Shown: piece after piece, positions 1 through 51,301 of the stretch
Numbering within the stretch: position 1 is the first letter of the stretch
How the letters are laid out: each line of letters starts with the position of its first letter
Source of the DNA: a virus
Taxonomy: Duplodnaviria > Caudoviricetes
Reading direction: 5' to 3' (one strand)
IMG/VR virus record: IMGVR_UViG_3300044606_000240
Coordinates: 1-51,301 of that record
Length of the DNA: 51,301 bases
Made by a program: the position numbers and the translations under genes
The notes under the pieces: model-generated
The model's database searches: none
Seen by the model: only the letters and a program-made list of their open reading frames with translations
What the model was told of the DNA's origin: nothing

Positions 1-189
1 AAAATAGTAGTTTTAGAATTCTGCATAATTCCATTGTTCATAAGAAAAAGTAGTTCTAATCAACACAAGTCCTTAACCGCAGGTGTTTAGTGCTGGACAA
101 TCCACCACATAGAAGTCTTCATCCTTAAAGTAATAAATTTCAACTAACGAAAATCAATATAAAAAACCAAAGTGTAAATTTCGCCTCAA

Positions 190-217
190 TTGTCCGATAA
201 TGTATATTATCACTCAT
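190..217. other. dif-like (XerC/XerD) site, candidate attP
   Basis: TTGTCCGATAA-TGTATA-TTATCACTCAT fits the 11-6-11 layout and shares the 14-nt core ATAATGTATATTAT with E. coli dif; outer XerD arm degenerate; intergenic. Confidence 0.5.
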
Positions 218-252
218 TCTGGGGAAATATATCCCTATATCAATGGTCAAAG

Positions 253-290
253 AAAAAAAATAAGCAACTATAACTTAATATAGCTGCTTA
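253..290 (-). terminator. Rho-independent terminator closing the leftward operon
   Basis: 12-bp stem TAAGCAGCTATA/TATAGTTGCTTA followed by T8 on the minus strand, just after the stop at 310. Confidence 0.8.
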
Positions 291-309
291 TTAATATCAA
301 GACCAGTTG

Positions 310-537
310 TTAGTTACTTGCTTTGATATCTATTGTGAACGTATCATACTTTATATCCGGATGCGTTAGAGTATAGAGTTTCCAAAAGGGCATTACTATA
401 ATTGCACTACATCCTGTTTTCCAAAAGAGTTTTCTCATGTTAAATGATAAAGTTGTATTTCGATAGCCTAAAGATAATAATATTTTTATTACTTCTTCTA
501 AACGTGTGAATGATTCGCATTTTATTCTCAGATACAT
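310..537 (-). CDS. small paralogous-family protein (array 1)
   Basis: MYLRIKC...ILLSLGY...IIVMPFWK; GGAG SD before ATG 537. Confidence 0.75.
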   Translation of the reverse strand: MYLRIKCESFTRLEEVIKILLSLGYRNTTLSFNMRKLFWKTGCSAIIVMPFWKLYTLTHPDIKYDTFTIDIKASN

Positions 538-538
538 A

Positions 539-802
539 CTATCTCCATAACATTTGAGAGCAGATAAACAATAATCCATTTGTTTCTATTACTTTTAAAA
601 AGTCTCCCTCTTTATTATCAAAGTAAAAGATTTTATTTTCTGGAATAATAATAATAAAATTGAGACCCATTTCGTAAGATGTAATAATTGAATCATTATT
701 AGGTTTATAATATGCATCAGTCCATTTATAATTATTAGCAATAAGAGTATGCGTCATATTTTTTAATTCTTCTATTGTATTTGCTTCTATTCTTATAATC
801 AT
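539..802 (-). CDS. small paralogous-family protein (array 1)
   Basis: MIIRIEA...LIANNYKW...IIIIPENK; AGGAG SD before ATG 802. Confidence 0.75.
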   Translation of the reverse strand: MIIRIEANTIEELKNMTHTLIANNYKWTDAYYKPNNDSIITSYEMGLNFIIIIPENKIFYFDNKEGDFLKVIETNGLLFICSQMLWR

Positions 803-810
803 AATATCTC

Positions 811-1086
811 CTATATATTGCCTGTATATCTGCAAAGATTTATTTCTTTGGTTATTACTTTTATGGCATGTATCCAATGACTTTCATCAGAACATGAATC
901 AAAAAAGAAACATCGTTCTTTAAAACTGATAGTCAGAGAATCTAATGCTTGTGATTCCCAGTGTCTTAGAATATCACCAGGTAAAGCCCTGTATCTTTCC
1001 ACACACCAGCAATATCCGAGACCCTGAAGTATATCTACAGCCTGCTGCATGGCAGTTAATTCTTTGAATTGAATTTTTATTATCAT
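811..1086 (-). CDS. small paralogous-family protein (array 1)
   Basis: MIIKIQF...ILQGLGYCW; ATGA overlap with upstream gene. Confidence 0.8.
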   Translation of the reverse strand: MIIKIQFKELTAMQQAVDILQGLGYCWCVERYRALPGDILRHWESQALDSLTISFKERCFFFDSCSDESHWIHAIKVITKEINLCRYTGNI

Positions 1087-1310
1087 AATTTACCCTGAAA
1101 TTGTATGACATAAGCATTTTTGTTATATAAGTTCGGCTCACTATATCTGATTACTTTTTGGGCAGGATAAATATATAACGGATACATATTCCACCTCATT
1201 ATAAATTCACTGTTCAAATTAGTAGTCCATTTAAAACCTAAAGCTTTAAATACTTTTATAGCATCTGTCACTAAATAATCGGACGTTTTTATTTCGATAG
1301 CTATTGTCAT
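1083..1310 (-). CDS. small paralogous-family protein (array 1)
   Basis: MTIAIEI...FKALGFKW...LYIYPAQK...FQGKL; ATGA overlap. Confidence 0.8.
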   Translation of the reverse strand: MTIAIEIKTSDYLVTDAIKVFKALGFKWTTNLNSEFIMRWNMYPLYIYPAQKVIRYSEPNLYNKNAYVIQFQGKL

Positions 1311-1582
1311 ATAATTTGTCCCTTAAATAGTATTTCATTTGTTCCAGGTTTATTCAGATACCAGCGGCCATATAAAAAACATTGCTTTTGAAAAGGTTGT
1401 ATGATAAGTATATTTGTCCGGTATGACTGAGATCTGAATTCAGAAGAGAAATCCCGGATAGACAGACCCCACATACTCCATGTATATTTTGATTTTATAA
1501 GATATTCTATAATATTACTTCTTCTGCAATTTTTTAAATCGATAATTATACATATACGATTTAATATACTATTATTATTCAT
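1307..1582 (-). CDS. small paralogous-family protein (array 1)
   Basis: ICIII...LIKSKYTW...LIIQPFQK...FKGQI; ATGA overlap. Confidence 0.75.
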   Translation of the reverse strand: MNNNSILNRICIIIDLKNCRRSNIIEYLIKSKYTWSMWGLSIRDFSSEFRSQSYRTNILIIQPFQKQCFLYGRWYLNKPGTNEILFKGQII

Positions 1583-1827
1583 ATCTTTCCCTCGAATATC
1601 ATCTTGATATTACAATCAAATTTAGGGGCAAATCTGAATAATACCTCTTTATTAATTGGATATATATCAAGCCCGTTTCGAAACATAGAATTTATAAAAT
1701 TTTCTTTATTTGAAATTAAACTACTCCCACACCAGGTATAATTCAAAGAAGTTAAAATTTCATAAATTTTAAAAATTTCCTGTTCTGATAATGTATCAGA
1801 AAGTGAAAAATAAAATGGTTTTTTCAT
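1579..1827 (-). CDS. small paralogous-family protein (array 1)
   Basis: FYFSL...ILTSLNYTW...LDIYPINK...FEGKI. Confidence 0.75.
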   Translation of the reverse strand: MKKPFYFSLSDTLSEQEIFKIYEILTSLNYTWCGSSLISNKENFINSMFRNGLDIYPINKEVLFRFAPKFDCNIKMIFEGKI

Positions 1828-1879
1828 AATAATGTTATGAATAGTGTATAAAATTAATTTAGAAGTGGTTTAGAGAGCT

Positions 1880-1930
1880 TTTAAGACCAGGTTTCCAGAA
1901 AGGCTGCTTACTATACTCCCTGGTCTTAAA
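1880..1930. repeat. 12-bp perfect inverted repeat
   Basis: TTTAAGACCAGG (1880-1891) / CCTGGTCTTAAA (1919-1930), 27-nt spacer, intergenic. Confidence 0.8.
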
Positions 1931-2062
1931 GTCCTTTTAAATGCCTATTTCTGTGCGTTCTGAGCTTCTTTAATGGCATCATCCAGCACATCAATTATTT
2001 GTGTTTTAATAATTGGAAATTCTTTCATTATATTAATTAATAATAGTATTAAGCTATCTTTA

Positions 2063-2389
2063 TCAAACCGTTGCAGTATTTGTTTCATTGCATTTCGTTA
2101 GTAATTTTAATAATTCATTATACCTGATAACAGCAAATATATCGCCTCTGTCTTCTTTAATAATCTGGACATCTACATTTTCGTTAGGTTTTACAAGTTC
2201 TCCAATATGTTTTCTTCTTTTGGCTTGTATTTTATAATCTTCAAGTAATATATCTACTTCTTCATGCTGTCCCAGTGATAATCCATTGGAAGCGTATGCT
2301 CTTTTGGCATTTAGACCAGCAGCTTTAGCAATATTGACTATATCTCTTTCAAAGTTGCTGCCTTTTCGTTTACTTGCTCTTCCTGTCAT
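2063..2389 (-). CDS. Hjc-like PD-(D/E)xK Holliday junction resolvase
   Basis: SKRKGSNFERDIV...EVDILL...IQAKR pattern; start at 2389 overlaps upstream stop (ATGA). Confidence 0.75.
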   Translation of the reverse strand: MTGRASKRKGSNFERDIVNIAKAAGLNAKRAYASNGLSLGQHEEVDILLEDYKIQAKRRKHIGELVKPNENVDVQIIKEDRGDIFAVIRYNELLKLLTKCNETNTATV

Positions 2390-2568
2390 GGCATTAATTG
2401 TCTCCATTGGCTAATACCAAGAGTTATCTGCAGAGAAAGAAAACTAAATCCTATTTCAAAATGCAGTCCCTCATAAGTACTGCCGGTAAATGTTAATCCA
2501 AATATCCACAATATTGTCATGGATACTGTACTGGCGTCTTTAGTATCGTATCTTTTTATTTTAATCAT
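2386..2568 (-). CDS. small hydrophobic hypothetical protein
   Basis: 60-aa ORF with ATGA overlaps at both ends. Confidence 0.6.
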   Translation of the reverse strand: MIKIKRYDTKDASTVSMTILWIFGLTFTGSTYEGLHFEIGFSFLSLQITLGISQWRQLMP

Positions 2569-3119
2569 GTAATCCTTACCGTTGGTGTAATACGCTTGTT
2601 TAAAGCAGGATGATTCTCCGGTAAATCAGATATCTTGAACTTTCTTACAGATTTGGATAACTTCTTTTTTAGATTATCATCTTTAACAGCTTCAAGCAGC
2701 TGATTATATTCTATCCATGATAGTCCGGGCAGTATATAATTTCCATATTCTTCCTCTATCAATTCTTCATTGATAGATTCAGTAACCATTGAATTAAACG
2801 GATGAAAATTATATTCATGACCTCTTAAAGATTTTCCATCGCAGTGATAATTAAGTCTTGTTTTGATTTTTTCAATTTCTGTTTCTGTTCTTTTAATTGC
2901 TGCATCAACAGCAAGCCCTCTTTGCTTTTTAATCATTTTTAGCTTAACTATATCTGCATCTAATTGTTCAAGTACATGGCCATAGCCATCTATTTTACTT
3001 TTAAGCTCTATTTCATTATTGTTCCAGTATAGCTCAAGAGCTTCATCGAGTACACCTTCATTTTCAATAGTAGCAGCAGACAATTCCTGTCTTTCTGCTA
3101 TTAATTCAGTTAATGTCAT
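2565..3119 (-). CDS. Siphovirus Gp157-like protein
   Basis: helical pattern ELKSKIDGYGHVLEQLDADI..LK; lies in recombination module. Confidence 0.7.
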   Translation of the reverse strand: MTLTELIAERQELSAATIENEGVLDEALELYWNNNEIELKSKIDGYGHVLEQLDADIVKLKMIKKQRGLAVDAAIKRTETEIEKIKTRLNYHCDGKSLRGHEYNFHPFNSMVTESINEELIEEEYGNYILPGLSWIEYNQLLEAVKDDNLKKKLSKSVRKFKISDLPENHPALNKRITPTVRIT

Positions 3120-3310
3120 TTCACTCCTTCATGTGTATAAATTCCCACAATAGCTGGTTTATCATCAAAGTATTGTACTCCATCAGTAGCTTCATTTACA
3201 TAATAGGGAGCAGAATCAAAATCTCTGATTTCAACTTCTATACCGTCTGGTATGTCAGTTGCCTCTATTATGCCATTCTCTATCGTTATTATTACCTTTT
3301 TCATATTCAC
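3116..3310 (-). CDS. hypothetical protein
   Basis: acidic ORF KVIITIENG...IEVEIRDFD coupled to neighbours. Confidence 0.65.
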   Translation of the reverse strand: MNMKKVIITIENGIIEATDIPDGIEVEIRDFDSAPYYVNEATDGVQYFDDKPAIVGIYTHEGVK

Positions 3311-3464
3311 TTTCCTTCTTTAATGGCCAAAAAAACTCACATTCTCCACTCTTGTAAGGAGAATCAAGAAAATATGTCTGCCTGTATGATGGAGTTACCA
3401 TATACCTGTAGCAGGTATTTTTTAAATGGCATGTTTTTAATCTGCACATCGTTATATCCGGCAT
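3255..3464 (-). CDS. small Cys-rich phage protein
   Basis: MPDITMC-x4-C-x5-CYRY...CEFFW. Confidence 0.7.
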   Translation of the reverse strand: MPDITMCRLKTCHLKNTCYRYMVTPSYRQTYFLDSPYKSGECEFFWPLKKESEYEKGNNNDREWHNRGN

Positions 3465-3466
3465 AA

Positions 3467-5209
3467 TTATTCCTTTAACTTATAAAATCTGAATGTATCC
3501 ATATTTACTCTAAACATGGCTTTAAAAGGCATTTCATCTCTTGCTTTCAGAGAATTTATTTCTCTGTATAGAGCAGTCTGGCTTCCTTCTATAGAAATTA
3601 CTTTATCTGCCATTTGTTCCATATCAGAATCTCCTTTACCTGAATGAACTCCAAGCTTTTTGGGATTACCTCTGTAATCCATAAGAGCACCTTTGGATAC
3701 ATGATGTACACCCATTACTATTATATTTCTTTCCATAGCAATAGCTTTAATTGTTTCAGCTATTTCTACTAATGGTGACTTTACAGAACTGGTATTCAGT
3801 CTGCCAACTGTATCAAGTACCACTATCTGTGGGGACACTTCATTAATGATTTTCTTTAAATCATCGAGACTTAATCTTCTGGACACATAATTTATATAAT
3901 CAATGGTAGAAGAAAGAGAATTATGATTCTTTTGATAATAATCATCTACTTCTGCTTTATTCATATCATTTTGTATTTGTATAAATCTCCTGTACATTAA
4001 TCTTGATCCTACTTCATTATCTATATAAAGAGCAGGTAAATTAGCTTTAAGTACAAGATTCTGCATCCATGCAGATTTATTAATACCTGTATCTCCTATA
4101 AGTAATACAAATTCCTGCGGATAAATCCAGAAGTCATTCATTCCATGCCATATATTAGCTAAGTTAATAGCCTGGCTTTTTATATCTGAATGTATGAATT
4201 CATGGTATTGTTTTTCCATATCAGCAGCACTTAATATTTCTGGTGTATAATTTTTTGTTTTAAAGTATATACACCTGCTGTCACAATATTTTTGCATTAC
4301 TTCATCATGACAGCTAAACCTATAAGCTTTTTGATATATGTATTTTACTGTTTGTTCAATTTCTTTTTCTTCCATACCGGCAGCCCAGTTTTTTATCATA
4401 GCTGTTATACCATCTAAAGGTATACCTGCACGTCTGAAAGCTGATACCATCCTGATAATCTTTACATGACGTGAACCGGACAAAGCGGGTTCGGTATATA
4501 ACTTTTGCATGCAGGTAACAATAGGGGTGTATTCATCGGCTATTGCTGGCTGCGCAGCATGTGAAGGATAAATAATTTTTGATTTGTATATCGCTGTTTG
4601 ATCTTCTCCTGCTCCAAATTCTGTCTTACGTGGTGTTTTGGCTGCAAGAAGAATATCTTCAATTTTAGCCTGCCGAAATTCTTCATAAGTGAAGCCTGTT
4701 TTGTATAAGTTACTTTTTTGATTTATTGTATTACCGACTCTTATTAGTCTTGCTCCATCGTATATATCATCTGCTTCGGGAAAATATTCAGTCAATGTAG
4801 CTTTAACAATATTTGGCAAATTATCAGAAGGTTCAAATCCGAATATATCTGGTATGACTATATGATAGCCTGAACCGGAAAACCAGATCTTTAAATTATC
4901 TTCATCTGTTTTCCAGTCATCAAGTAATTTATCAATGAACGCTCTTGCTCTTTCCAGTGTAAATTCAGCAGTATTAGAACCTTTATCTATATCGAACAAT
5001 ATACGTTTCAGATAATATTTTCCTTTATATGATCTGATACTTTTATATTTTTGAAAGTGATATACTATATCTTCATCAAATTCATAATAACTGCAATATA
5101 ATACCTGGTTGGTTGATTGTGCCTGTTTTATTAAAGAAGGAAGAGCACTTGTATTAAATACTCTTCCTCTGAACCGAATATCTCCCATAGCTACTTCAAC
5201 ATAACCCAT
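3467..5209 (-). CDS. AEP primase(-polymerase) fused to SF4/RecA-type helicase
   Basis: AEP motifs LFDID and FSGSGYH; Cys-rich helical middle; Walker A-like GDTGINKS, Walker B VVLDT, EQMADKV and KAR motifs. Confidence 0.85.
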   Translation of the reverse strand: MGYVEVAMGDIRFRGRVFNTSALPSLIKQAQSTNQVLYCSYYEFDEDIVYHFQKYKSIRSYKGKYYLKRILFDIDKGSNTAEFTLERARAFIDKLLDDWKTDEDNLKIWFSGSGYHIVIPDIFGFEPSDNLPNIVKATLTEYFPEADDIYDGARLIRVGNTINQKSNLYKTGFTYEEFRQAKIEDILLAAKTPRKTEFGAGEDQTAIYKSKIIYPSHAAQPAIADEYTPIVTCMQKLYTEPALSGSRHVKIIRMVSAFRRAGIPLDGITAMIKNWAAGMEEKEIEQTVKYIYQKAYRFSCHDEVMQKYCDSRCIYFKTKNYTPEILSAADMEKQYHEFIHSDIKSQAINLANIWHGMNDFWIYPQEFVLLIGDTGINKSAWMQNLVLKANLPALYIDNEVGSRLMYRRFIQIQNDMNKAEVDDYYQKNHNSLSSTIDYINYVSRRLSLDDLKKIINEVSPQIVVLDTVGRLNTSSVKSPLVEIAETIKAIAMERNIIVMGVHHVSKGALMDYRGNPKKLGVHSGKGDSDMEQMADKVISIEGSQTALYREINSLKARDEMPFKAMFRVNMDTFRFYKLKE

Positions 5210-5220
5210 TCAAACTCCGT

Positions 5221-5499
5221 TTAAAATAAATTCAACTGTGCCGGGAGATATTTAATCTTCCAGGTAGTTTCTCTTCTGTCTGGATATTTATCAGAGATAT
5301 CTTTTAATTCCAATCCTTCATGTTGAAGGTCTTCATCTGTACGGATATATCGCCAGATACGTGCATACGTACCCGGCGAATGGAGTATACCATGTCTCTG
5401 TAAGGCATAGTTTGGAACTTGTGTTTCTATATCTGAATTACGAAATTCGCTCTGAGTGCGTATCCAGCTCAGCAAAAGCTGCTTCACTGTTTTCCGCAT
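5221..5499 (-). CDS. hypothetical, possibly winged-helix protein
   Basis: basic 92-aa ORF in replication operon. Confidence 0.6.
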   Translation of the reverse strand: MRKTVKQLLLSWIRTQSEFRNSDIETQVPNYALQRHGILHSPGTYARIWRYIRTDEDLQHEGLELKDISDKYPDRRETTWKIKYLPAQLNLF

Positions 5500-5740
5500 A
5501 AAATGTTTCTAATTTTTGTATATATAAATTGGTGAGTTTATGTGAATAGTCAATAATATCTTCTGGTGTCATGTGTGTAATATATTGCAGTAGTGCCTGA
5601 GAAAAATTCATAAAGGCATATTCTCTTAAATTCATACCTCTTTGAGGGCCAAAAAATTTATTTTTAATTGTTGTTGCTTCCCTTGCAAATACTGGTTTTT
5701 GATTCAAATCTTCTATTTTATCATTACTGTTTGTATACAT
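5438..5740 (-). CDS. conserved phage hypothetical protein
   Basis: GMNLREY...QALL pattern common in small phage proteins; GGAG SD. Confidence 0.65.
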   Translation of the reverse strand: MYTNSNDKIEDLNQKPVFAREATTIKNKFFGPQRGMNLREYAFMNFSQALLQYITHMTPEDIIDYSHKLTNLYIQKLETFYAENSEAAFAELDTHSERIS

Positions 5741-5764
5741 CGTATCTCCGTTAATGGATAAATA

Positions 5765-5781
5765 GGGGAGACAAGCTCCCC
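5765..5781 (-). terminator. GC-rich hairpin after SSB-like gene
   Basis: GGGGAG-N5-CTCCCC, weak T-rich tail. Confidence 0.55.
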
Positions 5782-5788
5782 CTGAAAT

Positions 5789-6364
5789 CTACCAAATCTC
5801 TTCTTCCTTTTTGTCAGCATTAGCTCCAAAGTTGAAGCTGCTTTCATTATTGGTTAAAGCATCCGGCGTATAATCTTTGGGATAACCTTTCTTTAAACTG
5901 TCAAGGAATTCATTCTTCATTGTTCCTGCATCTGTATCAGGAGCAAAGTATGTATTCCATGTTTTATACCTGGGTTTGCCATCCTCTTTTAAACCGGCTA
6001 TATAAGTAATTTTATATAGCTCCTGGTTTGTTATTGATTTTAAATCTTCCAGATTAAATCTGCCGTTATCATCTACTTCTGCAGATATACTGCAGGTATG
6101 TAATAATTTTGCAATAGGAAATGCAGTGCCCCAACCGGTTACAATTCCTTTTTCGTCACGCTTATAATTACCTGCAAGCTGGATAGTCCAGTTTTCTTCT
6201 TTACCTGCATTGATTGTCAGTTCAAGTAATATATCTCTTGTATCGTCAAAATATTGTGCATTGTATTTTATATTGGCATCCATTATAGTAAACTTCTGGG
6301 CGTATACCCCATCCATAAGTTTTAATCCATTGTTGCTGCCAATATTATCAGTTCTTAATCCCAT
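5789..6364 (-). CDS. putative single-stranded DNA-binding protein
   Basis: follows Sak4-like gene; acidic tail ending EEEIW; AAGGA SD. Confidence 0.55.
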   Translation of the reverse strand: MGLRTDNIGSNNGLKLMDGVYAQKFTIMDANIKYNAQYFDDTRDILLELTINAGKEENWTIQLAGNYKRDEKGIVTGWGTAFPIAKLLHTCSISAEVDDNGRFNLEDLKSITNQELYKITYIAGLKEDGKPRYKTWNTYFAPDTDAGTMKNEFLDSLKKGYPKDYTPDALTNNESSFNFGANADKKEEEIW

Positions 6365-6376
6365 ATCTTTTTCCTT

Positions 6377-7150
6377 TTAAGCTGCTTTAGTTATTGGAAT
6401 TTGAATTTTACTTAATGATTTAAGTGAATAAGTTTTCCCTGTACCAGAGTTTCCAAGAATAAGTATCTTCAATGCAGGATAGCCTTCTGCAAGATTAAAT
6501 AATAATTCAAAATCCTGTGGTATGCAGCCATTATTCTGTGCTGCATATTCAGAGATTTTGTCTATTCTGGATTTGGCATCTCTTCTTTCATCTGCCAGTA
6601 CCTGCCAGAGATATTCTTTTTTACCCGGATTTTTAGGATCACTTTTTACGTGCGTGTATGCTATTATATCAAAATATCTGCCTACCTGCTCTTTCATTTT
6701 ACCTGTTAAACCAGGTACATACCTGATTATACCCAGATCGTCATCTTTTTCAGGTGCTACATGACTGATAATAATAGCATGTTTATCAGTTCTGGTTAAT
6801 AGTAATACCAAATCCTCTACTGCTTCTCCAAGTTCTCCATACTGGGGCAATGTAACTTTGGAACTTGTACCTTTCAATTCTTTTTTCTTATTAGCACTGA
6901 AAGCAGTAATGGAATCAAGCACTTCTATATCAATACCCGGCTTTGTACGCCAGTATTCTTCTTCCACATCTCCAAGAGCATCAGTTGTTTTAATTACTCC
7001 CGGTTTGTGGATGGATGCAAAGAACTCAAAAGCACTTTTAGTCTTAATAAACCTTCTTGGTTTATAACCAAAGTGCTGTTCTATTTGTTCATCGGAACCT
7101 ATTGATTTCAAGCCTCTGTCAAAATCATATACAATTATCTTTGGATTCAT
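6377..7150 (-). CDS. Sak4/AAA_24-family ATPase, circularly permuted
   Basis: IIVYDFDRG, Walker B EVLDSIT, IIISH, YFDIIAY, AKSR; Walker A ILILGNSGTGKT lies at the C-terminus. Confidence 0.8.
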   Translation of the reverse strand: MNPKIIVYDFDRGLKSIGSDEQIEQHFGYKPRRFIKTKSAFEFFASIHKPGVIKTTDALGDVEEEYWRTKPGIDIEVLDSITAFSANKKKELKGTSSKVTLPQYGELGEAVEDLVLLLTRTDKHAIIISHVAPEKDDDLGIIRYVPGLTGKMKEQVGRYFDIIAYTHVKSDPKNPGKKEYLWQVLADERRDAKSRIDKISEYAAQNNGCIPQDFELLFNLAEGYPALKILILGNSGTGKTYSLKSLSKIQIPITKAA

Positions 7151-7159
7151 ATTTCCTTT

Positions 7160-7405
7160 CTATGATGCGAGTAATATTTTTGCTATTGCCCGTTCATGTA
7201 ATTCATTCACTACACTACAATGACGTTTTCGAATATATAGTCCCTGTTCATCACCAACATCAACGGTATAATAATCCACCGCCAGAGGTGGCGGTTCAAT
7301 TCTAAATTTACGCTCATACTGAATTGCTTCTATTACTGAAAACTGTTGATTATTCATGCCGTGATACCAGCATTCAGGTGCTGATCCTATTATTCTGATT
7401 TGCAT
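7160..7405 (-). CDS. hypothetical protein
   Basis: 81-aa ORF in operon orientation. Confidence 0.6.
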   Translation of the reverse strand: MQIRIIGSAPECWYHGMNNQQFSVIEAIQYERKFRIEPPPLAVDYYTVDVGDEQGLYIRKRHCSVVNELHERAIAKILLAS

Positions 7406-7560
7406 AAGTCACCCTTTGATAGAATTGTGAATGTTTTTTGTGTAGATAAAATTGCCCCATATTTGGAAACTAAATTATCTGTTTTAAAATAGCAATACCA
7501 TTTATGACATTTTTAGCAGATTAAATCACAGGTATATACTATTTATCAGACTGATCAAGA

Positions 7561-7806
7561 TTAGTTAATCAGCCTGATACTATTTTGGGCATACTCGTAT
7601 GCTTTGATGTTTACTCTGTCCTTCTCTGAAATTTTTTCTCCTGTTTTAAGTTTGTAAATAGAACTCCTTATATGTTTATCATGTATAATTCGGTTTAATT
7701 CTCTATAGTTAAATTTCTGACATCTAACCATAGTTACAGGATTGGTACATACTTTTTTATTATAAAAAATAGCATCAAACAATTGATTTACCAGGTATTC
7801 TGTCAT
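7561..7806 (-). CDS. hypothetical protein
   Basis: 81-aa basic ORF overlapping peptidase end. Confidence 0.6.
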   Translation of the reverse strand: MTEYLVNQLFDAIFYNKKVCTNPVTMVRCQKFNYRELNRIIHDKHIRSSIYKLKTGEKISEKDRVNIKAYEYAQNSIRLIN

Positions 7807-8698
7807 CTTGATTTTTCTCCTTGTTTATATCAGTTTCGTAAGAGTTATTCCAGCAATCAGGGCAAATACCGTTTTCAAATGCTTCATAATCTTCATCTGT
7901 AAACATTTCTGCTAAAGATATTCTCTTACTGCATACCATGCAGTCAATAAAATGTCTACCATATTTTGTAATTAGTTTAGTAGGTTGAAAATAATATTCA
8001 TCATTATAGTAATCAATACGACTGCTCCATCGCCCGCCGAAGGGCTTATAAGACGGATCATATTCAAATTTGATTTTATTGTATTTATCATAAAATCGTT
8101 TGAACTTTTGCATATTGGCATATATGGTATCTACATCTGCATGTGCATTTAGTGTATGATAATCTTCATATCCAACACCTACATTAACACCAGAACAGCC
8201 AAGATGGCTTAGGGCAGCTATATCTGAAAATGTACCAAATCCTACTTTAAATCCTACAGATTCAAGCTTGGCTTGAAATTCAGGATTTTTATATTGATAA
8301 GTAACTACATCAGAACCTGCTCTATCGAATTCTACCATCCAGTTATATTGCTTTCCGGTTTCAAAATATTCAGCAGTTGATTTACCTCTTTCTTCACCCT
8401 CTGTAAAGAGTATATCGACATTTATACCGAGTTGAGGTAATACATCAAGAATAAGATACACCCCTAATCTGTCGTCAAGAACAGGGGAGAATATCAATTC
8501 ACAATGAGATAACTGTAATATAGAAAAATGCTTTGGTTCACATACTGAATCAAGATGTGCAACTGCAAGTATGTCAGAACCATTATCTTTATGATAATAT
8601 ATGCCTGTCGCTGTTGAATATTTATTTAATCCATACTGACTAAAGTGGTCTGTAGGTGTCTTAAATATTTTCTTCATGATTTTATAGTTAAGTTGCAT
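7775..8698 (-). CDS. M28/M20-like zinc peptidase with C-terminal CxxC pair
   Basis: AHLDSV, LDDRLG, GEERG, EFDR, SDI, YHT metal-binding motifs; CMVC...CPDC. Confidence 0.8.
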   Translation of the reverse strand: MQLNYKIMKKIFKTPTDHFSQYGLNKYSTATGIYYHKDNGSDILAVAHLDSVCEPKHFSILQLSHCELIFSPVLDDRLGVYLILDVLPQLGINVDILFTEGEERGKSTAEYFETGKQYNWMVEFDRAGSDVVTYQYKNPEFQAKLESVGFKVGFGTFSDIAALSHLGCSGVNVGVGYEDYHTLNAHADVDTIYANMQKFKRFYDKYNKIKFEYDPSYKPFGGRWSSRIDYYNDEYYFQPTKLITKYGRHFIDCMVCSKRISLAEMFTDEDYEAFENGICPDCWNNSYETDINKEKNQDDRIPGKSIV

Positions 8699-9860
8699 GA
8701 GTTTCTTCCTTCAATTTAGTATAAAAGTTTACCATATCTTCATATTTATCTTTATGAAACCAGCTATGATATTGTTCACTATACTTACAGTCTTCTTTAT
8801 GATAAATATTATCATTCCAGAGAATTTCTATAGTATCTTCTTCGTATATATAAGCATTATAAAAATCACTCCAGACACAGAGATCATTATGCCATGTACC
8901 TTCTCTGCCAATACAGTAAGAATAATATTCATTCTCACAGTTTTCGCATGCCCATTGTCCATCCGTCATTTGTTCAGTGTCCCGGGTCTCGCCACAGAAC
9001 TGGCATATATGAGTTTGATATTCATCCTCTTTGAAATTAGCATCTACTTCATTTACACGATTAATAATAGATTGTTCACCAAGTATATAACCTTTTCCGC
9101 CATTATTTATATAAAGCAGACCATCTGCCTGGCCTTCATTAAGGAAAGCAATTTCTTTATATGAAGTACCTAAATAAAGAGAAGCTATTCTGGTTAACTG
9201 GAGAAGAGAATTATTCTGTAATGCAGAATTATTTCTTGCATAGCCATTAAACATAACAATATTATTTTTGTATGGAAATATCCATGCTCTTGCCATACCA
9301 TAGTCTTTATCTTCGGTGAGAATAAGATCAGTTGGTGTAAGTTTAGGATTATCATGCAATGCTTGCCTGGCTTTATCCGACCAGACTCTAAAGCACCAGA
9401 AACCATTATTAGCCATTAACATTCTTGCTCCGTTCCTTTCAGACCAAAAACAGCTGTTAGAATCTTCAAACATGCCTCTGTTCCACCATTCCATTTTTGG
9501 TTTTAGTGGCACAAAATCACATAGCAGGTTTTGTTTATCTATATGATAATTTTTCAACATAGTGCCTATTTCGCTTAGTATAGATGGTTCAAGTTTAATC
9601 TGATACTCTTTATAAAGAGCAGCAGCTATACGCTTGGTAAGAGTACCCCTTGTAGTTTTCCATACCCACTCTATATTTTTATCTAATGTTATAATGCTTG
9701 ACAAAAATGTAGTTAGAGTCATATCAGGTACCAGATTCAGATATTCAAGAATTTTAATAATTACTTTTTCTTTTCCTTCATCAACTACCATATCATCCGG
9801 TAATTGAATTTTAATAAATTTATTAATATGTTTGTTGAGAGTGTCAACAATAGAAGACAT
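8688..9860 (-). CDS. conserved phage protein with C-terminal Cys-rich repeats
   Basis: SCFW, ARAWI, LYIN motifs; CxxC pairs; overlaps peptidase gene. Confidence 0.7.
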   Translation of the reverse strand: MSSIVDTLNKHINKFIKIQLPDDMVVDEGKEKVIIKILEYLNLVPDMTLTTFLSSIITLDKNIEWVWKTTRGTLTKRIAAALYKEYQIKLEPSILSEIGTMLKNYHIDKQNLLCDFVPLKPKMEWWNRGMFEDSNSCFWSERNGARMLMANNGFWCFRVWSDKARQALHDNPKLTPTDLILTEDKDYGMARAWIFPYKNNIVMFNGYARNNSALQNNSLLQLTRIASLYLGTSYKEIAFLNEGQADGLLYINNGGKGYILGEQSIINRVNEVDANFKEDEYQTHICQFCGETRDTEQMTDGQWACENCENEYYSYCIGREGTWHNDLCVWSDFYNAYIYEEDTIEILWNDNIYHKEDCKYSEQYHSWFHKDKYEDMVNFYTKLKEETHAT

Positions 9861-9997
9861 AATCTTACTCCATTATTAGTAGAATTGAATGAATAATATA
9901 TATCTAACTCCTGTTGAGTTATTGTTTATTTACGATGAATGTATTGTTATAGATTTGTATAAAGTGCAGGTTATATCGAATCCAATGAGGGGATTAA

Positions 9998-10246
9998 TTA
10001 TCTTAAATTAAAGACTACAGGAATGTAGTCATCATTCCAGATTGTCCTATATTGATATAGTATTTCTTTTATATTTCCTTCTCTGATTACAACATCTTCC
10101 TGATTATATGCAATATCAATTGTAAATGGAGGATGCAAATAAATACTATACTCGTTTATTTTAAAATTATCAGGTAGTATGTCCAAAACATTTTTCATTG
10201 TATCCATATCTTTTGCTTCTATTAATATTATTATATCCTTATTCAT
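9998..10246 (-). CDS. small paralogous-family protein (array 2)
   Basis: MNKDIIILIE...VLDILP. Confidence 0.65.
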   Translation of the reverse strand: MNKDIIILIEAKDMDTMKNVLDILPDNFKINEYSIYLHPPFTIDIAYNQEDVVIREGNIKEILYQYRTIWNDDYIPVVFNLR

Positions 10247-10478
10247 ACGTACCTTTCCAGATAATATACGGACGGTTTATTGCTTTATAGTATTGAAGTA
10301 CTTTTTCTATGCCTTTTGAAGGATAACAATAAAATTCAATACATGGTATAAATGGCCTTAATGCAGCATAATCATATTTTTCTCCACAATAACTATCTGA
10401 ATAATAACTATTTGGCAACACTGTAATTAATTTTGTAACATCAGGATTCTTAATAATAATAGTAAAATCTTTTTTCAT
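10239..10478 (-). CDS. small paralogous-family protein (array 2)
   Basis: MKKDFTIIIK...ITVLP; resembles 9998 ORF (I.EILYQY vs IEKVLQYY). Confidence 0.65.
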   Translation of the reverse strand: MKKDFTIIIKNPDVTKLITVLPNSYYSDSYCGEKYDYAALRPFIPCIEFYCYPSKGIEKVLQYYKAINRPYIIWKGTYE

Positions 10479-10744
10479 TTTACCTCCAGATTACTTATAT
10501 TCCAACAATGTTGTTTTATCCATACTTCATTTAATGCATAATCTATATATATTTCTTCCATACGTTTCCCGTTGTCTATATATATTGGGATTATTAACCA
10601 GATAGCCATATAAAAACCGGAATCTAATATGTCCTTCATATAGCTTTGTAATTCATTCTCCCAAATTAGTCCCACATTTTTAATTACCTGTATTAAAATA
10701 TTCAGATGCTGCTTGCTTTTGATTTTTATAGCCAGATATTTCAT
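10475..10744 (-). CDS. small paralogous-family protein (array 2)
   Basis: MKYLAIKIKS...VIKNVGLIW...W.KQHCWNISNLE. Confidence 0.75.
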   Translation of the reverse strand: MKYLAIKIKSKQHLNILIQVIKNVGLIWENELQSYMKDILDSGFYMAIWLIIPIYIDNGKRMEEIYIDYALNEVWIKQHCWNISNLEVK

Positions 10745-11004
10745 GATAACTCCAAATGAGATAAATTAATACAATTATCTGCTTCCCATGCAGGCGTATT
10801 ACACCAGCACATTTCTTTTTCTGATAATGGAGTAAAAATAGAATTTAATATTGGCATACATAAATAAATTGTATTCCGGTAATCATGTTCTTCAAATTTA
10901 AGTGTGAGTCCCAAAGAAAATTTATATCCCAGAGAAGATAATATATGTTTAATAAGCATGTATTGTCTAAATGAATCAATAGTAAATGAAAAATATTTTT
11001 TCAT
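10741..11004 (-). CDS. small paralogous-family protein (array 2)
   Basis: MKKYFSFTIDS...ILSSLGYKF...W..DNCINLSHLE. Confidence 0.75.
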   Translation of the reverse strand: MKKYFSFTIDSFRQYMLIKHILSSLGYKFSLGLTLKFEEHDYRNTIYLCMPILNSIFTPLSEKEMCWCNTPAWEADNCINLSHLELS

Positions 11005-11255
11005 ATTCGCTCCAAATGAGTAACATCAATACAGTGTTTATTTTGCCATATAGCTGCACAAGCTGGCATAGAACTTACCATGAAATTAAGAAATTGAAGA
11101 TTTATAAAAATACTTTTACCTTTTTTAAGCATTCCCTGATAAAAGTATATTTGTGCTATAGAGAATATTTCTTGTTTTTTAACTTTATGACAAATTTCTA
11201 TTATTGTATTTAATTCTTCTATAGAATAAATTTTAATTGCTAAATATTGTTTCAT
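11001..11255 (-). CDS. small paralogous-family protein (array 2)
   Basis: MKQYLAIKIYS...W..KHCIDVTHLE. Confidence 0.75.
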   Translation of the reverse strand: MKQYLAIKIYSIEELNTIIEICHKVKKQEIFSIAQIYFYQGMLKKGKSIFINLQFLNFMVSSMPACAAIWQNKHCIDVTHLERI

Positions 11256-11270
11256 AAGAGTTATAATTAA

Positions 11271-11294
11271 GGGGCATATATTACTATATACCCC
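11271..11294 (-). terminator. hairpin with GTAA (GNRA) loop
   Basis: GGGGTATATA-GTAA-TATATGCCCC on minus strand downstream of the 11317 ORF. Confidence 0.55.
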
Positions 11295-11316
11295 AAATGA
11301 ATAAGGAGAAATTGAA

Positions 11317-12018
11317 TTATCTTAGATTCATTTTCTGCATTACGGTTATAAGAGAAGCGAAACTAACCATAACACATCCAGCCTCAATCTGGCTTTTATC
11401 ATTTACTGATACTGTAAAGCCAGCAACAACCGGAGCAATAATTTTGGGTTTACTTGCATATACAATAGCATCATCAAATGATTTCCTATTTTCAGTCTTC
11501 GGTGTATCAGTAGCAGCAATATATCCCTTGGCATTAAACCGAATATATTTTCTGTCAAGACTTTCAACTGTCTGTCCATGTGTTTTCCATGTCCAGCCGG
11601 ATGCAAATGCTATATTCTGCAGAATCCTGGATGTTGCAGGATTAACTTCAACATAGAAATCTTCGGGTATTGTACCCGCTTTTATAAAGTCATAAACAGC
11701 TCTAAGTTCACTGGCAGTAACATTATAACCCTGAATAACTATATGATCATTAAAGATATTAACCATATATCCATCAAGATCTGCAGTACCAAGTAATTCG
11801 GATACAGTAAATGGATCTATATTATTTGCTTCAAGAGCTTTTTTCAAACCAGAAGCATCAAACAAATTAGTTCCTATTTCTTTTGCCACAGCTTTTAAAG
11901 CATCTTTTGAGCTATTACCATTCTCAAGTATACTATCAATTGCTGCTTGTGGATTAAGGAAAAAATGTGCAAGTACTTTAGCTTCTGCTGATGTTAAAGT
12001 TAAATTAACATTTATCAT
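11317..12018 (-). CDS. hypothetical protein containing an array-family-like segment
   Basis: internal FYVEV...ILQNIAFASGWTW; AAGGA SD. Confidence 0.75.
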   Translation of the reverse strand: MINVNLTLTSAEAKVLAHFFLNPQAAIDSILENGNSSKDALKAVAKEIGTNLFDASGLKKALEANNIDPFTVSELLGTADLDGYMVNIFNDHIVIQGYNVTASELRAVYDFIKAGTIPEDFYVEVNPATSRILQNIAFASGWTWKTHGQTVESLDRKYIRFNAKGYIAATDTPKTENRKSFDDAIVYASKPKIIAPVVAGFTVSVNDKSQIEAGCVMVSFASLITVMQKMNLR

Positions 12019-12103
12019 ATTATTCCTTATAAAAATTATAATTTATAATTGTTTAATTATTATATATCTCAACAATAGTTGCTATATCTAATCTGCTAAA
12101 ATC

Positions 12104-12667
12104 TTATTCTGCTGTTAAGTAAGTATCTTTGAATTGTTCTCTTTCTGCTTCATGCTTAAACTTATTAATAAGTCCACGGTAGAAGCCTGTTTCTGCTATT
12201 GTAGCTTTTCTGTAATTCTTTAAATTATCAGAATAGGTTTCAGTATCATATCGTTTGTAAAATATAACTATTCCAACCTCATCGTCATTACCTCTTAGCT
12301 CAATATTGCATGCGCACAAAGAACTAACTTTTCCATCTTCACTTATTCCGTCAAACTGGAAAATACGAAAGCTATTTTTTTCTTCTATTACCAGCCAGTC
12401 TCCGGGTTTATAACTATCCAGATCAATTACTGATTGCAAGTATTGAATTGCTTTTTCAATAGAAAAGATTGGAAGATGCTGATGAAAACTATTTTCATTT
12501 TCTCTTAGTATTGAATTATCTGAAAATTCAAGATATGGAAGCAGGATTGTATTGGGCCATTCATTACATACTGCTTTATATCCTGCTTTTTCTCCCAGCT
12601 CTCTTAATTGCATCATGAGAGAGAAATTGTTAAATGTTGGTACTACAAAATTTTGAAGTATTTTCAT
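12104..12667 (-). CDS. hypothetical protein
   Basis: 187-aa ORF; N-terminal FVVP...LGEKAGYK, C-terminal YKPGDW...YRKAT. Confidence 0.7.
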   Translation of the reverse strand: MKILQNFVVPTFNNFSLMMQLRELGEKAGYKAVCNEWPNTILLPYLEFSDNSILRENENSFHQHLPIFSIEKAIQYLQSVIDLDSYKPGDWLVIEEKNSFRIFQFDGISEDGKVSSLCACNIELRGNDDEVGIVIFYKRYDTETYSDNLKNYRKATIAETGFYRGLINKFKHEAEREQFKDTYLTAE

Positions 12668-12684
12668 TTTTATTTCCTGTTAAA

Positions 12685-12954
12685 TTAGTTTATAAATTCA
12701 AGATCAGATATTGCCCAATACCAGGTACTGCTTTCAAGACGAACCAATATTGGAAAGGAATTATCCTGAACAACTTCTACTATTCTTCCAATAGAATAGT
12801 TTTTTGCTTTGATAGTATTCAAAGGTACATCTGCATTTGCAGAATCACAGTTTCGTATATTTTCTTTTATACATATTTTAACTTTTTTATCTATTAAAAC
12901 TTTTTTTAAAATATGTACATAAGGTTTCAGGTCTCTATAAAATTGTTGATTCAT
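12685..12954 (-). CDS. small protein, paralog of 12935-13264
   Basis: shared L..VL..K..K..I, VPL..I.A....IG.I, W...DL.FIN. Confidence 0.75.
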   Translation of the reverse strand: MNQQFYRDLKPYVHILKKVLIDKKVKICIKENIRNCDSANADVPLNTIKAKNYSIGRIVEVVQDNSFPILVRLESSTWYWAISDLEFIN

Positions 12955-13264
12955 TTTGCTCCTTATTAATAAATTTCAAGTCTTCCAGAGGCCACCACCA
13001 CGAATTGATATCACAATCACAAATTTCCCGGGAAATATCAAAGTAAAGCTGGACTGTAATTCCAAATTTAAGATATGAGCTGGATGGAGTATTTATGCTT
13101 TTTATAAATCCTATTTTATTATTGCAAGCTTCTATTACTTTAAGGGGAACAGAATGTTTAAAAGAAACAGACTGACATAAATCTCCCTGTATATTAACTT
13201 TAAGTGGTTTATTTAACAAAACTGACCGAAGTAATTCTGATTGTTGCTCTGTGAATTGTTGCAT
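12935..13264 (-). CDS. small protein, paralog of 12685-12954
   Basis: same motifs as neighbour; GAGG SD. Confidence 0.75.
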   Translation of the reverse strand: MQQFTEQQSELLRSVLLNKPLKVNIQGDLCQSVSFKHSVPLKVIEACNNKIGFIKSINTPSSSYLKFGITVQLYFDISREICDCDINSWWWPLEDLKFINKEQNESTIL

Positions 13265-13292
13265 GATTGCCTCTATTGATATTAAATAAAAG

Positions 13293-13365
13293 TAACTCCA
13301 ACAGGATTTGAACCTATATTATTACCCTGAGAAAGTGAAGTCCTATGCCATTAGACGATTGGTTT
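13293..13365 (-). pseudogene. degenerate tRNA-Glu(CTC)-like element
   Basis: D arm GTCT-AATGGCATA-GGAC, anticodon loop TT-CTC-AG, T arm ATAGG-TTCAAAT-CCTGT; acceptor stem poorly paired. Confidence 0.6.
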
Positions 13366-13629
13366 ATTTATTTGCCCAATAACATATTCAATAAATTGCC
13401 ATACTCTTTTTCTGCTTACATAAGTAAGGTCAATAGCATCAGCTTTCCAGTATTCACAATTTTCTTTTTTAATTCCTTTAGCGGCTAATTCACAGCTATA
13501 TGGAGTATTAAGATCCCATACACAACCTATTTTAAGGAATTGTCCATTATCTGTTGTGCAACCAGCAGTAAATTCAGGGAATACTTTATTGAATTCTTCT
13601 TTAATTTTCTGATAACTATCTTTATTCAT
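13351..13629 (-). CDS. hypothetical protein
   Basis: 92-aa ORF whose stop lies inside the D arm of the tRNA-like element. Confidence 0.65.
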   Translation of the reverse strand: MNKDSYQKIKEEFNKVFPEFTAGCTTDNGQFLKIGCVWDLNTPYSCELAAKGIKKENCEYWKADAIDLTYVSRKRVWQFIEYVIGQINKPIV

Positions 13630-13652
13630 TTTTGTTTGCCTTGTTTATAAAG

Positions 13653-13684
13653 TAACTGCCAGAATCTCCCAAGACTGGCAGTTA
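13653..13684. repeat. 10-bp inverted repeat (hairpin/terminator)
   Basis: TAACTGCCAG-N12-CTGGCAGTTA. Confidence 0.7.
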
Positions 13685-13873
13685 TCCCTAAATATTTTTA
13701 GTTATTTAATTGCAATACCTTCCATTAGTTTGTTATTGGATATTGATTTATTAAAAATAATATGATGGAGCCATGACTAAGTTTACTCGGAGATTTCACA
13801 TTGTTCTGCAATACTTGGTGCACCGTTCTTGCATCTTTTCCTTTCACTGTCTTGCGTCAGAGGACTCCGTCTG

Positions 13874-13946
13874 TAACCCCGAAAGGATTTAAACCTCTGT
13901 TTCCACATTGAGAGTGTGACGTTCTGGATCGCTAAACTACGGGGCT
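13874..13946 (-). tRNA. tRNA-Glu(CTC), non-canonical loops
   Basis: acceptor AGCCCCG/CGGGGTT, D GTTT/GAAC, anticodon TCACA-CTCTCAA-TGTGG, T AGAGG-TTTAAAT-CCTTT; lacks D-loop GG and T-loop TTC. Confidence 0.7.
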
Positions 13947-14042
13947 AAATGTTAAGATTGACTTCCTGGTATATATATAAAAGGAGTGATATTAAATAAT
14001 AAAACAGCTATAATGCTTATTAGCAATAGTATAATAGCAAGC

Positions 14043-14213
14043 TTATAAGTATCCACGGGATTCCATTTCTTTTGCTATATCTTCTGCAACAGCAATTAAT
14101 TCTTTTATAGAAGAATAACCCGGAATAAAATAAGTATTGTTGCTTAAAGCTATAATTAACTGTCTTATTATTTCTTTTTTAAGTTCTGCTTTTCTTTCTT
14201 CTTCGTATGGCAT
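14043..14213 (-). CDS. small hypothetical protein (56 aa, not in ORF track)
   Basis: MPYEEERKAELKKEIIRQL...; starts just after the upstream stop. Confidence 0.55.
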   Translation of the reverse strand: MPYEEERKAELKKEIIRQLIIALSNNTYFIPGYSSIKELIAVAEDIAKEMESRGYL

Positions 14214-14214
14214 A

Positions 14215-14604
14215 TTAAAGCCTGTCTTCTATATTAAGCTGTTCAGATCTTACAACCACAGTATGTCCATAATAACCATTATGAATATTATATACTGTAA
14301 ATTGTAATGTACCCTGAGAAGTTTCTAAATTGACAAATATAACTGCACATTCTTCTTCAGGAAGATCATAAGTCTTTAATTCTGTATCTGTTTTGGTTAT
14401 TCCGAATAATTCTGCTCCGATAAAAGAATTAAGATCATCCTCGGAGGTTAGATATCCCCATTGTTCACAACAGGACTGCTCATTATCAATAAGAATATGA
14501 ATTGTTTGTTTATCAGTAACAATTTCATATCCATCACCCGTACGATGAGTATTAAGATTGTAAGGATAATCAAATACTTCCCGTACTGATTTTATTATTT
14601 CCAT
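14215..14604 (-). CDS. conserved phage hypothetical protein
   Basis: QSCCE.W and YN.HNGYYG motifs; AAGGAG SD. Confidence 0.8.
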   Translation of the reverse strand: MEIIKSVREVFDYPYNLNTHRTGDGYEIVTDKQTIHILIDNEQSCCEQWGYLTSEDDLNSFIGAELFGITKTDTELKTYDLPEEECAVIFVNLETSQGTLQFTVYNIHNGYYGHTVVVRSEQLNIEDRL

Positions 14605-14632
14605 TTAGTTCTCCTTATTTTAAGTAAAAAGT

Positions 14633-14702
14633 AGCAAGTAAACGCAGTGTCTCTTCTGCCGTGCTCTTTAAAACACTCCATTTAATTTATAGTTTACTTG
14701 CT
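14633..14702. repeat. 11-bp inverted repeat with 48-nt loop
   Basis: AGCAAGTAAAC / GTTTACTTGCT; T-tract follows on minus strand. Confidence 0.65.
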
Positions 14703-15081
14703 GATAATAGCTAACAGAATAGTTAAAAGAAAAGAAAGGATAATAGCAAATATATCTTTCATCGGATTGATAGGAATCTACTCTTTTTTGTTTTTAATCC
14801 CCGGATATTAATTATTTAGATTGCTATTCTTTTGAAGAAATTATGAGATGCTGAACTATATACTAATTGATATATATGATTAGGACAGAGTTTAGATAAT
14901 TCAGTAATATTGTGCGGCATACATCTGTCATATTTCTTAGTATGACATTTAGGCTTACTATTGTGTCGGGTAATAAAGTTAACAATATTGTTCATATTGA
15001 TTATTCCTTATGAAAAGTTGTAGTTCCTGGGTGGTATGATTAAAAATAAAGGCAGTTTAACGAGATGCCCGGCTCGGATTG

Positions 15082-15435
15082 TTAATCACTTACCTCATCC
15101 CGCCTATTGAGATGAAAGTAAGGAATTAGAAATAAATTACCTGCCCGCACTTCACGGGCTATTATTTCTAAATTGAAATATGTAGTATTTGTACCTACTA
15201 CATATTTTAAAACGCTATTAGAATCGATGGCAAAAAAGATCACGTTTTCGCCATCGATTCTAATTTTTTGAAGCCAATCCCCTATACGATAGGCTTCAAA
15301 GTTTGAGTAATTGATAACATCACTTGCATATATATGTGGGCAAGTGAGTTTAACCCGCTCATTTTCTGTATGACCACAAGGAAAAGTGGTCATACGCTCT
15401 AAAAAAGCATCGACACTGTAAAGATGTTCACTCAT
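15082..15435 (-). CDS. hypothetical protein
   Basis: 117-aa ORF. Confidence 0.7.
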   Translation of the reverse strand: MSEHLYSVDAFLERMTTFPCGHTENERVKLTCPHIYASDVINYSNFEAYRIGDWLQKIRIDGENVIFFAIDSNSVLKYVVGTNTTYFNLEIIAREVRAGNLFLIPYFHLNRRDEVSD

Positions 15436-15445
15436 TTTATTTCCC

Positions 15446-15895
15446 TCATTGAATTAAATCTGTTGAGTCTATATAGCTAGAAGTTATTGCTTTTTGTAGA
15501 ACCGGGTTTGTCCAGGAAATGTCGATAAGTTCATCTCCCCTGATCTCAAGGACAATGTACTTATCTTTATAGAAGATTACTTTGACCGTAACTTCAGGCC
15601 AAATATATTGACTTATTCCCGTTTCCATACATCCGTTGCCGGATATATGAAACCTATTATCATAAATTTTATATTTTACCTCCAATGGTGTTACCCAGGT
15701 GTTTTGGCAGGTGATTACGTCGTCCTCATGTTTAATTTGTGTATGGACGAAAAAGTTTGGTCTATTAAATTCGTCATAACAAATTGGCTCTTGATATACG
15801 GTATTTAAGAGAGTCACCCCCAACGTTTTTTCGACATCTGCTCTGATGTCGAAACGAAATTTTTCATAACTGCTAATTACGTCTATTGCGTTCAT
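15446..15895 (-). CDS. hypothetical protein
   Basis: 149-aa ORF with AAGGA SD. Confidence 0.7.
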   Translation of the reverse strand: MNAIDVISSYEKFRFDIRADVEKTLGVTLLNTVYQEPICYDEFNRPNFFVHTQIKHEDDVITCQNTWVTPLEVKYKIYDNRFHISGNGCMETGISQYIWPEVTVKVIFYKDKYIVLEIRGDELIDISWTNPVLQKAITSSYIDSTDLIQ

Positions 15896-16025
15896 TTTAT
15901 TATTCCTTTTTGTTTTTTTTTATTTTATTATAGAATGGATTTAGTACAGGTATATTTATATTTAGATTTTAGTAGCATATTGATAATTATTAAGTAAAAA
16001 GACATTATTGATTAAGATGTAGGAA

Positions 16026-16046
16026 AAGAGGGAATAAATCCCTCTT
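16026..16046 (-). terminator. Rho-independent terminator
   Basis: AAGAGGGA-N5-TCCCTCTT plus T-run just after the stop at 16052. Confidence 0.65.
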
Positions 16047-16051
16047 AGAAG

Positions 16052-16297
16052 TTATAATTCTAAAGTTTCAGTTACATTACGATCAACATTATACTGGATT
16101 TGATTTCTCCAGTAAACGCCAGATTGCAATTTAACCTGAAACTTGGCTTCCAGTTTCTCCTTGAGGAGTTCAGCAGTAATACCAGCTTTGCCAAGCTCAC
16201 TGGTATCAATACTGATTTGGTTCCACTGTTTGGATGCAGATGGAACTGTTTCTGGCTGGTTGCCTTTAGAAAGCTTTTTAAACATTAATTTAAACAT
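16052..16297 (-). CDS. hypothetical early protein
   Basis: 81 aa; AAGGAG SD; own terminator. Confidence 0.75.
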   Translation of the reverse strand: MFKLMFKKLSKGNQPETVPSASKQWNQISIDTSELGKAGITAELLKEKLEAKFQVKLQSGVYWRNQIQYNVDRNVTETLEL

Positions 16298-16818
16298 GTT
16301 GAAACTCCTTTCAATTAAGTTTAAAAATCATGCACTGTATTCAATTCAATGCACGCCGTAACATCAGGGGCACTCACGAGCGTAACCGGCATATTCTCTA
16401 TAACTTTTAACTAAGCAGGAATTTTCAACCTAATTCACTTGCCTAACCCGGAAAGCGAGGGGAGTGGGTCAAAGGTATACTTCCCACTCGCATTATATAA
16501 TATAAAACAGGGGTGGTTGCTTACAGGGCAGTATATTCCCAATATACTTATGATCCTGCTGTAAGGCCATATAATTAATCCTGAGGTGGTATATATAGTA
16601 TAAGTACCTGTATTTCTATAAGTATTTATAATATATATACTTAGAATGGGTAAGAGTCCGGTATTTTAGTTAATAAACCGGACATATATCTGATAATTTT
16701 TATTAATTAAGGTATTAACAACCTAAACTAACAGTATGTCAAAGAGCTAAAAAGTATTAAATAGTAATTTTTAATTGGTTTTTAGCTGTTTTTATTAAGT
16801 TTTGTATATATTTTGTAA

Positions 16819-17268
16819 TTATTGTATGCTATTGGATGCAGCCGAAGGCTGCAATTTGAAACATGTACTTATGTTCTCTTTATTCCACTTACCTGACTGT
16901 ATTTGTTTATTTAACTGCCATTTATCAGCATATACTATATTACTAAATTTCATTTGCTGCATACTATCAAGCTGTACTCCACGGTAGTAAATGTTTGTAT
17001 CCAGCTTATTTTTACGTATATAGGCCATATAGTCTTTCTTATTAGCTGCTATTACAAGTATTCTGCTGTTGGCTCTTTGTAATTGTAAAGCTTTATGATA
17101 AGCTTGTTTCTCTTCTTTAGTTCTCTTTCTGACACTTGCTAATAGCTTATTAGCTTCAAGAACTAATTGCTTCCTGTCAGCAGACAAGCCTCTTAATAAC
17201 TCACCTTTATTATAATCAATACCTGTATAAACTCTCATAAATACCTTCCATAATGTTAAATTGGGCAT
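16819..17268 (-). CDS. basic hypothetical protein
   Basis: 149-aa Lys/Arg-rich ORF downstream of the leftward promoter. Confidence 0.55.
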   Translation of the reverse strand: MPNLTLWKVFMRVYTGIDYNKGELLRGLSADRKQLVLEANKLLASVRKRTKEEKQAYHKALQLQRANSRILVIAANKKDYMAYIRKNKLDTNIYYRGVQLDSMQQMKFSNIVYADKWQLNKQIQSGKWNKENISTCFKLQPSAASNSIQ

Positions 17269-17482
17269 AGTATAGCCATTAGACCTAAGTGGTTATATAG
17301 TATGATTTTACCTGAATCATAAAGGGTAATGAGAAGCATTTGACCTACCTAATGCATCCGTCTGGTGGCCAGTACTGGCTGCCTGTCTCATTCCATGTCG
17401 GGTGCCTTGATCCGGCTCGAACTGATACACGAACATGTTTACCACTATTTCAGTGGAAAAGCAGATAAATAAGTTAAAGGCA

Positions 17483-17511
17483 AATATAAGAAAAAATAAT
17501 CTATTTGTCAA
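17483..17511 (-). promoter_or_regulatory. sigma70-type leftward promoter
   Basis: TTGACA-N17-TATATT. Confidence 0.75.
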
Positions 17512-17549
17512 GTACCTCTTAACTTAGATATATTCATTTCAGAGACCAC

Positions 17550-17578
17550 TTGACAATAAAGCTATAAATGCTTATATT
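17550..17578 (+). promoter_or_regulatory. sigma70-type rightward promoter
   Basis: TTGACA-N17-TATATT upstream of first plus-strand gene. Confidence 0.8.
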
Positions 17579-17619
17579 TGTGATAGTTAATATAAAACAC
17601 TTAAAGGAGATTATCGGGA

Positions 17620-17865
17620 GTGAATCTAAATAATAAATTTCAGAGTGCATTATCCGGTATAAAATCCTTAGAGGGACAGTTTAAGGATAGGGTAGAAGCC
17701 GGGAGTAAGAATCCGTTAGATTATCATTATTTCTCATATTTCTCTGGTGTAAGGAATGGATTTAACTTTGTATGGCATGTATTGGATAATCATCTGACAG
17801 AGCAGGAATTTGATGAATTATTCGGAGATTTGACCAAAGCAGATATGAGTACGGAGGAAAAATGA
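17620..17865 (+). CDS. hypothetical protein
   Basis: GTG start, AAGGAG upstream. Confidence 0.7.
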   Translation: MNLNNKFQSALSGIKSLEGQFKDRVEAGSKNPLDYHYFSYFSGVRNGFNFVWHVLDNHLTEQEFDELFGDLTKADMSTEEK

Positions 17866-17956
17866 AAGTACTTCCTTTCCTGTGGATAGCCTTCCTGCTG
17901 ATATTAGCAAAAATACTGGCTAATTGGTTATATGATTTAACCTATAAGAGGAAAAA

Positions 17957-18094
17957 ATGATATACGAATATAAATGTACTGAGTGCGGACATAAGTTTGA
18001 GGTAACAGCTAAGGTAAATGATCCGCCTCCTCAGTGTCCTGAATGTTCTGGTGTTGTAAAGAGATTATTATCAAGGTTTAATTTCAGAGTATAG
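17957..18094 (+). CDS. FmdB-like zinc-ribbon protein (45 aa, not in ORF track)
   Basis: MIYEYKCTECGHKFE...CPECSG..KRLLS; GAGG SD. Confidence 0.85.
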   Translation: MIYEYKCTECGHKFEVTAKVNDPPPQCPECSGVVKRLLSRFNFRV

Positions 18095-18095
18095 T

Positions 18096-18260
18096 ATGGC
18101 AAAGGAAAAGAAGAAACAGTTAAGTAAGAGTGAAGAGGAACAGAGAAAAGCTTTAATGGCAATGACTAAGGAAGAGCTTGTGGATATGTTGCTATTAAGC
18201 TGGAATGTTAAGCAGGAGACGACAGATGGAGATATTGACCAGGAGGATTGGGAAGGGTAG
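18096..18260 (+). CDS. small hypothetical protein (54 aa, not in ORF track)
   Basis: MAKEKKK...LMAMTKEELVDML; starts 1 nt after upstream stop. Confidence 0.6.
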   Translation: MAKEKKKQLSKSEEEQRKALMAMTKEELVDMLLLSWNVKQETTDGDIDQEDWEG

Positions 18261-19074
18261 AGGGCCAAAGTATACAGCTTATATATATACTAAGGAGGAA
18301 GCAGATTCTCTTGGAATAGAATATAAATTATGGAGAGATAAGGAAGTAAAACCCGGAGACTGGGTACTGACAGATGATGAATATGTTGGGCAGGTAAGAG
18401 ATATACGTATATATAACAATAAGCAGAAACAGCCCAAACCTTTTATACTTACTACATTTGGCTGCCAGTGGGTGGCTCCTACTAATAAACTTACCTGGGA
18501 AGACAGAAGAGAAACGGGAGATTACTTTAATCCTATTCCGAGAGACTGGATAAAAAAAGAAGTTGCAAGGGCAAGAACCAAAAGGGTAATACAGCTATAT
18601 GCCAATATGATGCTGACAGGCAGAATTGATCTGCAGATATTGGGTAAAGCGTACAGACCTGATAGTTCAGATCCCGTAAGAACAGTGAAGAAGCTGTTAA
18701 GAAGAGAACAGGTAAAAAGTATGATAGATCAGGAATTACAGAGAATACTGGAAGAAAAAGGAATCACAAAACAATTTGTAATTGAAAAGATAGTAAAAGC
18801 TATTGAACTTGGGGAAAAGAGGGAAGACGGCTATTTACTGTTGAAAGGTGCAGATAAAATGGCAGATTATCTTGAAATGCAGCCGGGTAAGACCAAAGTA
18901 ACTGAGCAGATAGAGACCAATACTATCTTCAAGAGTATAGGTGATGCTATTGAAAAGAGCGACCAGTTAAAGCTTACCAGAAGCAAGGAGATACCTGCTC
19001 TTACAGTACATGCTGCTTCACAGATAGAAAAAGTAGAAGCTAAATTACCAAATGAAGGAGTTCAGAATGAGTAG
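18226..19074 (+). CDS. putative terminase small subunit
   Basis: HTH-like KAY...KKLL..EQVKSMI then GITKQFVIEK helix; upstream of TerL; AGGAG SD. Confidence 0.6.
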   Translation: MEILTRRIGKGRGPKYTAYIYTKEEADSLGIEYKLWRDKEVKPGDWVLTDDEYVGQVRDIRIYNNKQKQPKPFILTTFGCQWVAPTNKLTWEDRRETGDYFNPIPRDWIKKEVARARTKRVIQLYANMMLTGRIDLQILGKAYRPDSSDPVRTVKKLLRREQVKSMIDQELQRILEEKGITKQFVIEKIVKAIELGEKREDGYLLLKGADKMADYLEMQPGKTKVTEQIETNTIFKSIGDAIEKSDQLKLTRSKEIPALTVHAASQIEKVEAKLPNEGVQNE

Positions 19075-19264
19075 TGCTAATGAAACTATGGAATATGTAT
19101 TAAGCATGCTATTGAAAGAAAAAGATGCTGTTACGGCAGAATACTGGGCATCAGCAGCTAATAAGCTTGCCGGGATAATAGAATCAGAATCCAGGATAGC
19201 ATTAAATAAACAACAGGAACGGTTTACACAACTGCAAATAGAAGCTAAAAAGGAGTCTGAATAA
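19052..19264 (+). CDS. hypothetical protein
   Basis: helical ORF coupled to the next gene. Confidence 0.65.
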   Translation: MKEFRMSSANETMEYVLSMLLKEKDAVTAEYWASAANKLAGIIESESRIALNKQQERFTQLQIEAKKESE

Positions 19265-19725
19265 TGAAAGTATTAGAGAATGGTTATCGTTATTTGCTTG
19301 AATCGGCAGAAGGTACCAATGACCAGCAGCTGCAGTTTATAGAGAGAGTTAAATGGGAACAGGTACCGCATACAGCAGATGAAGTACCGGTAGATGGGTA
19401 TATAACTAAAACAGATGGTGTATATAATGAAGAGTTGATTAAGGTACTTATACACAGAATGAATGTACAGAACAGTAAAGAGTTCTCCCCGGAAACAAAG
19501 CAGGCTATTGAGTATTTGGAACAGGCATACCAGGTATTAAAAGTAAGGGAATTAAGAAAGCAGACAGATTTTAAACCTAAACCTGCAACTGTAAATTACA
19601 GAGATACTATCCAGTTTGTAAATAATTACTGGAGGGTAAACCAGGAAGTTGGTTATCCGGTGGCACCATACGGAACTCTGCAAACAGTAGGGGCAGCTGA
19701 TGAAGTGGACAGAGGACAAATTTAA
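19264..19725 (+). CDS. protein with Acb2/Tad1-like helical hairpin
   Basis: LQFI...DGVYNEELIKVLIHRM...ETKQAIEYLEQAYQVLKVR pattern. Confidence 0.5.
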   Translation: MKVLENGYRYLLESAEGTNDQQLQFIERVKWEQVPHTADEVPVDGYITKTDGVYNEELIKVLIHRMNVQNSKEFSPETKQAIEYLEQAYQVLKVRELRKQTDFKPKPATVNYRDTIQFVNNYWRVNQEVGYPVAPYGTLQTVGAADEVDRGQI

Positions 19726-20026
19726 TATAATCATATCTTTTGAGGGGAGAGACTGGGGCAGTGGTATGGCAAGAGCTATGATAGATGCTATTAAATCACT
19801 GCCCTATGGGCATAGAAAATATAATGCAGACAGGAAAGACTGGACTATAGTTAACGATAAGAATTATAAAGAGCGGCTGATGGCTGTTAGAAATAGTTTT
19901 AAGAAAGATGAATATGGTGATTTTGATGTTGATAAATGGTGGCATGAAATAGAGGAGAAAAATGGGCAAGCCGATAATACTGGAACCGAAATTCGAACTG
20001 GGGCAGGAAGTCAGATCAGTACTTAA
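19700..20026 (+). CDS. HARP-like small protein
   Basis: IDAIKSLP...RKYNADRKDW. Confidence 0.5.
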   Translation: MKWTEDKFNIIISFEGRDWGSGMARAMIDAIKSLPYGHRKYNADRKDWTIVNDKNYKERLMAVRNSFKKDEYGDFDVDKWWHEIEEKNGQADNTGTEIRTGAGSQIST

Positions 20027-20171
20027 TGCTGAGTGTCATTACCTGGTTGTAGCATACAGGATAGAGCAGGTTAAAGATGGAATAGCAACGCTGATACTTT
20101 ATCTGTGTAATGATACGAGCAAAGATGGTTCGCTATATGTTTATAAGGAATATGAAATAGAGAGTCTATGA
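19962..20171 (+). CDS. hypothetical protein
   Basis: PKFELGQEV...YKEYEI; GAGGAG SD; ATGA overlap with TerL. Confidence 0.7.
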   Translation: MGKPIILEPKFELGQEVRSVLNAECHYLVVAYRIEQVKDGIATLILYLCNDTSKDGSLYVYKEYEIESL

Positions 20172-21745
20172 ATAAAGCAGATGTCCTTCGGAGAATGGAG
20201 AAGGATCTGCTCTTAACTGGCCGCATAATCTCACCTAAAACTTTTTACATAGATTCTCCTCCTGTACATTACGAGATACAGGATAAGGTATTAGATACCG
20301 GTATAAAATATCTTAATATAATTGCTCCCAGGGGATTGGCCAAATCATCACTGGTAGCTGAAAATGAATCATTACATCATATTTTCCTTGAAGAGATCAA
20401 CTGGGAAGGAATTAAAGACAGTAATGATTTTGACATAGCTAAAGTAGCAGCTCCAAAGTTTGTTATAATAGTATCCAAGACACAGGGGAATGCTATTAAC
20501 AGGCTCCAGGCAATTAAGGATATACTTGATTATTCAATGGAGTTCAGAGCTATCTTTGGCTATTGGGGAGAGCACAGTGCCCGTACATGGCGTAATGATA
20601 TGATAGAGCTGAAGAATGGCTCTTGTATCATGGCGAAGGGTATGGGGCAGGCTATAAGGGGAATTAAGCATCTATATATGCGTCCCAGTCTTATAATCCT
20701 GGATGACCCGGAAGATGAAAACAATACCAAAACATCTGAGGCAATGGATGACAATATGCGCTGGCTGTTGCAGGCTGCTGTTCCTGCATTGGATGCACAC
20801 AGGGGAAGACTTATAGTTATTGGTACTCCATTGCATGAAAGATGTATGGTATTTACGCTTAAAAAGCTGGATAACTGGACTACTCTTCATTACAGTTATA
20901 TAAATACAGATGCTGATGGAAACCAGTATTCTCTGTGGCCAGGAATGAAAACAGTAGAAGAGCTGCTGGAAGAAAAGAAAGCTTATGAGAGTATAGGCAA
21001 AGTATCTGCATGGTATAAAGAGAGACAATGTGAAGTCATAGGTGATGAGTCCAGATTGTTTAGAGAAGATATGCTTATGTACTATAGGGGAAACCTGATG
21101 GTAGAAGGAGAAAATCATTTCCTGCAACTGGAAGGAGTCTGGGGATATAATCAAAAGCCTATAATCTGGGATGAACCAAAGGTGGTGCCAGTGAATGTAT
21201 TCACCGGTATTGATCCCGCTACTTCTACCTCTTCTTCTGCTGACTATTTTGCCATTGTACATACTGCTATTGATGCTAATAACGACAGGTATATATTACC
21301 CTATGTTAGACGCAGAATGCCGCCAACAGAGGCTATACAGACCATTATAAATGAATACAATAAAGTCAGAAGTAACAGGGTAAGTATAGAAACGGTACAG
21401 GCACAGGAAACATTCAGAGATATACTGCGCAACCTGGAAGGAGTTTATATACCCGGATTGGCTAAAAAGCATAACTACAGGGAAGGCAAAGCTGGCAGGT
21501 ATAAGGATGAAATAGAAGGGCTGGAACCATTCTTTTACAAGCATAAGGTGTTCCTGAGAGAGGATCAGCAGACCTTAGTGGACGAGCTATTAATGTTCCC
21601 GCAGGGGAGCCATGATGATCTTCTGGATGCCATATATCTTTCGTTTAAAGGTGCTTATACACCTGCAAGCAACGAAAAACAGGAGATTAAACGAATACCC
21701 TTACAGCAAAAGCTTAAACAAAGCAAAGGATGGCTTACTGCCTGA
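20168..21745 (+). CDS. terL: terminase large subunit
   Basis: APRGLAKS Walker A, LIILDDPE Walker B, IGTP, nuclease GIDPA and HDDLLDA. Confidence 0.95.
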   Translation: MNKADVLRRMEKDLLLTGRIISPKTFYIDSPPVHYEIQDKVLDTGIKYLNIIAPRGLAKSSLVAENESLHHIFLEEINWEGIKDSNDFDIAKVAAPKFVIIVSKTQGNAINRLQAIKDILDYSMEFRAIFGYWGEHSARTWRNDMIELKNGSCIMAKGMGQAIRGIKHLYMRPSLIILDDPEDENNTKTSEAMDDNMRWLLQAAVPALDAHRGRLIVIGTPLHERCMVFTLKKLDNWTTLHYSYINTDADGNQYSLWPGMKTVEELLEEKKAYESIGKVSAWYKERQCEVIGDESRLFREDMLMYYRGNLMVEGENHFLQLEGVWGYNQKPIIWDEPKVVPVNVFTGIDPATSTSSSADYFAIVHTAIDANNDRYILPYVRRRMPPTEAIQTIINEYNKVRSNRVSIETVQAQETFRDILRNLEGVYIPGLAKKHNYREGKAGRYKDEIEGLEPFFYKHKVFLREDQQTLVDELLMFPQGSHDDLLDAIYLSFKGAYTPASNEKQEIKRIPLQQKLKQSKGWLTA

Positions 21746-21782
21746 TAGTGTATGATAGTGTTAATAAATTACTTTAAGTAAC

Positions 21783-21811
21783 TTGATTTAAATATATATA
21801 TTATATATATT
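21783..21811 (+). promoter_or_regulatory. putative promoter for head genes
   Basis: TTGATT-N17-TATATT, with the same ACTTGA...TATATTT context as the 17.5-kb pair. Confidence 0.5.
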
Positions 21812-21826
21812 TACGTCATAGATTTT

Positions 21827-24034
21827 ATGAATATATTAAGAGACGATGTATTGGCAGGGGATAATCAGATAGTAACTGGCTATAAGAAAACAGAAGATGT
21901 TGCTTTATCGGAGCAGTTGCTGGACGAATATAGCGGTGGTAAACGTGCTTCCTGGGCAGAACAGGCAAAACAGGATGATGATTTCAGGCATGGAAACCAA
22001 TGGACAGACGAGGCTAAGCGTGTATTGGAGGGGAGGGATCAGTCTCCCATAGTAGTGAATGTTATACAGCCCGCAGTAGAGTTTGCTGTTGCTGCCCTTA
22101 CCACCAACAAGCCGAGATTTACTTCTACAGGCAGAGAAGATTCCGATACACGGACGGGGAAGGTCTTCTCTGATCTGCTTACTTACGTCTGGGATATATC
22201 TAATGGCAATATGGAACTCAAGCAGACTATTGATGATTATTATGTCAAAGGTATGGGACTGCAATTGGCTTATGTTGATCCGTATGCTGACATGGGTAAA
22301 GGTGAAGTTAAGATTACCAGCATTGATCCGCTGGATGTTTATATCGATCCAAACAGCAAAGACAGATTGTGCCAGGATGCTGCTCATATACTTATCGTTA
22401 AGAAACTTACTAAAGAGCTGATACTCAGATGTTATCCTTTAATGAGGGGTAAGCTAAAGCTTGCTGTTCAGTCAGAAGAAGACAGAACTCCCACTACAAA
22501 CAGAGTAGGATTAACATCCGAGGAAATTGATGTAACAGATAGTTACCATGAGCATTATGAGGTAATTGACAGGTACAGTAAAATCAAACTTGAAAGATAT
22601 AAAGTATATGATACGTCTGCTGATAAAGAATACCTGTTCAATGATGCTGAGTTTAAAGAGTTTTTACAGAAGCCTGCTTTTATACTGCTTAGTGAGTTTG
22701 GAGAGCCGCAATATGTTACTACTGGAACTGCTGTTGAAGAAGCTGTACAGATGTTTGAGCAGACAGGCGGTATTTATCATCAGGTTATTGATGAAGCAAG
22801 CCAGCAGCCGATGATAGTCCCCGGGGAAGCAGATGAAAATGCTATTCCGAATAGTGAAGTAGTAATGAAACCTGTTACAATGGCTGATTTAGTGCAGGAA
22901 GGAATTATACTTTATGCTCTTGTACTTACAGACCGGGTTAAACGGGTAATGAGTATAGGTGGATACGAACTATATAATCATATCATGGAAATAGAGGATT
23001 ATCCGGTAGTTCCATTTATGAACAGGCATAGAAGGAATCCTTTTCCTATGTCTGATGTAAGGTTCGTAAGACCTATCCAGGAATATGTAAATAAAATAAG
23101 AAGTTTGATTATAGCTCATGCTTCATCTTCTACAAATGTTAAGTTATTGATTCCAAGAGGTGCTGTTAATAAATCAGAAGTAGAACAGAATTGGGCTAAA
23201 GCAGGAACTGGTGTAATAGAATTTGATGCAGAAATTGGTACTCCTATAATCGTTGGGCCTGTACCATTACCAAATGAACTCTACAAGAATGAAGCAGATG
23301 CAAGGAAAGATATACAGGAAATACTTGGTGTATATACCACTATGTATGGAGATCCTTCTTCTGCTCCTGATACTTATAAAGGCACTGTGGCTCTGGATGA
23401 ATATGGTCAGAGGAGAATTAAATCCAAGCAGGACGATATAGAGCAGGCTCTTAATCAATTGGCAAAAGTAGTGGTACAACTTATACAGATTACTTATACA
23501 GAGCAGAAAGTTGTAAGGCTGTTAAGACCCAATAATGCTCCTATGGAAATAGCTATTAATATACCAATCTATGATGATATAACCGGTAATGTAAAAGATA
23601 TTATCAATGATGTAACTGTTGGTAAGTATGATGTAGTGGTAGTATCTGGTTCTATGCTTCCATCTAACAGGTGGGCACAGTTTGAATACTATATGCAGAT
23701 GTATGAGAGGGGTTTAATTGACCAGATAGAAGTACTAAAGAAAACAGAACTCGTTGATATCGAAGGTGTACTTAACAGGCACAATATTATACTCCAGATG
23801 CAGCAGCAGATACAGTCAATGGCAGATGAAATTAAGACTCTTGAAGGTGATTTGCAGACAGCAGAAAGAGAATCTGTAAATGACAGGAAGAGACTGGAAG
23901 TAGAGAAATTTAAAGCAAGGTTAAGTTCAATGTCCAGCAGGGCAGAAGCTGCAGTACAGATGTATCAGAAAGAGCTGGATATGGAAGTAAAGATGACAAG
24001 GCAGGAAATTAAGAGTGGAAATACCAAGAAATAA
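21827..24034 (+). CDS. portal protein (P22-like)
   Basis: F..GNQW, N.I.P, YIDP, Q..VNK.RS motifs, C-terminal coiled coil; follows TerL. Confidence 0.92.
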   Translation: MNILRDDVLAGDNQIVTGYKKTEDVALSEQLLDEYSGGKRASWAEQAKQDDDFRHGNQWTDEAKRVLEGRDQSPIVVNVIQPAVEFAVAALTTNKPRFTSTGREDSDTRTGKVFSDLLTYVWDISNGNMELKQTIDDYYVKGMGLQLAYVDPYADMGKGEVKITSIDPLDVYIDPNSKDRLCQDAAHILIVKKLTKELILRCYPLMRGKLKLAVQSEEDRTPTTNRVGLTSEEIDVTDSYHEHYEVIDRYSKIKLERYKVYDTSADKEYLFNDAEFKEFLQKPAFILLSEFGEPQYVTTGTAVEEAVQMFEQTGGIYHQVIDEASQQPMIVPGEADENAIPNSEVVMKPVTMADLVQEGIILYALVLTDRVKRVMSIGGYELYNHIMEIEDYPVVPFMNRHRRNPFPMSDVRFVRPIQEYVNKIRSLIIAHASSSTNVKLLIPRGAVNKSEVEQNWAKAGTGVIEFDAEIGTPIIVGPVPLPNELYKNEADARKDIQEILGVYTTMYGDPSSAPDTYKGTVALDEYGQRRIKSKQDDIEQALNQLAKVVVQLIQITYTEQKVVRLLRPNNAPMEIAINIPIYDDITGNVKDIINDVTVGKYDVVVVSGSMLPSNRWAQFEYYMQMYERGLIDQIEVLKKTELVDIEGVLNRHNIILQMQQQIQSMADEIKTLEGDLQTAERESVNDRKRLEVEKFKARLSSMSSRAEAAVQMYQKELDMEVKMTRQEIKSGNTKK

Positions 24035-24707
24035 TAAAAGGTTATCAATCTTTGATGCGCCTATAGAAGAGGAAGTTACCCGGGCATCAACTCCGGTTGT
24101 GGAAGTTAAAGAAGATTATGTGCCAAGAACTAATTATACCGGGATGTCTTTTAAGAAAGCATTTTCTTCTGCAAGACAGGCGGGACTTGATATTTTTACA
24201 TGGAATGGCAAAAAGTACACTACCCAATTGGCAGAAGAAACTAAAAAGCCTAATAAAGTAGGTGCACAGGTAAGTGGGAAAACTCCACAATATAAATCAG
24301 TGCAGGGTACTCTAAGAGAACCTCGGGATGATTTTCTTCAAACAGCAGAAGCAGATGCTTCAAGGCCGAGAGAAGAGGGAAGTGGCGCTTATGGTAAGAT
24401 GGCGACAGATATAGGTGAGACAGCTATCAATATGCTATTGGCTGGCGGAGCACCATCTACAGCAGCAAGTAAGTTATTATTTAATACAAAGGGTGCTAAA
24501 TATTTGCCGGATGCATTTCAAATGCTGACAGAAGCAGAAAAGATGGGAAAGAATTTTAATCCTGTTATAAAATTATTGAGAGAACAATTAGTCAATGCCA
24601 GAACTCCTGCACAGGTAGCAAAGATTAAACAACAGTTACAAAGAGCAATGGAAGCACAGGAAGCAGTATCGGAATTCGGTGCTTTTTCCAAGGGTTTAAC
24701 ATTTTAA
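24015..24707 (+). CDS. hypothetical (possible virion) protein
   Basis: short module SFKKAFSSAR..G...FTWNGKKYTT; between portal and scaffold. Confidence 0.65.
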   Translation: MEIPRNNKRLSIFDAPIEEEVTRASTPVVEVKEDYVPRTNYTGMSFKKAFSSARQAGLDIFTWNGKKYTTQLAEETKKPNKVGAQVSGKTPQYKSVQGTLREPRDDFLQTAEADASRPREEGSGAYGKMATDIGETAINMLLAGGAPSTAASKLLFNTKGAKYLPDAFQMLTEAEKMGKNFNPVIKLLREQLVNARTPAQVAKIKQQLQRAMEAQEAVSEFGAFSKGLTF

Positions 24708-24716
24708 AGGAATATT

Positions 24717-25589
24717 ATGCCAGATACGATTAATGATACTCAGACACAGGCTGATGACGGACAGCAGGATTTATTTGCAGATATATTTTCAGATAATGCA
24801 CAGACTACAGATGCAGACAGCGATAACGGAGATCATCTTACAGATGTTTATACTGATGATACGGAGAGTAACCAGCAGCAGCAGGAACAAACTCAGGCTA
24901 ATGATACGGAAGATCCGAAGTATAAAGCACTACAGGATGAACTCGAATCTTATCGTACTTATGTGCCGATAGCCAGGTATCTCCAGGCTAATCCACAGGC
25001 ATTGAATATACTGCATGAACAGCTAAGTAATACTGCAAAAGAACCAGAGGTTCCGAAGCTTGAAAGACCTCAAAGACCGGTAAAGCCTTCTAACTATGAT
25101 GCTCTTGATGATAATCCTGAATCAGAAAGCTATAAGTACAGGCAGGCTATGGAGGAATATCCCGTAAGACTGGCTGAATATACAGAAACTATTTACAATG
25201 AGAAACAGCAGAAAATAGAAGAAATGCTGCAGCAGCAGGAAGCTGAAAGACAGCAGACAGAACAATTAAAAAGTATATATGGGGAAGTGACTTCCAAACA
25301 TGGATTAAACGCACAGGAAGCGCAGGAATTTTTAAAGTTTATAAAAGATCCAAATTCGGTAACTACCGACAGTTTAGTTCAACTCTTTAAGCTCAAAAAA
25401 GCACCAGATAAAAGTGCTGCTCAAACTCAAAAGAAAATAAATGAGTTTCAAAAAAGGACTGAGCGTACCGCATCTCCGTTGCCTGCTGGCGTACAACCCG
25501 GCCAGAGCGCTTCGCAGTATGATGAAAATGACCAGTTCTCTTTAGGCCTGCTAAGACAAGGCAATAGAGCTAAGTATGGCGGGTATTAA
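24717..25589 (+). CDS. putative scaffolding protein
   Basis: acidic disordered N-terminus, coiled coil, precedes capsid gene. Confidence 0.75.
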   Translation: MPDTINDTQTQADDGQQDLFADIFSDNAQTTDADSDNGDHLTDVYTDDTESNQQQQEQTQANDTEDPKYKALQDELESYRTYVPIARYLQANPQALNILHEQLSNTAKEPEVPKLERPQRPVKPSNYDALDDNPESESYKYRQAMEEYPVRLAEYTETIYNEKQQKIEEMLQQQEAERQQTEQLKSIYGEVTSKHGLNAQEAQEFLKFIKDPNSVTTDSLVQLFKLKKAPDKSAAQTQKKINEFQKRTERTASPLPAGVQPGQSASQYDENDQFSLGLLRQGNRAKYGGY

Positions 25590-25617
25590 TAAGAACAACT
25601 AACAATAAGAGGAAACT

Positions 25618-25783
25618 ATGGCTGTTAAAGCTTTAGACAACAGTGGAGTATTATTCACTGACCGTAGGGACTTCTACATCAAACCGCAGGTAACAGCAGA
25701 ATTGTGGCCAAGTGTAAGTCCCTTTATAACCACATTGCTTGGGAAAGCTCCGAGAAAAACAAAAGATCCGGATTTTAAACTCT
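25618..25783 (+). CDS. major capsid protein exon 1 (not in ORF track)
   Basis: GAGG SD; MAVKALDNSG...VSPFITTLLGK...DPDFKL; ends in U that pairs with the intron guide sequence. Confidence 0.85.
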
Positions 25784-26562
25784 AAACGTTCTTGGAGTTG
25801 TAAAATCTGGCTATATGCTGGAAAGCCCTTAGAGCCTTGAAGACCGAAATGGTAACACTTTCAAGGATTGGGAAATCAGCAGGAAAGGAACAAAATGATA
25901 AAAACGAAAGAAGCAGCCTGGTTAGCAGGGATAATAGAAGGCGAAGGAAATTTAGATTTGAATCAGAGATGCGGACAGAAGAGGAAAGATGGAGGTACTT
26001 GGGCATGGAATCGCCCACGTATCATCGTTGGGAATACTGATGCTCGCATGATAATGGAAATTTCCCGAATATATGACAAAATAGGATGTAAATTCTGGTA
26101 TTCTTTACGTAATAAAACAGTAGACACTCACAGAGATTGTTTATTGATAATAACGATAGGAACCAGAAATGTAGCAAAGGTATTAGAAGCAATACTGCCG
26201 TTTATGATCTCAAAAAGAGAACAAGCTAAGATATTGCTGGATTATTGCCAGTGGAGAAATAGATGTAATGCCAATAATCAAAAGGGCATATCAATGGCAA
26301 TTAAAACTACTGGAAGAGAGTTAGTTCCAGAATATACCGAAGCTATAAGGGTTTTAAAATATGATTTGCCTAATATTCTGTCATTATCTCGCAAGGCTAA
26401 TGAGGTGCTTTGTGTTCCCATATCCTCAACGACTAATATGCCAGACATCCTTAAAGAAAAAAGGATGAAGATAGAGTCTGAACTATGCCGAGAGGCATAG
26501 AGTGGTAACTATGAAGTATGCCACCGCCATTATTTTGATAATGGTATTAAGTAACAATGTTG
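25784..26562 (+). mobile_element. group I intron (779 nt)
   Basis: P1 AACTCT/GGAGTT with U-G at splice site; P3 TCTGGC/GCCAGA; P ATGCTGGAAA, Q AATCAGCAGG, R TCAACGACTA, S AAGATAGAGTCT; terminal G; splicing restores frame (KLFEHR). Confidence 0.92.
25895..26500 (+). CDS. intron-encoded LAGLIDADG homing endonuclease
   Basis: single motif WLAGIIEGEG; LPFMISKREQA; purine-rich SD before ATG 25895. Confidence 0.9.
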   Translation: MIKTKEAAWLAGIIEGEGNLDLNQRCGQKRKDGGTWAWNRPRIIVGNTDARMIMEISRIYDKIGCKFWYSLRNKTVDTHRDCLLIITIGTRNVAKVLEAILPFMISKREQAKILLDYCQWRNRCNANNQKGISMAIKTTGRELVPEYTEAIRVLKYDLPNILSLSRKANEVLCVPISSTTNMPDILKEKRMKIESELCREA

Positions 26563-27731
26563 TCGAGCATAGAAGTGGTTTTCATAATCAAAAATTTGTA
26601 GTAAATGACAGTTCTATATCTGCCTGGTCTGCATCAGGTGCTCCCGGCGGAACAGCGACAGTAGACGCAGCAGATGGTATAGTGGGATTGTCTTCGAGTG
26701 TAGATTCCAGCTATCTCAATCTTACAGTTGAAATCTGGGATACTACTCTTTCTACATACAAAGGTTTGGCACTTATTACAGCAGTATCCAGTGGTGCTAT
26801 TACCTTCAAGTCTCTGGGTAATCCAAGGGCAACAGATAATATAGCATTAGCGCTGGCAGATAATGATGTATGCCTGGTAATCGGTAATGCATTTGGTGAA
26901 GGTACAGAAGCTCCTGATGCCTTTGCTGATGAATTACAGGTAGTCTATAATTCTACGCAGATATTTAAAACTGCTGTAGAAATTACAGGCACACTGTATG
27001 AAGCTGCACTCAGAGGCTACAGCAATGAACTTGCAAGGTTAAGAGGCGAGAAGAGTAAGGAGCATAAGATGCAAATGAACCAGACTCTTCTTAAGGGTGC
27101 AAGGGCTAATGGTATTGGTTCTACAGATTTAGCGGGAGATAATACTTCTACAGATTCATTTGCTACTCACGTTACAGATGCAAATGGCAAAACAGTTCGT
27201 ACCACAATGGGTGTTATACCTGCTATTTATAAGTATGGCACTACTTCCGGTGACAGCCAGAATATCTTTACAGTTGTAAAGAATGAATATGGTTATAAAA
27301 ACTTCGTAGAAGATACAGAAAAGCTGTTCCAGTATGTACCGGCAGATGGCGTTAAGAAAGCCGTTTGCGGTATGGGGCCGCTTTCATACTTCTCTACCTT
27401 GTCTGGTGGTGAAGGGTTTATGAAGAACTCCAAATGGAAAGTACAGATGTCTGAGTGGAAGACCAATAAGCTTGGATTTAATATACGTATACTTGAATCT
27501 CCGCATGGAATGATTGAGCTGGCATACGATCCTGCATTAAGGGGACAGTACAAAGATGCAATGGTTATCTATGACGAAGATAACTTAGATGTAGTACAGT
27601 ACCGTCCTATGAAATACCAGACCAATATCAAGACTGATAATGGTTACGATGGTATTAAGGATCAGTATTTTGCTGATATGGGTCTTGGTATTACCCTTAT
27701 TGAAGCTCATTCTGTTTGGAATTTCAGGTAA
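26563..27731 (+). CDS. major capsid protein exon 2 (spliced product 444 aa)
   Basis: GNAFGEG, YNSTQIFKTAVEITGT, ESPHG motifs typical of SU10/DUF5309-like capsids; position after scaffold. Confidence 0.88.
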
Positions 27732-27749
27732 GAGAGGAGGATAAAAGTA

Positions 27750-28133
27750 ATGGCATTTACCAAAACATCTAATAAAAATATGGCCGTAGCAGTAGAGACA
27801 AAAACATGTCCTGCTTCTGCTACAGTAGGTTATGGCTCTGAGATAGATTTCTTGAAGTTAGATCCTGAAAATAATAACAGGTATATATCCGTATTATGCT
27901 CTGCATCAGCAGTAACCGGTACTAACCTGGATATAGCACTTTATGGTGCTCATACATCAGGTGGAACTAAGTTTCTGCTTGTGGATGCTATAGTGGCAGA
28001 TATAACTAATTCCGCAAAGACTGCGGGCGGAAGAGTAGACCTTAATGCTTACCCGGCTCCATATTATTATATAGGCTGGACAGCAGACGCAGACGAAAGT
28101 GCTAACACAATAACAGTGTCAATAGCGTATTAA
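27750..28133 (+). CDS. putative capsid decoration/auxiliary protein
   Basis: beta-rich, GGAGG SD, directly after capsid gene. Confidence 0.6.
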   Translation: MAFTKTSNKNMAVAVETKTCPASATVGYGSEIDFLKLDPENNNRYISVLCSASAVTGTNLDIALYGAHTSGGTKFLLVDAIVADITNSAKTAGGRVDLNAYPAPYYYIGWTADADESANTITVSIAY

Positions 28134-28142
28134 TAATTACGA

Positions 28143-28182
28143 ACAGGGAACCCTCCGCAGTTCAATCTGCGGGGGAGCCTGT
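28143..28182 (+). terminator. strong hairpin after capsid genes
   Basis: CCTCCGCAG-TTCAAT-CTGCGGGGG with outer ACAGG/CCTGT; no clear T-tract. Confidence 0.55.
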
Positions 28183-28193
28183 ACTTAACCAAT

Positions 28194-30197
28194 ATGGCAT
28201 TAAAAGATTTAGTAGAAGATTATACGGGAACAGTAACAGATACCACGAGTCTGGATAACCTTTTAACACAGGGAGCCAGGATGCTGGTAGACATACTGCC
28301 GTTAAATAAAGCAGAGCTTTTTACTACGGATATAAATGTTACGGTATCAGGCGCTGATTTATCTGCATACAGGTTTATGCGTGCACATAAATCAGGATAT
28401 GGTGCGGTACGTATAAGTGCCGATAATAAAGCAAGAGCAGCAGATGTAAATTCTTTATACTATGCTACCAACAGAAGCCCTGTGCATTATATTGAAAATG
28501 GTAAATTATATATACTGCCTGGTGGTGGAACGGGTGTAGGTATAGCATATCCCACAGTTACCTATAATAATACGAGTATAGGTAGTTTTCCTTCTGAATT
28601 ACAGCATGCAGTAATATTATATGCAGCAGAACATGTGCTTATTCAGAGGATGAATGACAAAGTAGTTAATCTGGAGGGTATTAACTTAGAAGATGTTAGT
28701 GTTCCTGTAGCACCAAATGCACCTGCTATTAGCTATACAAATGCAACAGCAACAGGCGCAGATACAGTTACAATAGCATCTCCCGGTACTGTTCCTTCAT
28801 ATACCAAACCCACTGTAGTATTAACAGCTGCTCCTGATATATCGGATTTAAATGTATCAGCAATATCAGTTCCAACAGCACCAGGTACACCGGTAATAAG
28901 TTTCTCGGATGCAAGCCTGGTATCTGTCGCAGCAACCACTATTTCTGCTCTGCAGATAACAGTACCGACTTATACTAAACCTACAGTGAGTCTTTTATCT
29001 GTTCCTTCAATGGCAGATTTAACAATAGAAACTGATTTTCCAGCTCAGCCATCAGATCCAAGTTACACTACAAGCATAGGCAACGTACCTGAGGCACCAG
29101 TATTTACAGCACCGACTAATACCATAGTATATACTAATACGGATAGTGCTTTAACCAATGTGGACATAGAATTGGCTGCTGCTCATTTAAGTAAAGTACA
29201 GACTCAGTTGCAGCAGTATGCAAAAGATCTTGAAGTGGCTCTTGGTACATTTAATAGTAATAAGGCAAAGTTTGATGCTGATGTACAGAAACTCGTACAG
29301 CAGGCAAGTATATCAAGCAGCGAGAGCATACAGAAACAAGCTCAGAAATTAGAGAAATATGCTGCTGATGTAAACTTATATTCCCAGTATGTTAATAAGG
29401 AAGTCAGTCAATATAAGCTTAATCTTGACAAGCTGATTCAATTCTGGCAGATAGGGAATGATAATATACTAAAGCAATACTCTCTTGAAATACAGAATGA
29501 GCTGAACAGGTGGCAGAGAGAATTAAGAAATTATGAAATAGATGCTAATCATAAAATAGAGCAGGCTAAGCTTACTCTCAATGAAGCATTAGAAAATGCA
29601 AAGAATGCTAATAATATCGCTTTGCAGAATGAAATACAGACAGCACAAACAGAACTCGCAAATTATGAGTTAACTGTGAAAAAACATCAGGCCATGCTTG
29701 ATTCTTACAGCAAGCAGGTAGAATCTGCCGTAGTAGTATTTAAAGCTAACTATGATAAAGCATTGCAGATATGGCAGACCAAAAGAGCTAATGAGCTGCA
29801 GCAGTATAGTCTTGATATACAGAATGAATTAAATGAGTTTCAGAAAGAACTGGCTGCATACCAGTCTGATATACAAATAAAGGTAGAGCAGGCAAAAATA
29901 AGCTTAGAGACAGCTTTAACTGATGCCAAAACAGCAAATGACATAGAAACTCAGAATAAGATACAGACTATGCAGGCAGCTATAGCTAATTATCAGTCTG
30001 TATTGGGCAAATATAATGGAGAGATACAGTCTTATGGGGTGGCTGTTAACCAGGCAGTTAGTAAATACAATACTGCCATTAATCAGAAAGCAGCAGCTAT
30101 TGATTCCTTATTAAAACAGATAAGTGCTATTAAAGCAGAGTTTAGAGATTTTCTGTTATTACATGGATTAATAAATGACGTACCAGCAAATAATTGA
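28194..30197 (+). CDS. virion protein: adaptor-like N-terminus, Pro/Thr repeats, helical repeats
   Basis: P.ELQHAVILYAA; 57-aa and 109-aa internal repeats. Confidence 0.7.
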   Translation: MALKDLVEDYTGTVTDTTSLDNLLTQGARMLVDILPLNKAELFTTDINVTVSGADLSAYRFMRAHKSGYGAVRISADNKARAADVNSLYYATNRSPVHYIENGKLYILPGGGTGVGIAYPTVTYNNTSIGSFPSELQHAVILYAAEHVLIQRMNDKVVNLEGINLEDVSVPVAPNAPAISYTNATATGADTVTIASPGTVPSYTKPTVVLTAAPDISDLNVSAISVPTAPGTPVISFSDASLVSVAATTISALQITVPTYTKPTVSLLSVPSMADLTIETDFPAQPSDPSYTTSIGNVPEAPVFTAPTNTIVYTNTDSALTNVDIELAAAHLSKVQTQLQQYAKDLEVALGTFNSNKAKFDADVQKLVQQASISSSESIQKQAQKLEKYAADVNLYSQYVNKEVSQYKLNLDKLIQFWQIGNDNILKQYSLEIQNELNRWQRELRNYEIDANHKIEQAKLTLNEALENAKNANNIALQNEIQTAQTELANYELTVKKHQAMLDSYSKQVESAVVVFKANYDKALQIWQTKRANELQQYSLDIQNELNEFQKELAAYQSDIQIKVEQAKISLETALTDAKTANDIETQNKIQTMQAAIANYQSVLGKYNGEIQSYGVAVNQAVSKYNTAINQKAAAIDSLLKQISAIKAEFRDFLLLHGLINDVPANN

Positions 30198-30753
30198 AGC
30201 CATTCTTGAAGAGCATCCGGGAGTGCTTGAAACGGAAGTTAAGATAGAGGTAAATAAAACCCTTAGGGAGTTTTGCAGAAGGACAAATATACTTTCTGAT
30301 AATACAGAAATAACCGTAGAAGACGGAGTCGTAACTTATGAATTGCCAGATGATGCAGACAGAGTTTACAGAGTAGATTTCAAAAACAGCAATGATTTGC
30401 TTGTTGGTGAAACAGAGAAATTAAAGTATAGTATAGAACAGGGATACATTAAATTTTATGGTTATATGTGGAGGGAAATTACTGCTATCCCTTCCAATAT
30501 ATCTGTCATTAAACTTTACTATTACAAAAGACCGGCTGCATTAAGTACCGATACTGATATACCGGAAGTAGACAGTGAATTTCATACCGTCATTGCAGAT
30601 AAAGTATCTGCCAGGTATTACAGGAGAGAAAAGGATTTTGATACTTATGTAACTCTTATGAGAGAGTGGGAAAAGGCTTTAAAAGAAGCGAAGATAGCAG
30701 CTAACGAAGATAAAGACGCTACTTTATGGAATATTAAGCAACAGGAGTATTGA
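30175..30753 (+). CDS. head-tail adaptor / tail tubular protein
   Basis: YELPDD..RV, YYKRP..L...D.PE...EFH pattern. Confidence 0.7.
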   Translation: MTYQQIIEAILEEHPGVLETEVKIEVNKTLREFCRRTNILSDNTEITVEDGVVTYELPDDADRVYRVDFKNSNDLLVGETEKLKYSIEQGYIKFYGYMWREITAIPSNISVIKLYYYKRPAALSTDTDIPEVDSEFHTVIADKVSARYYRREKDFDTYVTLMREWEKALKEAKIAANEDKDATLWNIKQQEY

Positions 30754-30760
30754 GAAGAAT

Positions 30761-31090
30761 ATGACAGCCATTGATAGCCAGGGAAATATTGAAATTGTAA
30801 GGGGTGATACGCTGGAGCTTTTGTTTACTGATGTGCGGTTAAATGATGCTCCGTTTCAGTGGAGTGGTTATATGTCAGAATTTATTATAAAGAATGGCAA
30901 TGTTGAAGTTATCAGAAAGACAGAAATCAGCGGAATTGATTTGAATGTTGATGGCCAGATAACTCTTACTATATCCTCTGATGAAATTAATACGCTTGCT
31001 ATTAAATCATATACTTATGACTGGAAGTTTATGATTGGGGAAAATACTGAAACGTGGTTTAATAATAAGAAATTTAAAGTAACCACATGA
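30761..31090 (+). CDS. BppU-N-like tail protein
   Basis: IVRGDT...GQITLTI...YTYD pattern. Confidence 0.6.
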   Translation: MTAIDSQGNIEIVRGDTLELLFTDVRLNDAPFQWSGYMSEFIIKNGNVEVIRKTEISGIDLNVDGQITLTISSDEINTLAIKSYTYDWKFMIGENTETWFNNKKFKVTT

Positions 31091-31425
31091 TTTCTCTGAC
31101 TGTAAATCCACGAACAATATCTCTTGCTGCTTCACGCAGAATTATTTCTATGTCTGTCGAGCAGACAGTTATAAGACTTGGAACTGAACAAAAAGATATT
31201 CGTCTGGAAACGAATAGAAGTGTAAAATTAACTTTAAGTCCATTGGTTGTCTACCAAAATGACACAATGGCAGTAATAAATGCAAAGGGTGATATGGTAA
31301 TAGGAAATGAAGCCGGGGAACCATCAAGAATGCCTATCGGTTCGCCTAATTACTTTATGGTGGTAGATCCCACACAGGACAGGGGATATAAATTTACAAA
31401 TGAAATTGATGGCGGAACATTTTGA
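31087..31425 (+). CDS. tail fibre-associated protein
   Basis: AKGDMVIG...RMPIG motif; ends IDGGTF. Confidence 0.65.
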   Translation: MISLTVNPRTISLAASRRIISMSVEQTVIRLGTEQKDIRLETNRSVKLTLSPLVVYQNDTMAVINAKGDMVIGNEAGEPSRMPIGSPNYFMVVDPTQDRGYKFTNEIDGGTF

Positions 31426-31437
31426 CAGGAGAGAACA

Positions 31438-31896
31438 ATGGCTCAGGTAATTAAATTAAAAAGAGGTTTAAAGGCTAATTTACCAACATCGGGTATGAAT
31501 GCCGGTGAACCTATGGCTACCACAGACAGGGGTACACTGCATATAGCTACTGATGCAACTACAAAGCTGCCTATCGTACCGGCTATAGATGATTTGACTT
31601 CTTTGCCTGCTGTTAGCGGAGCAGAGGATTTACTCTTAATACATGATGCATCAGAAACTTCCGGGCAAAAAGAAAAAAAGATGACATTCAATGATTTTAA
31701 ATCTGCTCTCAATATACCATCAGGCGATACAGATGGAAAAGCGGCTGTAGCAAGTGGTGGAACAGCAGGTTATATCTGGGGAACAACTGGTTCTGATGGT
31801 ATTCTAAGAATGGGTTCATCCATGTCATGGACTAAGGATGCGGGAAATGCATACGTAACACTTGATGTGGGTGTAATTGATGGAGGGACATTTTAA
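31438..31896 (+). CDS. tail fibre protein with Mtd-N-like N-terminus
   Basis: IKLKRG..ANLP....GEP..TTD; ends IDGGTF. Confidence 0.7.
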   Translation: MAQVIKLKRGLKANLPTSGMNAGEPMATTDRGTLHIATDATTKLPIVPAIDDLTSLPAVSGAEDLLLIHDASETSGQKEKKMTFNDFKSALNIPSGDTDGKAAVASGGTAGYIWGTTGSDGILRMGSSMSWTKDAGNAYVTLDVGVIDGGTF

Positions 31897-32537
31897 TGGG
31901 TCGTGATAAAACTATTAAAATACTTCGTACCACCAAAGCTAACCTTGACACACAAAAAGCAGCTAACAATCTTATTGCAGGTGAACCTTATTTCATTACT
32001 GATGAAGAAAGATTAGCAATGGGAATAAGTAATAATGCTTATTCGGAAATGGCAAAAAAAAGTGAACTGCCTTCATCAGGAGGGGCTACGATTCTTATTG
32101 CTTATAAAAACACAAATCAAACAAAATATGGTACAACAATTTATGGTAATGATAACCATTTGTTTATGGACATAGAAGCTAATGGTATTTATCAATATGA
32201 GTTGCTGTTAATGATATATCAGCAAGGCAGCAACAGCAATGGCTTCAAAGCTAAATTTTCAGCCCCGGATGGTTGTACTGCTTATACCAACGTGTTTAGA
32301 AATACGACAAGCAATACTCAGGTGTCATTTGCAAATCAAGTCGCAACATTAATAATTACAGAAGATACAACCGTAGCAACGCAAGGTGCTATATACAATT
32401 TTGTGAAAGCGAACGGAATAATAATAAACGGTGCGAATGCAGGTACCTTGATACTTCAATGGACTCAGTATCAGAACAATAATGCAACCACACAGGTACT
32501 GTTAGGCTCTTATCTGAAATTAACTAAAGTAAACTAA
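31896..32537 (+). CDS. tail fibre / receptor-binding protein
   Basis: Mtd-N-like IKILR...GEPYFITD; C-terminal AGTLILQWTQ...GSYL beta domain. Confidence 0.7.
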   Translation: MGRDKTIKILRTTKANLDTQKAANNLIAGEPYFITDEERLAMGISNNAYSEMAKKSELPSSGGATILIAYKNTNQTKYGTTIYGNDNHLFMDIEANGIYQYELLLMIYQQGSNSNGFKAKFSAPDGCTAYTNVFRNTTSNTQVSFANQVATLIITEDTTVATQGAIYNFVKANGIIINGANAGTLILQWTQYQNNNATTQVLLGSYLKLTKVN

Positions 32538-32581
32538 TGCATACACAGAAAGAATTTACGTTTATAAAGAATGGAGATATA

Positions 32582-33061
32582 ATGAGAATAATATTATTGG
32601 CAATATTATTATTAACGGGTGCGCAATTATTTGCCCAGGACATAGCTGAAAGGCCATTTAGTCCTATGGTGTTTAAAGATACTGATGGTAAATATTATTA
32701 CTATAACCCATCACATAATGATACTGTATTTACAGTTGTTATAGACAGCAATGCCAGTATATCGGGCAGCATTAATCTTGGAGACAGGCATATAGTGGGT
32801 ATCCAGATGCCTGGAAGTGGATGGATAACTGCAAATCTTACTCTGCAAGTTTCTTATGATGGAGTTACTTATCAGAATTACTATGTGGATAGCACTGAAT
32901 ATGTAATAACAGTTGCAAATGGCAGAAATGTTCATTGTAAAACAGCGGATGTAGAAGGTGCAGTATATATTAAAATCAGGAGTGGTACAGGCAGTACTCC
33001 GGTTAATCAGACGGGAAATATAGCAGGAAGAACATTAAAGATAAGAGCGGGAAATTATTAA
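32582..33061 (+). CDS. beta-rich protein with predicted signal peptide
   Basis: GGAG SD; MRIILLAILLLTGAQLFA-QD; GIQMP..W...LTLQVSYDG...IRSGT...PVNQ. Confidence 0.65.
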   Translation: MRIILLAILLLTGAQLFAQDIAERPFSPMVFKDTDGKYYYYNPSHNDTVFTVVIDSNASISGSINLGDRHIVGIQMPGSGWITANLTLQVSYDGVTYQNYYVDSTEYVITVANGRNVHCKTADVEGAVYIKIRSGTGSTPVNQTGNIAGRTLKIRAGNY

Positions 33062-33062
33062 A

Positions 33063-33230
33063 ATGGAAGCACCACAGAGACCGGGATTATTGGGTGTATG
33101 GATAATTAACGTAGCAGCACAGGTTATTACAATAGCAGATTTAGAGTATGGATTAAGAATACTATCATTTATAGTAGCCATAGGCTATACGTTATATAAA
33201 TGGTATAAAGATTTAAAGAGCAAGAAATGA
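33063..33230 (+). CDS. holin-like membrane protein (55 aa, not in ORF track)
   Basis: hydrophobic ILSFIVAIGYTLY plus basic tail; ATGA overlap. Confidence 0.65.
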   Translation: MEAPQRPGLLGVWIINVAAQVITIADLEYGLRILSFIVAIGYTLYKWYKDLKSKK

Positions 33231-33433
33231 ATAAGTTATTACAATTTCTGCAAGATGTAAATGGAGACTTTAGTTCTACCAGGTTATTTATGTTATTGGT
33301 GTGTTTGTCTGCTATTATAGACTGGCAGCATGCTATTTGGACTACTGGTATATGGAGACTAGAATGGCAGACAGTAGCACTAATTGCAGGTGTATTAGGC
33401 TTTAAAGTATTACAGAGGGAAAAGAATGAGTAA
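33227..33433 (+). CDS. holin-like 2-TM protein
   Basis: SSTRL plus two hydrophobic helices; precedes lysozyme. Confidence 0.7.
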   Translation: MNKLLQFLQDVNGDFSSTRLFMLLVCLSAIIDWQHAIWTTGIWRLEWQTVALIAGVLGFKVLQREKNE

Positions 33434-33914
33434 AGCAGCAGAGATAGTTGCGAGATTTGAAGGATGCAGATTAAAGGCATACCAGGATACCGCTGGTATC
33501 TGGACTATAGGATATGGACATACAGGCAGAGTACAGCCAAAACAGGTAATTACCCGGGAACAGGCAGACTTGTTATTAGAAGCTGATTTAGAGATAGCAA
33601 GGCAGAAGGCTGAGAAATATGTAATGGTAAGTCTTAATCCTGATGAATGGGCTGCTATTATAAGCCAGGCATATAATCTGAGAAGTTATAAAGCTTTAAT
33701 TGAACATCTGAATAAAGACAAAGAATTATATAAGAGAAAGACTCTGTTATATATTTATGATGTTAAGAAGAATAAACTGCCTGGACTGATGATAAGGCGT
33801 ACATGTGAGAGATTGTTATTTGAAGGCAGGGAATGGAAGGGAATAGCTGATGAATTACAGAGAAATCCTAAGGTAGCATATATAGAGCAGGTACAGAAGG
33901 AGTTATTCTCTTGA
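33426..33914 (+). CDS. GH24 lysozyme (endolysin)
   Basis: E-x8-D-x5-T in FEGCRLKAYQDTAGIWTIGYGHT; LPGL..RR..E..LF. Confidence 0.95.
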   Translation: MSKAAEIVARFEGCRLKAYQDTAGIWTIGYGHTGRVQPKQVITREQADLLLEADLEIARQKAEKYVMVSLNPDEWAAIISQAYNLRSYKALIEHLNKDKELYKRKTLLYIYDVKKNKLPGLMIRRTCERLLFEGREWKGIADELQRNPKVAYIEQVQKELFS

Positions 33915-34366
33915 AGTATATAATAGCTATTGGATTATTAAGCTTAATAGGATGCAGTGCTCCTACGCAGATAATAGAGACCAGGCCGGAGGCTATGACA
34001 TTTGCAGTTGAACCTATTAAGGCAGACCAGTTGCCGGTTCGGACTGAGAATATAGATTCAGCAGCTTATCAGCAGTTTGTAGAATCTATGACAGATACAA
34101 GCAAAATAGTTGTAGAGGCAGAAACAGATAATGGTACTGTAAAAACAGAGTTAACCAAAGGATACGACAATAAAGGTAAGCCTGTTCTTAAAGGTAAGAT
34201 AGAAGCTAAGCCTGATTCTGTGAAGGTTGATGTAAATAAAAACAATATAACACTTCTTCCCAAAGAGAAAAGTACCTGGGAAGAAATTAAAGAAGTCGTA
34301 ATCGCTATTGGGGTTTTATTAGTAATTGCCGGGATAGTTTATATAATAATTAAAAGAAGGAAATAA
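33911..34366 (+). CDS. putative unimolecular spanin
   Basis: lipobox LIGC, beta-rich middle, C-terminal TM plus KRRK; follows endolysin. Confidence 0.75.
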   Translation: MKYIIAIGLLSLIGCSAPTQIIETRPEAMTFAVEPIKADQLPVRTENIDSAAYQQFVESMTDTSKIVVEAETDNGTVKTELTKGYDNKGKPVLKGKIEAKPDSVKVDVNKNNITLLPKEKSTWEEIKEVVIAIGVLLVIAGIVYIIIKRRK

Positions 34367-34368
34367 TT

Positions 34369-34935
34369 ATGCGTTTTGCAACGCTGGATATTGAGACATC
34401 AAATCTTAATGCGGATTTCGGATTTATTATATGTGTAGTGGTTAAGGAATATGGTTCTGATAATAAGCCCAAGATATTCAGAATTGACCAGTATCCCGGA
34501 TGGGAAAAGAATGTGTTCGATGATAAGAAACTTGTAAAAGATGTACGCAATTATCTTGAAAATTTTGATGGTATTATTACCTACAATGGAAGGAATTTTG
34601 ACTTGCCATTTCTTACCTCTCAGGTAGTAGCTTATGGGTACCAACCTATAAAAGCATTGTTCCATGTAGACGTATTTTATACTACGAGATATAGGCTAAG
34701 ACTGCATAACAGCAAACTCAATACACTTATTACTTTCTTAAATACTTACAGGGGCGGAAAGAAAAAAGTAGAAGAGAAGACTGCTATTAATACTATTTAT
34801 TATAAAAAAGCTATTACAGGCAGAAAAGATGGAATTGATTATATAGTAAAACACTGCGTTAAAGATGTTGTGGCACTTGAACAATGCTATGACTTATTAA
34901 AAGATCAGGTATTCTCACTAAGAAAAGGGTACTAA
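34369..34935 (+). CDS. RNase H-fold DEDD exonuclease (YprB/RNase_H_2-like)
   Basis: DIET, YNGRNFD, HC..DV. Confidence 0.85.
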   Translation: MRFATLDIETSNLNADFGFIICVVVKEYGSDNKPKIFRIDQYPGWEKNVFDDKKLVKDVRNYLENFDGIITYNGRNFDLPFLTSQVVAYGYQPIKALFHVDVFYTTRYRLRLHNSKLNTLITFLNTYRGGKKKVEEKTAINTIYYKKAITGRKDGIDYIVKHCVKDVVALEQCYDLLKDQVFSLRKGY

Positions 34936-35072
34936 TGGCGGGCAAATTCAAATACTGTACTAAGTGCGGAAAGCTTGTAGCCTTTCCATGCGAAGATAAA
35001 TGGTGTCCAATGCAGGTTAAACTATATAAGGCAAAGAATGACAATAGACGAGAGAAGAGAGATAGCAAATAG
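34935..35072 (+). CDS. small Cys4 protein (45 aa, not in ORF track)
   Basis: CTKC...C....CP; TAATG coupling. Confidence 0.55.
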   Translation: MAGKFKYCTKCGKLVAFPCEDKWCPMQVKLYKAKNDNRREKRDSK

Positions 35073-35358
35073 CATATTCCAGAAATGTGATTCCCTGCTA
35101 TTGAATAAAGGTAAAAGTTATGCGGGGCAGGAAGATTCACTCTCTAATTTTAAGAGGAATGCAGAACGATTAGGCGTGACTAAATACCAGGTATGGGCTG
35201 TATATTTCTTTAAGCATATAGATTCTATAAGTAATGCTTTAAAGAATAATCCAGAGGCACCAGTAGATGAAAGCGAAGGATTGAAAGGCAGAATAGCAGA
35301 TGCTATTACCTATTTAACAATATTACAGTGTTTATTAACAGAAGATAAGTTAGTATAA
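35038..35358 (+). CDS. DUF1599/Nmad1-like helical protein
   Basis: K...YA...D.LSNF, K..., RIADAITY pattern. Confidence 0.65.
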   Translation: MTIDERREIANSIFQKCDSLLLNKGKSYAGQEDSLSNFKRNAERLGVTKYQVWAVYFFKHIDSISNALKNNPEAPVDESEGLKGRIADAITYLTILQCLLTEDKLV

Positions 35359-37337
35359 TGTCAGAGACCTATCCTATAACAAGTTTTACAAAGGGTAATA
35401 TTACTGCTCCTGATAAACAGGATATACCGGATGATGCATGCGTAGCATCAAAGAATGTGGACGGAGATGTAGAAGAAGGTAAGCTAAGGGGTATTAATAA
35501 GAATGCCGTATTTTCTTCTACTGTGGGACAGGATATAAGTCATGGAGCGTGGATATTAAATACAGATGCCAAGCATCATTTTGTATATCATAATTTATCT
35601 GGCAATGCTATTAAAGTAGTAAATGATTTCTATGGTTCCAAAACTGTTTCTACTCTTGCAAATAGTAATATATCTGCAAATACATGCTTTACTCAATATA
35701 ACAGAGAGGTGCATGTAGGAACAGGTTATAATAGTGCAAATATTCCATTATGGGTGGGTTATATAGATTATGGACAGTTGGGACAATCCATTCCTTCTGG
35801 ACTGCAGATTCTTTCTGCTAATCCGGCAACGAATTCAGTAAATATGTGGGGAGATATAGTGCCTCCTGGATCTGCTGGTAAATTTGGGTTTGGACAGTCT
35901 TATAGCATAACGGATGCTGGCGAAGGAGAGACGGGCAATTTTTCAGCTGAAACTTTAGTTATATATAAATTCTCTTTAGAGTACGATAATCTACAGGAAT
36001 CACCATTATGCCCAGAAGGTTTAAGTGTCAAATTTACCTCTGATGCTATAAGTGTCAAAATAGGAGTATCTGCATGGGATACTTATACTGTGGGGGTTGG
36101 ATATCATACTGCTTCTACAAATCCAAGAATAAGTGCAGTTAAGTTATACAGGGCTACATCAGTAGATGGAACAAATACCGGGTTAGGGTTATTCAGATTA
36201 ATTAAAACTTTTGATTTTACTACTCTTGATGACTTTCAGGGCACAGATTCAGAAGGAGCTACTTATAAAGGAGATGCATCAGTAGCCTTTGTAGTTGATG
36301 ATGGTTCATTCTCACAGGAAGGAGCTGGTGTTACCTATGAAGCAGAAGCTGGTCTGCCTCAAACCATAGAGACTTGTACGGTAAACTATGCTTTAAGCAC
36401 AGCGTTGGATGGTTATCATTTTGTGGCTAATTGTTATCATACAGAATTACCAGATGCAAGACATTATATATTCAGAAGCAAGAAATTAAGATATGATATG
36501 TTTGACTGGACTTCTGATATATTAAGATTGCCAGAAGTACCTACTGCTATTGTGGGTTATGAAGGCAGATTATATGCCTTTGTGAATAATGCAGTATACA
36601 GGATTGATCCAGAGAATTTAATAATAGAAAATAAATTTGAAGGTGCAGGTGCTATTTCAAGCAGAAGTGTATGCGTAACTCCATACGGTTTATTCTTTGC
36701 TAATAAAAACGATGCATACAGATTATATAACAATGAAATAACTACAGTATCAACACCTATATCTACCTCTTCTACTGAGACGCTTGCAAGAGGCTGGAGA
36801 TACGATACGGGCAGATTGGGTATAGTATCACATATACCGGCTACTTATTGTGCCAAGAAGAAATATGTAATGTTTGGTTTTATTGACAGTACAGGACTTG
36901 TATATAAGATTTGGGCATATCATGTGGCCAAGGACAGATGGGACAGATGGGATTTTGATGATTCTATAGCTTTGGCAGGTGTTGCAAATATAGGACAAAT
37001 ATCTGGAAAAGATGGAGAAGTATATATAACTAACGGTACTAATATATGGTTGGTATTCGGAGATACTACAGCCACTTATGAAGTAGGATGGATTTCAAAA
37101 GTATGGCATTTTGGTACTCCTTCACAGAAGAAGTTTCTTAAAATTGTGAAAGGTACAGCGAGTGGATTACTTACAGCTTATTATGGATTAAATAATACCG
37201 ATCCAACCACTGTATATTTTCCTGGTAATTTAATTAATCAGTATTTCTATTCCTTACAGTTGAAATTAATATTACCATCGAATATAGAAGTATCAAATAT
37301 AGAGATTGTGTTCAGAAGATTAGTAGGCAGCAGATAA
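35358..37337 (+). CDS. putative tail nozzle/stabilisation protein
   Basis: beta-rich 659 aa; SFTKG...DIPDD...NVD N-terminus; W.SK...G.P..KK C-terminus. Confidence 0.65.
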   Translation: MSETYPITSFTKGNITAPDKQDIPDDACVASKNVDGDVEEGKLRGINKNAVFSSTVGQDISHGAWILNTDAKHHFVYHNLSGNAIKVVNDFYGSKTVSTLANSNISANTCFTQYNREVHVGTGYNSANIPLWVGYIDYGQLGQSIPSGLQILSANPATNSVNMWGDIVPPGSAGKFGFGQSYSITDAGEGETGNFSAETLVIYKFSLEYDNLQESPLCPEGLSVKFTSDAISVKIGVSAWDTYTVGVGYHTASTNPRISAVKLYRATSVDGTNTGLGLFRLIKTFDFTTLDDFQGTDSEGATYKGDASVAFVVDDGSFSQEGAGVTYEAEAGLPQTIETCTVNYALSTALDGYHFVANCYHTELPDARHYIFRSKKLRYDMFDWTSDILRLPEVPTAIVGYEGRLYAFVNNAVYRIDPENLIIENKFEGAGAISSRSVCVTPYGLFFANKNDAYRLYNNEITTVSTPISTSSTETLARGWRYDTGRLGIVSHIPATYCAKKKYVMFGFIDSTGLVYKIWAYHVAKDRWDRWDFDDSIALAGVANIGQISGKDGEVYITNGTNIWLVFGDTTATYEVGWISKVWHFGTPSQKKFLKIVKGTASGLLTAYYGLNNTDPTTVYFPGNLINQYFYSLQLKLILPSNIEVSNIEIVFRRLVGSR

Positions 37338-39730
37338 TGGCAATTAATGTAAACATACCAAATAGTGCCCCCAAGTATCTCAGGGATATAGTAAATGCTA
37401 TTGATGAATTAAAGAAAGTTACCTGGCAGGGAACTACTAAACAGACTTCAAGAGATTATGAAGGTACAGTAGGTACTATAAAGCATATCAAATATGGTAC
37501 AGATGATTACAGGTTAAGAATTAAAACAGAAGATGGCTATGTAGAAACGTTAAAAGGAACTGTAGCTAAAGATACTTCTGAATACGTTATCACCAATAGT
37601 ACGTTAGGGAAGCAGCTTGGAAAGGTAACTGGTGAAATAGAAGACCAGATGGGCAATTTAAGTGATGGAATAAGTCTGCTTGAATCACAAATATTTACTG
37701 ATGCAAATGGAAAGATAAATAAAACTCCGAATCCTTTATCATCAGGATTATATCTGGGTTCCACACATCTTGGTTACTGGACTGGTTCTCAGTGGAGAAC
37801 CTATATGAATAATAATGGAGGTTTCTTTCTTGATGGAACCAATGGCTATTTGGCCTGGAACCCGGTTACAGATACTCTGAATTTAAAAGGTAATATATAT
37901 ATAAATAATCCTGGCAATATCAGGATATCGGATTTGGATAATGATGCAAATTTTGTAAAAACCTTCTATCAATCTTCTGCTCCAACATCAGGTATGTCAA
38001 CAGGAGATTTATGGTATGATACAGACGATAAACAAATATACAGGTATACTTCTGGTTCATGGGTATCCCTGTTGACTCAGGGAGTAAGAACTTTCTATCA
38101 AACCACTGCTCCTGCGTCAGGCATGATAACGGGAGATGTTTGGTACGATACAGATGATAAAACAATGTACAGGTTTAATGGCAGTACCTGGGATGTTTTA
38201 GTAAACAGAACCCTGATAACAGATGCTGGTATATATTCAGGAACAATCAATGCAGCCCAGGTTAATGCTGGTGAGCTTAATGGTTTTACAATGACTATAG
38301 GAAGTGGAACAAGCATTTATAAAGCAGATACGAATGGTATCTATCTGGGTAATTCTACATTTGCAAGTGCGCCATTTAGAGTAACTCCCGCTGGTGCTTT
38401 AACAGCAACAAATGCTACTATTACAGGCAGTATTACTTTAACCAATACTATACCTAATGACAAGGTGTCTGGTTTGGGAACGCTGGCTCTTAAAAGTTCA
38501 TTGCTTGGCAGTGATGGTGTTACTACGGTTATTACTGCATCTGGCATCCAGACTGGTTCTATAAAAGCAGGAGATATAGCCGCAAATGCAATTACAGCCG
38601 ACAAGATAAATGCAAGTGCAGTTACAACAGATAAACTAAATGCGTTGGCCGTAACTACAGATAAGCTTGCTACCGGGGCTATAACGGCTGATAAAATATT
38701 TGCCGGAAGTATTACATCAGATAAGTTAAGTGTTTCCACTCTTTCTGCTATATCTACTAATTTAGGAACGGTAACAGCTGGAAGTATTGATGCATCTGAT
38801 GTCAACATAATAAATCTGCATGCAAATAATATTGTAAGCGGAACATTGAGCGCTGCAAGAATAGCAGCAGGAAGTATAACTACAGATAAACTTAATGTGA
38901 CAAGCTTATCATCAATTTCAGCAAATTTGGGAACAATCACAGCTGGGAATATAACCGGAGTAAATATAACCGGAGCTACAATCACAGGCGGAATTTATAG
39001 AAGCTCAACTTCCGGAGACAGAATTGAAATCACCTCGGGTGGTATCAGCCTTTTTTCTGCAACCGGAAATCGTGGTACTATATCATATTCGCCGAATTCT
39101 ATTAATTCTTTACAAATAAATTCGGAAAATGAAATCGAACTTATCCCAAATGGGCAAGTATATGTTGGAGGAAGCCTATATGCTGATAGTTATTTACAAG
39201 CGTACGGATATAAATCTTATGATGGCAGTATTGGTGGCACATCTACAACAGGTGGAGTAACTTTTAAAAATGGGCTATATATTAGTGGAAGTCTATCTGG
39301 AAGTGGAACAGTTACAAGTGTCGCTATTAGTGCTCCTTCTGCAATAACAATATCAGGGAGCCCAATAACGACATCTGGGACTATTACATTAGGCTTGGCA
39401 TCTGGTTATACAATTCCGACGACAACACAAGCTTCAAACTGGACGACTGCTTATAATTGGGGCAATCATGCGAGTGCAGGATACCATACAGGTACTCTGG
39501 CTATAGGCAGTGGTGGTACGGGAGCTACTACTGCAAGTGTAGCAAGAACTAACTTGGGTTTGGGTACTATGGCCACACAGAATACGGGTGCCGGTGTAAC
39601 ATTTGGTTTTATAGCAGATTTAAGATTTAATGGCGGTACATTACAGCAAAGGTCTGTAATGCCCGTATTTGCAAATGGAATACTTACAGGTTATAGTATC
39701 CAATCTCCCGAATGGCAAAATGTAATTTAA
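37337..39730 (+). CDS. tail fibre/spike protein
   Basis: two 43-aa GD.WYDTDD repeats, ITADKI repeats, GGTGAT...ARTNLGLG. Confidence 0.85.
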   Translation: MAINVNIPNSAPKYLRDIVNAIDELKKVTWQGTTKQTSRDYEGTVGTIKHIKYGTDDYRLRIKTEDGYVETLKGTVAKDTSEYVITNSTLGKQLGKVTGEIEDQMGNLSDGISLLESQIFTDANGKINKTPNPLSSGLYLGSTHLGYWTGSQWRTYMNNNGGFFLDGTNGYLAWNPVTDTLNLKGNIYINNPGNIRISDLDNDANFVKTFYQSSAPTSGMSTGDLWYDTDDKQIYRYTSGSWVSLLTQGVRTFYQTTAPASGMITGDVWYDTDDKTMYRFNGSTWDVLVNRTLITDAGIYSGTINAAQVNAGELNGFTMTIGSGTSIYKADTNGIYLGNSTFASAPFRVTPAGALTATNATITGSITLTNTIPNDKVSGLGTLALKSSLLGSDGVTTVITASGIQTGSIKAGDIAANAITADKINASAVTTDKLNALAVTTDKLATGAITADKIFAGSITSDKLSVSTLSAISTNLGTVTAGSIDASDVNIINLHANNIVSGTLSAARIAAGSITTDKLNVTSLSSISANLGTITAGNITGVNITGATITGGIYRSSTSGDRIEITSGGISLFSATGNRGTISYSPNSINSLQINSENEIELIPNGQVYVGGSLYADSYLQAYGYKSYDGSIGGTSTTGGVTFKNGLYISGSLSGSGTVTSVAISAPSAITISGSPITTSGTITLGLASGYTIPTTTQASNWTTAYNWGNHASAGYHTGTLAIGSGGTGATTASVARTNLGLGTMATQNTGAGVTFGFIADLRFNGGTLQQRSVMPVFANGILTGYSIQSPEWQNVI

Positions 39731-39745
39731 AAACAAAGAGGATAT

Positions 39746-39928
39746 ATGGAAGAGTTAATACAGAGATTAAATACATACAGAGCAGAGGCGGGTAAGTATA
39801 GAGACTTATCTTTAAAGTTTGAAGGTGCAGCAGAAGCAATAGAACTGCTTATAATAGCAGAACAGGAAAAGCTTAAGAAAGAGAAGGAAGAGGAAAATGG
39901 CGAGTTATTACCAGATGTTAGCAAATAA
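39746..39928 (+). CDS. small coiled-coil protein
   Basis: GAGG SD; follows fibre gene. Confidence 0.65.
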   Translation: MEELIQRLNTYRAEAGKYRDLSLKFEGAAEAIELLIIAEQEKLKKEKEEENGELLPDVSK

Positions 39929-40427
39929 CAGAGCTAATCAATTTAAGAATAATGGTAGTGATGAAGATTATTACAATTACTACCAGGGAATGATTGAGGA
40001 CAGGTATACATCTATGCTGGATTACAGCTCTCCTATGTATAAGCAATATGCTAATTACCTTCAAACCTCTACTCCCAAAACAGGTACAGATACTTATATG
40101 AGTATGCTTACTGCTGGTGGTGGTGGATATGCGGGTAATATGAAGATAGCAGCAGCTAAAGCAAAGAGTGATAATGCACAGAGAAATGATAGTATACTGA
40201 ATGCCGTGAACCAGTTTGCTGCTTCTAATTCTTCTCAGGCCAATAGCCTGTTGGGTTTAATGTCTAATAGTCAGATGAATAAAATGCAGTTAACAGCACA
40301 GAGAGAGGCTGATAATGAAAGCTTTGGAGATATATTAGGCGGAATACTCGGTATGGTAGGTGGTTCATTTTTAGGGCCTATGGGCAGTGCAGCAGGTGCA
40401 AGCATTGGCAGTAAATTATTTGGTTAG
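39897..40427 (+). CDS. putative ejection/internal virion protein
   Basis: Gly/Ala-rich hydrophobic C-terminus; position. Confidence 0.65.
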   Translation: MASYYQMLANNRANQFKNNGSDEDYYNYYQGMIEDRYTSMLDYSSPMYKQYANYLQTSTPKTGTDTYMSMLTAGGGGYAGNMKIAAAKAKSDNAQRNDSILNAVNQFAASNSSQANSLLGLMSNSQMNKMQLTAQREADNESFGDILGGILGMVGGSFLGPMGSAAGASIGSKLFG

Positions 40428-40435
40428 GAGATAAT

Positions 40436-41527
40436 ATGGCAAAGCGTAGTTTTATGGATTATATTTCCCAGGGCATGGAAATGGGTCTGCGTTATCAGCA
40501 AATGGCAGATGAAAAGAAACGCAGAAAAGAAGAGCTTGAGTATCGTAAACAGAGAGATGAAAAAGACGATACTTACAGGGAAACTATGCGCCAGTACCAG
40601 GTAAACAGGGATACAATAGCTGATGAAAGATATAGTAAAGAATTTGGTTTAAGACAGAAAGAGTTCGATTCCAACCAGTTAGCCAGAGATGTACAAATAG
40701 CATCTGTAAAACAGAATTTACTTAAAGGTTACAGAACCAAATCCCAGGCAGAAGCTATGGGCTACCAGGCTGGCGGATACCAATCAGATACTGATATTGA
40801 AGGTAAAGTAGGTCTGGATTTTCTACCGGAAGGTGAGTATATTAGTAATGACATACTTGATGACTGGTATAAGAAAAGACAGCTTGATATTACCCAGCAG
40901 AACAATGCTATTAATGCCGGTACTTTAAATCTGCAGAGGCAGATGCAGACATTGCTTATCCAGGAAAAAATTAAGGATATGCAGTTAAAAGATGCCATGA
41001 CAAATGCTGCTAATAAATCAAATACTGAATTGCCTAAATTACAGCAGTTACCAATAGCTCAATGGGGTGCAAGCGGGGATTACTTAAAAGAGCCGGAAGG
41101 TGTAGGTATATTATCTAACCTGATGTCTCTTAAACCCTGGAGTGAGACTACAGATAAACAGAAATGGAATGCTGCTAAGAAGACTAATACAGATAAAGCT
41201 GCTGAATATATAGACAAGTATGTCAGTCCTATACTCAATATGAGAGAAGAAAGATTAAAACTTGGATTAGGTACTAATGATCTGGATGTAGTAATCAGCA
41301 ATATACAGCCTGCTTTGTATGGTATATATACTTCATTTGACAAAGGATATTCTTATTCCAAATCCGGCAACAGAAGAGTAAAAGCAGATGTATATAATAC
41401 ATTGCGTGCTATTGAAGCCATAACCCAAACCAATAGCCAGCAGGCAAGTGCTGCTGTTCATACTTTAATGCAGGAAGAAGCAGCTAAAGCTAAAGGCAGA
41501 GCTATAGGACAGGGCAGGGAACATTAA
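40436..41527 (+). CDS. putative ejection/internal virion protein
   Basis: charged coiled-coil N-terminal half; AGGAG SD. Confidence 0.65.
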   Translation: MAKRSFMDYISQGMEMGLRYQQMADEKKRRKEELEYRKQRDEKDDTYRETMRQYQVNRDTIADERYSKEFGLRQKEFDSNQLARDVQIASVKQNLLKGYRTKSQAEAMGYQAGGYQSDTDIEGKVGLDFLPEGEYISNDILDDWYKKRQLDITQQNNAINAGTLNLQRQMQTLLIQEKIKDMQLKDAMTNAANKSNTELPKLQQLPIAQWGASGDYLKEPEGVGILSNLMSLKPWSETTDKQKWNAAKKTNTDKAAEYIDKYVSPILNMREERLKLGLGTNDLDVVISNIQPALYGIYTSFDKGYSYSKSGNRRVKADVYNTLRAIEAITQTNSQQASAAVHTLMQEEAAKAKGRAIGQGREH

Positions 41528-41547
41528 ACTTAACTTATAGGTATAAA

Positions 41548-41823
41548 ATGGAACTAATGACTACTTATCAACTCTTGTTTGGTATCACTTGCTTAATCAT
41601 AGGTTTTGTGGGTGTGAATAAGAGAAAAGATTTGCTTTCAAAGTATGGAAAGCAAATCAGGCAAACAGAAAATAATTTAGCTCTATCTTCACTACCTTTA
41701 GAGACTACGAGGGAGAATCCAATTTGGAATAAGTATGTACATGCGGGACAAATGATATTCTATGGCTTTCTACTTGGGGGTGTAATTGTAATTCTTTTTC
41801 TTTATCAGCAAATAGCCAAATGA
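41548..41823 (+). CDS. small 2-TM membrane protein
   Basis: two hydrophobic helices. Confidence 0.6.
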   Translation: MELMTTYQLLFGITCLIIGFVGVNKRKDLLSKYGKQIRQTENNLALSSLPLETTRENPIWNKYVHAGQMIFYGFLLGGVIVILFLYQQIAK

Positions 41824-41971
41824 CAGAGCTTGAACGTACAATATTATTTTTAGTGTTTATGATAGTAATGTATTACTTAGGTTTCAAAAACAAAAAGTAA
41901 TACAAAGTAATTGTGGTATTATGAAGTAAGCTGAGCGCTTACCCGATACGAATTTTAAAAGAGGAGACATT

Positions 41972-44900
41972 ATGGCTGACCAGCAGTTAGATCTGCTTAA
42001 TGCTCTGTACCAGAGCAATCCTTCCTATTTCAGTGAAGAAGACATTTCATTATTACAAACCAGAAACGAACAGGAGGATATACCTTTCCAAAAGATAGAA
42101 GATACCCGGGTAGTAGAAGATAATCTATGGAATACTGTAAGCAGGGGTATGTTAATGCTACATACAGGTATGCTTGAAGGATTCACTACCTTACCGGTAA
42201 ATGATTGGGTGGGATTAAAACCAAGAAATACAGCAGAGCAATTATTCTCAAGTATAGGACAGTTAATGGGCTTCATTGGTGGTTTTATACCTGGCCCTGG
42301 ATTGCTTGGTAAATTAGGACTTACTTCTGCAGCCAGAGGTATTAGTATGCTGGGCAGAACCGCTAAAGCTGCAAAGATAGCAAGCGAAGGTAAATATTTT
42401 CTGCAATTAAAATCCCTTCCTATGATGGGTGCAGACTTAATGATGAAGGGATTAAATAAAGCTACAGGCGGAGGAGCAGCATTAGAAGCTGTTAAATTCT
42501 TAGGTAAAGGGACTGTGGGACGTAATTTACTTGGGGGTGGATTACACCTTGGATTTGCTTCTGGAATAGCCTCTGCACCTATATATGATCTTTCCTGGGA
42601 TAGTTTCGTAGACAGGAGATTAGAAGGAGCTATTCATGGCGGTATATTTGGTGCTGGTAACAGAGCGATAGGTAACCTTATAGGCAGAGGCGGTAAATTA
42701 GATTTGGGTAAGGTATTATTTAAAGGAGAACCGGATGAACTTATAGCCTTATCCAAAACTGGTTCACAGGTAGCAGCAAAGACCTTAAAAAATCAGGATA
42801 AAATAAATATGTTTGCCAGAGCTTTAAGCAGCAGTTTATTCTTCGGTATGCCTTCTACATTACAGGATTATCCATTAGAATTACAGGTATATGAATATCT
42901 TCTTAATGCTTACTTTGGAGCCAAAGAAATGCCATTAGCACAGAGAACAGCATTAGAATTATCCAGACCATTTGCAAGTAATCCCGTTAAAAGAGATATG
43001 CTATTGAGACCTGAAAAGCATATACCAAATTATGACAATCTGCCAGATGCAGTTAAGAATGAATTGCAGATACAGGCTGAATTTCAGTTTGGTGGTACTG
43101 TAAATGAATTTTATAATAATACAGAGCTTGCTGCTGCTAAAACCGTAGATAAAGTACAGCAGGTATTAGAGACTCAGCTTAATGAAGGTAAAATCAATCA
43201 GAAACAGTATGGTGAGTTATTCAAGAACTGGAGAATCAACCAGGTAGTTGAACAAGCAGCCAAAGAAGGTAAAACAGAAGAAGAAGTACAGCAGAAAATA
43301 ACAGAGAAAACCGAACAGTTAAAAGATCAGCTGGCAGAAGAATCATTTATCAAATCTCAATATGAAGAGCTGATGAACTCTGTTCTAAATAAAGATTTGG
43401 GTGATCCAAACCTGCAGCATCAGTCTATAGTTCAGGGCAATAAAGAGCTGGATGATTTTTACCAGCAATCAGGATTAGCAAGACCATACAGAGAACCATT
43501 CAGAGAAATAAGTAAATGGATTTCTAATAAAAAAGGTATTCTTATTGAAGATGTAGCTTCCCAGGTAGAAATAGAAAAGGCTGTAATTAAAGAAGCACAG
43601 CAGTATTTGGGTAAAAAAGATGCAGGTGAAGCTGAATGGAACAGCTTTAAAGAGAATATAGCCAAACAGGCAAATGCTGAACTGGATGATAACATAACCA
43701 GGGAATTAAGACGTACATGGGTTAAAGTAAAACAATCAGAGCAGAGATTATCTTTATCTGTTAAAGCAGATAATAGCATATCAGAACCATCTGTTATTAC
43801 ACCGGAGGGATTAAAAAGGGTTCCTGAATTTGCTCCAAGACCTATAATGGCAGACTTACTTATACATGAATCCGGCTTGACTACGCTAAGGGAGATAAAG
43901 AACTATGAGCAAAAAGATGGTACTGAAATAGATATATACAGGGCTATAGATGAAGGCCTGTTAACTGATAAAGACCTCATTCTTAAAGCTTATAATACTC
44001 CTTTATATGCAAACCAGGATGGCAAAGTAATTAAACTCGCAGATAATACTGCTATTTACGGAGGAAGGAAAGATGAACCTGTGCTGTTATCTGGCAGATT
44101 CTTAATAGCAAAAGAAGATGCTAATAGAGTCATAGAAGAAGCCAGGCCTTATGTTGGGAAAGATTATCAGAAGGGTTTAGAGAGATTTGGAATAGCAGAT
44201 AAAGAGGCTTATGACCATATATATGCTAATAACATAGAAATGCTCAGACAGTTTAATGGATTTGATACTGTCAGGGAACTGTTTGAAGCTAAAGGTAAGT
44301 TTATAACAGATCCAATAGCATTAACCAAACGCTTCCAGGTATTTAATGACCATTCTCCAAAGCTTGAACCCGGCTATATGAAGGATATAGATGATAACTT
44401 TAAGTTTATTATACTAAATGCCAGGAATAGTGATGGTACATTCCATAGTGAACTTGAAGGTAGTGAATATACTTTCTATGCTAAGGACAAAGATAAGAAA
44501 GTACAGTTATTTAAATATGATGCTCATTTGGATGGTGGTGTATTTGTAAGAGATGATGTATATAATAAAATGGTATCTTATTTTGGTTATGATACCGATA
44601 CATCGTCTGCCAAAGGAGTTCATATATTCAAAGGCGATAGTGGAGAACCAGCCATTGTGGATGGTTATACTCGTTTATGGAGAGGAGAAACGAGTTATGA
44701 GAAAGGTAGTACTAAGGTTCCAGATTGGGTAAAGGATGCCAATAAAGACAAACCCAGGGGAATATTCTTCTCTGCCAGTAAGGAAGAAGCCAATTATTAT
44801 GACCAAAAATTCGGGAATAAGTCTGGTAACATAAGCTATATAGATGTACCTACAGCAGATATAGAAGCATACAGAGCTTCTAACAATGGAGGTAAGCAGT

Positions 44901-47900
44901 ATACAGCACAGGGAATGGCGGTTAAAGAGTTTTTTTTACCAGAAGAATTAGGTGAGGAAAGGATTTCTTACAAAAACAATTCTCAGGGCGGCTTTATAGG
45001 TAAACTTGCATGGCATAAAGCATCTCCTGAATTAACCAAATGGATGACAGAGAATAATATCCATGCGTTTCATTTTGATACTACAGCCAAACAAAGGGGA
45101 GCAAGAGAATCCGCTGACTGGCAGATGAAAGATGGGCAATTCATATTTCCAAAAGGTTTTACTGTATATGACTCACCCTGGGAAAGTGTTTCTGTAAATT
45201 CAGCAGAAGACATACATGGAGCGGTAGAGAAATATCAGAAAATAGCAAAGACTGTTTCTACGAATATAGATGGTTCTACTGAACTGGGAAGAAAAGCACA
45301 AAAAAGCTATATAGACAACTTTGTAAAACCTAAAATATATTCATCCCCGGAAGTATCCAGAGAAATAGCCGGGGCTATTGATTTATATAGTAAAAATAAT
45401 ATAGCAGAAGCAGACAAAATAGCAGATAAAATAGATATAGATTCTATTGGCATGCAAGATAAAATCAGAATACTGAATACCACTAAAGTAGCCAATAAAC
45501 TATGGAAGAAAATAGTAGACGATATACTTAATATTGATCCTGTAGAAGATGATCTAACTTATTTTGACGGTATTATAGAAAATGAAACATTAGAATATAA
45601 AGATGACTTTATTAAGGCTAAAGGTACTGCACAAAGATACCTGGATGCTATTGGAGATAATTTAACTCCCCAGTTATTACAATTACCCGGTATCAGAGAA
45701 TATTATGAAGCTGCATTAAAGAGATATTTTATAGAACATACCATTACTCCGAGAACCAAATATTCAGCAAAGCTTATATTTACTCCGCATGATCCTTTTG
45801 TAACTGAGAAATTAGGAGGTATAAAGCCAGGTTATTATTATGCCAATGATGGATTAAAGAGCAAGATAATACCTACAAGCAAGGGAGAAATGACTCTTGA
45901 AGAGGCATATAAAGCAGTCCCGGATGAATTAGAGCACATGTTTGTGCGTGTACCCACATCTTCTGCTTCTGGTGTAAGATTATTAAAGTTTGGAGGTTTT
46001 ACAGACACAGCAGGTTATGGATTTAAAGTACATCCAGAAGAATATTTTAATATGGATGGTGCTGATAATGATATAGATAGCGCATTTGTATACTTTGATA
46101 TGCCCAAAGAAATAAAAGATTATTATAGAGCACAAAGAGATCAATGGTATGAGAAAGCCAAATATAATGGCAAAGATATAAAAGTATCCAAAGAAGCTAA
46201 ACAAAATCCCGAGTTTCTGGATAAAGAAAATACTCAGCCATTATATAAATTTGATCCGATAAGCTACTTAGAAGTTAATAAATCTGCTTCTCAGGGTAAG
46301 GAACAATTAGGTTATGGTATGTCTACTGGCAACAGACTAAAAGCCATATATGATATGCTAATGAACCAGAAAAGAGGTTATCTCTTCGGCTATACTAAAA
46401 ACGGAGAAGTAGCCTGGAGAGCAAAAATAAATAAGGATAGAAATATTATAGAAGATTTGGTAAGAGATGTGGTTAACTATAGTGCTGATGCTGCTGATGG
46501 TAATAAGCTTAAAGATAAAGATCAGGTACAATCATTGTTATTTAAGAAATTCTTTACCAATATAGAATCTAAAGATAAGAAGGGTATATGGAGACTATTA
46601 TCTCCAACAGCAACAAATAAATTTACAAATAATGAAGGTAAAGAGATAACTTATAGATTATTTAATCTGAAAGCTAATCCAGAATATGCCGCTATGATGA
46701 AGCTGGATTCAGCAGCTAAAGGAAAGGAATATAGATTTGGCAGACCGGCAATCAAATATAAGTTTGAAGATATAATTAAGATATTTAAGGATTACAGAGA
46801 AACATTTGAGAATAAAATACCCAATACCTGGTATGGAGCTATGCATGAACTTGGGACTATGGAATACCAGTATAAAGGCATATCGGGATGGCTGGGAGGC
46901 AGAACTAATCTTGGTGACTGGCTGCAGGAATTTACAGAGAAATGGAATAAAAAGTTAATAAGGAAATATGTCGGTAGATTTGTAGTATCTACTCCTAAAG
47001 AGAACTTATTAAAACAGAGACAGCTATTTATAGACAGACACAGACATTTGTATGGTGAAACTCCATTAGAGCTGCAAAGATTAAATACTACTGCTGACAG
47101 GTATGAATCAGAACTTGCAGCACAGGATTTATATGATAATGCTTCTGCTTTATACTCTATCAGAACCGGAGCTGTATTAGATAAAGTAGTAGATGGAAGT
47201 AAATCGATAACTGAAATCCAGAAAAAAGTAGCTGAGTTCCAGAGAGATTTAGGAAATATACGAAAAGCTAAAAAGAATAATACTGACTATATTAAAAATG
47301 ATGGTATATATAATACAGATAAACTATCCAGAGATGTAACTGAATACTATAAAACATTAACTAACAATCAGCCAGGCAAAGATTACTTCGAAGCTTTACT
47401 ATCTTCCAGCCTCCATATACAGGAAATGTCATTGGCTAAGTATATAGAGAAAGAGATAAGGGAATTAAAGTCTGTTGATAAGGATTCTGAAAGAGCCAGA
47501 GAACTGCGGGATATAATTAAATATAAATCCAAAGAATGGAAGTCTACAAATGCAGATACATTCTTTATGAACCTGGACGTTATATCTGCCAATACAATGA
47601 AGAATATAGCTAATGTATTTCAGAAACTATCAGATGTCACATTCCAGCCTGTAGATTGGAAGAAAGCAGCAACTGCAAGTATAACAGACGCTGGTGGATT
47701 AGCGGAAGTTATAGGTGATGTAAGTAGGGAGAAAGTAGTTATACAGACTGATACAGCCAAAGCTAAAGAATTAGTAGACTCTGTAGATTCTATTCTCAAA
47801 AGAAAATCTGCCATTCTTGAAGCTGGCAAAGATAAGGTATTAAATGCAGAACTGGAAAGTGTTAATAAAGTATTCCAGGATATACTTATACGCAAACCTT

Positions 47901-50860
47901 TTCTAATAGCTAATCTTGAGGACAGGTTAATGTCGTTCGGACAGGAGAGATGGGGAATAGCCAAGCCTTTTAAGGCTCTGACTTTACCAGAATATAAGAG
48001 TTTTGTAAGAGAATTAGCAAGGCTGGATAGAGCCAAAACAAATGGAATGGAATTAGACAAATCTGATTATTACTGGATACCGGAGAGATTCGATGCCAAA
48101 CACAGGCAATATGATTATGGTTATACTGAGTCTGTTATTAAATACTGGAATGGAGAAGGTATTAAGGAAGCTGTAATCAGGGAACCGTTAAGCAGAATGG
48201 GCAAGAATACCAGGTCTCTTATGACTGGCGCTAAAATGAAGGATGAATATGTAGCTGCTGTTCAGAAAAGAATACTTGAGGATTCATATATATCTAAAAT
48301 ACAATCTGATTTAAACAGGCAAATAGCAGGTTCAGGAGATGATTTGTTCTCAATTGCTATTGCAAGAAGAGAAAGTGGTTTAAAGGGAAAAGTATATAAA
48401 GATAATCTCAGACAGGCTGATAAGTTATTTAATGAAAAGTATAAAGATAAAAAATTTAATCTTTCAAAAGCTGATGGTTCTACAGTAGCAAGAACAGCAG
48501 ATGAAATAATAAATGGTATATCTGCGGAAGTAACCAGGCATGCTAAAGAAGCATGGAAACTTGTATTTGATAAAGCAGTCATGGAAAAATGGATTAGTCC
48601 ATATTCTGCAAGTAAAATGATTGATAATTATCAGGGTATAGATTGGCTTGATACAGAAAAAGCTATACCCCAAATTGCAAGCAAATTTATTTCTGGCAGC
48701 AGAGATATACCTTTTGTAACATTAAATGGCATAGATAGGCTTATACATTCTCACATGGCTATGCATCATAATTTCAGTGTATTCGAAGTTGATCCTATAA
48801 CTTCTGCACCAAGATGGGTTACCAGGAGAGCCATAGACCTTAAATTATTTACTGACAGAGTTAACTTTCTGAATGCAAGAGCAGCAGAAACAACTACTGG
48901 CGAAATCACTCTGCCTAATGGAGAGAAACAAGTAATATCTGTGCCTAAATATGCCTGGTTAAGTTACAGAAGTGATTTTACAGATTCAGAAGTATTCAGG
49001 GAATGGCAGAATCATTACTGGCCTCACAGAGATATTCCTAAAAAGTTTATGGAACAGAGGATGCAGGAAGAATTAGTTCAGGCACAGGCAGCTAATGATC
49101 TTAAAACAGTAGCAGATATAAGACTTAAATATGCAAGAGCTTATGGTGATGATATACTTGAAGATGCTGGCAGAACTGAAAATACTCTAAGTGTATTAGA
49201 GGGTGGAGTTACAGAAAAAGAAATGACACAAACACATTTTTTCTCTTCTCCGGGTTCTTTAATGAATAGGGACAAGGAAAATCCCCTGCCTGGTTATAGT
49301 ACCAAATTAAAAGCATGGGTAGATTATGAAACGGGTTTAGCTTCTACATACTGGAATAAATTAACTGCTCTTGTAACAGACTGGAATATAAGACAGTTTA
49401 CACATGAATCTGCTATTGGCAAAAATGATATAGGAAAAGAGAATGCTGTGCAGTGGGAACGCTTTATGCGTAATACAGTAAGAGAGGTATTGGGATATCC
49501 TTCAAGATTTCCAGATAGCTGGATAGATGATCCTGGCTCTAAAATCAAGGGACATCCATATTATTGGTTAACTAATGATTATTGGTTAAGAAAAGGTAAG
49601 ATGGCAGATAAATTTTTTGGTGTGGATAAGAACTCTCCGCAGGCGGTAAAAGATGCTGTTAAAAACAGGAAACTGGCTGCGTTGAGTAATGTAGAAGGTA
49701 AAGCGCAGATGATGTCCTTACTATTTTCTCCAAAATCATTTCTAACCAATCTTATTACAGCCAATATAAACACCGTTATATCTGCTGGCTGGAGATTCCG
49801 TAAAATGGCAAGTGATTTAGCATTGCTAAAGTCCATAAATCCTAAATGGCAGAACTGGTCTGATATAGAAAGAGATATAGATCTGCTTGGCGGTATAGAA
49901 TCCTTTATCAGGAATGAAGCTGCTCTTAGTCAGAGATTTACATCCGAACAGGCTAAAAGGTTTATGGAAAAGGCTATTGCCTATATTAAAAAAGATAAGA
50001 ATCTTAATGATAAATCTTTGTATGAAATAGCCAAAGAAGAAGGATTAACAGAGGAATTCGTTAATACCGGTGCTTATTTTATGCGTAAATCAGAACGTAT
50101 GGGAAGAAGAGCTGCATGGCTTTCTCATTATTTAAAAGCAAGAGAAGTATTAGAAGCCTCTAATTATGCTTTTGAGTGGGATGATCCCTGGCTTATATCT
50201 TTTGCTAATAAAGGGGTTAATGCTACTCAGTTCTTATATAATAGTTCTAACAGACCTGCGTTTACAAGAACTTCGCTGGGTAAGATATTTACAAGGTTCC
50301 AGCTATTTGCATATAACTCCGTTATGTGGAGAAAAGATATAGTAAAACAGGCTGCTGAATCCGGGTGGAATTATAATTCACCCGAGTATCAGAAGTTCCA
50401 GAGAATGGCTACAGCAGATCTATTTGTAATGACATTGGCAACATTACTGCCTGCCAGTTTATTTAATGCTGCTTTGCCTCCTCCATATAATTATCTTAAA
50501 GATTTTACATCTTTCTTATTTGGAGATAAAGAAGAGCAGGAGAAAGCATTCTTTGGTATATTACCATACCCGGCTAATGTAGTACAGCCGATATTTCCGC
50601 CAGCATCAAGATATTTTACTTCCACATTCAGCAGCTTAATGACCGGTGACTGGGATAAGTTTACAGGCTATCATATATGGTCGTGGATGCCATTTGGCAG
50701 GGTAATGAATGATGCAAGAAGGGGATTGGATAACCCGGCTATGTTTATGGAAAGGAACTTCGGTATACCGGTAATTACACTGGCTACCGGCATGAGTAAA
50801 GCAAAGAAGAATTCAGAAGGTAAAGTTAATCTATCTGGTCTTCTCTTTGAGAATCCTTAA
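41972..50860 (+). CDS. giant virion protein, putative single-chain DPBB RNA polymerase with ART-like insertion
   Basis: HLDGGVFV, FVRVP and GADNDIDS (DxDxD, aa 1365-1369); LWRG/FFS/KEF insert; GAGGAG SD. Confidence 0.8.
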   Translation: MADQQLDLLNALYQSNPSYFSEEDISLLQTRNEQEDIPFQKIEDTRVVEDNLWNTVSRGMLMLHTGMLEGFTTLPVNDWVGLKPRNTAEQLFSSIGQLMGFIGGFIPGPGLLGKLGLTSAARGISMLGRTAKAAKIASEGKYFLQLKSLPMMGADLMMKGLNKATGGGAALEAVKFLGKGTVGRNLLGGGLHLGFASGIASAPIYDLSWDSFVDRRLEGAIHGGIFGAGNRAIGNLIGRGGKLDLGKVLFKGEPDELIALSKTGSQVAAKTLKNQDKINMFARALSSSLFFGMPSTLQDYPLELQVYEYLLNAYFGAKEMPLAQRTALELSRPFASNPVKRDMLLRPEKHIPNYDNLPDAVKNELQIQAEFQFGGTVNEFYNNTELAAAKTVDKVQQVLETQLNEGKINQKQYGELFKNWRINQVVEQAAKEGKTEEEVQQKITEKTEQLKDQLAEESFIKSQYEELMNSVLNKDLGDPNLQHQSIVQGNKELDDFYQQSGLARPYREPFREISKWISNKKGILIEDVASQVEIEKAVIKEAQQYLGKKDAGEAEWNSFKENIAKQANAELDDNITRELRRTWVKVKQSEQRLSLSVKADNSISEPSVITPEGLKRVPEFAPRPIMADLLIHESGLTTLREIKNYEQKDGTEIDIYRAIDEGLLTDKDLILKAYNTPLYANQDGKVIKLADNTAIYGGRKDEPVLLSGRFLIAKEDANRVIEEARPYVGKDYQKGLERFGIADKEAYDHIYANNIEMLRQFNGFDTVRELFEAKGKFITDPIALTKRFQVFNDHSPKLEPGYMKDIDDNFKFIILNARNSDGTFHSELEGSEYTFYAKDKDKKVQLFKYDAHLDGGVFVRDDVYNKMVSYFGYDTDTSSAKGVHIFKGDSGEPAIVDGYTRLWRGETSYEKGSTKVPDWVKDANKDKPRGIFFSASKEEANYYDQKFGNKSGNISYIDVPTADIEAYRASNNGGKQYTAQGMAVKEFFLPEELGEERISYKNNSQGGFIGKLAWHKASPELTKWMTENNIHAFHFDTTAKQRGARESADWQMKDGQFIFPKGFTVYDSPWESVSVNSAEDIHGAVEKYQKIAKTVSTNIDGSTELGRKAQKSYIDNFVKPKIYSSPEVSREIAGAIDLYSKNNIAEADKIADKIDIDSIGMQDKIRILNTTKVANKLWKKIVDDILNIDPVEDDLTYFDGIIENETLEYKDDFIKAKGTAQRYLDAIGDNLTPQLLQLPGIREYYEAALKRYFIEHTITPRTKYSAKLIFTPHDPFVTEKLGGIKPGYYYANDGLKSKIIPTSKGEMTLEEAYKAVPDELEHMFVRVPTSSASGVRLLKFGGFTDTAGYGFKVHPEEYFNMDGADNDIDSAFVYFDMPKEIKDYYRAQRDQWYEKAKYNGKDIKVSKEAKQNPEFLDKENTQPLYKFDPISYLEVNKSASQGKEQLGYGMSTGNRLKAIYDMLMNQKRGYLFGYTKNGEVAWRAKINKDRNIIEDLVRDVVNYSADAADGNKLKDKDQVQSLLFKKFFTNIESKDKKGIWRLLSPTATNKFTNNEGKEITYRLFNLKANPEYAAMMKLDSAAKGKEYRFGRPAIKYKFEDIIKIFKDYRETFENKIPNTWYGAMHELGTMEYQYKGISGWLGGRTNLGDWLQEFTEKWNKKLIRKYVGRFVVSTPKENLLKQRQLFIDRHRHLYGETPLELQRLNTTADRYESELAAQDLYDNASALYSIRTGAVLDKVVDGSKSITEIQKKVAEFQRDLGNIRKAKKNNTDYIKNDGIYNTDKLSRDVTEYYKTLTNNQPGKDYFEALLSSSLHIQEMSLAKYIEKEIRELKSVDKDSERARELRDIIKYKSKEWKSTNADTFFMNLDVISANTMKNIANVFQKLSDVTFQPVDWKKAATASITDAGGLAEVIGDVSREKVVIQTDTAKAKELVDSVDSILKRKSAILEAGKDKVLNAELESVNKVFQDILIRKPFLIANLEDRLMSFGQERWGIAKPFKALTLPEYKSFVRELARLDRAKTNGMELDKSDYYWIPERFDAKHRQYDYGYTESVIKYWNGEGIKEAVIREPLSRMGKNTRSLMTGAKMKDEYVAAVQKRILEDSYISKIQSDLNRQIAGSGDDLFSIAIARRESGLKGKVYKDNLRQADKLFNEKYKDKKFNLSKADGSTVARTADEIINGISAEVTRHAKEAWKLVFDKAVMEKWISPYSASKMIDNYQGIDWLDTEKAIPQIASKFISGSRDIPFVTLNGIDRLIHSHMAMHHNFSVFEVDPITSAPRWVTRRAIDLKLFTDRVNFLNARAAETTTGEITLPNGEKQVISVPKYAWLSYRSDFTDSEVFREWQNHYWPHRDIPKKFMEQRMQEELVQAQAANDLKTVADIRLKYARAYGDDILEDAGRTENTLSVLEGGVTEKEMTQTHFFSSPGSLMNRDKENPLPGYSTKLKAWVDYETGLASTYWNKLTALVTDWNIRQFTHESAIGKNDIGKENAVQWERFMRNTVREVLGYPSRFPDSWIDDPGSKIKGHPYYWLTNDYWLRKGKMADKFFGVDKNSPQAVKDAVKNRKLAALSNVEGKAQMMSLLFSPKSFLTNLITANINTVISAGWRFRKMASDLALLKSINPKWQNWSDIERDIDLLGGIESFIRNEAALSQRFTSEQAKRFMEKAIAYIKKDKNLNDKSLYEIAKEEGLTEEFVNTGAYFMRKSERMGRRAAWLSHYLKAREVLEASNYAFEWDDPWLISFANKGVNATQFLYNSSNRPAFTRTSLGKIFTRFQLFAYNSVMWRKDIVKQAAESGWNYNSPEYQKFQRMATADLFVMTLATLLPASLFNAALPPPYNYLKDFTSFLFGDKEEQEKAFFGILPYPANVVQPIFPPASRYFTSTFSSLMTGDWDKFTGYHIWSWMPFGRVMNDARRGLDNPAMFMERNFGIPVITLATGMSKAKKNSEGKVNLSGLLFENP

Positions 50861-51301
50861 AGCTTCGTCATCTATATATTTCTTGACATAACAGGCAATT
50901 TCCTCAATTTTCCTGGAGTGGAAATTCTTAAGGGCTATATTTTCTCTGAATAGCAGAAGATTATTAGCCCTTAACTCTTTTATAGTCATATTAAGAGCAC
51001 TGATAGCATTCTCTTTTGCCTGTCTTAGTTTCTCATAATATTCCAGCATGTGCTGATAAGAACGTATAATCTCTACGTATTCATTTACAGTTTCTATCTT
51101 TTCTGGCAGATTTACTCCATATACAGGAGCAAGTAATACTGTATCAAATCCTTCGCTTCTTAATTTATTCAGCATACTTTCCGGTGGTTTACCTTTTCCT
51201 TTAAGTATCTTATTCAGCCATGATGGAGATACTCCATATATCCTGGCTGCTTTAAGCTGGGTTTTATGTTCTGATTTTATATGTTGTAAAAGCTGTTTCA
51301 T
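50831..51301 (-). CDS. XRE-family HTH protein with coiled-coil C-terminus
   Basis: TQLKAARIYGVSPSWLNKILKGK..P; ATG at the window edge so the start is uncertain. Confidence 0.75.
   Translation of the reverse strand: MKQLLQHIKSEHKTQLKAARIYGVSPSWLNKILKGKGKPPESMLNKLRSEGFDTVLLAPVYGVNLPEKIETVNEYVEIIRSYQHMLEYYEKLRQAKENAISALNMTIKELRANNLLLFRENIALKNFHSRKIEEIACYVKKYIDDEALRILKEKTR

Follow-up and report, generated by a model that had tools for sequence, protein, structure and literature searches.

Can a tailed phage with no recombinase gene in its record have entered the host chromosome through the host's own XerC and XerD, at dif? The question is raised by a 28-nt dif-like sequence near the left edge of a 51,301-bp viral record, which was analysed over its whole length and is called the window here. 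The site sits within the 309-base non-coding stretch that opens the window and forms the first intergenic stretch in the record; 42 bases separate it from the terminator behind the last phage gene. An earlier note, made from the letters of the sequence, had placed the site beyond this terminator, among the non-coding bases with which the window starts, and we find it there, past a minus-strand terminator and its ORF. If the genome were circular, the same note added, the site would lie about 190 bp upstream of a gene for an XRE-type helix-turn-helix (HTH) protein. It proposed that the phage may integrate at dif or resolve dimers through host Xer, and cited the XRE-HTH protein XafT of TLCphi as a parallel.

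The letters at 190-217 are TTGTCCGATAA TGTATA TTATCACTCAT. Against the 28-nt E. coli dif string used as reference (PMC3025954, PMC3325230), 17 of the 28 positions are identical, with a single exact run of 14 nt at 197-210, so that the likeness to E. coli dif given in the earlier note was reproduced on recounting. By itself, this comparison yields a match barely above chance. The window holds 22 places that reach at least 17/28 and three that reach at least 18/28, against a mean of 27.7 places at or above 17/28 in first-order Markov simulations of the window (n = 300). An exact word of at least 14 nt in common with E. coli dif turned up in 12 of the 300 simulations.

Because the nearest genome matches were Bacteroidota, genomes of this phylum were chosen for a dif search. 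The sample consisted of 401 Bacteroidota genomes, a phylum that may not be that of the host, and dif sites were derived from the genomes themselves with a 16-nt search word comprising the dif core and the start of the XerD arm. This word had 28 matches in 27 of the 401 genomes, compared with four matches for a backwards-word control. All but one of the 28 extend as a conserved XerD-type arm, TTATGT[A/C/T]AA[C/A]T; the XerC-type arms differ among the sites. GC skew, calculated over 20 kb on each side, changes sign at the site, from plus to minus, in all seven genomes tested. Given the conserved XerD arm, the skew flip and the excess over the control, we regard the Bacteroidota matches as genuine dif sites.

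The window site agrees with one of these sites, the dif of G420, at 22 of 28 positions, including an exact run of 21 nt. Bases 190-210 are, letter for letter, the dif of three genomes (G420, L121; G192, L127; G453, L153), and in six further genomes the dif is one base off the same stretch (L124, L125, L154 and L156 are among such loci). Each of the three genomes with the identical dif encodes a XerD orthologue, which exceeds the curated cut-off of TIGR02225, as well as a second Xer-like gene. The second-best match to Bacteroidota dif in the window reaches 19/28, and there is one such dif-like site in the whole window. Calculated analytically, 2.4e-7 such 21-mers are expected in the window, and the longest word in common with Bacteroidota dif in 300 simulations was 15 nt; a chance match is therefore excluded, and by its sequence the stretch at 190-217 is truly dif-derived. 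The earlier warning that the match might be fortuitous thus applies to the E. coli reference, where the likeness is close to chance, but not to the Bacteroidota one.

What the window carries is, however, half of a dif. Its XerD-type arm, TTATCACTCAT, shares 5 of 11 positions with TTATGTAAACT. After TTAT the window continues with CACTCAT, where every genomic dif has GT.AA.., and the arm deviates at G22 and T23, both of which are invariant in 28 of 28 genomic dif sites; the description of this arm as degenerate is therefore borne out. Bases 190-210 mimic a host dif in the XerC arm and the centre, as is expected of an IMEX attachment site, and the window site lacks the canonical XerD arm that marks a functional chromosomal dif. 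A 22-mer of the site that includes the diverged arm had no match in viral contigs.

The remainder of the window is phage DNA, and the phage is tailed and podovirus-like (Table 1). Its products include a P22-like portal, a SU10-type major capsid protein and adaptor, a lysozyme, a terminase, a primase-helicase, RusA-like and Gam-like proteins and a protein of 2962 aa. The terminator closing the early operon is the one found of its kind, against 0.2 expected. A search of the six frames of the 51.3-kb record for tyrosine (PF00589) and serine (PF00239) recombinases gave none, and Pfam analysis of 64 ORFs returned 13 families with no recombinase or transposase among them. No recombinase is encoded inside the record, which is itself trimmed at gene borders, and the lack of an integrase pointed out in the earlier note holds for this trimmed record. 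Mu-like transposition, brought to mind by the Gam-like protein, was rejected for want of any transposase family in the 64 ORFs. The only tRNA of the window is a tRNA-Glu(CTC) on the minus strand of the early region (13873-13946). The ORF for the 2962-aa protein (41972-50860), which had no PHROG match in one scan, overlaps the convergent HTH gene by 30 bases.

Table 1. Features of the window, with positions counted from its first base.
Feature	Position	Strand	Basis or remark
Presumed host DNA, XerC-arm side of dif	1..189	.	Presumed from its being non-coding and lying between the software-set border and the site
Half-dif site, read as hybrid attL	190..217	+	21-nt identity to genomic Bacteroidota dif
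XerC-type arm	190-200		Part of half-dif site
Central region TGTATA	201-206		Part of half-dif site
Diverged XerD-type arm	207-217		Retains TTAT and the final T only
Tailed prophage body	218..51301	.	Gene families; CheckV completeness 100
Intrinsic terminator closing the early operon; first certain phage DNA	259..292	-	14-pair stem, T-run
Final early-operon ORF, 89 aa, no family; left terminal gene of the provirus	310..579	-	
Early and replication genes	310-17511	-	
Structural genes	18205-50860	+	
XRE-type HTH gene, 156 aa; right terminal gene	50831..51301	-	Record ends at its ATG

The premise of a circular genome had to be abandoned. The record is classed as a provirus (51,301 bp, CheckV completeness 100). 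Its right end coincides with the start codon (ATG) of the HTH gene, as is characteristic of trimming by software at gene boundaries. In the protein collection, the entry of the HTH protein comes from a single 172,287-bp contig; the DNA around the phage thus extends far beyond the record, and the arrangement in which the site precedes the HTH gene across a closed circle fails. The phage is integrated in larger DNA. With circularity discounted, the site is better understood as attL, a junction produced by recombination, than as an attP still intact.

If the site is a left junction, then bases 1-189 should be host DNA, and we infer that they are. They contain no Rfam family and no tRNA. When bases 1-309 were compared with the 28 dif loci and with 121 genomes of the family of G192, a search for the empty site, the matches were to the site only, and the longest flank extension beyond it was 14 nt (G432). 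An exact 41-mer of the left flank was not found in metagenome contigs. The host is a low-GC organism and most likely a member of the Bacteroidota; window GC ranges from 29 to 40%, and the local GC of G453 is 36%. Shine-Dalgarno motifs are present in 38 of 66 window ORFs, but their use as a clue to the host was dropped, as all relatives have them too, including a prophage in a Bacteroidetes metagenome-assembled genome (MAG).

A half-dif followed by foreign DNA, its distance of 42 bases from the phage terminator, its place in the first intergenic stretch and the lack of a recombinase in the record together lead to the attL reading. We consider it probable that the window is a complete tailed, podovirus-like prophage and that 190-217 is a hybrid attL left by Xer-mediated integration at the host dif. 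At this left junction, the host dif would have contributed the XerC-type arm and the centre, and phage DNA would begin with the XerD-type arm and extend to the right. The attP of the free phage would accordingly combine a dif-like XerC arm and centre with a degenerate XerD arm, and host XerC and XerD would recombine it with dif. A second junction, just past the HTH gene and outside the record, would regenerate a working canonical dif. The degenerate arm of attL could then prevent excision by FtsK-driven Xer recombination at each division, the effect that such an arm is thought to have in TLCphi and in the gonococcal island, where it blocks FtsK-dependent excision (PMC6744903). The second junction, the Xer proteins as the recombinases and the order of strand exchange are parts of this scheme that we infer from the arrangement of the left end.

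The HTH protein gives this scheme a probable repressor, and it does not resemble XafT. XafT activates XerD through its DUF3653 domain and not through its HTH domain (PMC6744903). DUF3653 (PF12375) was absent from the six frames of the record at E<=10 and from the Pfam scan. The HTH protein matches HTH_3 below the cut-off (E 9e-4), HTH_31 and a GA-like family similarly weakly, and the PHROG family phrog_8, 'transcriptional regulator', at E 9.5e-5. Its AlphaFold model, built from two sequences (pLDDT 83), predicts a five-helix HTH domain at residues 1-61 followed by a single helix of 84 residues at 72-155. A fold search with this model gave nothing at E<=0.001, the weak matches being HTH domains of the Cro/CI/HigA type, and a PDB sequence search gave nothing significant. 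Homologues were found in none of 166 and none of 264 host genomes of two families, and a search of viral contigs with the protein and its 66% homologue P0002, whose gene lies on a 52.5-kb contig, recovered no relative. It is probably a prophage repressor located at the end of the element. The protein, an HTH domain plus a coiled coil, might conceivably double as a new Xer control factor of a kind without DUF3653. What stands of the proposed hijacking of Xer at dif is thus a dif-derived site, an integrated phage and a record that encodes no recombinase; the circular genome and the XafT analogy, which the model and the missing DUF3653 contradict, do not.

What do relatives of the phage carry at the corresponding place? 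A megablast of bases 1-6000 against phages gave no match. Distant relatives were recovered through the portal protein (50-54% identity): in viral contigs, 428 of the 437 candidates, and in addition three genome contigs. The relatives and the window have in common the order portal, capsid, giant protein, with RusA and primase on the opposite strand. C-terminal homologues of the 2962-aa protein terminate the structural module in all relatives; the C-terminus of the giant protein itself was not found in metagenome contigs. A tyrosine recombinase of about 300 aa occurs in 11 of 20 related records; among the 12 whose completeness is 90% or more, eight have it. In G005 and G012, a tRNA-Gly(GCC) followed by a tyrosine integrase is found in precisely the interval that separates the giant gene from the end of the early operon. 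These tRNA-Gly(GCC)-integrase loci were recorded in L096 (7761-8826) and L097 (11639-11712). With a full tRNA-Gly gene next to the integrase, the attP of these phages probably lies inside the tRNA copy. The window, at the same junction, has the HTH gene and the half-dif, with no integrase (PF00589) and no tRNA copy. The presence of an integrase module at this junction in relatives indicates that the lysogeny module sits here and has been swapped.

Two further relatives were of use. One is a prophage in G021, occupying about 91.8-137.8 kb of a 142.6-kb contig of a Bacteroidetes MAG (C3; L118, L115, L004, L119), where it adjoins a tRNA-Ser(GCT). The ends of this prophage are permuted in the same way as those of the window. 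No PF00589 match was obtained in the contig, and comparison of the tRNA-Ser side with the giant-gene side disclosed no att repeats. Shine-Dalgarno-like motifs precede 22 of 39 genes of the prophage and 1 of 11 genes of its host flank, and the contig could be chimeric. The other is G011 (L105, L101), a relative of 50.8 kb recorded as 'linear' whose ends overlap within the portal gene (residues 24-696 and 647-729); it probably represents a complete genome assembled as a circle, with no integrase. Neither the G021 prophage nor any of five full, distant relatives has the dif-like site; elsewhere in their genomes, the five reach 18-20/28 against E. coli dif by chance. The earlier note had looked to the integration sites of related prophages for evidence against its proposal, and distant relatives do, formally, point elsewhere, either to a tRNA-Gly attP with its own integrase or to a place beside tRNA-Ser.

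The integrases of the relatives bear most directly on another explanation, in which the phage was integrated at dif by a tyrosine recombinase that it encodes itself or that belongs to a neighbouring element, the recombinase gene lying just outside the trimmed record. The software cut the record at gene borders, CheckV trimming may have taken off such a gene, and the recombinase of the relatives is encoded at exactly this junction. Recombinase genes near dif are common, and G192 and G453 each have a Xer-like paralogue about 9 kb from dif (G192:C122 50186-51040; G453:C26 197536-198387). These two genes score about 255-260 bits, under the XerD cut-off. The integrases of the relatives, however, pair with a tRNA-Gly attP and not with dif, and the record without a recombinase is still rated 100% complete. 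The precision with which the left cut brackets the junction suggests that the cuts are accurate, and if bases 1-189 are host DNA there can be no phage gene on the left. We therefore judge a missing recombinase gene to be unlikely as the explanation.

Could the site instead be a dif mimic that belongs to the phage throughout? Unrelated phages show that such mimics may exist. Viral contigs contain a 20-mer of the half-site in 61 stretches (L181-L241), 54 of which share one complete 28-nt dif-like site whose flanks are conserved among these contigs. The carriers include complete genomes of 37.5 kb, two of them with terminal repeats, and have a SU10-type portal; by portal they are unrelated to the window phage. 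PF00589 is absent from 12 of 14 records. In one of the carriers, G823 (L242 and L243), the whole dif-like site lies near 16,263-16,290. Another viral record, G828 (61,867 bp; L181, L197), has two slightly different full copies with their flanks, which may reflect either an array of tandem copies or an assembly that is chimeric. On the strength of the shared site, these 37.5-kb podoviruses look like tailed phages that carry a whole dif mimic. Their nearest cultured relative is a phage of an alphaproteobacterium, and this dif type may reach beyond the Bacteroidota.

By analogy with these podoviruses, bases 1-189 would be phage DNA, the site would be an intact mimic serving multimer resolution or an attP not in use, and its position at the edge would be an artefact of the cut. 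Besides the conserved phage flanks of the 54 contigs and the complete genomes without PF00589, this account has in its favour that bases 1-189 matched nothing in the host genomes searched. Against it, dimer resolution requires both arms and the window site has lost G22 and T23; the provirus record lies inside a contig of 172 kb; and an accidental site no more than 190 bases from a cut is improbable in 51.3 kb. An intact mimic of this kind seems to us a doubtful interpretation of the window.

Less likely still is that an older Xer-dependent element left the half-dif behind as a scar at the host dif, and that the phage inserted alongside by another route. Remnants and tandem arrays of such elements are described as common at dif (PMC12715192), but the phage terminator is just 42 bases from the site, and an alternative route, by integrase or transposase, is not encoded in the record. 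Finally, the idea of an AT-rich chance palindrome, or of a promoter or operator unrelated to Xer, draws on the near-chance match to E. coli dif as sole reference and on the -10-like core GATAAT-N4-ATTATC, and can be set aside in view of the 21-nt identity to real dif sites. As an operator, this palindrome was rejected: it has one exact copy, and its 14 matches with at most two mismatches, against 9.1 expected, are not above chance. A sigma-70-like promoter pair lies at 243-216 on the minus strand, and an extended -10 can be read inside the site; a promoter cannot account for the dif identity, and may be a side property of the sequence.

We thus return to Xer-mediated integration at dif as the preferred reading. 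The wider proposal that may be built on it is more tentative, and we would put it forward as a serious possibility somewhat short of a probable one: that a tailed dsDNA phage lysogenises through host XerC/D, that an integrase-plus-tRNA module has been exchanged for a half-dif attP and a repressor, and that dif mimicry is widespread in marine tailed podoviruses. The comparison nearest at hand is with G005 and G012, which have portal, capsid, giant protein and lysogeny junction in the same order, followed by RusA and primase on the other strand, and which differ at the junction as described above.

Parts of the arrangement are familiar from other Xer users. The window site resembles the attP of TLCphi and the gonococcal genetic island in having a good XerC arm and centre, a degenerate XerD arm and no recombinase in the element (PMC6744903). 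Unlike TLCphi, the window phage has no DUF3653 or XafT, and unlike both elements it is a tailed phage of 51 kb, neither a satellite nor an island, in a host that we do not take for a proteobacterium. VGJphi and CTXphi are likewise described as integrating at dif through host XerC/D without a phage recombinase, but they are filamentous ssDNA phages, and there is no indication in the window phage of the folded single strand of CTXphi. Strand exchange is XerC-first in VGJphi and activated XerD-first in TLCphi, and either order may apply to the window phage.

The closest precedent for an exchange of lysogeny modules comes from tailless double jelly-roll (DJR) prophages of Vibrio, in which an int-type or a dif-type module is found on one core genome, and some dif-type phages of this group have a 'left-armed (17-bp)' attP (PMC12715192). 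As in these phages, related genomes differ in the lysogeny module, and the repressor, a probable one in the window, is a terminal gene. The Vibrio phages are, however, tailless and smaller than 16 kb, with a XafT/P15 homologue as the other terminal gene (PMC12715192), whereas the window phage is tailed, has 51 kb and lacks XafT. Unlike the Vibrio DJR pairs, the window phage and its integrase-bearing relatives share merely about 50% portal identity. Among Bacteroidetes, BMV/Alpavirinae proviruses without an integrase are flanked by dif-like sequences and have been proposed to use host XerC/D (PMC3091885). These are 6-kb ssDNA microviruses of gut Bacteroidales, and the claim made for them is likewise computational (PMC3091885).

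The Xer users documented in these sources are filamentous phages, tailless DJR phages, microviruses (predicted) and some genomic islands, and the exploitation of Xer has been presented as a genome-saving strategy of small elements (PMC12715192). In the literature searched, which comprised titles, abstracts and passages of PMC12715192, no tailed phage using Xer/dif integration was found. The class of mechanism is known, then, and what has not been reported there is a tailed phage as its user, with this type of dif.

If the proposed reading is correct, the exploitation of Xer would extend to Caudoviricetes and to a Bacteroidota-type dif, and would not be confined to tiny genomes. A natural swap between an integrase module and a dif module would be available for study. 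Programs that find prophages by integrases and att repeats will set the borders of such prophages wrongly. Insertions at dif affect chromosome segregation as well as the stability of lysogeny.

Follow-up and report, generated by a model that had tools for sequence, protein, structure and literature searches.

The 257-aa ATPase encoded on the minus strand of a complete provirus record is a true circular permutant of the Sak4 core that has become fixed in evolution: the homologous segments of the fold are retained but swapped. The stretch of DNA analyzed here (51,301 nucleotides, referred to as the window) comes from IMG/VR, where it is rated as a complete provirus, and it represents a tailed phage remote from isolates; it carries a portal, a head protein, and a terminase whose identity to that of any deposited phage does not exceed 26%. 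Taken as a whole, the reading that we consider very probable is that of a Sak4 permutant that would fold in cis, would anneal DNA like canonical Sak4, probably with the partner encoded downstream, and would go back to one origin.

The open reading frame (ORF) begins with an ATG preceded by a ribosome-binding site, AAGGAA. Its product starts with MNPKIIVYDFDRG and ends with ...ALKILILGNSGTGKTYSLKSLSKIQIPITKAA, and residues 227 to 243 read LKILILGNSGTGKTYSL (window positions 6422 to 6472). This stretch contains the Walker A motif GNSGTGKT (residues 233 to 240 of 257; positions 6431 to 6454), and the stop codon follows 17 residues later. The elements of the protein are arranged as follows.

6377 to 7150, minus strand: the whole ORF, 257 aa plus stop, a circularly permuted Sak4/AAA_24 RecA-like ATPase.
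7118 to 7138, minus strand: IIVYDFD, residues 5 to 11, the first strand, with acidic residues D9 and D11 (AlphaFold2 [AF2] strand 5 to 10).
6911 to 6928, minus strand: IEVLDS, residues 75 to 80, the presumed Walker B strand, with D79 (AF2 strand 75 to 79).
6761 to 6781, minus strand: AIIISH, residues 124 to 130, a core strand ending in H130 (AF2 strand 124 to 129).
6473 to 6517, minus strand: linker QDFELLFNLAEGYPA, residues 212 to 226, a short helix and loop leading from the old C terminus to the old N terminus (AF2 helix 214 to 220).
6407 to 6472, minus strand: relocated strand β1 (KILIL), Walker A, and helix α1, residues 227 to 248 (placed by family-profile starts and AF2).

We take IEVLDS to be Walker B from its position in the AAA_24 match and from the general fold, and the roles of D11 and H130 are likewise presumed from RecA-family mechanisms. 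In canonical Sak4, the IIVYDFD strand comes after helix α1 (its counterpart in the canonical relative P0111 is ...GKTYSLRTLPERMRPALLIDCDRG). The position of Walker A in the 257-aa ORF departs from the Sak4/AAA_24 architecture, in which an N-terminal Walker A is followed by the core. The core residues K239, T240, D79, D9, and D11 are nevertheless intact and conserved in the permuted family. The protein consists of a RecA-like core and has neither RecA's C-terminal domain nor the N-terminal one of Rad51; its 257 aa form a single AF2 domain with no extra domain.

Family profiles match the protein in two pieces. Pfam AAA_24 (PF13479) scores 50.7 bits against the ORF (cut-off, 27 bits; E value of 2.6e-13) in two stretches, the better of which places residues 3 to 195 on profile positions 23 to 194 of 195. 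A sequence-only reading had claimed that the protein starts at the strand that normally follows the P-loop, runs through the core in the usual order, and carries Walker A in its last ~30 aa (~6431 to 6470), all of which agrees with these coordinates. In a six-frame search of the record, AAA_24 positions 22 to 194 were found at 6566 to 7147 on the minus strand (37.2 bits) and positions 3 to 23 at 6389 to 6472 in the same open frame (minus strand, 16.4 bits, E value of 2.2e-4), with no second AAA_24 match in the whole record. Among the PHROGs, the "Sak4-like" profile phrog_124 aligns through positions 65 to 255 of 382 with residues 4 to 219 (E value of 2.6e-21), and the "Sak4-like" profile phrog_2872 aligns through positions 2 to 24 of 219 with residues 226 to 248 (E value of 7.8e-6). 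Because the starts of both Pfam and PHROG profiles match at this end, what lies at the C terminus is the N-terminal element of the family itself and no chance P-loop. NCBIfam gave no family for this protein (P0001), P0023, or P0041. The nearest solved structure by sequence is 8rc5, chain "ORF016" (E value of 1.2e-5).

The permutation was further examined by restoring the canonical order in silico. A canonical hidden Markov model (HMM) of 245 positions was built from 51 canonical relatives, which had been retrieved with the permuted profile, and 86 permuted proteins were scored in their native form, after re-permutation (with the cut placed 8 residues ahead of the Walker A glycine), and after a control cut at mid-length. 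P0001 itself scored as follows.

P0001, native: HMM positions 38 to 227 on residues 4 to 220 and HMM positions 14 to 37 on residues 226 to 249, 122.8 + 22.3 bits.
P0001, re-permuted: a single domain covering HMM positions 15 to 226, 150.6 bits.
P0001, mid-length cut control: best domain, 70.3 bits.

Re-permutation raised the best-domain score in 79 of the 86 proteins (mean values rose from 100.9 to 123.4 bits, compared with 63.8 bits for the control) and the full-sequence score in 81 of the 86. The improved family alignment, proposed earlier as a check on the permutation, was thus obtained in a single domain, and the control cut made the match worse.

The junction sequences indicate where the chain was opened and closed. 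Canonical P0111 reads ...GSGKTYSLRTLPERMRPALLIDCDRG... / ...YGPTGSGKTYSLRTLPERMRPALLIDCDRGSRAL... around the junction and ends in ...IPQDYGIYV, its C terminus lying 6 residues past the equivalent PQDY. The permutant ends with ...GTGKTYSLKSL... / ...GNSGTGKTYSLKSLSKIQIPITKAA, starts with MNPKIIVYDFDRGLKSI / ...PKIIVYDFDRG..., and past IPQDF goes on with ELLFNLAEGYPALKILILG. The motif xQD[FYWL] is present in 65 of the 86 permuted proteins, and a median of 21 residues, strand included, separates it there from the first glycine of Walker A. The comparison of P0111 with the permutant places the cut in the loop after helix α1, with the old ends joined by a short linker. The chain thus begins at the strand that normally follows helix α1 and passes through Walker B and the remaining core, then crosses a linker of ~13 residues and closes with strand β1, the Walker A loop, and helix α1; the cut falls in the α1/β2 loop.

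The permuted order is shared by many relatives. A word-based search retrieved 22 homologues of 249 to 284 aa from several sources (36 to 65% identity, 95 to 99% query coverage), among which the C-terminal GxxGxGKT is invariant; in the resulting 23-row alignment (A1), the invariant C-terminal residues are K228, G233, G236, G238, K239, and T240. When 1.84 billion cluster representatives were searched with a profile, 1,934 matches were obtained at E values of ≤0.001, of which 174 reached ≤1e-10 and 27 reached ≤1e-30. The best 150 of these 1,934 matches and the word-search homologues (the two sets overlap) made up the 171 proteins studied. Sorted by Walker A, 94 of them have the motif near the C terminus only, 61 near the N terminus only, 7 have none, and 9 fall elsewhere. 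An HMM of A1, which sorts them independently of the motif, matches 80 colinearly over their full length and 36 in the canonical order (with the profile tail on the N-terminal side of the core); the other 55 are partial or differently arranged. Walker A follows the core in all 80 colinear proteins and lies within the last 55 aa in 79; the 80th, P0093, has a 60-residue acidic tail beyond it. Seven IMG/VR loci (L001 to L005, L009, and L010) contributed more full-length members, with 28 to 40% identity to their queries.

The 86 permuted proteins are 22 to 64% identical to P0001 (median, 28%). Conserved among them are D9 (in 76 proteins), D11 (78), D79 (85), H130 (86), G150 (83), D161 (83), and W182 (81). 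The sets of 86 permuted and 51 canonical proteins were chosen by the Walker A motif, so that finding Walker A conserved in these sets is in part circular, whereas the A1 HMM count is independent of the motif. These sequence comparisons indicate that the permuted order is inherited, since divergent relatives (down to 22% identity) from independent assemblies keep it; they also exclude misassembly as its source, because the same architecture occurs in 80 of the 171 related proteins. The proposal of a natural circular permutant, with the pieces of the family profile swapped, is borne out in this way, and the misassembly that had been named as one way to refute it did not materialize. In a tblastn search with five permuted proteins against 50,697 GenBank phage records, no permuted member was found; P0001 gave one partial canonical match and the other four queries gave none. 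At least one permuted member is present, unnamed, in UniProt/BFVD (A0A516LUR7).

We modeled the 257-aa protein with AF2 from the 23-row alignment, which yielded a single confident domain (pLDDT of 89.2, pTM of 0.87). Its elements include strands 5 to 10, 75 to 79, 124 to 129, 162 to 170, and 228 to 232 and helices 214 to 220 and 241 to 248, with pLDDT values of 93, 89, and 88 for the last three blocks (helix 214 to 220, strand 228 to 232, and helix 241 to 248). Because a DSSP strand needs hydrogen bonds and the chain was modeled alone, residues 228 to 232 are paired within their own chain in the model. This pairing is read from the DSSP strand and the pLDDT of a monomer model. On the question raised earlier of whether the sheet is completed in cis or in trans, the monomer model therefore speaks for cis, but it is a kind of model that cannot represent a swap. 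We infer that the strand at the C terminus joins the sheet of the chain to which it belongs and would rebuild the RecA-like ATP site there.

Searching BFVD with this model in Foldseek identified one full-length twin, A0A516LUR7 (30% identity; TM scores of 0.82 and 0.85), followed by canonical phage AAA_24/RecA-like recombinases with TM scores of ~0.5 to 0.6; in all, 60 matches had E values of ≤0.001. Matches in the PDB were weak, with RAD51 paralogues and RecA at the top (best E value of 1.1e-3, query TM score of ≤0.41), as is to be expected for a permuted query with an aligner that depends on sequence order; they are no positive proof. These best solved-fold matches, RAD51D/XRCC2-type chains and RecA with probabilities of 0.97 to 0.99, link the permutant to the RadB/Rad51 paralogue/RecA group; unlike the permutant, however, those proteins follow the canonical order and carry additional domains, and the similarity stays at TM scores of ≤0.41 and 10 to 15% identity.

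Alternatively, β1, the P-loop, and α1 could insert into a neighboring protomer, so that ATP sites would be completed only on oligomerization, in a domain-swapped filament. The relocated element sits at the chain end behind a linker, which is the geometry that domain swaps need; canonical Sak4 does make filaments, according to the report on phage 52A (PMC11846896), and the swap is compatible with a monomer model that by nature cannot represent it. We nevertheless consider such trans completion improbable. The strand is placed confidently in its own chain (pLDDT values of 88 to 93, pTM of 0.87), and the linker is short, the median of 21 residues between QD[FY] and the Walker A glycine already including the strand. 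In addition, Sak4 of HK620 is reported to elute as a monomer when DNA is absent (PMC5928155), which implies that the core folds alone in a canonical relative. If trans completion were true, nucleotide binding by this RecA-like recombinase would be tied physically to its polymerization on single-stranded DNA (ssDNA), and the swapped filament might escape host or satellite factors that recognize canonical Sak4 filaments.

With regard to the origin of the permuted order, a quick maximum-likelihood tree of the core region from 86 permuted and 51 canonical proteins contains two changes of the permuted/canonical label, and its strongly supported branches force only one. The best split of this 137-row tree separates the 86 permuted and 23 canonical proteins (including P0111) from the other 28, with an SH-aLRT value of 94. 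An approximately unbiased (AU) test was run on a stride subsample of 23 permuted and 26 canonical rows (P0001 plus one permuted representative in three and one canonical one in two). The subsample tree has all permuted rows on the same side, joined there by a single canonical row on a long branch. Constraining the 23 permuted rows to one clade against the 26 canonical rows gave a likelihood 12.64 above that of the free tree and a p-AU value of 0.823; a p value above 0.05 in this test is no proof of a clade. A single origin is thus not rejected and appears to be the best-fitting, albeit unproven, account of these trees.

The most likely route is that the permutation arose once, when a canonical gene was duplicated in tandem and in frame and the outer segments were then lost. 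This route is suggested by how permutations generally arise, because neither an intermediate nor a longer relative was seen: no protein with a P-loop at both ends occurs among the 171 proteins (the best 150 of 1,934 matches and the word-search set), and no fused or duplicated relative of 451 to 2,000 aa was found at E values of ≤0.001, the latter being weak evidence. P0055, the only protein flagged as a candidate, carries a chance motif.

The permuted gene sits in a minus-strand block of replication and recombination genes, which includes the following.

5789 to 6364, minus strand: the adjacent downstream gene, 191 aa, a putative ssDNA-binding protein with an OB-fold-like core, a disordered acidic tail, and a terminal aromatic residue.
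3467 to 5209, minus strand: a primase-helicase (PriCT_1 plus AAA_25/DnaB-like).
2565 to 3119, minus strand: a Gam/Gp157-like protein (weak; phrog_253 at an E value of 1.6e-5, PF05565 at 0.0055, below the cut-off).
2063 to 2407, minus strand: a RusA-like Holliday junction resolvase (phrog_244 at an E value of 1.9e-13).

Two small ORFs lie between the 191-aa gene and the primase-helicase. The neighbors predicted from sequence, an SSB gene and a Gp157 gene, were thus each recovered in part: the downstream gene is OB-fold-like and acidic-tailed but belongs to no recognized SSB family, and the Gp157/Gam-like gene exists (by its Gam-like PHROG match) but is located three genes further on, with its PF05565 score below the cut-off. 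The counterpart of the latter gene in L001 passes the PF05565 cut-off.

An ORF of 191 to 235 aa directly follows the full-length permuted gene in all eight loci (the window, L001 to L005, L009, and L010), and the products carry acidic/aromatic tips such as ...EEEIW, ...DDLMF, ...DDLLF, ...DDTTPF, and ...EQVPF. In all eight, the partner is followed by an ORF of ~600 aa, whose family was tested in the window and L009 only. The partners are homologous across loci, as judged from their alignment (A2; 7 rows, 20 invariant columns) and from the hhalign match of A2 to the L009 partner (95.9%, E value of 5.3e-9, 163 columns). A word-based search with the 191-aa neighbor retrieved only itself and one relative with 76% identity, and the distant relatives were taken from the loci. 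The partner has no Pfam, PHROG, or NCBIfam family and no DUF669 match at E values of ≤10 or ≤1. Its AF2 model is of moderate confidence (pLDDT of 72.7), residues 1 to 13 and 173 to 191 being disordered; the best PDB matches of the model are the OB-fold ssDNA binders PrgE and RPA subunits, which are weak (E values of 2.9e-4 to 1e-3, TM scores of 0.29 to 0.45). A complex prediction for the permutant and the 191-aa neighbor (score, 0.00; mark, 0.32) speaks neither for nor against binding. We regard the neighbor, from its model, as a putative SSB-like ssDNA-binding protein of an undescribed family.

Known Sak4 proteins offer the closest functional comparison. HK620 Sak4 carries out ATP-dependent ssDNA annealing, which is reported to be stimulated via the last six residues of the cognate neighboring SSB (PMC5928155), and 8RC5 is described in its report as Sak4 of the staphylococcal phage 52A in filaments with Stl2 and ATPγS (PMC11846896). 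Like these canonical Sak4/AAA_24 proteins, the permutant is an ATPase made of the RecA core alone with all core motifs, and it is likewise encoded in a phage recombination module beside an acidic-tailed putative ssDNA-binding protein. Unlike in Sak4, its β1, Walker A, and α1 come last instead of first, and its partner is neither a classical SSB nor a DUF669 protein. A similar two-gene arrangement is found in the Healer module of Pseudomonas phage Phi47, where Gp63 (a DUF669 SSB) and Gp64 (an AAA-domain recombinase) repair breaks in phage DNA by recombination, as that paper reports (PMC13687109). Both modules pair an ssDNA-binding protein (putative in our case) with an AAA-domain Sak4-like recombinase in the replication region; in contrast to Healer, the ATPase here is permuted and the partner has no DUF669 match.

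By analogy, the gene context (the OB-fold-like acidic-tailed protein, the primase-helicase, and the Gam/Gp157-like and RusA-like proteins) points to ATP-dependent single-strand annealing. The permutant would act as a canonical Sak4, binding and annealing ssDNA in an ATP-dependent manner and probably forming filaments, and it probably cooperates with the OB-fold-like acidic-tailed downstream protein in the replication/recombination module of the prophage. We infer that it most likely does the job of Sak4 as a permuted ATPase, together with an SSB-like partner of a new kind.

The permutation could also be real in a protein that is no Sak4-type annealase and serves instead as a regulatory or defense-evading ATPase of the replication module. 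The partner does lie outside the known SSB families. In L006, the one canonical Sak4 locus used for comparison, the 213-aa gene beside Sak4 is unrelated to it: aligned by hhalign with the partner family, this gene shows no similarity (probability of 0.1). All core motifs are conserved, however, and the order of recombinase, acidic-tailed OB-like protein, primase-helicase, Gam-like protein, and RusA mirrors that of canonical Sak4 modules, which makes a role other than annealing quite unlikely.

The ORF immediately upstream (7160 to 7405, 81 aa) is in the same frame as the permuted gene, from which it is separated by one TAG, three codons upstream. As the sequence-only reading had stated, it has no P-loop: neither a GK[ST] motif nor a family match was found in it. 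We considered it as a decayed N-terminal P-loop segment and rejected this, as it has no family, it is not conserved upstream in the relatives, and the relatives start at the same residue. That in-frame ORF, one TAG apart, is what speaks for an artifact (misassembly, a frameshifted tandem duplicate, or read-through of the TAG), an explanation that we consider hardly tenable given 80 colinear full-length relatives from independent assemblies with the same starting point, an upstream ORF that lacks P-loop and family and is not conserved at that place in L001 to L005 and L009 to L010, and long ORFs elsewhere in the window that are intact under table 11. The annealing permutant thus remains our preferred reading.

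Among P-loop NTPases, the GTPases provide the textbook cases of circular permutation shared by whole families, for instance, the YlqF/YawG/RsgA "YRG" family and cpRAS. In the circularly permuted GTPases, a natural family-wide permutation of a P-loop NTPase domain has kept fold and motifs, as described (PMC2430557). They are the nearest precedent in kind for the Sak4 permutant. They belong to the TRAFAC class and are cut elsewhere (G4-G5-G1-G2-G3 or G3-G4-G5-G1-G2), whereas the RecA-like ATPase here is cut directly after helix α1, leaving the P-loop at the extreme C terminus. We class the permutant as a permuted subfamily of Sak4/AAA_24, from which it descends. We found no published description of a permuted Sak4 or RecA-like ATPase in a literature search of mostly open-access main texts, and the available portions of the Sak4 papers, searched for "permut," contain no such statement; the "circularly permuted" of PMC10853773 concerns methylases and is irrelevant here.

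Domain annotation pipelines call the permuted proteins N-terminally truncated AAA_24, an error that recognition of the permutation corrects. Strand β1 and the P-loop, which fold earliest and are the best-conserved part of the fold, are kept at the extreme C terminus across the clade, at identities down to 22%; because the permuted order is kept across so divergent a clade, the RecA core appears to tolerate a permuted topology in nature. Permuted Sak4 is thus a natural experiment on folding order and on the placement of termini relative to filament interfaces. Together with its conserved, undescribed OB-like partner, the permutant makes up a recombination module of uncultivated phages, which could be tried for recombineering.

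The ORF directly upstream of the permuted Sak4 gene (window 6377-7150, minus strand) is read in the same frame as that gene, from which it is separated by one TAG and three codons.

Window 7160-7405, minus strand: 81-aa ORF upstream of the permuted Sak4 gene

No P-loop and no family match were found in this ORF, and the relatives have no conserved counterpart of it upstream of permuted Sak4. Because long ORFs in the rest of the window remain uninterrupted under table 11, there is no sign of TAG recoding in the window.

Farther upstream, the window differs from the L001 to L005 phages, IMG/VR loci with a full-length permuted gene. In those phages, a ThiF/E1-like gene and an unknown ORF (240 to 289 aa) lie just upstream of permuted Sak4, and the ThiF/E1-like assignment (PF00899, E = 3.7e-14) comes from a family match of the L001 gene only; in the window, their place is occupied by an M28-like peptidase (7775-8698).

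L001 4596-5264; L002 45-704; L004 1853-2521; L005 4491-5156: entry for ThiF/E1-like gene and unknown ORF

Elsewhere in the window, a tRNA-Glu (anticodon CTC; 13873-13946, minus strand) lies inside the early-gene block. The coding strand switches and the GC skew reverses at ~17000-18200, the junction between the early and replication genes on the minus strand (GC 30-34%) and the structural genes on the plus strand (GC 36-40%), and the end of the structural module holds a very large ORF of 2,962 aa (41972-50860, plus strand).

In the permuted member P0104 (270 aa), the Walker A is broken (GTGNS...) and the sequence after it is unrelated; a frameshift or a pseudogene in the contig of P0104 is the probable explanation. 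Another permuted member, P0093 (312 aa), carries an additional acidic C-terminal tail of ~60 residues ending in ...DEIDVF, which resembles an SSB tip fused onto the recombinase itself.

The ORF directly downstream of permuted Sak4 encodes a conserved partner of 191 to 235 aa, with an acidic tail, an aromatic last residue, and a predicted model that is OB-fold-like.

Window 5789-6364 (minus strand); L001 6785-7453; L002 2262-2939; L004 4148-4801; L005 6788-7447; L009 4773-5480: partner ORFs

L006 6010-7341: canonical Sak4 and next gene

L006 encodes a canonical Sak4 of 224 aa that has its Walker A at the N-terminus and matches positions 3-187 of the AAA_24 profile. The next gene encodes a protein of 213 aa with the C-terminal end ...DDDEFPF, whose similarity to the partner of permuted Sak4 is not detectable (hhalign probability, 0.1). 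Since the partner family has no entry in Pfam, PHROGs, or NCBIfam, it may constitute a hitherto undescribed family of phage SSBs.
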